This document shows, in pieces, positions 1-64,000 of a DNA stretch of 64,000 nt. The stretch spans positions 1 to 64,000 of the forward strand of contig NIVC01000194.1 of the NCBI GenBank assembly GCA_002269645.1, written 5' to 3'. A model generated the notes under the pieces. The model worked only from the letters and a program-made list of their open reading frames with translations, was not told the origin of the DNA and searched no databases. How positions within the stretch are numbered: the stretch's first letter is position 1; each line of letters starts with the position of its first letter. Source of the stretch: Macrostomum lignano (lineage: Eukaryota). The position numbers and the translations under genes are program-made.

Positions 1-250
1 TTCTTAATTAATCAGTCTCATTTTTGTGATGAGCTGCCAGTCCCAGCGCATTCTGCATGGTTGCCAACTGAGGACTGATTCCACTGGAGCTGCGCCCAGC
101 TTCCTGGGAAATGCCGAGGACCCCTCCCCCCTAGACGACCTCATCACCGACATTGGCTGCCCATGCCAATAGAAATTTTGATCAGAATTTTAATAATATT
201 GAGAAAACTCGCATCCGACTGACACCCGCAGCTGGTCCGAGGCGGCTTAC

Positions 251-282
251 CTGCATCTCCAGCTGGCGCCCTGCGGCTCGAA
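251..282 (-). CDS. PDE4: PDE4 small internal exon (linker after UCR1), about S-SSRRAPAGDA
   Basis: Minus strand attttcag|TTCGAG...ATGCAG|gtaagc; 32 nt; phase 2 in matches the 1809-1931 exon. The gene continues off the left edge. Confidence 0.5.
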
Positions 283-299
283 CTGAAAATTCAATGAAA

Positions 300-980
300 A
301 GTACGCATGAGGAAACCGCATGAGGAATCTGCAGCTGCGGTAGGGGAGGGCGGGAAACTGCATGAGGAATCTGCAGCTGCGTTAGGGAGGGCGGAAAACT
401 GCATGAGGAATCTGCAGCTGCGGTAGGGGAGGGCGGGAAACTGCATGAGGAATCTGCAGCTGCGGTAGGGAGGGCGGGAAACTGCATGAGGAATCTGCAG
501 CTGCGGTAGGGAGGGCGGGAAACTGCATGAGGAATCTGCAGCTGCGGTAGGGAGGGCGGGAAACTGCATGAGGAATCTGCAGCTGCGTTAGGGAGGGCGG
601 GAAACTGCATGAGGAATCTGCAGCTGCGGTAGGGGAGGGCGGGAAACTGCATGAGGAATCTGCAGCTGCGGTAGGGAGGGCGGGAAACTGCATGAGGAAT
701 CTGCAGCTGCGTTAGGGAGGGCGGAAACTGCATGAGGAATCTGCAGCTGCGGTAGGGGAGGGCGGGAACTGCATGAGGAATCTGCAGCTGCGGTAGGGAG
801 GGCGGGAAACTGCATGAGGAATCTGCAGCTGCGTTAGGGGAGGGCGGGAAACTGCATGAGGAATCTGCAGCTGCGGTAGGGGAGGGCGGGAAACTGCATG
901 AGGAATCTGCAGCTGCGGTAGGGGAGGGCGGGAAACTGCATGAGGAATCTGCAGCTGCGGTAGGGAGGGAGGGAAACTGC
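300..980. repeat. 41-42-bp minisatellite in PDE4 intron (gaaactgcatgaggaatctgcagctgcggtagggagggcgg)
   Basis: ~16 visible tandem copies. Confidence 0.95.
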
Positions 981-1808
981 ACGCGGCAGGTTAATTTGTT
1001 TCATTTTCATTCCGCTGCACAAAACCTGCACTGAAGAGGCGGCACACACGCTGAGATTGCGGGCGAGAAGAGGCCTCTAAACCCCCCATTCCCGAAAGCC
1101 AGAGGCAGTTGAATGGAGCTCTGAGCAGTCGACTCAAGTCACAGAGGCCAGGCCGCGTAGAGTTCATAAAGCAAAAAATGCTCAACACAGAGAGAAAGGG
1201 CCGATTGAGAGTTTTAGAGACCGGGCCAGGAGACAAGATAGAGATTGCGCGCAGGCTGCAGCCCCGGGCCGCTCATGAACGGCCGGGCTGGGGGGAGGGC
1301 GACAAGTCCGCAAAGTTTATTTTTAGCAACTTGTGACGCCAGCGCTGAGTAGTCAGGAGAGGCTGAGAGCGGGCAGGGCGGGCTGCGCTCTCAGCGCTTC
1401 CAAAAACTCCACCGCATCTCAGCGATGGAGTCAGGGAGAGAGCGAGAGAGGCTGGGTGAGGCTGTTTTAACGACTGGCTCAGCTTTGCCGACCAGAGCAA
1501 GCGCAACGAGGTGCTTTTTTGTCACAATAGGGCAGGCAAAGGGTGAAGAGAAGGGTCGAAAAAAGCTTGAAAGAAATGGCGCCTTCTTCGAGTCAACAGT
1601 CTCTGGCTGTCCGATGGGGGGATAGAAGTGGATGGCCCGAGTGACACTGTTGTAATGTTTGACTCTTGTCTGCGGCAGGCGGCTATCGCTATCAGGCCTG
1701 GCGTGGTCATAAATCTTCAGCCTTCTCTGTTTGCGTCACGCCGCGGGGGGGCACGCAGTTGCACAATGGCCAAAGCGATTCTTGAGTCAATTAAGCTCCG
1801 CTGCTCAC

Positions 1809-1931
1809 CTGTGATTCTGCGCCGGTGCCGGCCGCCCGCCGCCGCTTGTCATCGTCCGAACACTGTCGTACACGGAGCGCAGGGTGTGCAGCACCTGGGC
1901 GAACGGCGTCACAATGACTTCGTCGGACTGC
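1809..1931 (-). CDS. PDE4: PDE4 exon encoding the C-terminal half of UCR1 (QSDEVIVTPFAQVLHTLRSVYDSVRTMT)
   Basis: Matches the PDE4 UCR1 motif GDDLIVTPFAQVLASLRSVR; acceptor tttcag, donor gtgagc; 123 nt, phase 2-2. Confidence 0.9.
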
Positions 1932-2819
1932 CTGAAAATGTACAGCGAGCCGCGGCGTGAGGAGGCCAGGGCTGCCGCCGCCGCATCCACGCCCGCCCCG
2001 CCGCTGCGCCGACACTGCCGCTGCCAGGCCAAGAGCGGCCCGGCAGGTCCGGCAGCTGGTCCTCCTCTTCGTCGGAGTCGGCCGGCGGCAGCGGCTCGAT
2101 GGCCAGCACGGGCAGCGAGCTCCCCGCCTGTGGCTGCTGCTGCTGCTGCTGCTGATGCATGTCAGCCTGGGGGCGCCGCTCTCCAGCATGGAGGCAACTC
2201 GCCTTCCCAGGGATCTATTGACGGGATTCCAACTGCTGTCTTCTCCTCTCTCCCTTTCTCCCAATTGAATTTGGCAGCCTTGTGAGTCCGGGGAAAAAAC
2301 AGAGCGCGGGAGACTGAAGACAGCGGGACCTCGGGGTCGGCTTGAAAAGAAAAAAATCTCTGGCGGAGGCGGCCGAGGAAGCGCTGGTGAGCTGGCTGTG
2401 CAGATGAGCTGCAAAGACAAGACAAGCCACTGGGGTTTTGTGCTTTGCTCAGCAATTGTGGACTTAGAGAGAGGGCCGGCTGCCTGTCACTGGATGAGGC
2501 TGGAGGGTGGGCGGGGTGGCTGCGCAGACTCAGATAGAGAGCTGGCCTGGCTGAGCTGAGCTGAGCTGGGCTGGGCTGAGCTGGGCTGCATTGGGCCGTC
2601 TATCAGACTGTCGGGGTTCAGGGAGCCTGAAGATACCTAAAGATGTTCTTAATGTCAGCTGCTTCACTGTGAGAAAGCAATTAAGATTCTTTTTAAAGAG
2701 GAAAAGTGAAAGTTTTAACGAGTCAAAAGTGTCGGGAAGTGTCAGGGGGCCAGAAGTCAAAGAATTAAGGGGGAGTAAATGAACGCTTTGAAGCGTCAGA
2801 ATCAAAAAGGATTACGGAG

Positions 2820-2826
2820 AGTCAAA

Positions 2827-2886
<60 letters not shown>

Positions 2887-4400
2887 AAAATCCAAGAAGG
2901 GTAAGGAATTGGGTAAGGGAGAGTCAGGAGAGTCAGAAAGGGTAAGGGAGAGTCAGGAGAGTCAGAAAGGGTAAGGGAGAGTCAGGAGAGTCAGAAAGGG
3001 TAAGGGAGAGTCAGGAGAGTCAGAAAGGGTAAGGGAGAGTCAGAAACAGTTATAAATAGCCAGAAAGAGTCACAGAGAGAGAGTCTGGAGTAGTCAGAAA
3101 AAGTCAGTAAGAGTCAGTAAGAGTCTGGGAGAGTCAAAGAGAGTCAGAAAGCATCGGAGAAAGTCAGGAACAGTCAGAGAGAGTCAGGAAGAATTAGAGA
3201 GAGTCAGGAGTAGTCAGAGTGAGTCAGGGAGAGTCAGGAAGAGTCAGAGAGAGTCAGGAGTAGTCAGGGTGAGTCAGGGAGAGTCAGGAAGAGTCAGAAA
3301 GAGTCAGGAGTAGTCAGGGTGAGTCAGGGAGAGTCAGGAAGAATTAGAGAGAGTCAGGAGTAGTCAGAGTGAGTCAGGGAGAGTCAGGAAGAGTCAGAGA
3401 GAGTCAGGAGTAGTCAGGGTGAGTCAGGGAGAGTCAGGAAGAGTCAGAGAGAGTCAGGAGTAGTCAGAGTGAGTCAGGGAGAGTCAGGAAGAGTCAGAGA
3501 GAGTCAGGAGTAGTCAGGGTGAGTCAGGGAGAGTCAGGAAGAGTCAGAGAGAGTCAGGAGTAGTCAGAGTGAGTCAGGGAGAGTCAGGAAGAGTCAGAGA
3601 GAGTCAGGAGTAGTCAGGGTGCGTCAGGGAGAGTCAGGAAGAATCAGAGAGAGTCAGGAGTAGTCAGAGTGAGTCAAAGAGAGTCAGGAAGAGTCAGAGA
3701 GAGTCAGGAGTAGTCAGGGTGAGTCAGGGAGAGTCAGGAAGAGTCAGAGAGAGTCAGGAGTAGTCAGGGTGAGTCAGGGAGAGTCAGGAAGAGTCAGAGA
3801 GAGTCAGGAGTAGTCAGAGTGAGTCAGGGAGAGTCAGGAAGAGTCAGAGAGAGTCAGGAGTAGTCAGAGTGAGTCAGGGAGAGTCAGGAAGAGTCAGAGA
3901 GAGTCAGGAGTAGTCAGAGTGAGTCAGGGAGAGTCAGGAAGAGTCAGAGAGAGTCAGGAGTAGTCAGAGTGAGTCAGGGAGAGTCAGGAAGAGTCAGAGA
4001 GAGTCAGGAGTAGTCAGAGTGAGTCAGGGAGAGTCAGGAAGAGTCAGAGAGAGTCAGGAGTAGTCAGGGTGAGTCAGGGAGAGTCAGGAAGAGTCAGAGA
4101 GAGTTAGGAGTAGTCAGAGTGAGTCAGGGAGAGTCAGGAAGAGTCAGAGAGAGTCAGGAGTAGTCAGGGTGAGTCAGGGAGAGTCAGGAAGAATTAGAGA
4201 GAGTCAGGAGTAGTCAGAGTGAGTCAGGGAGAGTCAGGAAGAGTCAGAGAGAGTCAGGAGTAGTCAGGGTGAGTCAGGGAGAGTCAGGAAGAGTCAGAGA
4301 GAGTCAGGAGTAGTCAGAGGGAGTCAGGGAGAATCAGAGAGAGTCAGAGAGAGAGTCCGTAAGAGTCCAGGGAGAGTCAGGGAGAGTCCGGAAGAGTCAG
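2820..4400. repeat. (GA)n plus GAGTCAGG-based array (10-bp subunits, 50-bp higher-order unit)
   Basis: gagtcaggaa gagtcagaga gagtcaggag tagtcagagt gagtcaggga repeated. Confidence 0.95.
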
Positions 4401-4982
4401 AATAACTACCAACAGACCGAGTGAGAGGGAGAGAGAGAAGGAGAGCAGAGAGCGAGGTGCGGGGCACCCGTCACGACCGAGCGGTCTCCTCCGAGCGCAA
4501 TCGATTCGGGGGGGGGGGAATTGATTCCTTCGATCTCCAGCGACTCTCCTTCCCCTGCCCTGCTCATCGAGTGCGGAGGGACTCGAAGGCAGAATACAAA
4601 AATACGGGAGGCCTGGCGCCGGGCCAGTCAGAAGTTGCGTCCCGGCTTCCCCAGCTGCAGCACGGCAGGCTCCACTTGGAATTTGCAATCAGCACTTTCT
4701 GAGCTGTGGCTGGGGCTGCATGGGAGCTGGCGCGGGAGAGGCTGAAGTGGCGACCGCCCACCCCGTCGCACCGCTGTGTTTTAAGGTCACTGGGGTTAAA
4801 CCGTCTTGAGAGTGAGAGGGGGAGAGAATTGCCAGACTCAGGCGGACCTCAATAGACGCAGAGGGGCCCCGGCACTCCGCCTCAGCCAGGAATTCTCTCA
4901 GCTGCTGCTGGCAAGGGTGTTGCTAAGCTGCACCAACTCTTGTCTCTGCAGGGCTGCTCAATTAGCTTCTTAATGCGCTCAC

Positions 4983-5012
4983 CGCCTTGTAGATACTACT
5001 GGCCTTGCGGAC
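4983..5012 (-). CDS. PDE4: Candidate 30-nt cassette micro-exon inside PDE4 UCR1 (SARPVVSTR)
   Basis: tatcag|GTCCGC...AAGGCG|gtgagc; symmetric phase 2-2; open in the required frame. Confidence 0.4.
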
Positions 5013-5407
5013 CTGATAGTAGTCTGGCAAGTACATTTACAGCGATGTAAAATATTTGGGACAGCTGAAGTATTCAACAGTCCACTCGAGAAGGTTGAGG
5101 CTTGCTGCCCTTTGTTGTAGAGGGGAAGAGGAAGGTGAAGGAAAGGGGGAGAGGAGGGTGAAAAAGAGGATGAGGAGGAGGGCGAAGGAGAGAGTAGAGG
5201 TGAAGAGGAGAGTGAATGGGAGAGTGAAAAGGAGAGTGAAGCAAAGGGCAAATAATAGGGTAAAGAGGAAGTTAAAGAGGAGGGTAAAGAGAGGCGAAGA
5301 AAAATTTGCTATTTTCTGTGCAAATCTGCACTACTGACATACACAGTAAATGAGTAGTGCAAAAAGCGCATGAGAACCGAAATCAAATAGAAATTGGTGG
5401 GCCTCAC

Positions 5408-5583
5408 TGATCGCTGGCCAAGGAGGAGTGCCGGGATGAGCGCCGGACACGTCAAAGTCTGAGTCGGACCGGTACAGGAAGGACTCGCGCCGCAGGTGTG
5501 GCAGATGATGAAGCACCAAGGCCGCATGTCCGGGAAGCTGGGCCTGCTGCTGATGCTGGGACTGCTGCAAATTCTCCTCGAAG
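5408..5583 (-). CDS. PDE4: PDE4 first common long-form exon (SFEEN...RRESFLYRSDSDFDV / SRHSSLASD), with a 1-nt frameshift
   Basis: RRESFLYRSDSD is the UCR1 PKA-site signature; acceptor ttttcaccccgcag|C, donor CA|gtgagg; 176 nt, where 177 would keep frame. Confidence 0.9.
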
Positions 5584-6194
5584 CTGCGGGGTGAAAATTC
5601 GATACTCGGTACTTGAGAGAGGCGGTTTGAGCTCACTCGATCTCCATCGCGCTCCGCCTCTGCCTCATCCTCCCAGAATCCGGATGGAGTCGGTTTGATG
5701 AGGCAGACCGCCCCCTGCCCAGCCTCCGCCATTAGCGCTGAGGGGGTTGTTGTCCATGTGAATCGGACGCAGAGAATTTACTGCAATCGGAGCGGCCGAA
5801 ATTTTAAAGCATCCCCGGAACTGCCCGACTGCAGCTTGTCAGCTGGGTGGCCCCGGGCGTCGCTGCCCTGCCTGTTTTATTGCATTTTACAGTGGGATTT
5901 TCAACCCAGCAGCCACCGAGTTCCCCATACTCCAGCCATGTCAGGTCGATCTTTTTTAGCAGAAAATATCTCTCCAAGCTTTTCGGGAAAAGATTCTGCA
6001 ACACGAAAGTGGAAAGTCTCTGCGATTTGCATAGTGAAATCCCCCAGAAGCCCCGCATGCTGCCTGCGAGTTGAGCAGGTCAGGGAGAGGATTTTAATTG
6101 GCTTCAGCTGGCCTGCGCACTGCCGACATCAGCGGCTTTGCTTCATTAAGCCCCATGGGACCTGGATACCCTCTGATAGGGTCACTCGGATGTG

Positions 6195-6328
6195 ACAAGA
6201 AGAGAGTGCTCTTCAGAGAGTCACTCCTGCAGGTGTGACAAAAGAGACAGTGCTCTTCAGAGAGTCACTCACCGCAGGTGTGACAAGAGACAGTGCTCTT
6301 CAGAGAGTCACTCACCTGCAGGTATGAC

Positions 6329-6414
<86 letters not shown>

Positions 6415-6745
6415 AGAGTGCTCAGAGTCACTCACCAGCAGGTGTGACAAGAAAGAGAGAGAGAGAGAGTGCTCTTCAGAGAGTCACTCACCAGCAGGTG
6501 TGACAGGAAAGAGAGAGAGAGTGCTCTTCAGAGAGTCACTCACCAGCAGGTGTGCCAAGAAAGAGAGAGAGAGAGCGTGAGTGCTCTTCAGAGAGTCACT
6601 CACCAGCAGGTGTGACAAGAAAGAGAGAGAGTGCGAGAGTGCTCTTCTGAGAGTCACTCACCAGCAGGTGTGACAGGAAAGAGAGAGAGAGAGAGAGAGC
6701 GAGAGTGCTCTTCAGAGAGTCACTCACCAGCAGGTGTGACAAGAG
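6195..6745. repeat. Minisatellite built from the exon end and donor of the 6728-6924 exon, with (GA)n spacers
   Basis: gagtgctcttcagagagtcactcaccagcaggtgtgacaag recurs ~9 times. Confidence 0.9.
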
Positions 6746-6924
6746 TGCCTCCTGCCGCCAGGACACGGTAGATGTGGCGCCTGCACCCCCTCCCGATGCC
6801 CGGCTGTCTCAGCAGCCGCCGCCGCCACGGACCTGCAGTGCGGCTCAAAGCGAACCCGCCGTGGCCCAGTCAGGCCGGCCAAGTCCGCCTGGCCAGCGCT
6901 TGCCGCAGCGGTTCGCGACAGCAT
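6728..6924 (-). CDS. PDE4: PDE4 alternative first exon (MLSRT...GGRRHSCHTC)
   Basis: ORF ending TG|gtgagt (phase 2); RRHS motif as in the N-termini of some PDE4 long forms. Confidence 0.6.
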
Positions 6925-7929
6925 CTGCCAGTCCTGACGTTGTGATTGATGCGGCTGAGCCAGGATGCTGGTTATCTGATCCGGCCGCTGTCTCCAAGTC
7001 TTGTCTTCCTTTTGTATCGCCCTGCCACAGCCCCCGCTTCCGCTATCGCCCCCCGCAGCCTCCCCGCCACCCCTGCCCGCCCAGGCCGCTGCACAGCCGC
7101 TCCGCCATTGGGCAGACGGGGCTGCGACTCGCTCAATTTTTGACTGGGGAGCCGGGGAGTCCCAGCTGCTGCTGCTGCTGCTGCTGCGGGTGCTGCTGCT
7201 GCGGGTGCTGCTGCTGCGGGTGCAAACCCGGCAGAGAAGGAAACCGGAGCCAGAGCCTCTCCCGTTTCGCTGCTCTTCTTAGCCCCCTTATTTTCTTTTA
7301 CATCTTGGAAGAGGCGGAGGAGGAGGTGAGAAATTGTATGGGGGATCCTGCGAGACTTGCAGGCTGAGTTGCTGCTCGCAGAGCAAGCAGAGAGCGACGA
7401 CTGAGTAGCGGAGGGCGCGGCGCCACTTCGCTAAACACGGGGCCTTCAGCCGTGCTGCTCTCATTAATGTTTAATCATGACTATTAATTAAGCTGGCTCA
7501 GCTCAGCGACTCCCCTCCCTGAGCAGTCGGATGCCAAAATGGCAGCCGCAGCCTCCTGAAACAACAAACTGTTGGGGCCAGCGCGATAATCCGCTGCGAA
7601 ATCCCGGTGGATCTGCCTTCAATCAGATCCTCACCCGAGGGATTCCCTGGGGCTTCTTAAATAGAAATGCCAATAGTCGCAGGCAGCTACTGCGCAGTAG
7701 CGAACTAAGAAATTCGTTAGATTAAGGGCTGGTTCCAACCAAGGATGACCGCGAGCTGAACTCTTTGGAGGATTTGAGCGTTTGCTCAAACTCTGCTTGA
7801 GAACAGAAGTAAGCCTTCGACAGAGCATTGAAGCCCAGCTCGGAGAAAAAGAGTCACCAGAGGGAGACATGGGGACGTTTATTTAATGGAGACCAGAGTG
7901 GGTGAACAGGAGGGGTAAAGACGAGTGGA

Positions 7930-9470
7930 AAGAGAGGGGAGGAGGGGGAGAGAGCAGGGGACAGGGGGGAGAGGAGGAAAGATGAGGGGAGATGGGGGTA
8001 GAGGAGGGGAGAGGAGGGGAGAGGAGGGCAGAGGAGGGGAGAGGAGGGCAGAGGAGGGGAGAGGAGGGCAGAGGAGGGCAGAGGAGGGGAGAGGAGGAAA
8101 GATGAGGGAGATGGGGGTAGAGGAGGGGAGAGGAGGGCAGAGGAGGGCAGAGGAGGGGAGAGGAGGGGAGAGGAGGGGAGAGGAGGGGAGAGGAGGGCAG
8201 AGGAGGGGAGAGGAGAGTAGAGGAGGGGAGAGGAGGGAAGATGAGGGGAGATGAGGGTAGAGGACGAGAGAGGAAGGTAGAGGAGAGTAGAGAAGGGGAG
8301 AGGAGGGAAGATGAGGGGAGATGAGGGTAGAGGACGGGAGAGGAAGGTAGAGGAGAGTAGAGGAGGGGAGAGGAGGGTAGAGGAGGGGAGAGGGGGGCAG
8401 AGGAGGGAAGAGGAAGGTAGAGGAGAGTAGAGGAGGGGAGAGGAGTGCAGAGGAGGGGAGAGGAAGGTAGAGTAGGGTAGAGGAGGGGAGAGGAGGGGAG
8501 AGGATGGGAGAGGAAGGTAGAGTAGGGTAGACGAGGGGAGAGGAGGGGAGAGGATGGGAGAGGAAGGTAGAGTAGGGTAGACGAGGGGAGAGGAGGGGAG
8601 AGGATGGGAGAGGAAGGTAGAGTAGGGTAGACGAGGGGAGAGGAGGGGAGAGGAGGCGAAGAGGAGGGTAAACTGGCAGGTGTAAATGAGGTCAGAATGA
8701 TGAAGAGGAGAGTGAAGTGGAAGGTGAAGAGGGGGGTGAAAATGAGAATGGAGAGGAGGGTAGAGAGGATGGTGGAGAGGAGGGTGGAGAGGAGGGTGAA
8801 GAGGAGGGTGGAGAGGAGGGTGGAGAGGAGGGTGGAGAGGAGGGTAGAGAGGAGGGTAGAGAGGATGGTGGAGAGGAGGGTGGAGAGAAGGGTGGAGAGG
8901 AGGGTGGAGAGGAGGGTGGAGAGGAGGGTGGAGAGGAGGGTGGAGAGGAGGGTGGAGAGGAGGGTGAAGAGGAGGGTGGAGAGGAGGGTAGAGAGGAGGG
9001 TAGAGAGGAGGGTGGAGAGGAGGGTAGAGAGGATGGTGGAGAGGATGGTGGAGAGGAGGGTGGAGAGGAGGGTAGAGAGGAGGGTGGAGAGGAGGGTGGA
9101 GAGGAGGTGGAGAGGAGGGTGGAGAGGAGGGTGGAGAGGATGGTGGAGAGGAGGGTGGAGAGGAGGGTAGAGAGGAGGGTGGAGAGGAGGGTGGAGAGGA
9201 GGGTAGAGAGGAGGGTGGAGAGGATGGTGGAGAGGATGGTGGAGAGGAGGGTGGAGAGGAGGGTAGAGAGGAGGGTGGAGAGGAGGGTAGAGAGGAGGGT
9301 GGAGAGGAGGGTAGAGAGGAGGGTAGAGAGGAGGGTAGAGAGGAGGGTGGAGAGGAGGGTGGAGAGGAGGGTAGAGAGGAGGGTAGAGAGGAGGGTGGAG
9401 AGGAGGGTAGAGAGGATGGTGGAGAGGAGGGTAGAGAGGAGGGTGGAGAGGAGGTGGAGAGGAGGGTGAA
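7930..9470. repeat. Purine-rich low-complexity arrays (aggaggggag-type, then 12-bp ggagaggagggt)
   Basis: Direct inspection. Confidence 0.95.
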
Positions 9471-9929
9471 AATGAATCAAAAGCGCACAGAGCACAAGCA
9501 GCCGTGATTGCAGGCTAAATGCAGGCCCAGAGCTGCTTGCTCAATTGCGCTCTATTCAAGTGGAGCTGTAGGACTGTTTTGCAACAGAAGATTGGTTTGA
9601 CCAATTTATCCCAGAAGCAGCTGGATATCGGGCTCCGGATTGGCATCTAGCATCATCTTGTTATCCACCCAGAAGCTGCTCTCGTCTCCTATTTTCCAAA
9701 TTGGATATTGACGGCATCAGTTAGCCACAGGACCACCTGAGTAGGGACTGGTTTGAGAGCAGATCGTTTCCTCCGATGTGAATAAATATTTAGACACTTG
9801 GGACCTCTCTACTTCCAGTAGGCAATGCACGAAGATTAGACATAGGATTATTTTTGCAATGGATGACCAAATATTTGGGAGGGTTGATCAGCGAAGGTGT
9901 GAGAGAAAGACAGAGTCAATCTACCCCAA

Positions 9930-11440
9930 CCATGTTGGCTAGATTAGCAATCCATCCAAATCCACAATCGATGTTGGCTAGATTAGAAATCCATCCAAAT
10001 CCTCCATTCCATGTTGGCTAGATTAGCAATCCATCCAAATCCCACAATCGATGTTGGCTAGATTAGCAATCCATTCTATTCCTTCACCCAAGTTGGCTAG
10101 ATTAGCAATCCGCTCTATTCCTTCACCCATGTTGGCTAGATTAGCAATCCGCTCTATTCCTTCACCCAAGTTGGCTAGATTAGCAATCCGCTCTATTCCT
10201 TCACCCATGTTGGCTAGATTAGCAATCCGCTCTATTCCTTCACCCATGTTGGCTAGATTAGCAATCCGCTCTATTCCTTCACCCAAGTTGGCTAGATTAG
10301 CAATCCGCTCTATTCCTTCACCCATGTTGGCTAGATTAGCAATCCGCTCTATTCCTTCACCCATGTTGGCTAGATTAGCAATCAGCTCTATTCCTTCACC
10401 CAAGTTGGCTAGATTAGCAATCCACTCTATTCCTTCATCCAAGTTGGCTAGATTAGCAATCCACTCTATTCCTTCACCCATGTTGGCTAGATTAGCAATC
10501 CGCTCTATTCCTTCACCCAAGTTGGCTAGATTAGCAATCAGCTCTATTCCTTCACCCATGTTGGCTAGATTAGCAATCCACTCTATTCCTTCACCCATGT
10601 TGGCTAGATTAGCAATCCACTCTATTCCTTTACCCATGTTGGCTAGATTAGCAATCCATTCTATTCCTTCACCCATGTTGGCTAGATTAGCAATCCACTC
10701 TATTCCTTTACCCATGTTGGCTAGATTAGCAATCCACTCTATTCCTTTACCCATGTTGGCTAGATTAGCAATCCGCTCTATTCCTTCACCCATGTTGGCT
10801 AGATTAGCAATCCACTCTATTCCTTTACCCATGTTGGCTAGATTAGCAATCCACTCTATTCCTTCACCCATGTTGGCTAGATTAGCAATCCACTCTATTC
10901 CTTTACCCATGTTGGCTAGATTAGCAATCCGCTCTATTCCTTCACCCATGTTGGCTAGATTAGCAATCAGCTCTATTCCTTCACCCATGTTGGCTAGATT
11001 AGCAATCAGCTCTATTCCTTCACCCATGTTGGCTAGATTAGCAATCCGCTCTATTCCTTCATCCATGTTGGCTAGATTAGCAATCCACTCTATTCCTTCA
11101 CCCATGTTGGCTAGATTAGCAATCCGCTCTATTCCTTCACCCATGTTGGCTAGATTAGCAATCCGCTCTATTCCTTCACCCATGTTGGCTAGATTAGCAA
11201 TCCGCTCTATTCCTTCATCCATGTTGGCTAGATTAGCAATCCACTCTATTCCTTCACCCATGTTGGCTAGATTAGCAATCCGCTCTATTCCTTCACCCAT
11301 GTTGGCTAGATTAGCAATCCGCTCTATTCCTTCACCCAAGTTGGCTAGATTAGCAATCAGCTCTATTCCTTCACCCATGTTGGCTAGATTAGCAATCCAT
11401 TCTATTCCTTCATCCATGTTGGCTAGATTAGCAATCCACT
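9930..11440. repeat. 39-bp minisatellite (tctattccttcacccatgttggctagattagcaatccgc)
   Basis: 13-aa periodicity in the shadow ORFs. Confidence 0.97.
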
Positions 11441-12061
11441 CCAGTTCTTCAGCGCACATGCAGTGGCAAAGTTCATCAGCAGCAAATCTGGGTCCTTGGA
11501 CTGTGCGCTGCTTTTGTGCAGCCCACTACTGCACAACGAACTGCAGCAGGGCACTGCATCGTAGCTCCTCCTCTTCCCCTTAGCTTGCGCCGAGATGAAG
11601 CCGGTCAGCTCGGGTCCGCGGCACGCCCTCCCTCCCCTCGCCGCCGTCTCGGATCTCTCATTCCGCATTGCCGCAGTCCGCAATTGCCAAATCAATGCGG
11701 CATTTTGCCTGCCGAGCCTCGGCACTTAACTGCTCTCGGCCGCTGTGCCCCCCCCCCGCTGTGCCCCCCGCTGTGCCTCCCGCTGTGCCTCCCGCTGTAC
11801 CCCCCCCCCACCGTAAGCTGAGACAGGCTCGGCCAGCTCTGCGGTCACCAGTTTCGAGCAGAAGCACATCTGGGGCAATCGCTCGGGATGAAATTTGCCG
11901 TATTAATTATTCAGGAGCTCTCAGGAATCGGCAATCAAGCTGCCAATGTGACACTGGCAGATTGATTAGATAAGTGACCGGTTCTGGGATGACCTGGTAT
12001 AGCTTATCATTAATATCGTTGAAGCACGAATGCAAGTGCAACGAGCTCTTGTTTAAAACTG

Positions 12062-12792
12062 AATGTGCGGCTGATTCTCAATGTGCGGCTGAGTCTCAAT
12101 GTGCGGCTCAGTCTCAATGTGCGGCTGAGTCTCAATGTGCGGCTCAGTCTCAATGTGCGGCTCAGTCTCAATGTGCGACTCAGTCTCAATGTGCGGCTGA
12201 GTCTCAATGTGCGGCTCAGTCTCAATGTGCGGCTGAGTCTCAATGTGCGGCTCAGTCTCAATGTGCGGCTCAGTCTCAATGTGCGACTCAGTCTCAATGT
12301 GCGGCTGAGTCTCAATGTGCGGCTCAGTCTCAATGTGCGGCTGAGTCTCAATGTGCGGCTCAGTCTCAATGTGCGACTCAGTCTCAATGTGCGGCTGAGT
12401 CTCAATGTGCGGCTCAGTCTCAATGTGCGGCTGAGTCTCAATGTGCGGCTCAGTCTCAATGTGCGGCTCAGTCTCAATGTGCAGCTGAGTCTCAATGTGC
12501 GGCTGTATGAGTCACAATGTGCGGCTGAGTCTCAATGTGCGGCTGATTCTCAATGTGCGGCTGAGTCTCAATGTGCGACCCCAGTCCAAGGACCCCAGTC
12601 CAAGGACCCCAGTCCAAGGACCCCAGTCCAAGGACCCCAGTCCAAGGACCCCAGTCCAAGGACCCCAGTCCAAGGACCCCAGTCCAAGGACCCCAGTCCA
12701 AGGACCCCAGTCCAAGGACCCCAGTCCAAGGACCCCAGTCCAAGGACCCCAGTCCAAGGACCCCAGTCCAAGGACCCCAGTCCAAGGACCCC
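12062..12792. repeat. Abutting 18-bp (ctcaatgtgcggctgagt) and 14-bp (ccccagtccaagga) arrays; junction ~12577
   Basis: Direct inspection. Confidence 0.95.
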
Positions 12793-12806
12793 TGGTCGCA
12801 GCTCAC

Positions 12807-12910
12807 CCCGACGGCCCCGCTGGCCGGCGCGCAGCAACGGTGGAACAGTCCGACTTGGAGATGCGCAACAGGTGTCGCCGCTTGCGCCACTCATCGTTCG
12901 GCGTTTCCAT
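12807..12910 (-). CDS. PDE4: PDE4 alternative first exon (METPNDEWRKRRHLLRISKSD...)
   Basis: ATG to GG|gtgagc = 104 nt (34 codons + 2), phase 2, no stop. Confidence 0.55.
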
Positions 12911-12916
12911 GGCAAC
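12903..12916. promoter_or_regulatory. RFX X-box GTTTCCATGGCAAC
   Basis: Matches the 14-bp X-box consensus; at a PDE4 alternative first exon. Confidence 0.5.
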
Positions 12917-13399
12917 GGGGTGAGCCGCAGAGTTAAAAGAAATTCCTCTTGGATGATTATTTCTCTCTTAGCTGATGGCAGCAAGTCCAAGCCGCTGATG
13001 CCGGCAGTCGCTCTTATGGGGATTGCAGCCAGCCAGCCCCGAGTGATTCCCTCCGCGCTCTGAGCTCACATTTCGAGCCAATGACAGCTGAGGAGAGCCT
13101 CGGGATTAGCTTCGGGGGATTAGTTCCAGGAATTAGCAGGGGCAAAGGATTTTCGCGCAGCTTCTGCATGCCAAAAACTTTGAGTTTGGCTTCCCAGCTT
13201 GCATGAACTTTGAGACTCTGCTTTTGCGCACGAAAGCACCTGCTGCATGGCTCTGCTTGCGGAGATGCTGAGCCGAAAGTTCAGCTGGAAAATTGCAGAG
13301 GCAAAATCCAGAGGAAACTGTGTTCGCTGTTGGCCCAGCGATGAACTGCGGTCCCTATGATGTACTGCGGTCCCAATGATGTACTACGGTCCCAATGAT

Positions 13400-13630
13400 G
13401 GTCCCTATGACCAGGACAGCACACAGGAGCCACACCAGGACAGCACACAGGAGCCACACCAGGACAGCACACAGGAGCCACACCAGGACAGCACACAGGA
13501 GCCACACCAGGACAGCACACAGGAGCCACACCAGGACAGCACACAGGAGCCACACCAGGACAGCACACAGGAGCCACACCAGGACAGCACACAGGAGCCA
13601 CACCAGGACAGCACACAGGAGCCACACCAG
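13400..13630. repeat. 24-bp minisatellite (ccaggacagcacacaggagccaca)
   Basis: ~9 copies. Confidence 0.95.
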
Positions 13631-13658
13631 TCGCCAGTCAAGGCCAGAGAATTCTCAC

Positions 13659-13705
13659 CGCACGGACGCCCGGCCCCTCGGCAGGCTGACCGTCAGCGCC
13701 CGCAT
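13659..13705 (-). CDS. PDE4: Candidate PDE4 5' exon (MRALTVSLPRGRASV; frame stays open upstream through QLRRHSDNGG)
   Basis: CG|gtgaga phase-2 donor in a GC-rich island; 5' boundary uncertain. Confidence 0.35.
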
Positions 13706-14394
13706 CGCCGCCAGACCGCCGGTTGCCAGCCGGGAGGAGGCGGCGAGTTTGCAGCCGCCAACGCCAACGCCGCCGCCGCCATTGTCAGAGTGGCGACGCA
13801 GCTGCAGCTGCTGTCCATGGGCAATGCAGAAAAGCTTATTAAGGTTTTGATGATATTCTGTGCTGGCTACTAACGAAAAGTAGTGCAGTTAGCGCGGGGT
13901 TTTTTAAAGCAGTTTTAAATTTAATAGACAGTAAAGTATTATAACAGAATGGTTTACAATCCAGTTTTTACGATTTGAGGGCAATAAAATTCCTTCTCCC
14001 ATAGACGCGCACACCCCTCATTTTTTTGCGCGTGCTCAGTCGGATGCTCCTCCGTCTCTTTCTCTCCTTATCTTCATCAATAGGGAGGCTGGGAGCTCAG
14101 CTGAGTTATTCTTAGCACTCTGCAGTTGGCACAGGAAGGGGCGCTGACGCAGTCTTTTCTTGCTGGCAGCGCTCCGGCTGATCAGGGCCGCTGATCAATG
14201 CCTCTGAGCCGCACAGAGGGACCCTGCAGGCTCACAAGCACACAAGTACATCTGCTGCCAGAGCTGCAGATTCTGCCAAATTGGGGACAGAAAGTAAGTT
14301 AAAGCTCTTGATTGCCCAATCAGCTGCGCAAGTTGAGCTCACAGACTGAGTTGATGGAAGAAATTGGCTGAACCTTCCTGCGATGTTAGCCGTC

Positions 14395-14640
14395 ACTGTC
14401 AGCCGTATCAGGTATCAGTGCCTGACACTATCAGCCGTGTTAGATATCAGTCCCTGACACTATCAGCCATGTCAGGTATCAGTGCATGACACTATCAGCC
14501 ATGTCAGGTATCAGTGCCTGACACTATCAGCCGTGTCAGGTATCAGTGCCTGACTCTATCAGCCGTGTCAGGTATCAGCGCCTGACACTATCAGCCGTGT
14601 CAGGTATCATTGCCTGACACTGTCAGCCGTGTCAAGTATC
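14395..14640. repeat. 32-bp hairpin-containing minisatellite (cctgacactatcagccgtgtcaggtatcagtg)
   Basis: ~7 copies. Confidence 0.9.
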
Positions 14641-14662
14641 GGTGCCAGCTGACACTGCTCAC

Positions 14663-14811
14663 CTGTCGCACACCGGTGCCGGTCCCTCGGTCGCAGACTG
14701 TCTTGAAGGCCACCAGAACCCGCCGGCGCTTAGCCGCCGCCGCCGGCCCCCTGGTGTACAGGCGACCCAGCTTGTCAGGCATGTCGGAGGCTGCAGTCTC
14801 CTGTGCTTCAT
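14663..14811 (-). CDS. PDE4: PDE4 alternative first exon (MKHRRLQ...GGRRRRLSAGGFWWPS...PVCD)
   Basis: ATG to AG|gtgagc = 149 nt (49 codons + 2), phase 2, no stop; RRLS PKA-like site. Confidence 0.55.
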
Positions 14812-15164
14812 CAGCGATTATCGGGTGCTGGCGGGCCGGGCATTCCGGGCCACATCCGGACGGAGGGTCGCCGCGGGATTCAATGAAGCCGGCAGAAATT
14901 CTGAAAGATGCGGGTTGGTTGGGGCCGGAGCACCTGAGACGCAGCCTCGCAGGGCACACGTAGCCTCATCTACAGCGAGGAAAATGTTGGCGGAAATTAA
15001 AAATTCACAACGAGCTGCAAATTGGGATCGAGGGACGAATCGAAGATTAAAAATCAGAGAGGGAAATTGGCATTCAAGGGGTTGCAGCCCGCGATTTCCC
15101 ATTCAATCCTAAAATACTATAATCCAGCTCACGATTTGCTTCCTGCATCAATCAGCGATACCAA

Positions 15165-15809
15165 CAGAACATAGACTAGCAATCCATACTACAGGATAGA
15201 CCAGGGACTACTCAAACACCGGGACGGGAAACTAAAATTTTTTTACGAGGCTGGCTGGCAATTATTTTCATTAGAGAGATGCTGTGTTACTTTGTTGTCT
15301 ATGGTTATTTTCTACTGCTGATGATAGACCAGCCTCGTAAAAAATCCTAGTTTCCCGTCCCGGTGTCCCGGGGAGTAGTCCCTGGGATAGACTAGCAATC
15401 CATACCACAGAATAGACTAGCAATCCATACCGCAGAATAGACTAGCAATCCATACCGCAGAATAGACTAGCAATCCATACCACAGAATAGACTAGCAATC
15501 CATACCGCAGAATAGACTAGCAATCCATACCGCAGAATAGACTAGCAATCCATACTACAGGATAGACTAGCAATCCATACTACAGGATAGACTAGCAATT
15601 CACACTACAGGATAGACTAGCAATCCATACCACACGATAGACTAGCAATCCATACCACACGATAGACTAGCAATCCAAACTACAGGATAGACTAGCAATC
15701 CATACTACAGGATAGACTAGCAATCCATTCATATTACAGGATAGACTAGCAATCCATACCACAGGATAGACTAGCAATCCATACCACAGGATAGACTAGC
15801 AATCCATAC
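15165..15809. repeat. 25-bp minisatellite (tagactagcaatccataccacagaa), interrupted by the hAT MITE
   Basis: Direct inspection. Confidence 0.95.
15202..15384. mobile_element. 183-bp hAT-type MITE
   Basis: Termini CAGGG...CCCTG; ~55-bp imperfect TIRs (gggactact...caccgggacgggaaacta...ttttttacgaggctgg); 8-bp TSD GGATAGAC at 15194-15201 and 15385-15392. Confidence 0.85.
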
Positions 15810-16048
15810 TTGTCATCGGACTGCCGCAGCAGCCGCTCGGAGGTGCAGAGCAGTCTCACTGACGCGGATCTTTCGACATCCTCAACGCAAGCGAGGCCGG
15901 AGCCTCCGCCGCTGTGTTCGTCCCCCTCGCTGCTGCTCCGGCCGCTGTCGGACTCCCCGTCGGCTCCGCAGCAGCAGCATCGCCGGGACAGGCAGCTGCC
16001 GCGGGTTCGGCGGCTTTGGCTGCGGCCGCGGTGCCCTCCCGATGGCAT
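15810..16048 (-). CDS. PDE4: PDE4 5' exon (MPSGGHRGRS...RRCCCCGADGESDSGRSSSE...RQSDD)
   Basis: ATG to AA|gtatgg = 239 nt, phase 2; frame open further upstream to ~16336, so it may instead be an internal exon. Confidence 0.5.
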
Positions 16049-16294
16049 CGAGGTAGAGAAGCCGAAGGAAAACTTTGGAGGCTGGCCAGGCTGCTGAGGC
16101 TGCTCTGGGCTGGCGGCGCTGGCGACCAGCAGGCATTTAACCCGCTTGGAGAGGGCGCCCTGTCTGTTGCCGGGCCAATGGAGGCTGGGAAGCCGGGCAG
16201 GGGGTTGATGGGGCAGAGGAAGGGGGTGAGGCTGCAGCAGAGACAGAGGCAGCCTGAGTGGCCTCTTCCTGTTAGTCGCCACGGAGTCGCTCAC

Positions 16295-16404
16295 ACAAAG
16301 TGCAGCTGCGCCAATTGCGAGCCGTCCTCCCGGCTTTCATTCCGGGCGGCCTCCAGCTTCTGCCCTTCGATCTCGGCAGAAGAAGGAAAGTGTTTTGTTG
16401 CCAT
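16295..16404 (-). CDS. PDE4: Candidate PDE4 first exon (MATKHFPSSAEIEGQKLEAAR...LHF)
   Basis: ATG to GT|gtgagc = 110 nt, phase 2; ATG lies within an X-box. Confidence 0.4.
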
Positions 16405-16410
16405 GGTAAC
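16397..16410. promoter_or_regulatory. RFX X-box GTTGCCATGGTAAC
   Basis: Near-perfect palindromic X-box; at a PDE4 alternative first exon. Confidence 0.55.
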
Positions 16411-16719
16411 CCCAGATTGTGCGAGCAATGAAGCGGCTGAGAGACGGCTGGCTGCAGTTGATTTGCATGCAGAAACTTGAAAGGACACTTGAACCTGCGG
16501 CCTCTCACGTGCCTCCGGCTTTGATTTTTTAGCCAGCTGCGATTTTCCAAACCGGAGCTTGATTAAGTGTGTGTTGATGGTCCAGCTTATTAATTATATA
16601 TTGGATTGCTAGTCTAATAGATTGCAAATCTGGACAATCCTATTGCTTTGTCTTTTATGTACATATTGCATAAATACTTATAGCTAGATGTCCCAATTGT
16701 CTAAAGACATCAGGTAACG

Positions 16720-17360
16720 GTCTATTGATATCAGACAACAGTGTATAGATATCAGGCAATGGTGTATAGATATCAGACAACGGTCTATAGATACACCAGA
16801 CAACAGTATATAGATATCAGACAGCAGTCTATAGATATCAGACAACAGTCCATAGATATCAGAAAACAATCTATAGATATCAGAAAACAATCTATAGATA
16901 CAAGACAACGGTCTATAGATACCAGACAACAATCTATAGATATCAGACAGCAGTCTATAGATATCAGACAACAGCCTATAGATATCAGACAACAGCCTAT
17001 AGATATCAGACAACAGTCCATAGATATCAGAATACAATCTATAGATATCAGAAAACAATCTATAGATACCAGACAACGGTCTATAGATACCAGACAACAA
17101 TCTATAGATATCAGACAGCAGTCTATAGATATCAGACAACAATCTATAGATATCAGAAAACAATCAATAGATATCAGACAACGGTCTATAGATACACCAG
17201 ACAACAGCCTATAGATATCAGACAGCAGTCTATAGATATCAGAAAACAATCTATAGATAGCAGACAACAATCTATAGATATCAGACAACAGTATATAGAT
17301 ATCAGACAACAGTCTACAGATATCAGACAACAGTCTACAGATACCAGACAACAGCCCATA
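16720..17360. repeat. 21-bp minisatellite (tatagatatcagacaacagtc)
   Basis: 7-aa periodicity in the shadow ORFs. Confidence 0.95.
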
Positions 17361-17424
17361 ACGCAAACAGATGACACCTGTTGCGAGTGACTGCCGCAAG
17401 GCGGCCACATCAGACGACACTCAC

Positions 17425-17537
17425 CCGCCGTACGTGACCGAGCGGCAGCTGAACTGGCTGAGCCCCCCAGCAATTAGCGCTGCCGAGGCCTCAACAAAGC
17501 GAAGCTTCTGCGTGCAGGTGCGAGTCGAGAGGCTCAT
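17425..17537 (-). CDS. PDE4: PDE4 most distal candidate first exon (MSLSTRTCTQKLRFVEAS...VTYG)
   Basis: ATG to GG|gtgagt = 113 nt (37 codons + 2), phase 2, no stop. Confidence 0.45.
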
Positions 17538-17844
17538 TAATTAAAGGAAGAACGGATATGGATGCGGAGACTCTGGCCTCTATCGGGATCGATCCCGTGC
17601 CCCAGTTTTGCCTCCCGGAGCCTCTTAAACTGTAAATATGATCTGAGCTAACCAAGCAAAAAGAGCAGCTGAGGCGCCAGTCGCAGAAAGCTGAGCATTT
17701 TAATGAAATGCACTTCGGCTGTCTTCTCTATTTGGTGCGGAAATGCAGGCCAGCCTTAGACTGACGGGATAAAGAAATCAAACTTCGGGCTCTTCTCATC
17801 ATTTCCTATTGAATGCTCAATCCCTTAGTGCTCTGATCCTGTAT

Positions 17845-18692
17845 ACTGAGTGCTTTTCATCCCTTACTGAGTGCTTCCCCACCATTACTGAGTGCTTCCC
17901 CACCATTACTGAGTGCTTCCCCACCCATTACTGAGTGCTTCCCCACCCATTACTGAGTGCTTCCCCATCCCTTACTGAGTGCTTTCCTACCTCTTACTGA
18001 GTGCTTCCCCACCCCTTACTGAGTGCTTCCCCACCCATTACTGAGTGCTTCCCCACCCCTTACTGAGTGCTTCCCCACCCATTACTGAGTGCTTCCCCAC
18101 CATTACTGAGTGCTTCCCCATCCCTTACTGAGTGCTTTCCTACCTCTTACTGAGTGCTTCCCAACCCCTTACTGAGTGCTTCCCCACCCCTTACTGAGTG
18201 CTTCCCCACCCCTTACTGAGTGCTTCCCCACCCATTACTGAGTGCTTCCCCACCCCTTACTGTGTGCTTCCCACCCCTTACTGCTGAGTGCTTCCCCACC
18301 CATTACTGAGTGCTTCCCCACCCCTTACTGAGTGCTTCCCCACCCCCTACTGAGTGCTTCCCCACCCATTACTGAGTGCTTCCCCACCCCTTACTGAGTG
18401 CTTCCCCACCCCTTACTGAGTGCTTCCCACCCCTTACTGCTGAGTGCTTCCCCACTCATTACTGAGTGCTTCCCACCCCTTACTGCTGAGTGCTTCCCCA
18501 CTCATTACTGAGTGCTTCCCCACCCCTTACTGAGTGCTTCCCCACCCCTTACTGAGTGCTTCCCCACCCCTTACTGAGTGCTTCCCCACCCATTACTGAG
18601 TGCTTCCCCACCCATTACTGAGTGCTTCCCCACCCATTACTGAGTGCTTCCCCACCCATTACTGAGTGCTTCCCCACCCATTACTGAGTGCT
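17845..18692. repeat. 22-bp minisatellite (ccccacccattactgagtgctt)
   Basis: Direct inspection. Confidence 0.95.
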
Positions 18693-21600
18693 AAGAAAAT
18701 GACGCAGACTTCAGGAGGTACGAAGTCACAGCAGGGGCGTGTGAAGGCTTTACTATTAAAAATTTATATTTGCATTTCAAAACGAATCAGCTTTATTAAA
18801 GCATTACAATATTAGCTAAAATGGATTCATCGATCACAGTTGACACAAAGCATCTCGGGCCGCGCAGCAGCAGGCAAATCATATTATTGCTAAAGCCAAT
18901 CTTGCGTGTGCGACTGTATAGAATGAATTTTAAATGTACGGCGAACACAAAGGGGATGCAAAAAACACTGAGGGTTGAACAGCAGCTCAGGGGAAGTCAC
19001 GGCTGGATGCGGGCTTTCATTGATTTCAGACTGAGAATTGAGGCGGAGCCTGTGTTGATTTCGAGTCGCCGTTGTACTTTAGTAATGTCGAATGTAATGC
19101 TTATCTGATGCAGCATTGGTCTACAGTTTCACTAGAAGATAGCTCTATCATCAGTCTAAAGTATCTTATTGAAACAACTTGGTCAGACCGGTGATGTCGA
19201 CAGACAGTAAACCCCCAGATTATGTTAGACTTCAGGGAGACGTGTGCACGTGAATTGCGACAGTCAAGTCAGTGCGATTATTCGACCCATGGCGAATGCG
19301 TCTTCCAGCGCATTAATTAACTAATTTTTGACTAAACTAATATAGGCTCGTATTGAATTCACATAAAGATCGTGCAGGCCATCAAGGCCGTTTAAATATT
19401 GCACAGCAGATCATCGCGAAACTCTGGACAACCGTTTTACAAACGCAAGACCGAAACCCCATGAGCAGAAAATTCGTAACGGCAGCAGCCCACTAAATTT
19501 GAATAGGCATGCCTGCTCGCCACACACACCTGCGCATTTAAAATATAGTGACAGCAGCGGGCCATCAGAACTGCGTAACAGTGCAAGGGTGACTAAGCCG
19601 TGTCGAGCTAGAGGCACGTTGGCGGAGTATGTCGTAGGGTAGAGTGAGAACTAACGGCCAACGGAGAGAGCTGAGAACAGACAAAGTATGAGCTACTACA
19701 ACTTGTAATAAAAACGACAAAGGAAAAAACGACAAAAGAGCACACTTAGGCCTTATGTTTTCTCTCTCAGATTGTTTTCACGACGCGATTCCAGAACTAG
19801 AATCATCCGAAAAGCAGTAAACCAACTTCGATATTATATAACTTTATTCATGTTTTAAGTCACTGCATATGTCTCTACACGTATGTGACATGTCGATATT
19901 TCGCTATATCTTCTAGAAAGTTTTAATCAAGGACTATATTCTAGACTATAGACTAGACTATAACGAAGTGCTCAGTAGTCTTTGGTTTCAATTCGTGAAA
20001 TACATGTACCATTTGTACAGATAAGCCTCTAAATTGAGGTTAAATGATTTGGTTAAGGTTAAATGACTTCCCAAAAATGATTTGGCTCTGGAATCAGAAT
20101 CTGGAGTCTGGTATTTCTCTCTGTCAGTTCCATCCAGCCTAAAACAATATAATTTATAGATGTTTTGTTAAAATTTGTTGCGTTGCTTATTCAATGGATC
20201 CGATCTAATTTGAACAGAACGGAGTCCGAATATTGAATTCTCATTATTATATTCTCGAAAAGAGAGTCGGTCTTTAAAATAAATAATGCCTGAATAAATA
20301 TGATTTTTTTTTAAATATTCCATTTAATTTATGTTGCCCTACTTAACAATATTAGACCATTGACATAGTTCCTTAATATTGGAATTTCGTAGTTATAGTA
20401 TTAGTAGTGATAATTATTGGTATCGAAGTCCGGTCCAGATAAGAAAAGCTTTTAGTATAGGTTATTAGGGCTTCTAATATGACTGACTAGTGACTATGTA
20501 TGGCAGCATTTTGTAATTATAATTATGCTAGGTTTTTTATTTTCAATCCTAAACTAATGATATTGTTTTCTTATCAATGACTAGAAACATGTATGCAAGG
20601 TTTGTCCTTGCATACTACTCAGCAAGCTAATTAAAAGCTAGGAATAATCTAAAGTTAAACAACTTCATAGAATAGAAGCATAATTAAAGATGTTTTGGCT
20701 ATCCTGCAGGATTATTCATGAAACTCACTGTATACACATCTTTTAGCTATATTGATATAAAACTTTCCAAAAAATATAAATATATATTTGCTTTGAAATA
20801 AAAACACTAAGCATTAAATTATTTAGTGAAAACTAAAATACACCTAACATAACAAATCCTATTGCAAAAGTGTTTTGTTTCATTTTTTTGAAAATGATCA
20901 AATTGACGAAAGTTGTTTTTAAAAAAGTTAAATAAATTTATTTAGGAATATAAATTAAGCAAAAACCTTTTTTAAAATATTTAAGCCTAGCAAGTACAAA
21001 AAACTAAGTTAAATAAATAATAATAGCTTTTTTATTCTATATACCATTTTATATACCTTTGCCAAGTTTGTGGCTTATATACATTATAAAAAAACTAAAT
21101 ACTTATATTTATCCCCTTAAAAAGTTTTAGTTATATCAAATAGTAGATCTAAGATTTTTGGAAGGAGATAAACAGGTAGACAAAAGGTTATCTTAACCCT
21201 AAAATAAAACCCCAATATATATATATTATCTTTAATACCTTTGTATTAGTATACAAAAATTTTTACATGAAATGGCTAATTGACTTTATACAAATTGTAA
21301 ATTTCTTGTATAGCATAGCAATTAATATATATGCTACCTTAGTATACTTATGTTGTTATGAGTATCTTTGTTTAAGTGTATTTAGATTCAGCTACAATAA
21401 AAATAGCCCTAGGCATAGGCATTTAGCAGTCAGAAAAAATGAGTAAATAGCAGACTAAAAAAAGGTATTTAGCATAGCTTGAGTTTAATTTCAGCTAGGA
21501 AGAAACTATTGTCATTGACTATTGTGAATTGTTAGCATTATTAACAAATAATTTTCAAATAGAATAATCAATGTAATTGCATCAAGTATTATGTTAAGTT

Positions 21601-21938
21601 TATCTCTCATTAATATTGCACAATATTAAGCAGGTCAAAATCTACCTTGAGTTTGTCTATATGAAATACTACCAAACAGCTATTAGTTATAAGTTTAATT
21701 TTTAGTTATTTACAAATCAAGTATATTTTGCTTCTCAAGATCTGCTGACTATCTAGATTCTAGATGGCTCAAAGTTTTTATTGACAATAGTTGTGCACTT
21801 TGTACACGTCTACTTTGCTTTAAATGAAAGCTTTGCCATCGAATTAGGCTCAGATATTTGCAGTATTTTTCCTCATTGCTAATTGGACACCAATGGGTTG
21901 CCCGCAGGCTTGGATCCCTCACTAGTGGCCGCAGACAA

Positions 21939-24900
21939 ATGGAGCTCAGCAGTCAGCGGTTCAACTCCCTGGCCACCAAGGAGATCTCGCAGATCGTCAA
22001 TGTGGAAAATGCCAAGCGCCTGGCGCTGCTGCTGATGGTCTGCTTCTCCGCCTACCACGGCGTCCTGCTGCTCAAGTCCGGCGGTGACACCTGCAAGTGG
22101 CTGCTGTCCGAGGGCCGTTTCCAGGGCTACAGCACCTGGCAACCGTCCGGCTGCATGGCGCACAAATACTCCCGTCAGGACCTGAGCATGTGCCTGAATT
22201 ACATCGCCTACTGGGGCGGCCAGAACTCCATCTACTTTGTCGGCGACTCTCGCATGCGCGCGCTGTTCTCGGCTTTTGTCGAACTGCTCAGCGGCTCCCC
22301 GGCCGGGCCGCAGCGCACGGAGCTGCAGTCGGCGCCAACCAAGCTGCGCGCCGTGTTCAAGCGCTACCCGCGAACCGACGCCGATCTGCGCAGCTTCCTG
22401 GCGGCTCTGAACCGCGCCCCGCCCCAGCTGGTGGTGCTCGGCCACGGCCTCTACCAGGCTGCCAATGCCAGCGTGCTGGACTCGCTTGTGCGCCAGTTTG
22501 GCGCCAATCTGAGCGCCGCTTTGCCGCAGCTGGTGGCCCTGCGCGATCGCAGCAAGCTGCTGTGGAAGCTCCAGGACCCGGTGGACGAGCTGGCCGTCAA
22601 CGCCAGCCGCTACGCCTCCAACGGCCTCATCAACCGGCTGAATGAAGCCGCCAGGAGGGTGCTGGACCCCAGCGGCATCAGCGTCTGGAGCTCCAGCCGG
22701 CTCATCGCCGAGGGCGTCGGCTTCTTCAACAGCTCGGACGGCGTATCGCTCAGCCCGCTGGCGCTCAACTGGGATGTGCAGGTCGGGAATTTTCTCTCCC
22801 CTTTAAAGCACTTTTGGCAATCTGGTATTCCCATATCTCATTCGCTATTTCCCATATCCTATCCGGTATTCCCCATATCCCATCCGCTATTCCCCATATC
22901 TATCCCATATTCCCCATATCCCATCCGCTATTCCCCATATCCCATCTGGTATTCCCCATATCCCACCCTGTATTCCCCATATCCCATCCGCTATTCCCCA
23001 TATCCCACCCTGTATTCCCCATATCCCATCCGCTATTCCCCATATCTATCCCATATTCCCCATATCCCATCCGCTATTCCCCATATCCCATCTGGTATTC
23101 CCCATGCTCCCATTCAGTATTTCCCATTTCTCCAGCCATACGCCTTATCCCATGTTTCTCATTCCATTTCGGAACAATTCCATCTTCCCAACCAGGTGTT
23201 GGCCAACTTCTACTGCAACAACCACATGAAGTACTCGGACGGCACCTGCTGCTCGGTGCCGGAGCCCGTGACCATCAGCCAGCTGCTCACCTTCGCCTTC
23301 TTCGCCTGCTGGGCTGTGGTGGCCGGCCTGCTCTGCCTGTTCAATGCCTTTGTTCGCAAGGACGGCGGCCGCCGCCTCAAGCCGACCTACGCCATGACGC
23401 ATCAGCGCACCGGCTCGGACGCCAGCCCCTTCTCCGTCATCGACTCGCTGCACGAGCTCGCCTGTGCTCTGGCCAAGCTGGGCCTCGTGCTCGGCTACTT
23501 TTTCGTCTGCGACCGGACCTCCTTCTTCATGAAGGAGAACAAAACCTTCACCGCGCTCAACTTTGTCATCCCGCTGCTGTACGTGCTGGTCCTGGGGCTG
23601 TTCTTCACCGACAACTCGCAGTACACCCAGCTGCTGCACCGGGATGTCACGGACGAGTGGAAGGGAGTGGCCCAGCTCATCATCCTGGTGTACCACATGA
23701 CCTCCGCCTCGCAGGTAGGGTCTGGGTGTCTGATTAGGTTGCCTGGGCCCTGTTTGTTGGACCCCGTGTCCCTATCCCCAAATCCCAAGGCTCCCTGTCC
23801 CTATCCCCAAATCCCAAGGCTCCGTGTCCCTATCCCCAAATCCCAAGGCTCCGTGTCCCTATCCCCAAATCCCAAGGCTCCGTGTCCCTATCCCCAAATC
23901 CCAAGGCTCCCTGTCCCTATCCCCAAATCCCAAGGCTCCGTGTCCCTATCCCCAAATCCCAAGACCCCGTGTCCCTATCCCCAAATCCCAAGACCCCGTG
24001 TCCCTATCCCCAAATCCCAAGGCTCCGTGTCCCTATCCCCAAATCCCAAGGCTCCGTGTCCCTATCCCCAAATCCCAAGGCTCCGTGTCCCTATCCCCAA
24101 ATCCCAAGGCTCCCTGTCCCTATCCCCAAATCCCAAGACCCCGTGTCCCTATCCCCAAATCCCAAGACCCCGTGTCCCTATCCCCAAATCCCAAGGCTCC
24201 GTGTCCCTATCCCCAAATCCCAAGGCTCCGTGTCCCTATCCCCAAATCCCAAGGCTCCGTGTCCCTATCGCCAAATCCCAAGGCTCCGTGTCCCTATCCC
24301 CAAATCCCAAGGCTCCGTGTCCCTATCGCCAAATCCCAAGGCTCCGTGTCCCTATCGCCAAATCCCAAGGCTCCGTGTCCCTATCCCCAAATCCCAAGGC
24401 TCCGTGTCCCTATCGCCAAATCCCCAGATCACTCAAGATAAACAGCAATCCCAAAACTAGTCAAACTTGCACCGCTAATTCACTTCGCCCCCGTTCCCAG
24501 GTGCTCCCGGTGTACATGCACATCCGGGTGTGCGTGTCCAGCTACCTGTTCCTATCCGGCTTCGGTCACATGACCTATTTCTGGTCCCGCGGCTTCAAGG
24601 GCTGCCTGGTGCGCGGCCTGCGCGTGCTGTTCCGCATGAACGTGCTGGTGGTGTGCCTCTGCCTGGTCATGAACCGGCCCTACCAGTTCTATTACTTTGT
24701 GCCGCTGGTGTCTCACTGGTTCCTGGTCACCTTCTTCATGGCGGTCGCCTGGCCCCGGGTCTGCCAGGCCACTCTCGAACGCCGGCCGGGCTTCACTCTG
24801 GCAGCCGCGGCGGCCAAGCTCGGCGTGGTAGTCCTGTTGGTGTCGCTGCTGTACGCCTCGGAGTACGCCTTCAGCAAGCTGTTCCTCAGCGGCCCGGCCA

Positions 24901-26239
24901 GGTCGCTGTTTGTCGCCTCGGAGGACCGGTCCCGGGAGTGGCGCTTCCGCTGGTCGCTGGACCGCTACTCCAGCCTGGCCGGCGCCGCCGCCGCCATCTG
25001 CATCCAGGCGGCCAGGCACTTCCGCCTGCTGGACGACAGTCACCAGGTGGGGAGCGATGCCGGGGAAGGGGAATTCAAGATGCTTTATAGACTGGTAGAA
25101 GGGTAAGAGCTTCTTAATTCCAGAAGAGATGTGGAATGAGGAAGCACACGTATTCGGGGAAGGATGGATAGCGAATGGTGGACAGGTTGTAGGACACCGG
25201 GCATGTTACGTAGGACCGGACAGGTTATGTAGGACCGGACAGGTTGTAGGTGACCGGACAGGTTGAAGTAGACCGGACAGGTAGTAGGTGACCGGAGAGG
25301 TTGTAGTGGACCGGACAGATTGTAGGGGACCGGACAGGTTGTAGGTGACCGGACAGATTGTAGGGGACCGGACATGTTGTATGGGACCGGACAGGTTGTA
25401 GGTGACCGGACAGGTGGTAGGGGACCGGTCAGGTTGTAGGGGACCGGACAGGTTGTAGGGGACCGGACAGGTTGTAGGTGACCGGTCAGGTTGTAGGGGA
25501 CCGGACAGGTTGTAGGGGACCGGACAGGTAGTAGTGGACCGGACAGGTAGTAGGGGACCGGTCAGGTTGTAGGGGACCGGACAGGTTTTAGGGGACCGGT
25601 CAGGTTGTAGAGGACCGGACAGGTTTCGCTGAAAAGCAGAAACAGCAAGCTAGAATGGCGGTCTGTTTTGTCACAGACAGACTTAAAGTGAATTCGCCGT
25701 ATTTCCCCAAAGCACCGAAAGCCCCCTTTCGCCACCATCCAAAGGGTGACCTGGCGGGCCGCGGCGTGGCAGCCGGCCTGAGCCTGGTCGGCCTGCTGGC
25801 CTGCCTGTCCTACACGGCCTTCGCCGTGCTGTGCCCCAGCAAGCAGGACTGCAACTCGGTGCACCCGCTGCTGGTGGTGCTGCCGATCCTGGGCTACGCC
25901 TGCGTCCGCAACGTGTGGGGCTCCCTGCGCCAGCGCTACTCCGTGTTCTTCGCCTGGTTCGGCCGCATCGCCCTGGAGCTGTTCATCGCCCAGTACCACG
26001 TGTGGCTGTCCAACGATACTAGCGGCCTGCTTGTGCTCATACCGTCCAACTATGTGCTCAACCTGATCACCACGTCATTCATATTTGTGTGCCTGGCGCA
26101 CGAGGTTCACTCCATCACCCGGCTGCTGACGCCCTACGCTGTGCCCGACGACTGGCGCCTGGCGATGCGGAACCTGCTGATCTTCTGCGCCGTGCTGGTG
26201 CCCATCGGGGTGACGCATGGCGCTTTCTCGTTCAGCTGA
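21939..26239 (+). CDS. CASD1: CASD1 family O-acetyltransferase, 800 aa; exons 21939-22781, 23196-23714, 24501-25046, 25745-26239
   Basis: GDS(R) motif, YCN...DGTCC, DRT.FFMKENK, TDEWKG, FYYFVPL, EW.FRWSLDRY, WFGRIALELFI.QYHVWL; all introns phase 0 GT-AG; length close to the ~800-aa family norm. Confidence 0.95.
22825..23110. repeat. 21-bp minisatellite in CASD1 intron 1 (tattccccatatcccatccgc)
   Basis: Direct inspection. Confidence 0.92.
23760..24430. repeat. 29-bp minisatellite in CASD1 intron 2 (gtccctatccccaaatcccaaggctccgt)
   Basis: Direct inspection. Confidence 0.95.
25200..25625. repeat. 20-bp minisatellite in CASD1 intron 3 (ggaccggacaggttgtaggg)
   Basis: Direct inspection. Confidence 0.93.
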
Positions 26240-26344
26240 GGCCCCGTGGATTCGCCTGAGACTGTCTGCTGCCCTCCTGCTGGGTGGCGCATTCCATACT
26301 GGATTTGCTCTTAGCTGATTCACTTTTGCTTGCGTGACTTCTGT

Positions 26345-27050
26345 GAGGTGGAAATAGAGTCAGGGGTGAGATGGAGAGTCAGGGTGAGAATGAGAGGAAG
26401 ATGGGGAGTCAGGGTGAGTCTGAGAGGAAGATGCATAGTCAGGTGAGACTGAGAGGAAAATTGAGAGTCAGGGTGAGACTGAGAGAGATAAAGATGGAGA
26501 GTCAGGGTGAGACTGAGAGACAAAGATGGAGAGTCAGAATGAGACTGAGAGAGATGGAGATGGAGAGTCAGGGTGAGACTGAGACATGAAGATGGAGAGT
26601 CAGGGTGAGACTGAGAGATAAATATGGAGAGTCAGAATGAGACTGAGAGAGATGGAGATGGAGAGTCAGGGTGAGACTGAGACATGAAGATGGAGAGTCA
26701 GGGTGAGACTGATACTAATTGAGATCGAGAGTCAAGGTTGAGACTGAGACAGATGGAGATGGAGAGTCAGGAGTGAGACTGAGACAGTTGGAGACGGAGA
26801 GTCAGGGATGAGACTGAGAGAGATGGAGATGGAGAGTCAGGGATGAGACTGAGAGAGATGGAGAGTCAGGGGTGAGACTGAGACAGTTGGAGACGGAGAG
26901 TCAGGGATGAGACTGAGAGAGATGGAGATGGAGAGTCAGGGATGAGATTGAGAGAGATGGAGATTCAGGGGTGAGACTGAGACAGTTGGAGACGGAGAGT
27001 CAGGGATGAGATTGAGAGAGATTGAGATGGAGAGTCAGGGGTGAGACTGA
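26345..27050. repeat. GAGAGTCAGGGTGAGACT-based array downstream of CASD1
   Basis: Direct inspection. Confidence 0.9.
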
Positions 27051-27819
27051 ATTTAAACCCAACAGCTTAGAAGCAACTTATAGCTTGGCTTGAATTTATT
27101 CACTGCTTCTCCAATTTGTTTCTTTGCCTATCAAAGCTGCGGAACTGGGCCCGAGGCCCGGGGCACATCCTATTTTGTGAATCGCTTGCTTTTTGTGGTA
27201 GATTTCTATCCTATCTGTTCTACTAGCCCTCAGCTGTACCTATTCTGGAAATCAAACTAATGCGCATGTGCTGTAGTCATGCTATGCACTCCTGGCCTGT
27301 ACATATAAGTGTAGTTGCGACGTGCAGAGCATGTCACTGGGCTTGCTCTGATGCCCCATAGTTTTTGCATAAAGTTTAATTTATTTTTAGTAGATTTATT
27401 ATAGTTACCGCCTTCCTAGTTTGTTTGCTTTGTTCAGTGAGAAGGCGCTGTCGCCGTTTCTGTGTGCGTTTGAATGCTCTTCGGCACTTTATACGCTTTA
27501 TATGCTACTCAGTATTTCCTCAAGTAAGTAGTTTGGCTGTAAAGAAAAATTATTTCTTTTTTCTTTATATCTGGCTCTGCAAGCCGGTCGGAGTTGTTGC
27601 GCAATAGTTCCCCTGCCTGATGCACCACCCTGTGCTTTCTCTAGACAGGCACGCTTAACTCTTAATTGCGTTTTTTAGCTTCTCTATCAAAACTTCTCCA
27701 GCTTATTATCGCTGGCTATTTAAGGCAGATTGGAGTTTGTCCCGCTGCTGTCCTGTTTCCATTCTGAGTGCGAGGGAACTGTGAGCATATCAAATGGGCT
27801 ATGAAAGTATGAGGTATCA

Positions 27820-28595
27820 TGTGCGGTATCATGTGCCACTGAATGAGTCATAGTGGCTGTGCGGTATCATGTGCCACAAAATGAGTCATAGTGGCTGTGC
27901 AGTATCATGTGCCACAGAATGAGTCATAGTGGCTGTGCGGAATCATGTGCCACTGAATGAGTCATAGTGGCTGTGCGGAATCATGTGCCACTGAATGAGT
28001 CATAGTGGCTGTGCGGTATCATGTGCCACAAAATGAGTCACAGTGGCTGTGTTGAATCATGTGACTGAATGAGTCATAGTGGCTGTGCGGGGTATCATGT
28101 GCCCGAATGAGTCATAGTGGCTGTGCGGGGTATCATTTGACAGAATGAGTCATAGTGGCTGTGCGGTATCATGTGCACAGAATGAGTCATAGTGGCTGTG
28201 CGGGGTATCATGTAACAGAATGAGTCAATGGCTGTGCGGGGTATCATGTAACAGAATGAGTCAATGGCTGTGCGGGGTATCATGTGACAGAATGAGTCAA
28301 TGGCTGTGCGGGGTATCGTGACAGAATGAGTCATAATGGCTGTGCGGGGTATCATTTGACAGAATGAGTCATAGTGGCTGTGCGGTATCATGTGCACAGA
28401 ATGAGTCATAGTGGCTGTGCGGGGTATCATGTAACAGAATGAGTCAATGGCTGTGCGGGGTATCATGTAACAGAATGAGTCAATGGCTGTGCGGGGTATC
28501 ATGTGACAGAATGAGTCAATGGCTGTGCGGGGTATCGTGACAGAATGAGTCATAATGGCTGTGCGGAATCATGTGATGCGGAATGAGTCATAACA
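27820..28595. repeat. ~38-bp minisatellite with ATGAGTCAT core
   Basis: gaatgagtcatagtggctgtgcggtatcatgtgccaca repeated. Confidence 0.93.
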
Positions 28596-29054
28596 GGCAC
28601 AATTATCCTTTGTGATACGCAAAATGAGTCAAAATTTGCACAATCAAAAACTTTCGTATTCCTTGTGTAACGTCCTAAGCTGCTTTATGTTCCCCTTGTG
28701 GTATCGAGCGATACTACTTTCCTTATCGGCACTATTAGTAGTATTTATTATTTCTATCCTCAAGCAAGCAGATCTGACATATTTATATCTCACGAGCATT
28801 TTTCTAGTAAAAAATTTCTAACATAGAGCATAGATTCCCCGCGTGCAGCACTTCCGGCGTTACCTGTCGTGTGTTTTCCCCTTTTCCCCAGAGAATATCG
28901 CCTTTAAAACCTTCCCATTTGCTACCTAGCACTAACAGTTGACTTGAAGAAACTGAACTGCAGGCCCGTTGCTTTGGCTTTGGCGCTTGTTTTTGTGAGA
29001 CATTGCTGCAACATTTACCGCCTTTAACTTCTGATATTGGACTTTTTTACTTTG

Positions 29055-29500
29055 GCACTCCAGTGACAGCAATCTGTAGGCAGGGCACTCCAGTGACAGC
29101 ACTCTGTAGACAGGGCACTCCAGTGACAGCACTCTGTAGACAGGGCACTCCAGTGACAGCACTCTGTAGACAGGGCACTCCAGTGACATCATTCTGTAGA
29201 CAGGGCACTCCAGTGACAGCACTCTGTAGACAGGGCACTCCAGTGACAGCACTCTGTAGACAGGGCACTCCAGTAACAGCATTCTGTAGACAGGGCACTC
29301 CAGTGACAGCACTCTGTAGACAGGGCACTCTAGTGACAGCACTCTGTAGACAGGGCACTCCAGTGACAGCATTCTGTAGACAGGGCACTCCAGTGACAGC
29401 ATTCTGTAGACAGGGCACTCCAGTGACAGCATTCTGTAGACAGGGCACTCCAGTGACAGCATTCTGTAGACAGGGCACTCCAGTGACAGCACTCTGTAGG
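29055..29500. repeat. 30-bp minisatellite upstream of the TMEM68 first coding exon (gggcactccagtgacagcactctgtagaca)
   Basis: ~15 copies. Confidence 0.95.
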
Positions 29501-29533
29501 CCGCACGGCTGTTCCACTCCCGCAGGCCCAGCA

Positions 29534-32500
29534 ATGCCGGCAGCCGGTCTGGCAGCAGCCCTGGCCGACCTGCTGTTGCCCGATCCTGGCACGCTGAGCT
29601 ACCTGTCATGGCTGTACTATCTGTACCTGCCCGCCATCACCTGCCTGCTGCTGCCCTACCTGGTTGTGCTCTTCCTATACTTCTCCCTGCTCTGGCTGCA
29701 GCTGTGGAAATGGCGCCACCGTCTGGCGGAATCCTACCAATACTCCATCTGGCGGGGCGCCATCCACACAGCCCTTGGCTTCTGGGCCACCTTTGGACGA
29801 CTCTGGCATGGATACGAGGTTGGTAGAGTTTCTGGTCTGCCTGAACAAGCCCACTGATGTACAATCAGCCTTATTGTGTACACTCGGCATAACCAGTCTT
29901 TCCCCAAATTCCCCTAAAAGGTTTCCGGGCTGCACCGGTTGCCTAGCAACGGTCCGGCCCTGCTAATCGTATACCACGGCGTATTCCCGCTGGACGTGTA
30001 CTTCCTGGTGGCCCGCCTGGTGCTGGAGACGGACCGGCAGCCATTCATAGTTGCCGACAATTTCCTGTGGAAGGTGCCGGGCTTCGCCCTGCTGCTGCGC
30101 GTCATGAACGTCACGCCTGGCACCGTGGAGACCTGCGCCGATGCGCTGCGCCAGGGCCGCGTCGTCATCATCATGCCGGGCGGCCTGCGCGAGGCGCTGT
30201 TCGCCGACCCCTTCTACAGCATCGAGTGGTCCCGGCGGACCGGCTTCGCGCGGGTTGCCATCTCTGCTGGAGCCGTGAGCGATCCCGCTGAACTCCCGCG
30301 ATCCCAGATCCTCAGCTGCTGGTCCGCCCGCCACAACTCCCAGATCCTCAGTTGCTGGGCCGCCCTCCCAGATCCTCAGTTGCTGGGCCGCCCTCCCAGA
30401 TCCTCAGTTGCTGGGCCGCCCTCCCAGATCCTCAGTTGCTGGGCCGCCCTCCCAGATCCTCAGTTGCTGGGCCGCCCTCCCAGATCCTCAACTGCTGGTC
30501 CGCCCGCCACAACTCCCAAATCCTCAGCTGCTGGTCCGCCCGCCACAACTCCCAAATCCTCAGTTGCTGGGCCGCCCGCCACAACCCCCAGATCCTCAGT
30601 TGCTGGGCCGCCTTCCCAGATCCTCAGTTGCTGGGCCGCCCGCCACAACCCCCAGATCCTCAGTTGCTGGGCCGCCTTCCCAGATCCTCAGTTGCTGGGC
30701 CGCCTTCCCAGATCCTCAGTTGCTGGGCCGCCTTCCCAGATCCTCAGTTGCTGGGCCGCCTTCCCAGATCCTCAGTTGCTGGGCCGCCCGCCACAACCCC
30801 CAGATCCTCAGTTGCTGGGCCGCCTTCCCAGATCCTCAGTTGCTGGGCCGCCCTTCCAGATCCTCAGTTGCTGGACCGCCCGCCACAACCCCCAGATCCT
30901 CAGTTGCTGGGCCGCCTTCCCAGATCCTCAGTTGCTGGGCCGCCCGCCACAACCCCCAGATCCTCAGTTGCTGGGCCGCCTTCCCAGATCCTCAGTTGCT
31001 GGGCCGCCCTCCCAGATCCTCAGTTGCTGGACCGCCCGCCACAACCCCCAGATCCTCAGTTGCTGGGCCGCCCTCCCAGATCCTCAACTGCTGGTCCGCC
31101 CGCCACAACTCCCAAATCCTCAGCTGCTGGTCCGCCCGCCACAACTCCCAAATCCTCAGTTGCTGGGCCGCCCGCCACAACCCCCAGATCCTCAGTTGCT
31201 GGGCCGCCTTCCCAGATCCTCAGTTGCTGGGCCGCCCGCCACAACCCCCAGATCCTCAGTTGCTGGGCCGCCTTCCCAGATCCTCAGTTGCTGGGCCGCC
31301 TTCCCAGATCCTCAGTTGCTGGGCCGCCTTCCCAGATCCTCAGTTGCTGGGCCGCCCGCCACAACCCCCAGATCCTCAGTTGCTGGGCCGCCTTCCCAGA
31401 TCCTCAGTTGCTGGGCCGCCCTCCCAGATCCTCAGTTGCTGGACCGCCCGCCACAACCCCCAGATCCTCAGTTGCTGGGCCGCCTTCCCAGATCCTCAGT
31501 TGCTGGGCCGCCCGCCACAACCCCCAGATCCTCAGTTGCTGGGCCGCCTTCCCAGATCCTCAGTTGCTGGGCCGCCCTCCCAGATCCTCAGTTGCTGGAC
31601 CGCCCGCCACAACCCCCAGATCCTCAGTTGCTGGGCCGCCTTCCCAGATCCTCAGTTGCTGGGCCGCCCTCCCAGATCCTCAGTTGCTGGACCGCCCGCC
31701 ACAACCCCCAGATCCTCAGTTGCTGGGCCGCCCACCACAACCCCCAGATCCTCAGTTGCTGGGCCGCCCACCACAACCCCCAGATCCTCAGTTGCTGGGC
31801 CGCCCACCACAACCCCCAGATCCTCAGTTGCTGGGCCGCCCGCCACAACTCCCAGATCCTCAGTTGCTGGGCCGCCCTCCCAGATCCTCAGTTGCTGGAC
31901 CGCCCGCCACAACCCCCAGATCCTCAGTTGCTGGGCCGCCTTCCCAGATCCTCAGTTGCTGGGCCGCCCGCCACAACCCCCAGATCCTTAGTTGCTGGGC
32001 CGCCTTCCCAGATCCTCAGTTGCTGGGCCGCCCGCCACAACCCCCAGATCCTCAGTTGCTGGGCCGCCTTCCCAGATCCTCAGTTGCTGGGCCGCCCACC
32101 ACAACCCCCAGATCCTCAGTTGCTGGGCCGCCCACCACAACCCCCAGATCCTCAGTTGCTGGGCCGCCCACCACAACCCCCAGATCCTCAGTTGCTGGGC
32201 CGCCCGCCACAACTCCCAGATCCGTCACTGGTGACAAAAAAGCTCAAATTTGTCGCTTTTACCCGAAATCTCGCGTATTGCTACTTATAGTGGGCGCTAC
32301 TATTAAATATTCACTCCCACCACCCACTTGCAGCCAATCTACCCGGTATTCACCACCAACATTCGCGAGGGCATCTTCTGCTTCCGGCCGGGCCTCGGCC
32401 TGCTGCGCCGGCTGTACGAGCGGACCCGCCTGCCGCTGGTGATCACGCTGGGCTATTTCCCCGTCAAGCTGCGTACCTTCATAGACCGGCCGCTGCTGCC

Positions 32501-32753
32501 GGGTCCCGGCGAGGCGCCAACGAAGCTGGCGCGGCGGACCCAGGAGCGAATGCGCCGCCTCATCGACTCAAAGCAGCGGCTGCCTGGCAGCGTCGTCTGC
32601 GGCCTCCTGATGCGCCTGCCCGCCCTGGAGCGCTGGCTGAGTCCCGCCCCCGCACCTCCGGCTGCTCACGAGTCCGCTGCCATGGCTGGCGACTCAATGA
32701 GCGAAGACTCAGCGGCTGCGAATTCCCCGTTGACTGGATCGCCCGCGTCCTGA
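29534..32753 (+). CDS. TMEM68: TMEM68 (DIESL) acyltransferase; exons 29534-29818, 29921-30274, 32334-32753
   Basis: [68 protein letters not shown] match the TMEM68 family; phase-0 GT-AG introns. Confidence 0.92.
30300..32225. repeat. 28/36-bp mixed-variant minisatellite in TMEM68 intron 2 (ccctcccagatcctcagttgctgggccg)
   Basis: Direct inspection. Confidence 0.97.
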
Positions 32754-33769
32754 CCCCCCCCTCTACTAGTACTTTGGTTTTGAAGGCTCGATTCTGTTTT
32801 CAACGCCTTAGGCAACCATCTGGATCAGCGGTCGGCAAACCTCTATCCGGCCATCGGTTCCTTTAAAGCTTCACATTAAAAATCTCTCTTCTCAGTTCTC
32901 TCTCCCCTCTTCTCTTTTTTTCTCTCCTCTCCTCACATCCCTCCTCCTCTCTCAATCAATCAAAATCAAAGTCCATAACCCCATGATGCGCCACCTCGAG
33001 CTAAACATGCCGACTTTTATTGACCTTCGGAAGTCTGATATTTTTATAGAGCGGAATTGAGCCTTCAACTAAATTTCTATAAATTTCAAGGGTCAAGTCA
33101 ACCTCTTGCTACTCTCTGTCCTTGATTGCTTCAACAGTTCGCAGAGCACTTGTTGCTGTGAATCCGGAATGCCATGGCTGTTGAATCATCATTTTTTAGA
33201 GCAGACTTTCCTCCAGACTGCACTTTGATTTGCCAGCGTCTTTTCAGAATCCACTTTGCAGCATGCCGGAATTTTGGCCCTTTTTGTGTTTTTACTCAAC
33301 TACTGCATGCGCTATTATGTCTACTTTAAGTAAGTAGACATTTAAATACTGGTAAAATTCGTGCAATTGCTGCACAGCTATCCTCAGCTTGGCGAATTGC
33401 AATATTTCTTATCTATTCTCTTATAAACCATTTTGAGCAGCAAATGTTTAACAAATTTTTGTTTGGGTCTCTAGGAATCTGAAGAGATTTTAGTTGCTTC
33501 TTAATCAATTTTTGCTGAATTTATTGTAAATACACAATAAGAACCATCACCTGATTACAGCTGATGTTATAGCCAAATGACCATTTAATTTGTCTGCTTT
33601 TTGTGTGCTCAATGTAGCTTTCTGGGCCACTGCTATGCGGTTCCACCTGGACCAGCAGTCAAAGACGACCAGCCAGCCAGGGACGATCAGCTCTGAGGCA
33701 CACCTGTTTTGATCAGTTCCTGAAGTACACCTATATTGAGCAATGAGAGTGAAGGTACAAATGTCTGAG

Positions 33770-34220
33770 CAGAGAGAGTCAAGGTACACCTGTCTTGAGC
33801 AGTGGCCAGTGAGAGTCAAGGTACACCTGTCTTGAGCAATGAGAGTCGAGGTACCCCTGTCTTGAGCAGTGAGAGTCAAGGTACACCTGTCTTGAGCAGT
33901 GAGAGTCAAGGTACACCTGTCTTGAGCAGTGAGAGTCAAGGTACACCTGTCTTGAGCAGTGAGAGTCAAGGTACACCTGTCTTGAGCAGAGAGAGTCAAG
34001 GTACACCTGTCTTGAGCAGTGAGAGTCAAGGTACACCTGTCTTGAGCAGTGAGAGTCAAGGTACACCTGTCTTGAGCAGAGAGAGTCAAGGTACACCTGT
34101 CTTGAGCAGTGAGAGTCAAGGTACACCTGTCTTGAGCAGAGAGAGTCAAGGTACACCTGTCTTGAGCAGTGAGAGTCAAGGTACACCTGTCTTGAGCAGT
34201 GAGAGTCAAGGTACACCTTG
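33770..34220. repeat. 30-bp minisatellite (gagagtcaaggtacacctgtcttgagcagt)
   Basis: Direct inspection. Confidence 0.95.
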
Positions 34221-35050
34221 ATTTTCCATTTCATAGGCAAATGTGCTTTCGATTGCACGTTGCAGTTACTTCTTGTATTTCGCAGCATCAATTAATTCTT
34301 GCAGTCTCGGGGCCTCGCCTGTCACAGGCTGAGTTCAACTCCCTGTGAGAGAGTTTGGGTGAAGTTGGCTGTGGTCTCAGCTTAGCCAAGGCTACTGTTT
34401 GCTCAAGACTCTGCGCTTGCGGTTTGAGCTAACAGACTGAGCTCTGGCAGTGCCTTGCTGATCTTCCCATCTTCCTTCCTGTCTGCATGCAGCCTTTGAG
34501 TTTGAATAACCGGCCCAGCTCTGGCTCTGGGACTTCCAGCTCAGTTAGTCCGTAGGGGCCTCGGGCACACCAGCGAGGAGGCAAGCAGGCATGCTCATTG
34601 CGCTGGCCTGTGAGCACGGCACACGGATGCGTATGCAGGCTTGCACTCACGCAGGATGTACAAGCGATGCTCTTTCTCATTGATAGGCATGTACACTGTG
34701 CATTGGGGGCTGGCTTCAAGGCAAAGCTTTTGAATTGCGTAACATTTTCATGTGACAGCACGAGAAATCTGTATAATCTGCTTATGCATTTATTATTATT
34801 ATAACATAATACCCTCTTTTTGCTTTCGTTAACTTTAAAAATATTTTGATAAAGAAATTTACAATCTATGTTTTTTAATATTGTTTACAACAGTTTCTTC
34901 ACATGTGTCCACAATGCAGCTCACAGTCCACAGCTCACAGCAAGAGTCAAACCACAGCTTGAGTCCCCGCGCCACAAGAGCGCACCGAGCCAGGCCACGA
35001 AGAGTCTGCTCAAGCTGCCGCAATCCAAGGGCAGCTTCACTCCTCATCAG

Positions 35051-35350
35051 TCAGTCGCCAGTCAGCGACCCGAACATGGCAAACTGCATGGCGGCCGCGG
35101 CGGCCCCCAGCTCGCCTTCGTTTTCGTCCTCCACGCCGTCCCGGCCAGCGCGACCTCGGCGCCGCACGGCCTCGGCCCGGAGCAGCAGACCGCAGGCGAG
35201 GAGCGTCAGGGCCAGCAGGCAGGCGGCTGTGAGGCTGCAGGCCAGCAGCGGCATGAGGGAGGCTGCGGGCGCCACGGTCGGTGGTGGCGGCTGCGGCGGC
35301 AAGATCAAAGGCCAATGGTTCGAGTCATTCTTCAATAGCGGCTCAGACAT
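35051..35350 (-). CDS. Small single-pass membrane protein (99 aa), unknown family
   Basis: GC-rich ORF with an NDS sequon, Pro-rich stalk, ~25-aa hydrophobic helix, then RRRGR and an acidic tail; CCAAT upstream. Confidence 0.45.
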   Translation of the reverse strand: MSEPLLKNDSNHWPLILPPQPPPPTVAPAASLMPLLACSLTAACLLALTLLACGLLLRAEAVRRRGRAGRDGVEDENEGELGAAAAAMQFAMFGSLTGD

Positions 35351-36199
35351 GCTGCTCAGTTCGTCTGCACCGGAGCTGCAGTCCTGCGGTGGCTGCCGTT
35401 TTGTAAGCAGCAGCTGAGGGTCTCCCCTGTATTGGATTGGCTGAAGCCGACTTCAATTCCCCAGCCATGGACTTTCAGTTAGCGCATCTGGATGGGAAAC
35501 TGCATTTAGTTTTCACTGACTCACTGACTGCTGCACAAGGAGGCTGGGTACCCAACGAGGCAGCTTTTACGCTATGAGGCCTGAATACAAAATAGGCCTT
35601 GTAGTACATGAAGTCAATATACCAACAGGGCCTGTGTAAAATACTGATTTTGTACCTAACATGAGGCCGTCTTCAATATCAAGAATAGCCTGCACCCGTT
35701 AAAAGCTCTGTCGGATTTCTAGGAAATTTTTTCAACCGTGCACTGCGTGCGTCAGAACTTGTAGTATTTTTTTGAGAAATCATTGTTGGTGTAGTGACTA
35801 CAATATTTGATTAGTTAGAGTACGTGTATTTGACATATATTTATTTATTTTTTATTAGCGTATATTCCTAATATTTCTACTGTTAGTAAAGTATATCAAA
35901 TAAAAATTCAGTATAATTTAAGCTAGGTATTTCTGTTGTACGTCCGTATTTTAATTTATCGATTTGTAGGTTTTTATACACGATGTTTCCTGGCGGACCA
36001 GCCAGCATTGAGAAGTCGCCACTCTATGCGCCAGTAAGCAATTTCTCTTGGACTATTCCGAAATACGAAGGGTCCCAGAAGTAGTGTCACTTTTGCTTGC
36101 TTCTACGAGTGTTTAATGTGTGTTTAAAAAATCATATGCCTTAAAAGTTACTCGTAAAAGATACAAGAAAACTGAGGGGTAGCTTTAATCCGTCCAACC

Positions 36200-37665
36200 C
36201 TCGCAACCCCCACTCCATTCCTCAACCTACATGGAAGTCTCCCGCGTGTACACACCCCACTCCATTCCTCAACCTACATGGAAGTCTCCCGCGTGTACAC
36301 ACCCCCACTCCATTCCTCAACCACATGGAAGTCTCCCGCGTGCACACACCCCACTCCATTCCTCACCTACATGGAAGTCTCCCGCGTGTACACACCCCCA
36401 CTCCATTCCTCAACCTACATGGAAGTCTCCCGCGTGTACACACCCCACTCCATTCCTCAACCTACATGGAAGTCTCCCGCGTGTACACACCCCCACTCCA
36501 TTCCTCAACCTACATGGAAGTCTCCCGCGTGTACACACCCCACTCCATTCCTCAACCTACATGGAAGTCTCCCGCGTGCACACACCCCCACTCCATTCCT
36601 CAACCACATGGAAGTCTCCCGCGTGCACACACCCCACTCCATTCCTCACCTACATGGAAGTCTCCCGCGTGTACACACCCCCACTCCATTCCTCAACCTA
36701 CATGGAAGTCTCCCGCGTGTACACACCCCACTCCATTCCTCAACCACATGGAAGTCTCCCGCGTGTACACACCCCCACTCCATTCCTCAACCACATGGAA
36801 GTCTCCCGCGTGCACACAACCCCACTCCATTCCTCAACCTACATGGAAGTCTCCCGCGTGCACACACCCCCACTCCATTCCTCAACCACATGGAAGTCTC
36901 CCGCGTGTACACACCCCACTCCATTCCTCAACCTACATGGAAGTCTCCCGCGTGTACACACCCCCACTCCATTCCTCAACCACATGGAAGTCTCCCGCGT
37001 GCACACACCCCCACTCCATTCCTCAACCACATGGAAGTCTCCCGCGTGCACACACCCCCCACTCCATTCCTCAACCTACATGGAAGTCTCCCGCGTGTAC
37101 ACACCCCACTCCATTCCTCAACCTACATGGAAGTCTCCCACGTGTACACACCCCCACTCCATTCCTCAACCACATGGAAGTCTCCCGCGTGCACACACCC
37201 CCACTCCATTCCTCAACCTACATGGAAGTCTCCCGCGTGCACACACCCCCACTCCATTCCTCAACCACATGGAAGTCTCCCGCGTGCACACACCCCCACT
37301 CCATTCCTCACCCTACATGGAAGTCTCCCGCGTGCACACCCCCCACTCCATTCCTCAACCACATGGAAGTCTCCCGCGTGCACACACCCCCACTCCATTC
37401 CTCAACCTACATGGAAGTCTCCCGCGTGCACACACCCCCACTCCATTCCTCAACCACATGGAAGTCTCCCGCGTGCACACACCCCCACTCCATTCCTCAC
37501 CCTACATGGAAGTCTCCCGCGTGCACACCCCCCACTCCATTCCTCAACCACATGGAAGTCTCCCGCGTGCACACACCCCCACTCCATTCCTCACCCTACA
37601 TGGAAGTCTCCCGCGTGCACACACCCCCACTCCATTCCTCAACCTACATGGAAGTCTCCCGCATG
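36200..37665. repeat. 47-48-bp minisatellite (catggaagtctcccgcgtgtacacacccccactccattcctcaaccta)
   Basis: ~30 copies. Confidence 0.97.
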
Positions 37666-37879
37666 GCGTAGCGAAAGTTGCGTCGTTCGCAAAATTCAAA
37701 AGTGGCTAGCACAGACGGAATCTCGTGATGGCGACTTTTCAATGTTGCTGAGTATATATTGGAGCGGATTATAGCTCTCTTACTTTGCTACTCAACTGCA
37801 ACTGCAATACTCGTATTCAACATTGTTTTCATATTTTTTAATTTATTTCGTGTTAGACGGGCAGCAAGCTGTTTTTTGC

Positions 37880-38146
37880 AACTAATTAATAATAATTGAA
37901 TAAATTGATCACACCTGCCCCAATGGGCAGATGTGCAACCGACAGCTCTCGATCAGCCGCAGCGGTCGCCACACACCGCAATTACCCCAGCTAATTATGC
38001 TGGCACCCATTTTACAGCTGGGTGAACTGAAGCAATGCAGAGTTAAGTGTCTTGCTCAAGGACACAAATTGTTCCGGTGGGTTAGGAATCGAACCCCCGA
38101 CCTTCAAGTCGTGAGTCCGACGCTCTAACCACTAGGCTACAACCCC
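37880..38146 (-). mobile_element. tRNA-headed SINE with CORE/Meta-type central domain
   Basis: Box A TAGCCTAGTGG and box B GGTTCGATTCC, no acceptor stem; followed by gtgtccttgagcaagacacttaac...ctgtaaaatggg and an AT-rich tail. Confidence 0.8.
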
Positions 38147-38419
38147 GTAAAAATTCACGAAATATATACAAATAAATAGTATCTATGCACGAAAAATAAT
38201 AATATAGAGTCGCAGAAGTGGCACTTTTTGATAGGATATCGATCGAGCCGCGTGAAAAAAAGAAGCACAAAAGTGCAGCATCGGTCGGTGGGGCCGGCAG
38301 TTGAAGGCGCCGCTCGGTCCAAAGTCCAGCCAAGCCAAGCGGGGTCAGACAGTGCACAGAAATCTCTCCAGTTCGAATTCTGAAAAAAGTTTATCTCTGG
38401 TATTTCGCATCAGGGCGCG

Positions 38420-38426
38420 TATAAAA
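38420..38426 (+). promoter_or_regulatory. TATA box (TATAAAA) of the TMEM272-like gene
   Basis: Canonical TATA in GC-rich context, ~70 nt upstream of a GCCGCCATG Kozak start; AATAAA at 38881-38886. Confidence 0.6.
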
Positions 38427-38492
38427 GGGCCGCAAAGGGCGCAGCGGCTGCAAGTGTGAAGCAGCCCCACCTGACCGCCTCCCGCCGCCGCC

Positions 38493-38826
38493 ATGAGCTG
38501 CAGAACTTTTATTATCTACTGCCTGATCCTGGCTGACATGGGCCTCGGAGTCGCCCTTGGTGCCGCCCGTTGGTAACGCAACCGCCATCCCCGCCAGCGC
38601 AGGCAGCTACTGCCACAAGCCCATGTTTTTGTTCGCCAGGTTCACCCTGCTCATGCGCATCGCCCTGCTGGTGCTCAACTTCTCCATCGCCTTCTGCACC
38701 TGCTGCGCCGGCTGCGGCGTCCTCATCACCGCCTGCTGCTGCTACCTCTGCAAGAAGCAGAAACAACAAAAAGAAGAAGAAGAGAAGCCGAAGGCGGAGG
38801 CCGAGCTGGCCTCCTTGGAATGCTGA
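38493..38826 (+). CDS. Compact intronless TMEM272-like membrane protein (~110 aa), with a +1 frameshift in the C run at 38554-38556
   Basis: 334 nt = 111 codons + 1; corrected protein has an N-terminal hydrophobic segment, NAT sequon, YCHKPMFLFA (like the YCxKxLYLFA motif I recall for TMEM272), a TM helix, a Cys cluster and a charged tail. Confidence 0.5.
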
Positions 38827-39463
38827 CCATGGACAGCTGAAGTAAAAGGACGCTATGTTCTATAATATTTTTATAACTTTAATAAAAAAACGGCCCTGTT
38901 TCTCATATTTTCGCCCCCACACCGCCACTTTCCCTGCTCTTTTATTTTTTTCTCTCGCAGCCTTGCCAAGGCAAAAATATCTATGGCACAATCTCATTAA
39001 TACCCATGCTTTGCGGGCATAAATGAGAAATCAGAGGGCGCCTTTTTCTGAGAAATCAGAATTTCTCATTCACGCCCTTAAGGCATGGGTATTAATATAC
39101 TACTGTATCTATAGCTGCTTCTCAAGTCGCTTCAAGCTAAACCTTTGTTCAACCTTTGTTTTATTCAATGCATACTTAATGCGTTTCTATAATAAACTCA
39201 ATTTTGTGCCTAATGTGGTCACCGCGCTTGTGGCCACACGCGGTAAGATTTTGGCTTTGCCTGCACTTTCTTTGCAAAGAAAAAAGCCCGTTCAACAGGC
39301 GTACTGCAGGCCTGCAGCCGAGTACAGCCCCAACCCTACCTCTGGCAGCGGAGCTCACCGCTTCTCTATTTTTAGCTTCGGGACGGATTGAGTTCAATCA
39401 GGGAGGAAGGCAGAGAAACTGAGTCGGCGTGTCGCCACACGCGGTGCCCGTGCTGTAAAAGTC

Positions 39464-39470
39464 TATATAA
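39464..39470 (+). promoter_or_regulatory. TATA box (TATATAA) of the vWA gene
   Basis: ~30 nt upstream of an Inr-like TCAGAC and ~95 nt upstream of ATG 39562. Confidence 0.55.
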
Positions 39471-39561
39471 TCGAGCCTCCGGACTCCGACCAGCTGCTCA
39501 GACACAGAGCAAAACCTTGCCAAGCTTCTGACTCTGAACCGAACGCTTTCTCAATAAACAC

Positions 39562-41100
39562 ATGGCACTCCCTGGAGCTCAGCCGCTGGACTTGGCCTTC
39601 TCTTTCGACACGACCGGCTCAATGGGCTCCGTCATCAACGAGGTGCGCAGCAACATCGCCGAGATGCTGCAGCGGCTCGCCACCGACATCCCGGACCTGA
39701 GCGTGGCCCTCATCGCTCACGGAGACTACGGGGACAAGTACGAGACGGAGATCCGCGACTTCGGCACCTCCACAGCGGACCTGGTGCGGTTCGCCAAGAC
39801 TGTGCAGGGCACGCACGGCGGGGACGAGCCCGAGTGCTACGAGCTGGTGCTGCAGCAGGCCCGCACCCGCCTCAGCTGGCGCCCGCACAGCAGCCGCGCT
39901 CTGGTGCTGGTCGGCGACGCCTTCCCGCACGAGGTGGGCAGCGCCAGGAACAAGTACAAGATCGACTGGAAGGCGGAGACCGAGTTGCTGCACCAGCTGG
40001 GAGTCACCGTGTACTGCGTGCAGTGCGGCAGCAGCAGGAACTCGCAGAGCTTCATGGACCACGTCGCCAAGGTGACCGGCGGCCTGCGGCTCCCCCTGGC
40101 TGAGTTCCGGGGCGTTCGCGACTTCCTCATGGCCATCGCCTACCGGGAGGGCGGCACCGACATCCTTCGCGACGGCTACGAGCGCGAGGTGCGCGCCAGG
40201 GACGGCGCCGCGCTAGCCGGCGACGTGAGCGCCATGCTTGGCCTCGTGCGCCGCTCGTCGGCGGCCACCCTGGCGGCCAGCAGCGTCGCCGCCGACCCGT
40301 CCGGGGCAGCCACTGGGACAAAGACTGCGGCGAGGCGAACAAAGACTGCCAAAGCGGTGACCGCCGGAACTTCAGGAAAGGCGAAGAAGCCCGTCACGAA
40401 GCCCTTCACGAAGCCCGTCAAGAAGCCCGTCACGAAGCCCGTCACGAAGCCCGTCACGAAGCCCTTCACGAAGCCCGTCAAGAAGCCCGTCACGAAGCCC
40501 GTCACGAAGCCCGTCACGAAGCCCGTCACGAAGTCCGTCACGAAGTCCGTCATGGCAGCTGCGAGAATTTCGCGGGCGCGGGCTGCCAGGGCGGTCCGAA
40601 CTCGCCGGGAGACCTGCTCCGACAGGCACCTGCCCGCTGGGCTGGCCGCTCTCACCTGGTCTCCCTGGCGCTTGGTCGGTCAGCCCGGAAGTGTGTCCCG
40701 GTTGTCATGGCAACGCTTTGGAAGCGGCTCGGTGCGCAAGTCGCTGTTCAGCCGCGGCGGCGGTGGCGGCCAGCAAGTCGTGGAGCTCGCCGTGCAGCCG
40801 CGGCCCGGCGCCCGGCGCTTCCCGCTGTTCGGCCGCGTCCTCTCCGCCGGCAGCAGCCGACGCCGCGGCCTGCCGGTGGTCAGCGTGAAGAGCCTCCTGG
40901 CTGGCCGGCCGGCTGCCCGGGCCCAACTGGAGCGGGTGCTGCGCCAGGGCATGCGGGTGTTCGCCAGGGTGGCCGGCGCTTCTCCCGCGAGCCTGCGGCC
41001 CCGGCTGGCCAAGGCGGCGAGCTACGCGTGGAACAGCGGCCGCTCGGCGAGGTGCGGCGGCGTCTTCGTGTCCGTGTCCGAGAGGAGTCTGCGCGGCTGA
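39562..41100 (+). CDS. Intronless vWA-domain protein (512 aa) with KPVT-repeat linker and basic C-terminal domain
   Basis: MIDAS-type [32 protein letters not shown]; strong GC3 bias; 12-bp aagcccgtcacg repeats at ~40385-40550. Confidence 0.88.
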
Positions 41101-41356
41101 GCGCGCGAGCGACTCCTGCTGCTTCGTGATAGTCGTGGACTTTTAAGAGCTTTGAGTTGATATTTTAACATTTCCTTATATGTACGAGCTTGTATATCAT
41201 CGCATGGAATTCCTTTAAACATAAAAATTATACCTGATTATAAATTAGGCAGTAGTAAACAGATGACAGATGCAAAACTCATTTTGCTTGAAGGCCAATA
41301 TTCTTTTTTTATATTCCGTCGCTATCGCTCTCTATTGCTTCGAGTTGAAGTTATGA

Positions 41357-42760
41357 GTGTGCGCTCCCACTGGACACGCCGCTCCCAGCTGGGGAGGAAC
41401 TCTGCACCAGACCAGTCACCACGGAGGACGTTGTGCTGTTTGCTCGAAAAACACCAGGCCGGCCCACCAAGTGGACCGTCGCGCACATCGTGCCGATCCC
41501 GAAGAAGACCTCTGCGGGATCTCGCTGATGTCCTGCACCGCGAAGCTCTTCAACCGGCTGCTGTTCGATCGTCTGCAGTTGGTGCTGGACCCGTACCGTA
41601 CCCTTACCACACAGATCATCGCACTCCGCTGTGTCATCAAGGAGGCGCGAATCCGCCAGTCCACGCTGATCATTGTCTTCGTTGACTTTCGAAATGCGTT
41701 TGACTCGGTGTTGAGAGCCGCGCTTTCCTTTGTCCTTCGAGCCTACCAGGTACCCCAAAAGCCGGTCGACGCTGTCATGGCGCTGTATTGCGACACTCGA
41801 GGTGCTGTGGTTCTGCAGGGCGACACGCTGGCGCCGTTCCTCTTTGTGCTGCTGCTGGACTGGGTGCTTCGGACCGCACTCCCCTCGGCTGACGACGGCT
41901 TCCTGATGCGCAGACGCATCGGTCGCCGCCACGGCGAAAAGCGACTGAGCGTGCCTGGCTACGCCGACGACCTCACCCTCCTGCCCTCGTCCGTAGAAGG
42001 CGCCCAGCGCCAGATCGACAGGCTGGTCGAGGTGGCACTGAGCGTCGGTCTCGTTGTCAACACGCTGAAGACCGAGGTGCTGACTGTGCCAGCCGGCATC
42101 CCAGCGGCCTCACGTGAAGGAGGACCTCCGGCGGCACAGAGGGTGCGGCCTTCAGTTCAATCCAAGCCGTCCTCCAGTCCGAAGCGCTGCCCGACCGCCA
42201 GAGGGCTCGGCTGTGACAGGCCCTGGTTGTTGTTGTTGTTGTTGTTATCAACCGTAGGAACCTACTATTGACTACTCCCCTTCTCCAGCAACCTCACCCT
42301 CTCCCGGAAGTCTCTCCACAGCGAGTAGCACTCCGGGGGTTGCTGACACAGCGCGCGTCAGCAACCCCAGGCGGTGGTCGAAACCATCGGCGCTCTACAA
42401 CGGCTACAAATACGCTGACGGCTACGCTAGAGCGGCAGCTGGACTCGGTACACTCAGGGCTGCTCCGTGCGGCCTTTCGAGCTGACGAGAGCGTCGGGAC
42501 CGAGGCCCTGTACGATCGGGCCAAGCTGCAGCGCCTGTCCACGATCCTGCGCCGGCGGCGACTTTAACTGGCGGGCCACGTGATCCGGGCCGAGGGCTAC
42601 TGCCCCCAACCTGTTCAGGACGTCCTGCTGCTCACCTTGCAGGGCCCATTCAGGCGGGGTCAGACCCGAACCCGTCGATACGTGGACTGCCTGCTGTGCG
42701 ACGCTGGGGTGCCCGGCACTGCAAACGGAGCGCTCCCAGGCTCTGCGGCGCGCCATCTGA
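41357..42760 (+). mobile_element. Degenerate non-LTR retrotransposon reverse transcriptase (RTE-like)
   Basis: IVPIPKK, ISLMSCTAKLFNRLL, FVDFRNAFDSV, QGDTLAPFLF, GYADDL; internal deletions, a (GTT)n insertion and stops. Confidence 0.85.
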
Positions 42761-44229
42761 CGCGCCCTGCTGTAACTGACGCTGCATGCGGGGCCGCGTA
42801 TTTTGTTGTCGTTTGTTTCGTTGTGCACGTGGCTTCAATTCGATGTACATATAGCTCACGCATAGAACTTTAAGCCCGACTCAACAGCCATTCAAAGATG
42901 CAAAAGCACTATAGCGTGCTCCAGCTGGCATGCCGAAGTTACTGCTGGCTATGCAAAGGCCTGTCTTAGTTTCAGCGCTGCCGGGATAGACATATGAGTA
43001 CTAGGCACCTGGGCACTGATGGCCAGGTGTTGCCTGGGCGCTATAGGTGCTAGATAGCTTGCGGCGAAGGCGGCCCTGCGGAATGCGGATGCCGCTGCCG
43101 CCTCCTTGCTACTTTACCATAGTGTTTGCATTGTGACAGCTTGCGGCTGCATCTGGACCTTCTGCGACCTGTCCGCCATCAGCTCAGCCATCAGGGGGGG
43201 GGGGGGCGGACGATGGCAACTTCACAGCTGCGGCGATCGCTGCGAGCCCGTCGACTCACGCTCCTACAGGAATATACTGTAGAATAAAACTTCTGCAGTA
43301 AAACAAATCAATTGACTGCGAAATATACTGTCGAATAAACATTCTTGCATTGTGGAGGGCATGAATTTTAAAATTATGTCCCATAATTTGCATGGGGGAA
43401 CTTTTCAGATGAAGCTCACGGTAGACTGGATAGCGAATTCTGCGAAATCTGTTTTTAAAGTTGTTCTTTATCTGTGCGCTTATAGGCATTTGTTGACTGT
43501 ACCTAATTTTTTACGTGTGTAGTAGTTCTTTCCAGCGTACGTGCACAAATGGACACGCTTAAGTACAGTTAGTTTAGCAGCTGCGTGTACATGTACATTA
43601 AGGGTGGCCCACAACTCATTGATCGAAAAAAAATTGGAAATGTGATTTTTTATCACTAAGCTTTTAATCATAAACCTCAAATCTTAATTTAAAAAGAAAT
43701 ACATTGTTTGAAACAGTTAGTTTTACGACGTTTTTTCATACTATCGATATAATTAAATGCACATACTACACTACAGAACAGTACTACATTACTCGAGCGA
43801 CACATGATCGTCTATCGCCGGATCATCTTGTTGCCGGTTTGACCGGTACCCGAATTCTGCAGATCTCCGACATAAAAAGCTTTAAAAGGTTTTAAAAAAG
43901 ATTTATAAAAATCAGACAGTGGTAAAAATACTGTTACTTTTGACAGGCTTGGGCATGGAGTTCAAAGTTATCACATTTGTTTGAGTTTACTCTTTTTTTA
44001 GAATTTGTCTGGTGTGTATTTTTAATTTCTCTGTCTAATTATTAAATATTTGCTTTGCCAAACTTTGCCAAACGACACTAGAAATTTTCTGCTCAAACAC
44101 CGGCCAAAAAAATCCATGGAAAACGAATGTACTAAAGAAACTGGAAAGTATAGACTTAAAAGCACTAACTGAAGATAAACTTTCCCAAAGCTTTAATAAC
44201 GAGAAATACCTAGTGAAAAAGCACCTCAA

Positions 44230-44640
44230 GATACACAGAGAAAGAGAACTTAGCCAAAAGCTAGAGAATCAGCAACATATTAAACTCTACAAAAACGCCT
44301 ATCTCTACAAAAAAATCTGCAGGCCCGACCTTTCAGATTACTTTCCATGCACTTTTAGAGACAAAAATTCCTAACAACCCTCCTAAAACTGAAATGCGAG
44401 ATTACACCCAACATTTTCTCTCATGAAGCATGTAGACTGTGTGGAGCGAGAAATGGTTCCGATATCCTACACTACTTGACAGAATGTCCACAAACTGAAA
44501 AGATCAGAAAAAAAACTTCTGTTGACCAGTACCTCTTAAATGACAAGCAAGTACACAAGATAGGATATGCTACAAATAAAAAAAGAGTCAGAAAAGAGCT
44601 CACTGGTGTAGCTAAAATATATGAAGTCATGAATAGCTAA
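44230..44640 (+). mobile_element. 3' remnant of a LINE ORF2 with CCHC zinc knuckle
   Basis: Frame from 44368 reads ...EACRLCGARNGSDILHYLTECP (C-x2-C-x9-H-x4-C); the flanking frame is interrupted. Confidence 0.55.
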
Positions 44641-45369
44641 AACAGTTATGCAAACTGAAACAGATACATCAGCAGTGTAATTTTTCAGTTGTTTATTCAT
44701 TTACTGTCTTTTTTATTTTCCTATTTAATTCGTGGTTAATCGTTAGACGTTAAGTTCGTTCGAAGTGTGTTTATGCTCGTTTTCACGCTTTAAAATATCA
44801 CGCGCTTTCAGAAATACTATATCTTTTTACAAAAATCGCCTATTATTGAGAACAATCCTCAATTATACTAGATATTTGTTATATTGACAAAATAATATTT
44901 AACTACCTTTTCTGAATCGCATTTTAGAAGCATCGCAAAGCATTAAGGTCATATATTACAACATCGATTTTCTATTTTTCCCTGCTTAGAATCTTGCTGT
45001 TTCCGTCGCTAGTCGTTAATCGGCTGAAAAAACCGTAAAAAATTCTTGACGCCCTTTCAAATACCTTACTTAATACAAATATCGTGTAGTACTCGTTTTC
45101 AGCGACCGTGTAAAATTTAACCTTTTGAATAAATACTAAATAAATCGGATCATACTGGCATAACAGGCTCCTTAAGCCTGAGCCAAATTTACTACTGCTA
45201 CTACTAATATTTAAATTATATTTAGCCTGATTAACAGAATGTAGTTAGCCTAATAATGACATGATACTTATATAATGGCAATGGCAGGAATTATTGGTGA
45301 AACGTTTTTGTCTGATTGATTCACTTAAAGTAAAAAAGGCAATACAAAAACCCAAAATATGCGACTATG

Positions 45370-45629
45370 AGGCTCTTCATATTGCTTGTTCTGGTTCTAG
45401 AACCAGAACCAATTTGTAAAGTATAACTTTTTGTCTCCTAAACTAGAGGGATTTTAGTGCTTTAAAATTGTGATTATTGGATGGCAATAGCCAAGAAGAA
45501 AGTGAAAAATTGTGCAGAGTGAGGCTGTTAAGGCAGTCAAACATTCAACAAAGTTAAAAAGTTATACTGCTTTTTTTCTTGGAAATCCGAACCGATTCTG
45601 GTTCTGGAATCGATTGCCGTGAAGAGCCT
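45370..45629. mobile_element. 260-bp MITE with AGGCTCTTCA TIRs
   Basis: AGGCTCTTCA...TGAAGAGCCT, subterminal AGAACCAGAA motifs at both ends, 5-bp direct repeat CTATG on both flanks. Confidence 0.65.
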
Positions 45630-48600
45630 CTATGTCACTATGTGAAATATTTTCGTTTTTGCTTTAAGTTTAAGTTTAAGCCTGGTATAACATAGTTGTT
45701 TGGGTCAGACTTTCTAGGCCTATTGTTGAATTTTTGTAAATTTTGAGATTCGATATTTTATTTGTTTGATTAAATGTCCATGATACTAGATTCACTGATT
45801 TTATCAAGATTTCGAGATTTTGTTTCTATTTGCTTGCATTGCATGTATGAAATTGACTCACTTGAAGTTTCATGGATAGAATAATATAATTAAGAATACA
45901 TTATGTTATGTATATTCAATCAATGAGAATATAATGGTCTTGGGATGATCACAATAAGTCATGACTAATGATTTATCACAAATTGAAATTCATAATCATA
46001 GTCAAAGTCAAACAGACTAGGGCCTATGGTATAGGCCAAGTGCTTCTAGGAATCTAAAAAATAAAATAAGTAATAGTTTCTCTTTTAAAAATTCTCCTAC
46101 CCTGGGTTTTTTGTGTCATAGGCATGCATGACATGTTGAAATTAAAAATGGCAAAATGTTAATGATTTTGATGCTGTTATATCAAAATGGCACAATTTTT
46201 TACTATTTATTATGCTATTGCCAAATGGCAATGCTTATCCCCATGATACCATATGAATAATTTCTGTCTTATTCCAATGGTATTGTGCAAATTATTTTCT
46301 GCTTATCTAAATGGCACACTAATGAGATAGCTACCCTGTATCTTTAACATATGCCATAGGAATAATTTTCAATTTGTTCCTTACAGTTGGAATGTAATAT
46401 AATGACAATTTTGCTTAAACATTTGGTTTTAAGAAGTAAAAATTTAATGGCTTTTTTAATTAAGCAAAAAACTTCCAAGTAAATTACTTTATTATATGTT
46501 TATAATTTAAATTTATTAGCAAAGTTTCTAATCCTAATCCCAAAATCTTGATGATTGTAATACTTAGTAGCCTTGTACAAATGCTTGCATGAAAAACAAT
46601 CTATTTTTCCTTTTCAAAAATCACTACAGGTAACTTTATAAATCTTATTCATTCTTTTCATTTTATTTCTACTTTTAAACTGTTAAGCTATATGTAAGTT
46701 GGAAGGAGTATGCCTATGGTTAAATAGGTATACAAAATATCATTAAAGCAGAATAACATGCATGTAGACATGCATAATAATAATCTAGAATTGATTCAAG
46801 TTTATATATCAACAACTTCTTAGTATCTTCAAGTTCCTTTACAATAAGCTATAAACTATATACATACAACATATGTAGAATATAGGGCAGCCATCTTGCC
46901 AGTGTGTCATGCAGATAAACAGAAAATTATTTGTAGGATACCACTAGAATAAAATAGAAATAAGTCTTATCATACATGTGCAACCTCCAAAATTCAGTTG
47001 GCCATGCAATTTAGTCTTAACAAAAATGCAACGTAGTTTTTGGCCAAAAATGCAACTTGCATGTAAAAAATCCTTAAAGCAAAATAAACACAACTTTGGG
47101 TAAACAGCAGGAGTAACTATAACTATCTTATTAAGTCAAAATGCCTTGTCAGCTACTTAGTACTACTACTTAGGTATTTTTTCGGGTGGGCATTTTGCAA
47201 CTTTCTTAATTGGCCGCCAAATCAATTGGCTGGATTGGCTGACTTGGCTGACTGTTGCGCATGTATGAGTCTTATGGTACTATGGGATAAGCACTGCCTT
47301 GCCCAATTGCCAATGCTAAATCTCCAATTCCAAATTTCAGTTTTACTTTTAAGTTTCAAATATTACCTTGTTTATAGGGATAGTTACATGACTTTCAACT
47401 TGCACTTTATGATCAATGACAAGTTGCATTTCATCATGCATTGATAGAAATTTTGCTTTTGTAATTGTAATTGGCAAATTCTATCTTGCATTTCCATTAT
47501 GTTTATCCACTATTCTTTATGCCAATAGAATGTCAAAATTGAAAATGGCATAATGATTTTGACAAAAACCTAGCTCCTACCTTGGCATCATAGTTTGGAA
47601 GGAAACATATATGTTGAAGTTTTCTAGTGTATATAACATTGGAAAATTTTTGGCATATATCTATTATTAGGATCTATAAATAATTAGTATGACTTTATAT
47701 ATAATATGCTACTATATGTAACATTGTTAACATAGAACAAAAATAATTAAAAACAATTTTAATCTTTGTGCCCTAAAAGTTTGTTACTTTGCATGAATAA
47801 TGAATAATGAATTCATTTGAAATAGAGCAAAACTAAAAAGATGTACCTTAAAAGTGTACAACTTTGGTATATATATAGTGAAATTGAAAACATTTTTTAT
47901 TCTAATGTACAAAGAAGGTCCTATATTTTTCTCTTACTAAACCTAGTGTATACTAATACTCAATCTAAAATGTTTTTGACATTGTTAAAAATTAAAATTA
48001 AGATTTGATGAAATAAAAAGTCAAAATCTAATATACATTGCAAAGTTAAGATCTTGTTTGACCCTTAATGTTTGTTTAGGTGATTAAAGCTAATTGTTAA
48101 ATAGTTCCAAAATCTTTATTCATTTACAATTAAAAATTTTATAAAATACAATTTAGGATATAGCTTAATAAATAAAGTATCTATTATAGGACAGTAGGGT
48201 ATATATTTCAAAGTCTAGTAATAGCCTTTATGTACCAAAATTTTATGCAAAAATTTTTGTAAAGGTCAGATTTATGATATAACTTTTTATCATATCAGAC
48301 ATTAGCCTAAACTTAAGTTTTTATAGTATACAAATGCTATAGTATCCTAACTTGATCCTAGATTTTGATCCCTAATCCCCTGTTCTTCTGAGATTGATGC
48401 CAACTTACCAAAACTATAGCAAATTAAATTATCTGATAATTGATCTAAATTGGGATAAAATTCAGTAGAATAGATCTATATGTAGTACATAGGGAATTAG
48501 GGACTTGAGTCAGAGCATCTTGGTTTTCAGTGTATCTGGTTTTAGCTTAGCTAGATAGCCTAGATATCTTGACACTAAAAACTATTCTAGTATTAGTTTT

Positions 48601-49479
48601 AGTGTTTTTTTTCTAGCTCATAATGTAATAGCTCATAATGTCTAATCAAGCCTTGATAGTTTGCAGGCCTCAACTGCACCTGCTACTAGTCTCTAAAGTA
48701 TTTGGTCATCATCTAGACATTATTGTCTCCATTGATAGGTTGGGAAAATCAAATGTCCTGACAGAACTAATTAATATATTGACATTCTAGAAGGCTGGCA
48801 ACTTGAGTTTTGTTTGAAAAGGTGCACAGCAAAACTTACCCATGTTTTTGAAATTTGTTTGTCTGCAATGCTTTGCTGTAGTGCTGCAAACATTTTCAAT
48901 AAGAATCCCTTAATAAGATAGTTTTATTGGTAAATATAGGCATATAAATATTATGATATATTATAAATTTTTAGGATTGTTAAATGTCTGTCTTATGCAG
49001 CAATCCCAAGTGCATTAAATATTTATTGATGTGCACAATGTAAAATAAGGCCTTATTTGCAAACAACAGCAATATCACAGGGCGCACCTCATGGCTTAGA
49101 CACAAGCAAGCGGCTATGCCACCTTAAGGTGCCAGGTTAGTGGTATGATATAAAATCATGACTATAGCATTGTTTCTTTTAATTTTTTCCTAAATTCCTA
49201 GTGGAAAAATAGTATATTACATAATTATTGCTAATTGTCTAAGCTTGTAATTCTTCTAATAGGACAAGCTGTTAAAACCCGCGATTTTGAACCTGGGGAA
49301 TTCCAATCCCTGGAACTATTTTTGCATATATTAAGATTAAACTCAAACAAAAACATTTGGGATAGAGTTAAACATAAAATAGAGTACATTCGTGTAAAAT
49401 TAGGATTTGAGGCAAACATTGATATTGTTGGCTGGGGTGCTGCGCAGAATGTCAGGAAAACTCTAGCCTCTACCTCTGC

Positions 49480-49994
49480 CTCTCCCTATGTCCCTTGCAT
49501 CCTTTGAAACTTCTATCTTCTCTTCTGTTTTCTCACTTCTCTCTTGTCTCTTGTCTCTTCTCTCTCCTCTCCTCTCTTCTTTCTTCTCTCCTCTGTCCCC
49601 TCTTCTTTTGTCTCTTCCCTCTATTCGTTTCTCTCTCCTTTCCTCTCTTCTCTCTCGTCTCTGCTCTCTCATCTCTCCTTTCTCCTCTTTTATCTCTTCT
49701 TATTTCTCTCTGCTCTCTCCTCTCTCTTCTCTCTCTGCTCTCTGCTCTCTCTTCCCTCTCCTCTCCTCTCTTCTCACTCATTACATTACCCTCTCTCAAC
49801 ACTTCCCTCATCTCTCCTCTCTCCTTTCTCTTCTCTTCTCTCCACTCTCTCCTCTCATCTCTTCTATCGTCTCTTTCCTCACCTCTCTTCTCTCTCATCT
49901 TTGCTCTCTTATCTTTCCTTTCTCTTCTTTTATCTTTTCTCTCTTATCTCTTCTCATTTCTCTCTCTTTCTCTCTCGCGCTCTCTCTCTCTCTT

Positions 49995-50047
<53 letters not shown>

Positions 50048-50758
50048 TCTCTGCTCTCTCCTGTCTCATCTCTCTTCTCCTCTCTAATCTCTCCCCTCTT
50101 TCCTCTCCTCTCTCGTCCTTCCCCTCTTTCCCCTGTCTTCTCGATTCTCTCCCTCCCCTCCTCTCTCCTCACTCACTTCTCTCTCCCTTTGTCTCACCTC
50201 TCATCTCTCATCTCTTATTTCTTATCTCTCCTCTTTTCTCTGTCATCTGTCATCTTTACTCTCTTATACTCGTATGCTCTCTCACCTCTCTCCTTTGTAC
50301 TCTTCTCTTTCCCCTCTTTTGACTCCTCTCTTTCCTTTCTCCTTTCTCCTTTCTTCTCTTCTCTTCTCTTCTCTCCCCTCTTCTATACTCTCTCCCTCTC
50401 TTGTCTTCTCTCTTCTCTCTCACTCTCCTCTCTTATATCGTCTGTTCACTCTCATCTTCGCTCTCTCATTCCCCTCTCTCTTCTGTCATCTCTACTCTCC
50501 TCTCTACTGTGTACTCTTCTCTTTCCCCTCTTCTGACCCCTCTCTTTCCTTACTCCTCTCTTTCCTTCCTTCTATACTCTCTCCCCTCTATTCTCTTCTC
50601 TCGTCTCTCTGCACTCTGCTCTCTCTCCCTTTATCTCTCATCTCTACTCTCTCGATCATCTTTTCTTTCATCTCTCTTATCTCTACAATCTCATCTCTTT
50701 CCTCTCTCTTCCTCTTCCCTTTACTCTATCATCTCTCCTTTGTCCTCTCTTCTTTCTC

Positions 50759-50851
<93 letters not shown>

Positions 50852-51070
50852 CTCTTATCTCATCTTCTCACTCCTCTCTCTCCCCCTCTCTCCCCCTCTT
50901 ATCTCCTCTCTTCTCTATCCTTTCTATCCTTTCTCCTCTCGATCCTCTCTCATCTACCTCTCTGTTCTCTCATCTCTCATCACTTCTCACTCTTCTCTAA
51001 TCTCCTCTCTCATCGATCCTCTGTCTCATCTCTCCCCTCTTCTCTCTCCATCTTCTCACCTCTACTATTT
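49480..51070. repeat. CT-rich low-complexity tract with pure (CT)n runs
   Basis: Direct inspection. Confidence 0.95.
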
Positions 51071-52196
51071 CAATTAGCAGCCCTGAGAGGAATTTGTATA
51101 TCTCCAGCTCCACCACCACAGTCTGCAGCAGTCTAACAACCATGGAAATGCGCATTTCTTAGGAGGCCATTTAAATTTTAAAGTTGCCTTATGCGAAACT
51201 TAATGTTAAAAGCTTCATGGTGTAACTAATTTAGTAGGATTGCATTGTAATAAGTTATTCATTAATTTTTCGATATTTTTACAAACCATCCCACATCGCC
51301 TTGATTTGCCATCCTTGTTTAACTGCTGCAGACTTGTCTATTCAGAGGACAGTGGTTTGAAATTGAATCTCTCGCTAAACTCTCTCCTCTCCACGCCTCT
51401 CCACTCGCGGGGGTTACAGAGAAGGCTATAAATAAAGTTATTCCAAAACACTGTACATTATACAGTGTTTTGGAATAACACTGTACACTGTACACTGTAC
51501 AGCTCTGGGGGAATGAGTGAGTGAGTGGCACAAACAACAGAAAAAGCAGACAAACTTCACATGCTTACAGTTTCTTTTTCGGTTGAGTTACAGAGTTGAA
51601 ACTTTACATTTAGATAGAGAATGAGTCAATGAAGAATTGTGTCAAGTTTGAAGTCAATCGCTTCACGTGGAGCAAACTTATGGCAGCCGAAAGTTAGTCA
51701 TTTTAAAACCCCTTTTTCACATCTGGGCCCAGATCGGGAAAGAGAGGCAGACGGGCGGAGGTTGGGGTGGTTGCTACGCTGAAATAAACAGCCTAACTTT
51801 AAAAGTGCACAGCACCGCTCAGGATTAACTTTGCGACTCGAAATTTTACATGGTTGTGCCAAAATAGTTAAAGAATATCTGTGTCAAATTTAAAGAGAAT
51901 CGGTAGAAGTGGAGCGGCGCTATGGAGGATTAAGTGAAAAATCGCGCATTTTGAGCAGTTTTTTGTACTTTTAGGTAGGAAGACTTGAGTCTAGGAAATT
52001 TAAAGGTAGCCTAAGACATTCTCCGTAATTAGTTTAGGGTGGGTGTAAAGTTTGGTGTCATTTGGTTGAGCGGTTTGGGAGTCCATAGCGAAGTAATTTG
52101 TCCACAGACAGACAGACAGACAGACAGAGTTTTGATTTTTATAGGTAGAGATATTTTGAATGTTAATAGATTTGAAATGCTGTTCTGTTGCAGGCA

Positions 52197-55100
52197 ATGG
52201 CTGCCACTTACAATTCCGGACACCTGCCTGTCAATTTTGATGGCGCCGCTGGGAGGCACCTGGACGGCAGCAATAACAGCCTTGACCACTACCAGACTGA
52301 GCTGGACATGGTGCAGGGCGGATTCGAGTGAGCTTGGAAATCAACTGTTGTGACTCCTGGCTCGAATTGTGTTTCTTATCTTTTAGAAGCAGAAATTTGC
52401 ACCCTCTTTTTTTTTCTCCTTTGACAGCCGCATGCAGCTGAGCGGCCCGGCCGGCTCGGCCAACGTCGGTGTCGGCGAGTCCTCGGCCTGCCAGCGCTGC
52501 GGCGAGACGTTCGGCCGCGCCGATCGGGTGTTCCGGGCCGGCGGCGAGGCCTGGCATGAGCACTGCTTTGTGTGAGTCCGCACGGCTGCCTGCTTGCGCT
52601 TGACCGATTTTGTTCTGTCATCAGATCTGGGGAATTCATGCCTCAGTTTAATGCAGTCACCCTCCCAGATCCTCAGTTTGCAGTCGCCGCCCTTCCAGAT
52701 CCTCAGTTTGCAGTCGCCGCCGCCCTCCCAGATCCTCAGTTTGCAGTCGCCGCCGCCCTCCCAGATCCTCAGTTTGCAGTCGCCGCCGCCCTCCCAGATG
52801 CTCAGTTTGCAGTCGCCGCCCTCCCAGATCCTCAGTTTGCAGTCGCCGCCCTCCCAGATCCTCAGTTTGCAGTCGTCGCCCTCCCAGATGCTCAGTTTGC
52901 AGTCGTCGCCCTCCCAGATCCTCAGTTTGCAGTCGCCGCCCTCCCAGATCCTCAGTTTGCAGTCACCGCCCTCCCAGATGCTCGGTTTGCAGTCACCGCC
53001 CTCCCAGATGCTCAGTTTGCAGTCACCGCCCTCCCAGATGCTCGGTTTGCAGTCACCGCCCTCCCAGGTGCTCAGTTTTGATCCAGTTTTTCTGACTAAT
53101 AAAATAATAATTTTTTGGTCATAAAAACCTCAGGCTATGAACTACTGGGGTGTGCAGCTGTGCACACGCAGCTTATTTGCAGATTGTTAACTTATTTGTT
53201 GACCACTTTAATTCACTTCTGTCTAGTAATTATCCGCTCGAGTTATGCCATAGCAACTAAAAATGCAATTGTTTTAAACAAAATCACACTGCTCGATAAC
53301 GCCCGCCTTTAGCGGCGACGGCGCTGCCCGCGCTCGCAGCTGCGCCCACTGCGAGGGCAGCCTGGTTAGCGGGGTGCTGGCCTATGAGGGCCGCTTCTGG
53401 CACCAGCACTGCTTTGTGTAAGTCCTCCTCCTGTCGAACAGGGGGCGCTTCTCAGCTTTACTCGACTTCTCATGTTGTCAACTGCGATTATACAGCCTAG
53501 CGAGTGGTCTTGATATGTTGTCGTGTACTTTCCAATTATTTTATTGTAAAAGTACATTTCACTGATTTGGTTTATTGGGATTTGCACTTTTAGTGGATTC
53601 AATAATGATTGCGCTGGTTGAGGAAGCTGCACTTTGACTTATTTGTGGGGCTCAAGACAAATTATCTAGTGCTGTAACTGATCTCACTGCTTCTCTCGGG
53701 ATTGCGATTACTTGAGGGATTTTAAGGCATTTTAGGGATCTTAATGGGACTCATTCTAGGGACCTTAATGGGATTCATTCTAGGGATCTCAACGGGACTC
53801 ATTCTAGGGATCTCAACGGGACTCATTCTAGGGATCTTAATGGGATTCATTCTAGGGACTTTAATGGGACTCATTCTAGGGATCTTAATGGGATTCATTC
53901 TAGGGACTTTAATGGGACTCATTCTAGGGATCTTAATGGGATTCATTCTAGGGATCTTAATGGGATTCATTCTAGGGATCTTAATGGGATTCATTCTAGG
54001 GATCTTAATGGGATTCATTCTAGGGATCTTAATGGGACTCATTCTAGGGATCTTAATGGGATTCATTCTAGGGATCTTAATGGGATTCATTCTAGGGATC
54101 TTAATGGGACTCATTCTAGGGATCTTAATGGGATTCATTCTAGGGATCTTAATGGGATTCATTCTAGGGATCTTAATGGGATTCATTCTAGGGATCTTAA
54201 TGGGATTCATTCTAGGGATCTTAATGGGATTCATTCTAGGGATCTTAATGGGATTCATTCTAGGGATCTTAATGGGATTCATTCTAGGGATCTTAATGGG
54301 ATTCATTCTAGGGATCTTAATGGGATTCATTCTAGGGATCTTAATGGGATTCATTCTAGGGATCTTAATGGGACTCATTCTAGGGATCTTAATGGGATTC
54401 ATTCTAGGGATCTTAATGGGATTCATTCTAGGGATCTTAATGGGATTCATTCTAGGGATCTTAATGGGATTCATTCTAGGGATCTTAATGGGATTCATTC
54501 TAGGGATCTTAATGGGATTCATTCTAGGGATCTTAATGGGACTCATTCTAGGGATCTTAATGGGATTCATTCTAGGGATCTTAATGGGATTCATTCTAGG
54601 GATCTCAACGGGACTGATTTTAAATATCTTATAGAAATCGATAGATGGATTGAGGTGATTAGCAAGAGTACTAATGAGTAACAAAGTGACATCCAGGCCG
54701 GTGAGCCCCATCGCCCCATGCACACTCGCCATGGCACACAGTATGGCTTGGCGCTGCTGTCATGCAGAGTCCGTCTGTCTGCGCTGCCAATCCACTGGAG
54801 CGGCCTGTATACTTTATTTAAATTTATATTGCTTATTTGTTGTTTGCTGACTGCTTACCTTGTCCAGTTCTGTCAGCCAGCACACTTGATTGGTTATTTA
54901 AATGGCATAATAAAATGTACCAGCGATTGAATGCTCAGCCTCTGTGTTGTCCCATCTTTTTATTTTTGTTTATATTGTTCTATCTATTTATCACACTGGC
55001 TCTGGCCTGCCGTCATCAATTTACCATCAATGCTTAACTGGCATGCCGCATTTCCAGGTGCGCCCAGTGTTTCCGGCCGTTTGAGGGCGGCCGATTCTAC

Positions 55101-55256
55101 GAGGTAAGAGCTGTTGCTGCTGTTGCTGCTGTGATATTGTGCTCTCCGAAGTTCTGCGTGCAGCCTGCTTGCATTTTGCTGCTTTTCAGTTCGACGGCAG
55201 GAAGTACTGCGAGCACGACTTCAGTGTGCTGTTCAAGCCCTGCTGCGCCAAGTGCG
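52197..55256 (+). CDS. LIMS1: PINCH/LIMS 5' exons: 52197-52327, A 52428-52571 or B 53313-53417, 55058-55103, 55190-55256; gene continues past the window
   Basis: CQRC...[41 protein letters not shown] aligns with PINCH LIM1-LIM2 start; all junctions are GT-AG and phase-compatible. Orthologue assignment is family-level (PINCH/unc-97). Confidence 0.92.
52655..53085. repeat. 30/33-bp minisatellite between PINCH exons A and B (ccctcccagatcctcagtttgcagtcgccg)
   Basis: Direct inspection. Confidence 0.95.
53730..54615. repeat. 24-bp minisatellite in PINCH intron (gggatcttaatgggattcattcta)
   Basis: 8-aa periodicity in the shadow ORFs. Confidence 0.97.
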
Positions 55257-55264
55257 GTGAGTCT

Positions 55265-58200
55265 GCGCTGCAAGTTGGTGTGTAGGTTGCAACCTAGGGT
55301 GTGTAGGTTGCAACCTAGGGTGTGTAGGTTGCTTTGGCGGGTGTGTAGCTTGCTTTGGCAGGTGTGTAGGTTGCTTTGGCGGGTGTGTAGGTTGCAACCT
55401 AGGGTGTGTAGCTTGCTTTGGCGGGTGTGTAGCTTGCTTTGGCAGGTGTGTAGGTTGCAACCTAGGGTGTGTAGCTTGCTTTGGCAGGTGTGTAGGTTGC
55501 AACCTAGGGTGTGTAGCTTGCTTTGGCAGGTGTGTAGGTTGCAACCTAGGGTGTGTAGCTTGCTTTGGCAGGTGTGTAGGTTGCAACCTAGGGTGTGTAG
55601 CTTGCTTTGGCAGGTGTCTAGGTTGCAACCTAGGGTGTGTAGCTTGCTTTGGCAGGTGTGTAGGTTGCAACCTAGGGTGTGTAGCTTGCTTTGGCAGGTG
55701 TGTAGGTTGCAACCTAGGGTGTGTAGCTTGCTTTGGCAGGTGTGTAGGTTGCAACCTAGGGTGTGTAGCTTGCTTTGGCAGGTGTCTAGGTTGCAACCTA
55801 GGGTGTGTAGCTTGCTTTGGCAGGTGTGTAGGTTGCAACCTAGGGTGTGTAGCTTGCTTTGGCAGGTGTGTAGGTTGCAACCTAGGGTGTGTAGCTTGCT
55901 TTGGCAGGTGTGTAGGTTGCAACCTAGGGTGTGTAGCTTGCTTTGGCAGGTGTCTAGGTTGCAACCTAGGGTGTGTAGCTTGCTTTGGCAGGTGTGTAGG
56001 TTGCAACCTAGGGTGTGTAGCTTGCTTTGGCAGGTGTGTAGGTTGCAACCTAGGGTGTGTAGCTTGCTTTGGCAGGTGTGTAGGTTGCAACCTAGGGTGT
56101 GTAGCTTGCTTTGGCAGGTGTGTAGGTTGCAACCTAGGGTGTGTAGCTTGCTTTGGCAGGTGTCTAGGTTGCAACCTAGGGTGTGTAGCTTGCTTTGGCA
56201 GGTGTGTAGGTTGCAACCTAGGGTGTGTAGCTTGCTTTGGCAGGTGTGTAGGTTGCAACCTAGGGTGTGTAGCTTGCTTTGGCAGGTGTCTAGGTTGCAA
56301 CCTAGGGTGTGTAGCTTGCTTTGGCAGGTGTGTAGGTTGCAACCTAGGGTGTGTAGCTTGCTTTGGCAGGTGTGTAGGTTGCAACCTAGGGTGTGTAGCT
56401 TGCTTTGGCAGGTGTGTAGGTTGCAACCTAGGGTGTGTAGCTTGCTTTGGCGGGTGTGTAGCTTGCTTTGGCAGGTGTGTAGGTTGCAACCTAGGGTGTG
56501 TAGCTTGCTTTGGCAGGTGTGTAGGTTGCAACCTAGGGTGTGTAGCTTGCTTTGGCAGGTGTGTAGGTTGCAACCTAGGGTGTGTAGCTTGCTTTGGCGG
56601 TGTGTAGGTTGCAACCTAGGGTGTGTAGCTTGCTTTGGCAGGTGTCTAGGTTGCAACCTAGGGTGTGTAGCTTGCTTTGGCAGGTGTGTAGGTTGCAACC
56701 TAGGGTGTGTAGCTTGCTTTGGCAGGTGTGTAGGTTGCAACCTAGGGTGTGTAGCTTGCTTTGGCAGGTGTGTAGGTTGCAACCTAGACACCTGCCAAAG
56801 CAAGCTACACACCCTAGGTTGCAACCTACACACCTGCCAAACCTAGGGTGTGTAGCTTGCTTTGGCAGGTGTGTAGGTTGCAACCTAGGGTGTGTAGCTT
56901 GCTTTGGCGGGTGTGTAGCTTGCTTTGGCAGGTGTGTAGGTTGCAACCTAGGGTGTGTAGCTTGCTTTGGCAGGTGTGTAGGTTGCAACCTAGGGTGTGT
57001 AGCTTGCTTTGGCAGGTGTGTAGGTTGCAACCTAGGGTGTGTAGCTTGCTTTGGCGGTGTGTGTAGCTTGCTTTGGCAGGTGTGTAGGTTGCAACCTAGG
57101 GTGTGTAGCTTGCTTTGGCAGGTGTGTAGGTTGCAACCTAGGGTGTGTAGCTTGCTTTGGCGGGTGTGTAGCTTGCTTTGGCAGGTGTGTAGGTTGCAAC
57201 CTAGGGTGTGTAGCTTGCTTTGGCAGGTGTGTAGGTTGCAACCTAGGGTGTGTAGCTTGCTTTGGCAGGCTTTGGCAGGTGTGTAGGTTGCAACCTAGGG
57301 TGTGTAGCTTGCTTTGGCAGGTGTGTAGGTTGCAACCTAGGGTGTGTAGCTTGCTTTGGCAGGTGTGTAGGTTGCAACCTAGGGTGTGTAGCTTGCTTTG
57401 GCAGGTGTGTAGGTTGCAACCTAGGGTGTGTAGCTTGCTTTGGCAGGTGTGTAGGTTGCAACCTAGGGTGTGTAGCTTGCTTTGGCAGGTGTGTAGGTTG
57501 CAACCTAGGGTGTGTAGCTTGCTTTGGCAGGTGTGTAGGTTGCAACCTAGGGTGTGTAGCTTGCTTTGGCAGGTGTGTAGGTTGCAACCTAGGGTGTGTA
57601 GCTTGCTTTGGCAGGTGTGTAGGTTGCAACCTAGGGTGTGTAGCTTGCTTTGGCAGGTGTGTAGGTTGCAACCTAGGGTGTGTAGCTTGCTTTGGCAGGT
57701 GTGTAGGTTGCAACCTAGGGTGTGTAGCTTGCTTTGGCAGGTGTCTAGGTTGCAACCTAGGGTGTGTAGCTTGCTTTGGCAGGTGTCTAGGTTGCAACCT
57801 AGGGTGTGTAGCTTGCTTTGGCAGGTGTGTAGGTTGCAACCTAGGGTGTGTAGCTTGCTTTGGCAGGTGTGTAGGTTGCAACCTAGGGTGTGTAGCTTGC
57901 TTTGGCAGGTGTCTAGGTTGCAACCTAGGGTGTGTAGCTTGCTTTGGCAGGTGTGTAGGTTGCAACCTAGGGTGTGTAGCTTGCTTTGGCAGGTGTCTAG
58001 GTTGCAACCTAGGGTGTGTAGCTTGCTTTGGCAGGTGTGTAGGTTGCAACCTAGGGTGTGTAGCTTGCTTTGGCAGGTGTGTAGGTTGCAACCTAGGGTG
58101 TGTAGCTTGCTTTGGCAGGTGTGTAGGTTGCAACCTAGGGTGTGTAGCTTGCTTTGGCAGGTGTCTAGGTTGCAACCTAGGGTGTGTAGCTTGCTTTGGC

Positions 58201-61200
58201 AGGTGTCTAGGTTGCAACCTAGGGTGTGTAGCTTGCTTTGGCAGGTGTGTAGGTTGCAACCTAGGGTGTGTAGCTTGCTTTGGCAGGTGTCTAGGTTGCA
58301 ACCTAGGGTGTGTAGCTTGCTTTGGCAGGTGTCTAGGTTGCAACCTAGGGTGTGTAGCTTGCTTTGGCAGGTGTGTAGGTTGCAACCTAGGGTGTGTAGC
58401 TTGCTTTGGCAGGTGTCTAGGTTGCAACCTAGGGTGTGTAGCTTGCTTTGGCAGGTGTGTAGGTTGCAACCTAGGGTGTGTAGCTTGCTTTGGCAGGTGT
58501 GTAGGTTGCAACCTAGGGTGTGTAGCTTGCTTTGGCAGGTGTCTAGGTTGCAACCTAGGGTGTGTAGCTTGCTTTGGCAGGTGTGTAGGTTGCAACCTAG
58601 GGTGTGTAGCTTGCTTTGGCAGGTGTGTAGGTTGCAACCTAGGGTGTGTAGCTTGCTTTGGCAGGTGTGTAGGTTGCAACCTAGGGTGTGTAGCTTGCTT
58701 TGGCAGGTTTGGCAGGTGTCTAGGTTGCAACCTAGGGTGTGTAGCTTGCTTTGGCAGGTGTGTAGGTTGCAACCTAGGGTGTGTAGCTTGCTTTGGCAGG
58801 TGTGTAGGTTGCAACCTAGGGTGTGTAGCTTGCTTTGGCTTGCTTTGGCAGGTGTGTAGGTTGCAACCTAGGGTGTGTAGCTTGCTTTGGCAGGTGTCTA
58901 GGTTGCAACCTAGGGTGTGTAGCTTGCTTTGGCAGGTGTAGGTTGCAACCTAGGGTGTGTAGTTGCTTTGGGCAGGTGTGTAGGTTGCAACCTAGGGTGT
59001 GTAGCTTGCTTTGGCAGGTGTGTAGGTTGCAACCTAGGGTGTGTAGCTTGCTTTGGCGGGTGTGTAGCTTGCTTTGGCAGCTTGCAACCTAGGGTGTGTA
59101 GCTTGCTTTGGCGGGTGTCTAGGTTGCAACCTAGGGTGTGTAGCTTGCTTTGGTGGGTGTCTAGGTTGCAACCTAGGGTGTGTAGCTTGCTTTGGCGGGT
59201 GTGTAGCTTGCTTTGGCGGGTGTGTAGGTTGCAACCTAGGGTGTGTAGCTTGCTTTGGCGGGTGTCTAGGTTGCAACCTAGGGTGTGTAGCTTGCTTTGG
59301 CAGGTGTGTAGGTTGCAACCTAGGGTGTGTAGCTTGCTTTGGCAGGTGTGTAGCTTGCTTTGGCAGGTGTGTAGGTTGCAACCTAGGGTGTGTAGCTTGC
59401 TTTGGCAGGGTGTGTAGGTTGCAACCTAGGGTGTGTAGCTTGCTTTGGCAGGTGTGTAGGTTGCAACCTAGGGTGTGTAGCTTGCTTTGGCAGGTGTGTA
59501 GGTTGCAACCTAGGGTGTGTAGCTTGCTTTGGCAGGTGTGTAGGTTGCAACCTAGGGTGTGTAGCTTGCTTTGGCAGGTGTGTAGGTTGCAACCTAGGGT
59601 GTGTAGCTTGCTTTGGCAGGTGTGTAGGTTGCAACCTAGGGTGTGTAGCTTGCTTTGGCAGGTGTGTAGGTTGCAACCTAGGGTGTGTAGCTTGCTTTGG
59701 CGGTGTGTAGGTTGCAACCTAGGGTGTGTAGCTTGCTTTGGCAGGTGTGTAGGTTGCAACCTAGGGTGTGTAGCTTGCTTTGGCAGGTGTGTAGGTTGCA
59801 ACCTAGGGTGTGTAGCTTGCTTTGGCAGGTGTGTAGGTTGCAACCTAGGGTGTGTAGCTTGCTTTGGCAGGTGTCTAGGTTGTAGGTTGCAACCTAGGGT
59901 GTGTAGCTTGCTTTGGCAGGTGTGTAGGTTGCAACCTAGGGTGTGTAGCTTGCTTTGGCAGGTGTGTAGGTTGCAACCTAGGGTGTGTAGCTTGCTTTGG
60001 CAGGTGTGTAGGTTGCAACCTAGGGTGTGTAGCTTGCTTTGGCAGGTGTGTAGGTTGCAACCTAGGGTGTGTAGCTTGCTTTGGCAGGTGTGTAGGTTGC
60101 AACCTAGGGTGTGTAGCTTGCTTTGGCAGGTGTGTAGGTTGCAACCTAGGTGTGCAGGTGGTGTGTAGCAACCTAGGGTGTGTAGCTTGCTTTGGCAGGT
60201 GTGTAGGTTGCAACCTAGGGTGTGTAGCTTGCTTTGGCGGGTGTGTAGCTTGCTTTGGCAGGTGTGTAGGTTGCAACCTAGGGTGTGTAGCTTGCTTTGG
60301 CAGGTGTGTAGGTTGCAACCTAGGGTGTGTAGCTTGCTTTGGCAGGTGTGTAGGTTGCAACCTAGGGTGTAGCTTGCTAGGGTGTGTAGCTTGCTTTGGC
60401 AGGTGTGTAGGTTGCAACCTAGGGTGTGTAGCTTGCTTTGGCAGGTGTGTAGGTTGCAACCTAGGGTGTGTAGCTTGCTTTGGCAGGTGTTTGTAGCTTG
60501 CTTTGGCAGGTGTGTAGGTTGCAACCTAGGGTGTGTAGCTTGCTTTGGCAGGTGTGTAGGTTGCAACCTAGGGTGTGTAGCTTGCTTTGGCAGGTGTGTA
60601 GGTTGCAACCTAGGGTGTGTAGCTTGCTTTGGCAGGTGTGTAGGTTGCAACCTAGGGTGTGTAGCTTGCTTTGGCAGGTGTGTAGGTTGCAACCTAGGGT
60701 GTGTAGCTTGCTTTGGCAGGTGTGTAGGTTGCAACCTAGGGTGTGTAGCTTGCTTTGGCAGGTGTGTAGGTTGCAACCTAGGGTGTGTAGCTTGCTTTGG
60801 CAGGTGTGTAGGTTGCAACCTAGGGTGTGTAGCTTGCTTTGGCAGGTGTGTAGGTTGCAACCTAGGGTGTGTAGCTTGCTTTGGCAGGTGTCTAGGTTGC
60901 AACCTAGGGTGTGTAGCTTGCTTTGGCAGGTGTGTAGGTTGCAACCTAGGGTGTGTAGCTTGCTTTGGCAGGTGTGTAGGTTGCAACCTAGGGTGTGTAG
61001 CTTGCTTTGGCAGGTGTGTAGGTTGCAACCTAGGGTGTGTAGCTTGCTTTGGCAGGTGTCTAGGTTGCAACCTAGGGTGTGTAGCTTGCTTTGGCAGGTG
61101 TGTAGGTTGCAACCTAGGGTGTGTAGCTTGCTTTGGCAGGTGTGTAGGTTGCAACCTAGGGTGTGTAGCTTGCTTTGGCAGGTGTGTAGGTTGCAACCTA

Positions 61201-64000
61201 GGGTGTGTAGCTTGCTTTGGCAGGTGTGTAGGTTGCAACCTAGGGTGTGTAGCTTGCTTTGGCAGGTGTGTAGGTTGCAACCTAGGGTGTGTAGCTTGCT
61301 TTGGCAGGTGTCTAGGTTGCAACCTAGGGTGTGTAGCTTGCTTTGGCAGGTGTGTAGGTTGCAACCTAGGGTGTGTAGCTTGCTTTGGCAGGTGTGTAGG
61401 TTGCAACCTAGGGTGTGTAGCTTGCTTTGGCAGGTGTGTAGGTTGCAACCTAGGGTGTGTAGCTTGCTTTGGCAGGTGTGTAGGTTGCAACCTAGGGTGT
61501 GTAGCTTGCTTTGGCAGGTGTGTAGGTTGCAACCTAGGGTGTGTAGCTTGCTTTGGCAGGTGTGTAGGTTGCAACCTAGGGTGTGTAGCTTGCTTTGGCA
61601 GGTGTGTAGGTTGCAACCTAGGGTGTGTAGCTTGCTTTGGCAGGTGTGTAGGTTGCAACCTAGGGTGTGTAGCTTGCTTTGGCAGGTGTGTAGGTTGCAA
61701 CCTAGGGTGTGTAGCTTGCTTTGGCAGGTGTGTAGGTTGCAACCTAGGGTGTGTAGCTTGCTTTGGCAGGTGTGTAGGTTGCAACCTAGGGTGTGTAGCT
61801 TGCTTTGGCAGGTGTGTAGGTTGCAACCTAGGGTGTGTAGCTTGCTTTGGCAGGTGTGTAGGTTGCAACCTAGGGTGTGTAGCTTGCTTTGGCAGGTGTG
61901 TAGGTTGCAACCTAGGGTGTGTAGCTTGCTTTGGCAGGTGTGTAGGTTGCAACCTAGGGTGTGTAGCTTGCTTTGGCAGGTGTGTAGGTTGCAACCTAGG
62001 GTGTGTAGCTTGCTTTGGCAGCTTGCTTTGGCAGGTGTCTAGGTTGCAACCTAGGGTGTGTAGCTTGCTTTGGCAGGTGTGTAGGTTGCAACCTAGGGTG
62101 TGTAGCTTGCTTTGGCAGGTGTGTAGGTTGCAACCTAGGGTGTGTAGCTTGCTTTGGCAGGTGTGTAGGTTGCAACCTAGGGTGTGTAGCTTGCTTTGGC
62201 AGGTGTGTAGGTTGCAACCTAGGGTGTGTAGCTTGCTTTGGCAGGTGTCTAGGTTGCAACCTAGGGTGTGTAGCTTGCTTTGGCAGGTGTGTAGGTTGCA
62301 ACCTAGGGTGTGTAGCTTGCTTTGGCAGGTGTGTAGGTTGCAACCTAGGGTGTGTAGCTTGCTTTGGCGGGTGTGTAGCTTGCTTTGGCGGGTGTGTAGG
62401 TTGCAACCTAGGGTGTGTAGCTTGCTTTGGCGGGTGTCTAGGTTGCAACCTAGGGTGTGTAGCTTGCTTTGGCAGGTGTGTAGGTTGCAACCTAGGGTGT
62501 GTAGCTTGCTTTGGCGGTGTGTAGCTTGCTTTGGCAGGTGTGTAGGTTGCAACCTAGGGTGTGTAGCTTGCTTTGGCAGGTGTGTAGGTTGCAACCTAGG
62601 GTGTGTAGCTTGCTTTGGCAGGTGTGTAGGTTGCAACCTAGGGTGTGTAGCTTGCTTTGGCAGGTGTGTAGGTTGCAACCTAGGGTGTGTAGCTTGCTTT
62701 GGCAGGTGTGTAGGTTGCAACCTAGGGTGTGTAGCTTGCTTTGGCAGGTGTGTAGGTTGCAACCTAGGGTGTGTAGCTTGCTTTGGCAGGTGTGTAGGTT
62801 GCAACCTAGGGTGTGTAGCTTGCTTTGGCAGGTGTGTAGGTTGCAACCTAGGGTGTGTAGCTTGCTTTGGCAGGTGTGTAGGTTGCAACCTAGGGTGTGT
62901 AGCTTGCTTTGGCAGGTGTGTAGGTTGCAACCTAGGGTGTGTAGCTTGCTTTGGCAGGTGTGTAGGTTGCAACCTAGGGTGTGTAGCTTGCTTTGGCAGG
63001 TGTGTAGGTTGCAACCTAGGGTGTGTAGCTTGCTTTGGCGGTGTGTAGCTTGCTTTGGCAGGTGTGTAGGTTGCAACCTAGGGTGTGTAGCTTGCTTTGG
63101 CAGGTGTGTAGGTTGCAACCTAGGGTGTGTAGCTTGCTTTGGCAGGTGTGTCTAGGTTGCAACCTAGGGTGTGTAGCTTGCTTTGGCAGGTGTGTAGGTT
63201 GCAACCTAGGGTGTGTAGCTTGCTTTGGCAGGTGTGTAGGTTGCAACCTAGGGTGTGTAGCTTGCTTTGGCAGGTGTGTAGGTTGCAACCTAGGGTGTGT
63301 AGCTTGCTTTGGCAGGTGTGTAGGTTGCAACCTAGGGTGTGTAGCTTGCTTTGGCAGGTGTGTAGGTTGCAACCTAGGGTGTGTAGCTTGCTTTGGCAGG
63401 TGTGTAGGTTGCAACCTAGGGTGTGTAGCTTGCTTTGGCAGGTGTGTAGGTTGCAACCTAGGGTGTGTAGCTTGCTTTGGCAGGTGTCTAGGTTGCAACC
63501 TAGGGTGTGTAGCTTGCTTTGGCAGGTGTGTAGGTTGCAACCTAGGGTGTGTAGCTTGCTTTGGCAGGTGTGTAGGTTGCAACCTAGGGTGTGTAGCTTG
63601 CTTTGGCAGGTGTGTAGGTTGCAACCTAGGGTGTGTAGCTTGCTTTGGCAGGTGTGTAGGTTGCAACCTAGGGTGTGTAGCTTGCTTTGGCAGGTGTGTA
63701 GGTTGCAACCTAGGGTGTGTAGCTTGCTTTGGCAGGTGTGTAGGTTGCAACCTAGGGTGTGTAGCTTGCTTTGGCAGGTGTGTAGGTTGCAACCTAGGGT
63801 GTGTAGCTTGCTTTGGCAGGTGTGTAGGTTGCAACCTAGGGTGTGTAGCTTGCTTTGGCAGGTGTGTAGGTTGCAACCTAGGGTGTGTAGCTTGCTTTGG
63901 CAGGTGTGTAGGTTGCAACCTAGGGTGTGTAGCTTGCTTTGGCAGGTGTGTAGGTTGCAACCTAGGGTGTGTAGCTTGCTTTGGCAGGTGTGTAGGTTGC
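55265..64000. repeat. 42-bp intronic satellite (ggtgtgtaggttgcaacctag + ggtgtgtagcttgctttggca), >8.7 kb, runs off the window
   Basis: 14-aa periodicity; dimer of two 21-bp subunits; starts ~10 nt after the PINCH donor at 55257. Confidence 0.98.

Follow-up and report, generated by a model that had tools for sequence, protein, structure and literature searches.

A second, probably functional exon encoding the first LIM1 zinc finger in a PINCH gene of Macrostomum lignano

Within the integrin adhesion complex, PINCH contacts ILK through its first LIM domain (LIM1) alone, and to our knowledge this domain is invariant in the model organisms examined to date. FHL (four-and-a-half LIM) proteins contain a half-LIM, which is equivalent to the second half of a complete domain. 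LIM1 of the canonical PINCH1 and PINCH2 proteins binds the ankyrin-repeat domain of ILK (PDB 3F6Q, 2KBX, 3IXE; PMC6203859). Our literature search gave no relevant account of mutually exclusive or alternative finger exons in PINCH, and the vertebrate, insect and nematode PINCH proteins that we sampled carry a single first finger of the type that we designate A, with no A/B arrangement. In contrast to these canonical proteins, the Macrostomum lignano gene described here has two exons for this finger, A and B. The pair resembles tandem duplicated exons that substitute for one another in being adjacent, homologous, of the same phase and specific for the same structural unit, and in combining an ancient origin with the maintenance of both copies (PMC9741552, PMC5740500).

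The window, which is the whole stretch of DNA analysed, comprises the first 64 kb of M. lignano contig NIVC01000194.1. Its PINCH gene encodes PAA88372.1 (378 aa) and runs past the window end to contig position 75922; the translation of the full gene model is exactly PAA88372.1, and only exon A is used in the annotation. The product shows Pfam LIM matches and belongs to the PINCH/LIMS family, defined by five tandem LIM domains, a short basic C-terminal tail and orthology to LIMS1/unc-97/stck, with best homologues named LIMS1/2, unc-97 or steamer duck (E down to 1e-139). When a 165-aa A+B query was used to look for homologues, all hits were proteins of 92–234 aa; a full-length chimeric query recovered PAA88372.1. 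The features of the locus are listed below, a slash within a junction marking the exon boundary.

52197..52327, + strand: PINCH exon 1, with the ATG, 43 codons plus GA and a phase-2 donor (GA/gtgagc); start of PAA88372.1 (P0183)
52428..52571, + strand: exon A, 144 nt, A-type first zinc finger of LIM1 (CQRC-x18-HEHC-FV), present in the annotated protein
52660..53078, no strand: 30-nt minisatellite, 13.7 copies, within the A–B intron
53313..53417, + strand: exon B, 105 nt, unannotated B-type first zinc finger (CAHC-x16-HQHC-FV), acceptor cctttag/C, donor TGT/gtaagt, phase 2-2
53728..54613, no strand: 24-nt minisatellite, 36.9 copies, within the B–C intron
55058..55103, + strand: exon C, which opens the second LIM1 zinc finger, common to every splice combination
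55190..55256, + strand: exon D, remainder of LIM1 and start of LIM2, the next exon after C
55277..64000, no strand: 42-nt minisatellite, filling the 18,980-nt intron 4

The original prediction described two parallel exons for the C2HC first finger of LIM1, both fitting the same upstream and downstream exons. Re-reading the sequence bears this out, together with the coordinates, lengths, finger spacing and junctions that had been given for A and B. Exon A follows the acceptor ttctcctttgacag/C and ends in TGCTTTGT/gtgagt, exon B follows cgcccgcctttag/C and ends in TGCTTTGT/gtaagt, and exon C opens at the junction ccag/G TGC GCC CAG TGT TTC; exon 1 is identical in sequence across the three M. lignano copies of the gene. 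The 5' edge of exon B is assigned by inference because a second in-phase acceptor lies at 53340. The introns flanking A and B are in phase 2, and mRNAs with A, B, A+B or neither would all be in frame. Exon B combines in-phase GT-AG sites with an open frame and all four zinc ligands, and the A/B exon boundary sits inside the two-residue spacer that separates the two LIM1 fingers. An alternative role for B as first coding exon was rejected, since neither B nor the open frame preceding it contains an in-frame ATG.

Joined to exons C and D, exon B reads CAHC-x16-HQHC-FV-CAQC-x17-CEHD, which conforms to the LIM domain pattern C-x2-C-x16-23-H-x2-C-x2-C-x2-C-x16-21-C-x2-(C/H/D). When B replaces A, the Pfam LIM model (PF00412) matches LIM1 from end to end (model positions 1–55 of 58; E 1.5e-13, 51 bits), compared with 2.4e-16 and 60 bits with A. 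The best solved-structure matches of the isoform-B N-terminus are PINCH LIM1 chains (1g47, 3ixe_B, 2kbx_B and 3f6q_B; E 1e-18 to 7e-20), a predicted likeness to canonical PINCH1/PINCH2 that is accompanied by conservation of the second finger and of the CFV-CAQCF hinge. Across the three frames of the 29.7-kb gene locus, the pattern C-x2-C-x14-23-H-x2-C occurs five times and each occurrence is a LIM-domain first finger, in exons A and B and in three places in annotated downstream exons.

Exon B forms a GC-rich island within an AT-rich intron (GC 0.71 and GC3 0.85, against a GC of 0.37 and 0.42 in its flanks), and the GC3 of the coding exons is 0.70–0.91. Exons A and B have no DNA similarity except for 26/29 nt at the WH-x-HCFV/gtragt end, and their duplication is therefore old. 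The three recent M. lignano copies are 97.8–99.8% identical around B, which makes dN/dS impossible to estimate among them, and constraint was read solely from the contrast between exon and flank: B is 100% identical in all three, and the flanking intron is 3–5% different. Between the window copy and a second copy (L003), B shows 0/105 differences, the flanks 8/234 and 10/310 (18/544 together), all unique intron 91/1996 and the annotated exons 3/1137; at the intron rate, the probability of no difference in B is 0.007. By these measures exon B appears to be a genuine coding exon that has been maintained.

A second M. lignano PINCH gene (PAA62061.1, locus L005) stands at a dS of 1.46 and a dN of 0.155 over 286 codons from the PAA88372.1 gene, and judged by this dS of about 1.5 it is a paralogue that split off long ago. 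It has the same intron phases, its exons C and D are likewise 46 and 67 nt long, and between A' and C' it carries an extra first-finger exon, B' (CLHC-x20-HRRC-FV/gtgaga). At this locus the A' and B' donors lie at 11120 and 12376, and the acceptor of C' at 18648. Exon B' is present in one gene model only, the UniProt entry A0A1I8IS40 (P0190), which is messy and 5'-partial and in which B' is spliced to C' without A'; because it is 5'-partial, this model cannot show that A' is absent. The A–B–C order is found on three independent M. lignano contigs and on the contig of a diverged paralogue.

The same arrangement extends to other lophotrochozoans. Direct reading of the Lingula (L008) and Ostrea (L010) loci revealed an A-type exon followed by a B-type exon, both of phase 2-2, and in the window, the paralogue, Lingula and Ostrea alike the B-type exon lies between the A-type and CAQCF exons, is of phase 2-2 and ends in H-x2-C-F-[VS]/gt. 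RefSeq isoforms with a B-type finger are listed for Lingula anatina (X1), Patella vulgata (X2) and Haliotis rufescens (X3); these are computational RefSeq models, in which A and B fingers stand in tandem with linkers of 9–12 residues. As in M. lignano, the A-type part in these isoforms and at the Ostrea locus is followed by the B-type part and then by the CAQCF exon. In Ostrea edulis the B-type exon is intact but unannotated, and the longest product lacks it. When the A+B isoform of Patella was modelled with AlphaFold2, both fingers folded (pLDDT 73–84), with a weaker linker (62).

The two exon lineages are distinguished by the motifs CxxCxxxF...VNS.GE.WH (A-type) and CxxCxxx[I/L/V]...[Y/F/H].G..WH (B-type). 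M. lignano B has the residues that are diagnostic of the lophotrochozoan B-type: F after CxxCxxx is replaced by an aliphatic residue and S before xG by an aromatic one, and no E precedes xW. It differs from the B exons of Lingula, Patella, Haliotis and Ostrea in being much more diverged (about 30–37% identity, with an x16 loop), in being unannotated, and in occurring in two paralogous genes. Pairwise scores alone do not separate the lineages (B–B' 50, A–B' 52). With profiles, exon A scores 40.1 bits as A-type and 25.4 bits as B-type, and the five A-type controls (A, A', Echinococcus, Schistosoma and human) favour the A-type by 11–26 bits. M. lignano B scores 18.2 bits as B-type and 9.7 bits as A-type, and B' scores 21.5 and 16.1 bits, small margins of 5–9 bits obtained with a B profile of four sequences; leave-one-out margins for the known B-type exons range from +3.6 to +23.

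An equivalent of this exon occurs in the paralogous M. lignano gene and in PINCH of oyster, limpet, abalone and a brachiopod, which makes exon B an old, conserved and putatively alternative exon. The tapeworm and fluke PINCH loci contain no B exon, which makes it dispensable in some flatworms. By sequence comparison, exon B is apparently a shared lophotrochozoan feature, another alternative exon born by tandem exon duplication. The original prediction knew of no such arrangement in vertebrate, fly or worm PINCH. This holds for the vertebrate, insect and nematode proteins sampled, but the arrangement is not unique to this flatworm, B-type fingers being present in lophotrochozoan RefSeq models. 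In Priapulus, a candidate second finger exon was discarded as a 95.5%-identical 700-bp duplicate with frameshifts that is not B-type.

We consider exon B to be probably a functional coding exon under regulation, which arose when the PINCH exon for the first finger of LIM1 was duplicated in tandem in the distant past. The duplicated unit would have been the exon encoding exactly this finger, the duplication would predate the split of flatworms, molluscs and brachiopods, and it would have given rise to the A-type and B-type exon lineages. When spliced in, B would place its finger directly ahead of the invariant second finger, and LIM1, which docks PINCH onto the ILK ankyrin repeats, would then begin with a B-type half in place of the A-type one. 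Such a swap could alter binding to ILK or to another partner. We infer from the genomic sequence that B may be used in M. lignano mRNA. As its mode of use, insertion alongside A appears the leading possibility, at somewhat under even chances, followed by replacement of A, and then by B remaining unspliced or meeting some other fate; our estimates for insertion and replacement overlap, and both modes could occur.

If exon B were instead a non-functional relic of the duplication, a pseudo-exon spliced never or accidentally, its absence from proteins would be expected: exon B of the PAA88372.1 gene is missing from the proteins found, the three annotated copies use A only, and exact look-ups of the predicted full-length B-only, A+B and skipped proteins in the protein collection gave no match. 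B also has a weaker acceptor tract (pyrimidine fraction 0.65) than A, and it is far more divergent from the canonical PINCH finger, as judged by their A-type profile scores. Against such decay, B still has an open frame, all four of its ligands, its two splice sites and a GC3 of 0.85 in an intron of 37–42% GC past synonymous saturation, is invariant where its flanks diverge by 3–5%, and persists in two long-diverged paralogues, in molluscs and in a brachiopod. The original prediction would have fallen had B proved a decayed duplicate; its conservation and its coding-like behaviour between recent copies speak otherwise, and we regard a relic as improbable. The M. lignano assembly is repeat-rich and holds several near-identical gene copies, which could suggest an assembly artefact or a chance open reading frame. 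Both are effectively refuted, as the A–B–C order recurs on three independent contigs and on that of the diverged paralogue, A and B are much too different to be alleles, and the first-finger pattern matches nothing in the locus but LIM-domain first fingers.

For a functional exon B, the splicing mode originally predicted was mutual exclusion, in which each mRNA would contain exactly one of A and B to give two PINCH proteins differing in the first finger of LIM1 only. The exons are indeed homologous, adjacent and compatible in phase and splice sites, mutual exclusion is typical of tandem-duplicated homologous exons (PMC9741552, PMC5740500), one first finger suffices per LIM domain, and the sole M. 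lignano model with B' lacks A', although that 5'-partial model is uninformative on this point. Unlike described mutually exclusive exons (PMC9741552, PMC5740500), however, A and B have nothing in their frame, intron size or splice-site type that would enforce exclusion: 144 and 105 nt are multiples of 3 and keep the frame in all combinations, the A–B intron of 741 nt leaves no steric block, all splice sites are GT-AG, and neither frameshift/NMD, steric hindrance nor incompatible spliceosomes was found to operate on A and B. No convincing competing RNA structure was found either; the sole inverted repeats (12–16 nt, GC-rich) pair the exon A 52532–52547 region with partly complementary units of the 30-nt minisatellite, probably by chance because the paralogue has no counterpart. 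The exons are unequal not only in length but in finger loop (x18 and x16), and a clean B-only protein was found in 0 of 244 PINCH-like proteins. Relatives, moreover, annotate both copies in one mRNA: the Lingula, Patella and Haliotis isoforms contain both fingers, which argues against strict exclusivity in these animals, and we hold strict exclusion in M. lignano to be conceivable but rather doubtful. Cassette insertion, with A constitutive and B optional between A and C, would turn A into an extra N-terminal C2HC finger and build LIM1 from B and the shared second finger. We find this nearly as likely to hold as to fail. The tandem isoforms of three lophotrochozoans favour it, as do the intact A+B frame in M. 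lignano, the best Pfam LIM match of A+B, which falls on B+C (residues 102–154), and the folding of both fingers in the Patella model. On the other side, the supporting isoforms are computational models, the longest Ostrea product omits B despite an intact exon, and an orphan N-terminal-type half-LIM has no citable precedent. With its single zinc finger preceding complete LIM domains, an A+B protein would resemble FHL, but the PINCH orphan would be a first-half (C2HC) finger, and beyond the LIM fold the two share no sequence relationship. The original fallback, an extra tandem finger when both exons are included, is thus annotated in Lingula, Patella and Haliotis and has no matching protein in M. 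lignano.

More speculatively, lophotrochozoans, among them this regenerating flatworm, might have retained two interchangeable first halves of LIM1 from a time before flatworms, molluscs and brachiopods separated, and might thereby assemble two kinds of ILK–PINCH–parvin complex, or an extra-finger PINCH, that differ in ILK affinity or partner in a tissue- or stage-specific manner. A conserved, natural alternative first finger would help to tell which of the two LIM1 halves determines ILK binding, and suggests that splicing may diversify the adhesion complexes of molluscs, brachiopods and free-living flatworms, unlike those of vertebrates, flies and nematodes. For annotation, one M. lignano gene gains coding exon B in each of its three copies and a paralogous gene gains B', and the unannotated B-type exon of Ostrea edulis is flagged.

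The window gene is an ordinary PINCH orthologue. Its Macrostomum lignano protein, PAA88372.1 (BOX15_Mlig024389g2), has 378 residues and five LIM domains, and the seven-exon annotated model uses exon A alone as the first zinc finger of LIM1; a second first-finger exon, exon B, is absent from the annotation. Window positions coincide with those of contig NIVC01000194.1 (GCA_002269645.1), as a single-exon ORF recorded there shows.

Exons of the window PINCH gene
52197-52327, + strand: exon 1, with the ATG start, ending GA/gtgagc
52428-52571, + strand: exon A, 144 nt, encoding ...SSA-CQRC-x18-HEHC-FV and ending TGCTTTGT/gtgagt
53313-53417, + strand: exon B, 105 nt, with acceptor cgcccgcctttag/C, encoding ...CAHC-x16-HQHC-FV and ending TGCTTTGT/gtaagt
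55058-55103, + strand: exon C, common to all combinations, opening with G TGC GCC CAG TGT TTC, where the second finger begins
55190-55256, + strand: exon D, from the annotated model
74237-74724, 75050-75201 and 75814-75922 (contig positions), + strand: exons 5-7, from the annotated model

The coordinates and junctions in the original prediction all hold for exons A and B, and both exons are phase 2-2 and compatible with exon 1 and exon C. Both introns flanking the first-finger exon are in phase 2, and the frame is kept with A, with B, with both or with neither. The ends of A and B and the start of C place the boundary exactly within the two-residue spacer separating the two fingers of LIM1. 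When B replaces A, the Pfam LIM match is still full-length (E 1.5e-13; with A, 2.4e-16), and the best solved-structure matches of the B-containing LIM1 are PINCH LIM1 chains. The first-finger pattern occurs five times, in three frames, within the 29.7-kb locus (exon A, exon B and three times in annotated downstream exons); since all five are LIM-domain first fingers, the match in exon B is not due to chance. An alternative in-phase acceptor lies at 53340, and we favor 53313 because the start of exon B, GAARARS-C, resembles that of the Ostrea B exon, GAAPSYT-C.

Exon B has a GC content of 0.71 and a GC3 of 0.85, similar to the other coding exons (GC3 0.70-0.91), and its immediate flanks have GC contents of 0.37 and 0.42. 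Exons A and B have 10 of 34 residues in common, and the sole similarity detectable between their DNA sequences is 26/29 nt around WH-x-HCFV/gtragt; so little residual similarity indicates an old duplication. The assembly contains two more near-identical copies of the gene, L002 and L003, and exon B is unannotated in all three. Decay of the duplicate, envisaged at the outset, is not what we observe: despite its age, exon B still has an open frame, all four zinc ligands, and an intact acceptor and donor, and it is identical between L003 and the window copy, an outcome with a probability of 0.007 at the intron rate. L003 also carries a complete exon 1 with its ATG (L003 9968-10098), identical to that of the window; the NCBI protein for L003, PAA88335.1, is flagged as partial and starts at V11.

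Differences between the L003 copy and the window copy
Exon B: 0/105
Flank before exon B: 8/234
Flank after exon B: 10/310
All unique intron: 91/1996
Annotated exons: 3/1137

A second M. lignano PINCH gene, PAA62061.1 (locus L005), diverged from the window gene long ago (dS 1.46, dN 0.155 over 286 shared codons), and has identical phases (2, 2, 0, 1) and exons C and D of likewise 46 nt and 67 nt. In it, an additional first-finger exon, B', separates A' (CSHC-x19-HEWC-LK) from C'. B' encodes CLHC-x20-HRRC-FV/gtgaga, has several in-phase acceptors and has a GC content of 0.63-0.67, against 0.39 upstream. UniProt A0A1I8IS40 (P0190), from an older assembly, joins B' to C' in a messy, 5'-partial model. 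The annotated A' finger (L005 10935-11120) ends WHEWC-LK, unlike the near-universal CFV, and the unannotated B' finger (12230-12376) retains CFV; B' looks the more canonical hinge partner for the second finger in this gene. Upstream of the B' finger, the frame is open for ~70 codons (12095-12230) and includes IDGDGARE, which resembles the DGDGAAR with which exon B starts; over DGDGA, the two differ at third positions only. B' may be a longer exon with its acceptor at 12095, or the DGDGA match may be chance.

Outside M. lignano, we examined a handful of loci. In Lingula anatina, a pair of first-finger exons follows the M. lignano order; both are phase 2-2, and they end ...IVNSNGEIWHTQCFV/gtaagt and ...MVNYNGQVWHPHCFS/gtaagt. 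Ostrea edulis has an equivalent pair (...IVNSNGEMWHTQCFV and CTKCHETLSPWEQMVNFNGRVWHTTCFV), in which the A exon is followed by an intact B-type exon (L010 36940-37059, OX387712.1) and then by the CAQCF exon; its longest annotated product (P0167) contains A only, the B-type exon being missing. In Lingula (isoform X1), Patella vulgata (X2) and Haliotis rufescens (X3), RefSeq isoform models bear A and B fingers in tandem, with a linker of 9-12 residues. A single finger exon is present in Echinococcus granulosus and in Schistosoma margrebowiei, with the intron position as in M. lignano. Our survey agrees with the initial remark that the arrangement was not known in vertebrate, fly or worm PINCH: in a set of 244 PINCH-like proteins (vertebrate, arthropod, nematode, hemichordate and other), a B-type finger beside CAQCF occurs in only four, namely M. 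lignano P0190 and the three isoforms with tandem fingers. An apparent second first-finger exon in Priapulus caudatus (KQ714995.1, L009 6367-7074) was rejected; it is a 700-bp duplicate, 95.5% identical, with frameshifts and a stop, which is a recent segmental duplication or assembly artefact, leaving one real exon. The Lingula locus contains a short tandem duplication of the A exon acceptor and first codons (L008 21394-21460; ..cag/TAATATGTCCATGGATGGGGCTGT twice), just upstream of the real exon.

Two profiles, from 12 A-type and 4 B-type fingers, were used to assign the M. lignano exons.

First-finger scores (bits) against the A-type and B-type profiles
M. lignano A: 40.1, 25.4
M. lignano A': 26.4, 11.1
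Echinococcus: 31.6, 15.3
Schistosoma: 29.0, 18.3
Human: 62.7, 36.7
M. lignano B: 9.7, 18.2
M. lignano B': 16.1, 21.5

Known B-type exons, scored leave-one-out, have margins of +3.6 to +23 bits. The signal lies at three positions: after CxxCxxx (F in A-type, I/L/V in B-type), before xG (S/A versus Y/F/H) and before xW (E versus Q/N/R/G). Common position and phase are a stronger argument for a shared origin of the B exons than these margins. As the margins are modest and B-B' cannot be told from A-B' by pairwise scores alone, we consider a common origin of M. lignano B and B' with the mollusc and brachiopod B-type exons likely rather than proven. This link suggests an origin of the pair early in lophotrochozoan evolution, followed by loss in parasitic flatworms.

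How exon B is used can be read in three ways, the first two of which may coexist. We tentatively favor insertion of B between A and C, since three RefSeq isoform models from other lophotrochozoans bear both fingers and neither frame, intron length nor splice-site type enforces exclusivity; in an AlphaFold2 model of the Patella tandem isoform both fingers fold, at pLDDT 73-84, and the linker scores lower (62). Replacement of A by B is a somewhat less probable but serious possibility, as tandem-duplicated homologous exons usually substitute for each other (PMC9741552, PMC5740500) and the sole M. lignano model with B', the 5'-partial P0190, shows no A'. Strict exclusivity gets no backing from exon length (both divisible by three), from the A-B intron (741 nt) or from the splice sites (all GT-AG). 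Inverted repeats are limited to short matches between GC-rich exon A sequence and an intronic minisatellite, absent from the paralogue. In these matches, 52532-52547 (TCCGGGCCGGCGGCGA) shows 81-92% complementarity with a portion of a 30-nt unit repeated ~14 times in the A-B intron (52660-53078); such pairing could hide exon A within the pre-mRNA, yet with no counterpart in the paralogue the complementarity is probably chance. That B is not used at all appears unlikely. The predicted exon B isoforms of M. lignano had no match in an exact look-up of the protein collection. All transcript-derived lophotrochozoan PINCH proteins seen are A-only, so B-containing forms are probably minor or restricted.

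Whatever the splicing mode, inclusion of B would place a B-type finger directly ahead of the invariant second finger, and LIM1 would then be built from B plus C/D; in the A+B protein, the best Pfam LIM match falls on B+C. The ILK ankyrin repeats recognise PINCH LIM1 (PMC6203859), and an altered LIM1 surface could tune this contact or provide a new one. Exon B is an alternative exon from tandem exon duplication, a well-known kind, and B-type fingers are already present in RefSeq models of other species, hence not unseen; our literature search found no paper describing an alternative first-finger exon in PINCH. New here are M. lignano exon B, unannotated in three gene copies, its counterpart B', and the likely tie to the mollusc and brachiopod exons, with the early origin and later loss that this tie suggests. 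The pair offers a good natural system for studying how ILK recognises LIM1; as yet it changes no view.

PINCH intron 4 measures 18,980 nt in the window gene, where a 42-nt minisatellite fills it from 55277 to 64000 within the window and it runs on to contig position 74236; its lengths in L002 and L003, the other copies, are 3,229 and 2,820 nt. Nearly every intron in the window bears its own minisatellite. A CASD1/Cas1p-type 10-TM acyltransferase gene (21858-26239, +; PF07779, E 1e-53 on two pieces) includes minisatellites that remain open in frame within a 1082-aa ORF; these are probably introns in which, by chance, no stop codon falls. After the start of an acyltransferase/DAGAT-like gene (29939-32753, +; PF01553, PF03982) comes a minisatellite ORF that is long and rich in proline. 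An intronless 512-aa ORF (39562-41100, +) has been recorded as a gene call; its N-terminus weakly matches a von Willebrand A domain (PF25106, E 1.6e-5, below cut-off), and its middle part carries a (KPVT)n-like repeat. Just downstream of this ORF lies a reverse-transcriptase fragment (41357-42271, +; PF00078, E 7e-17).
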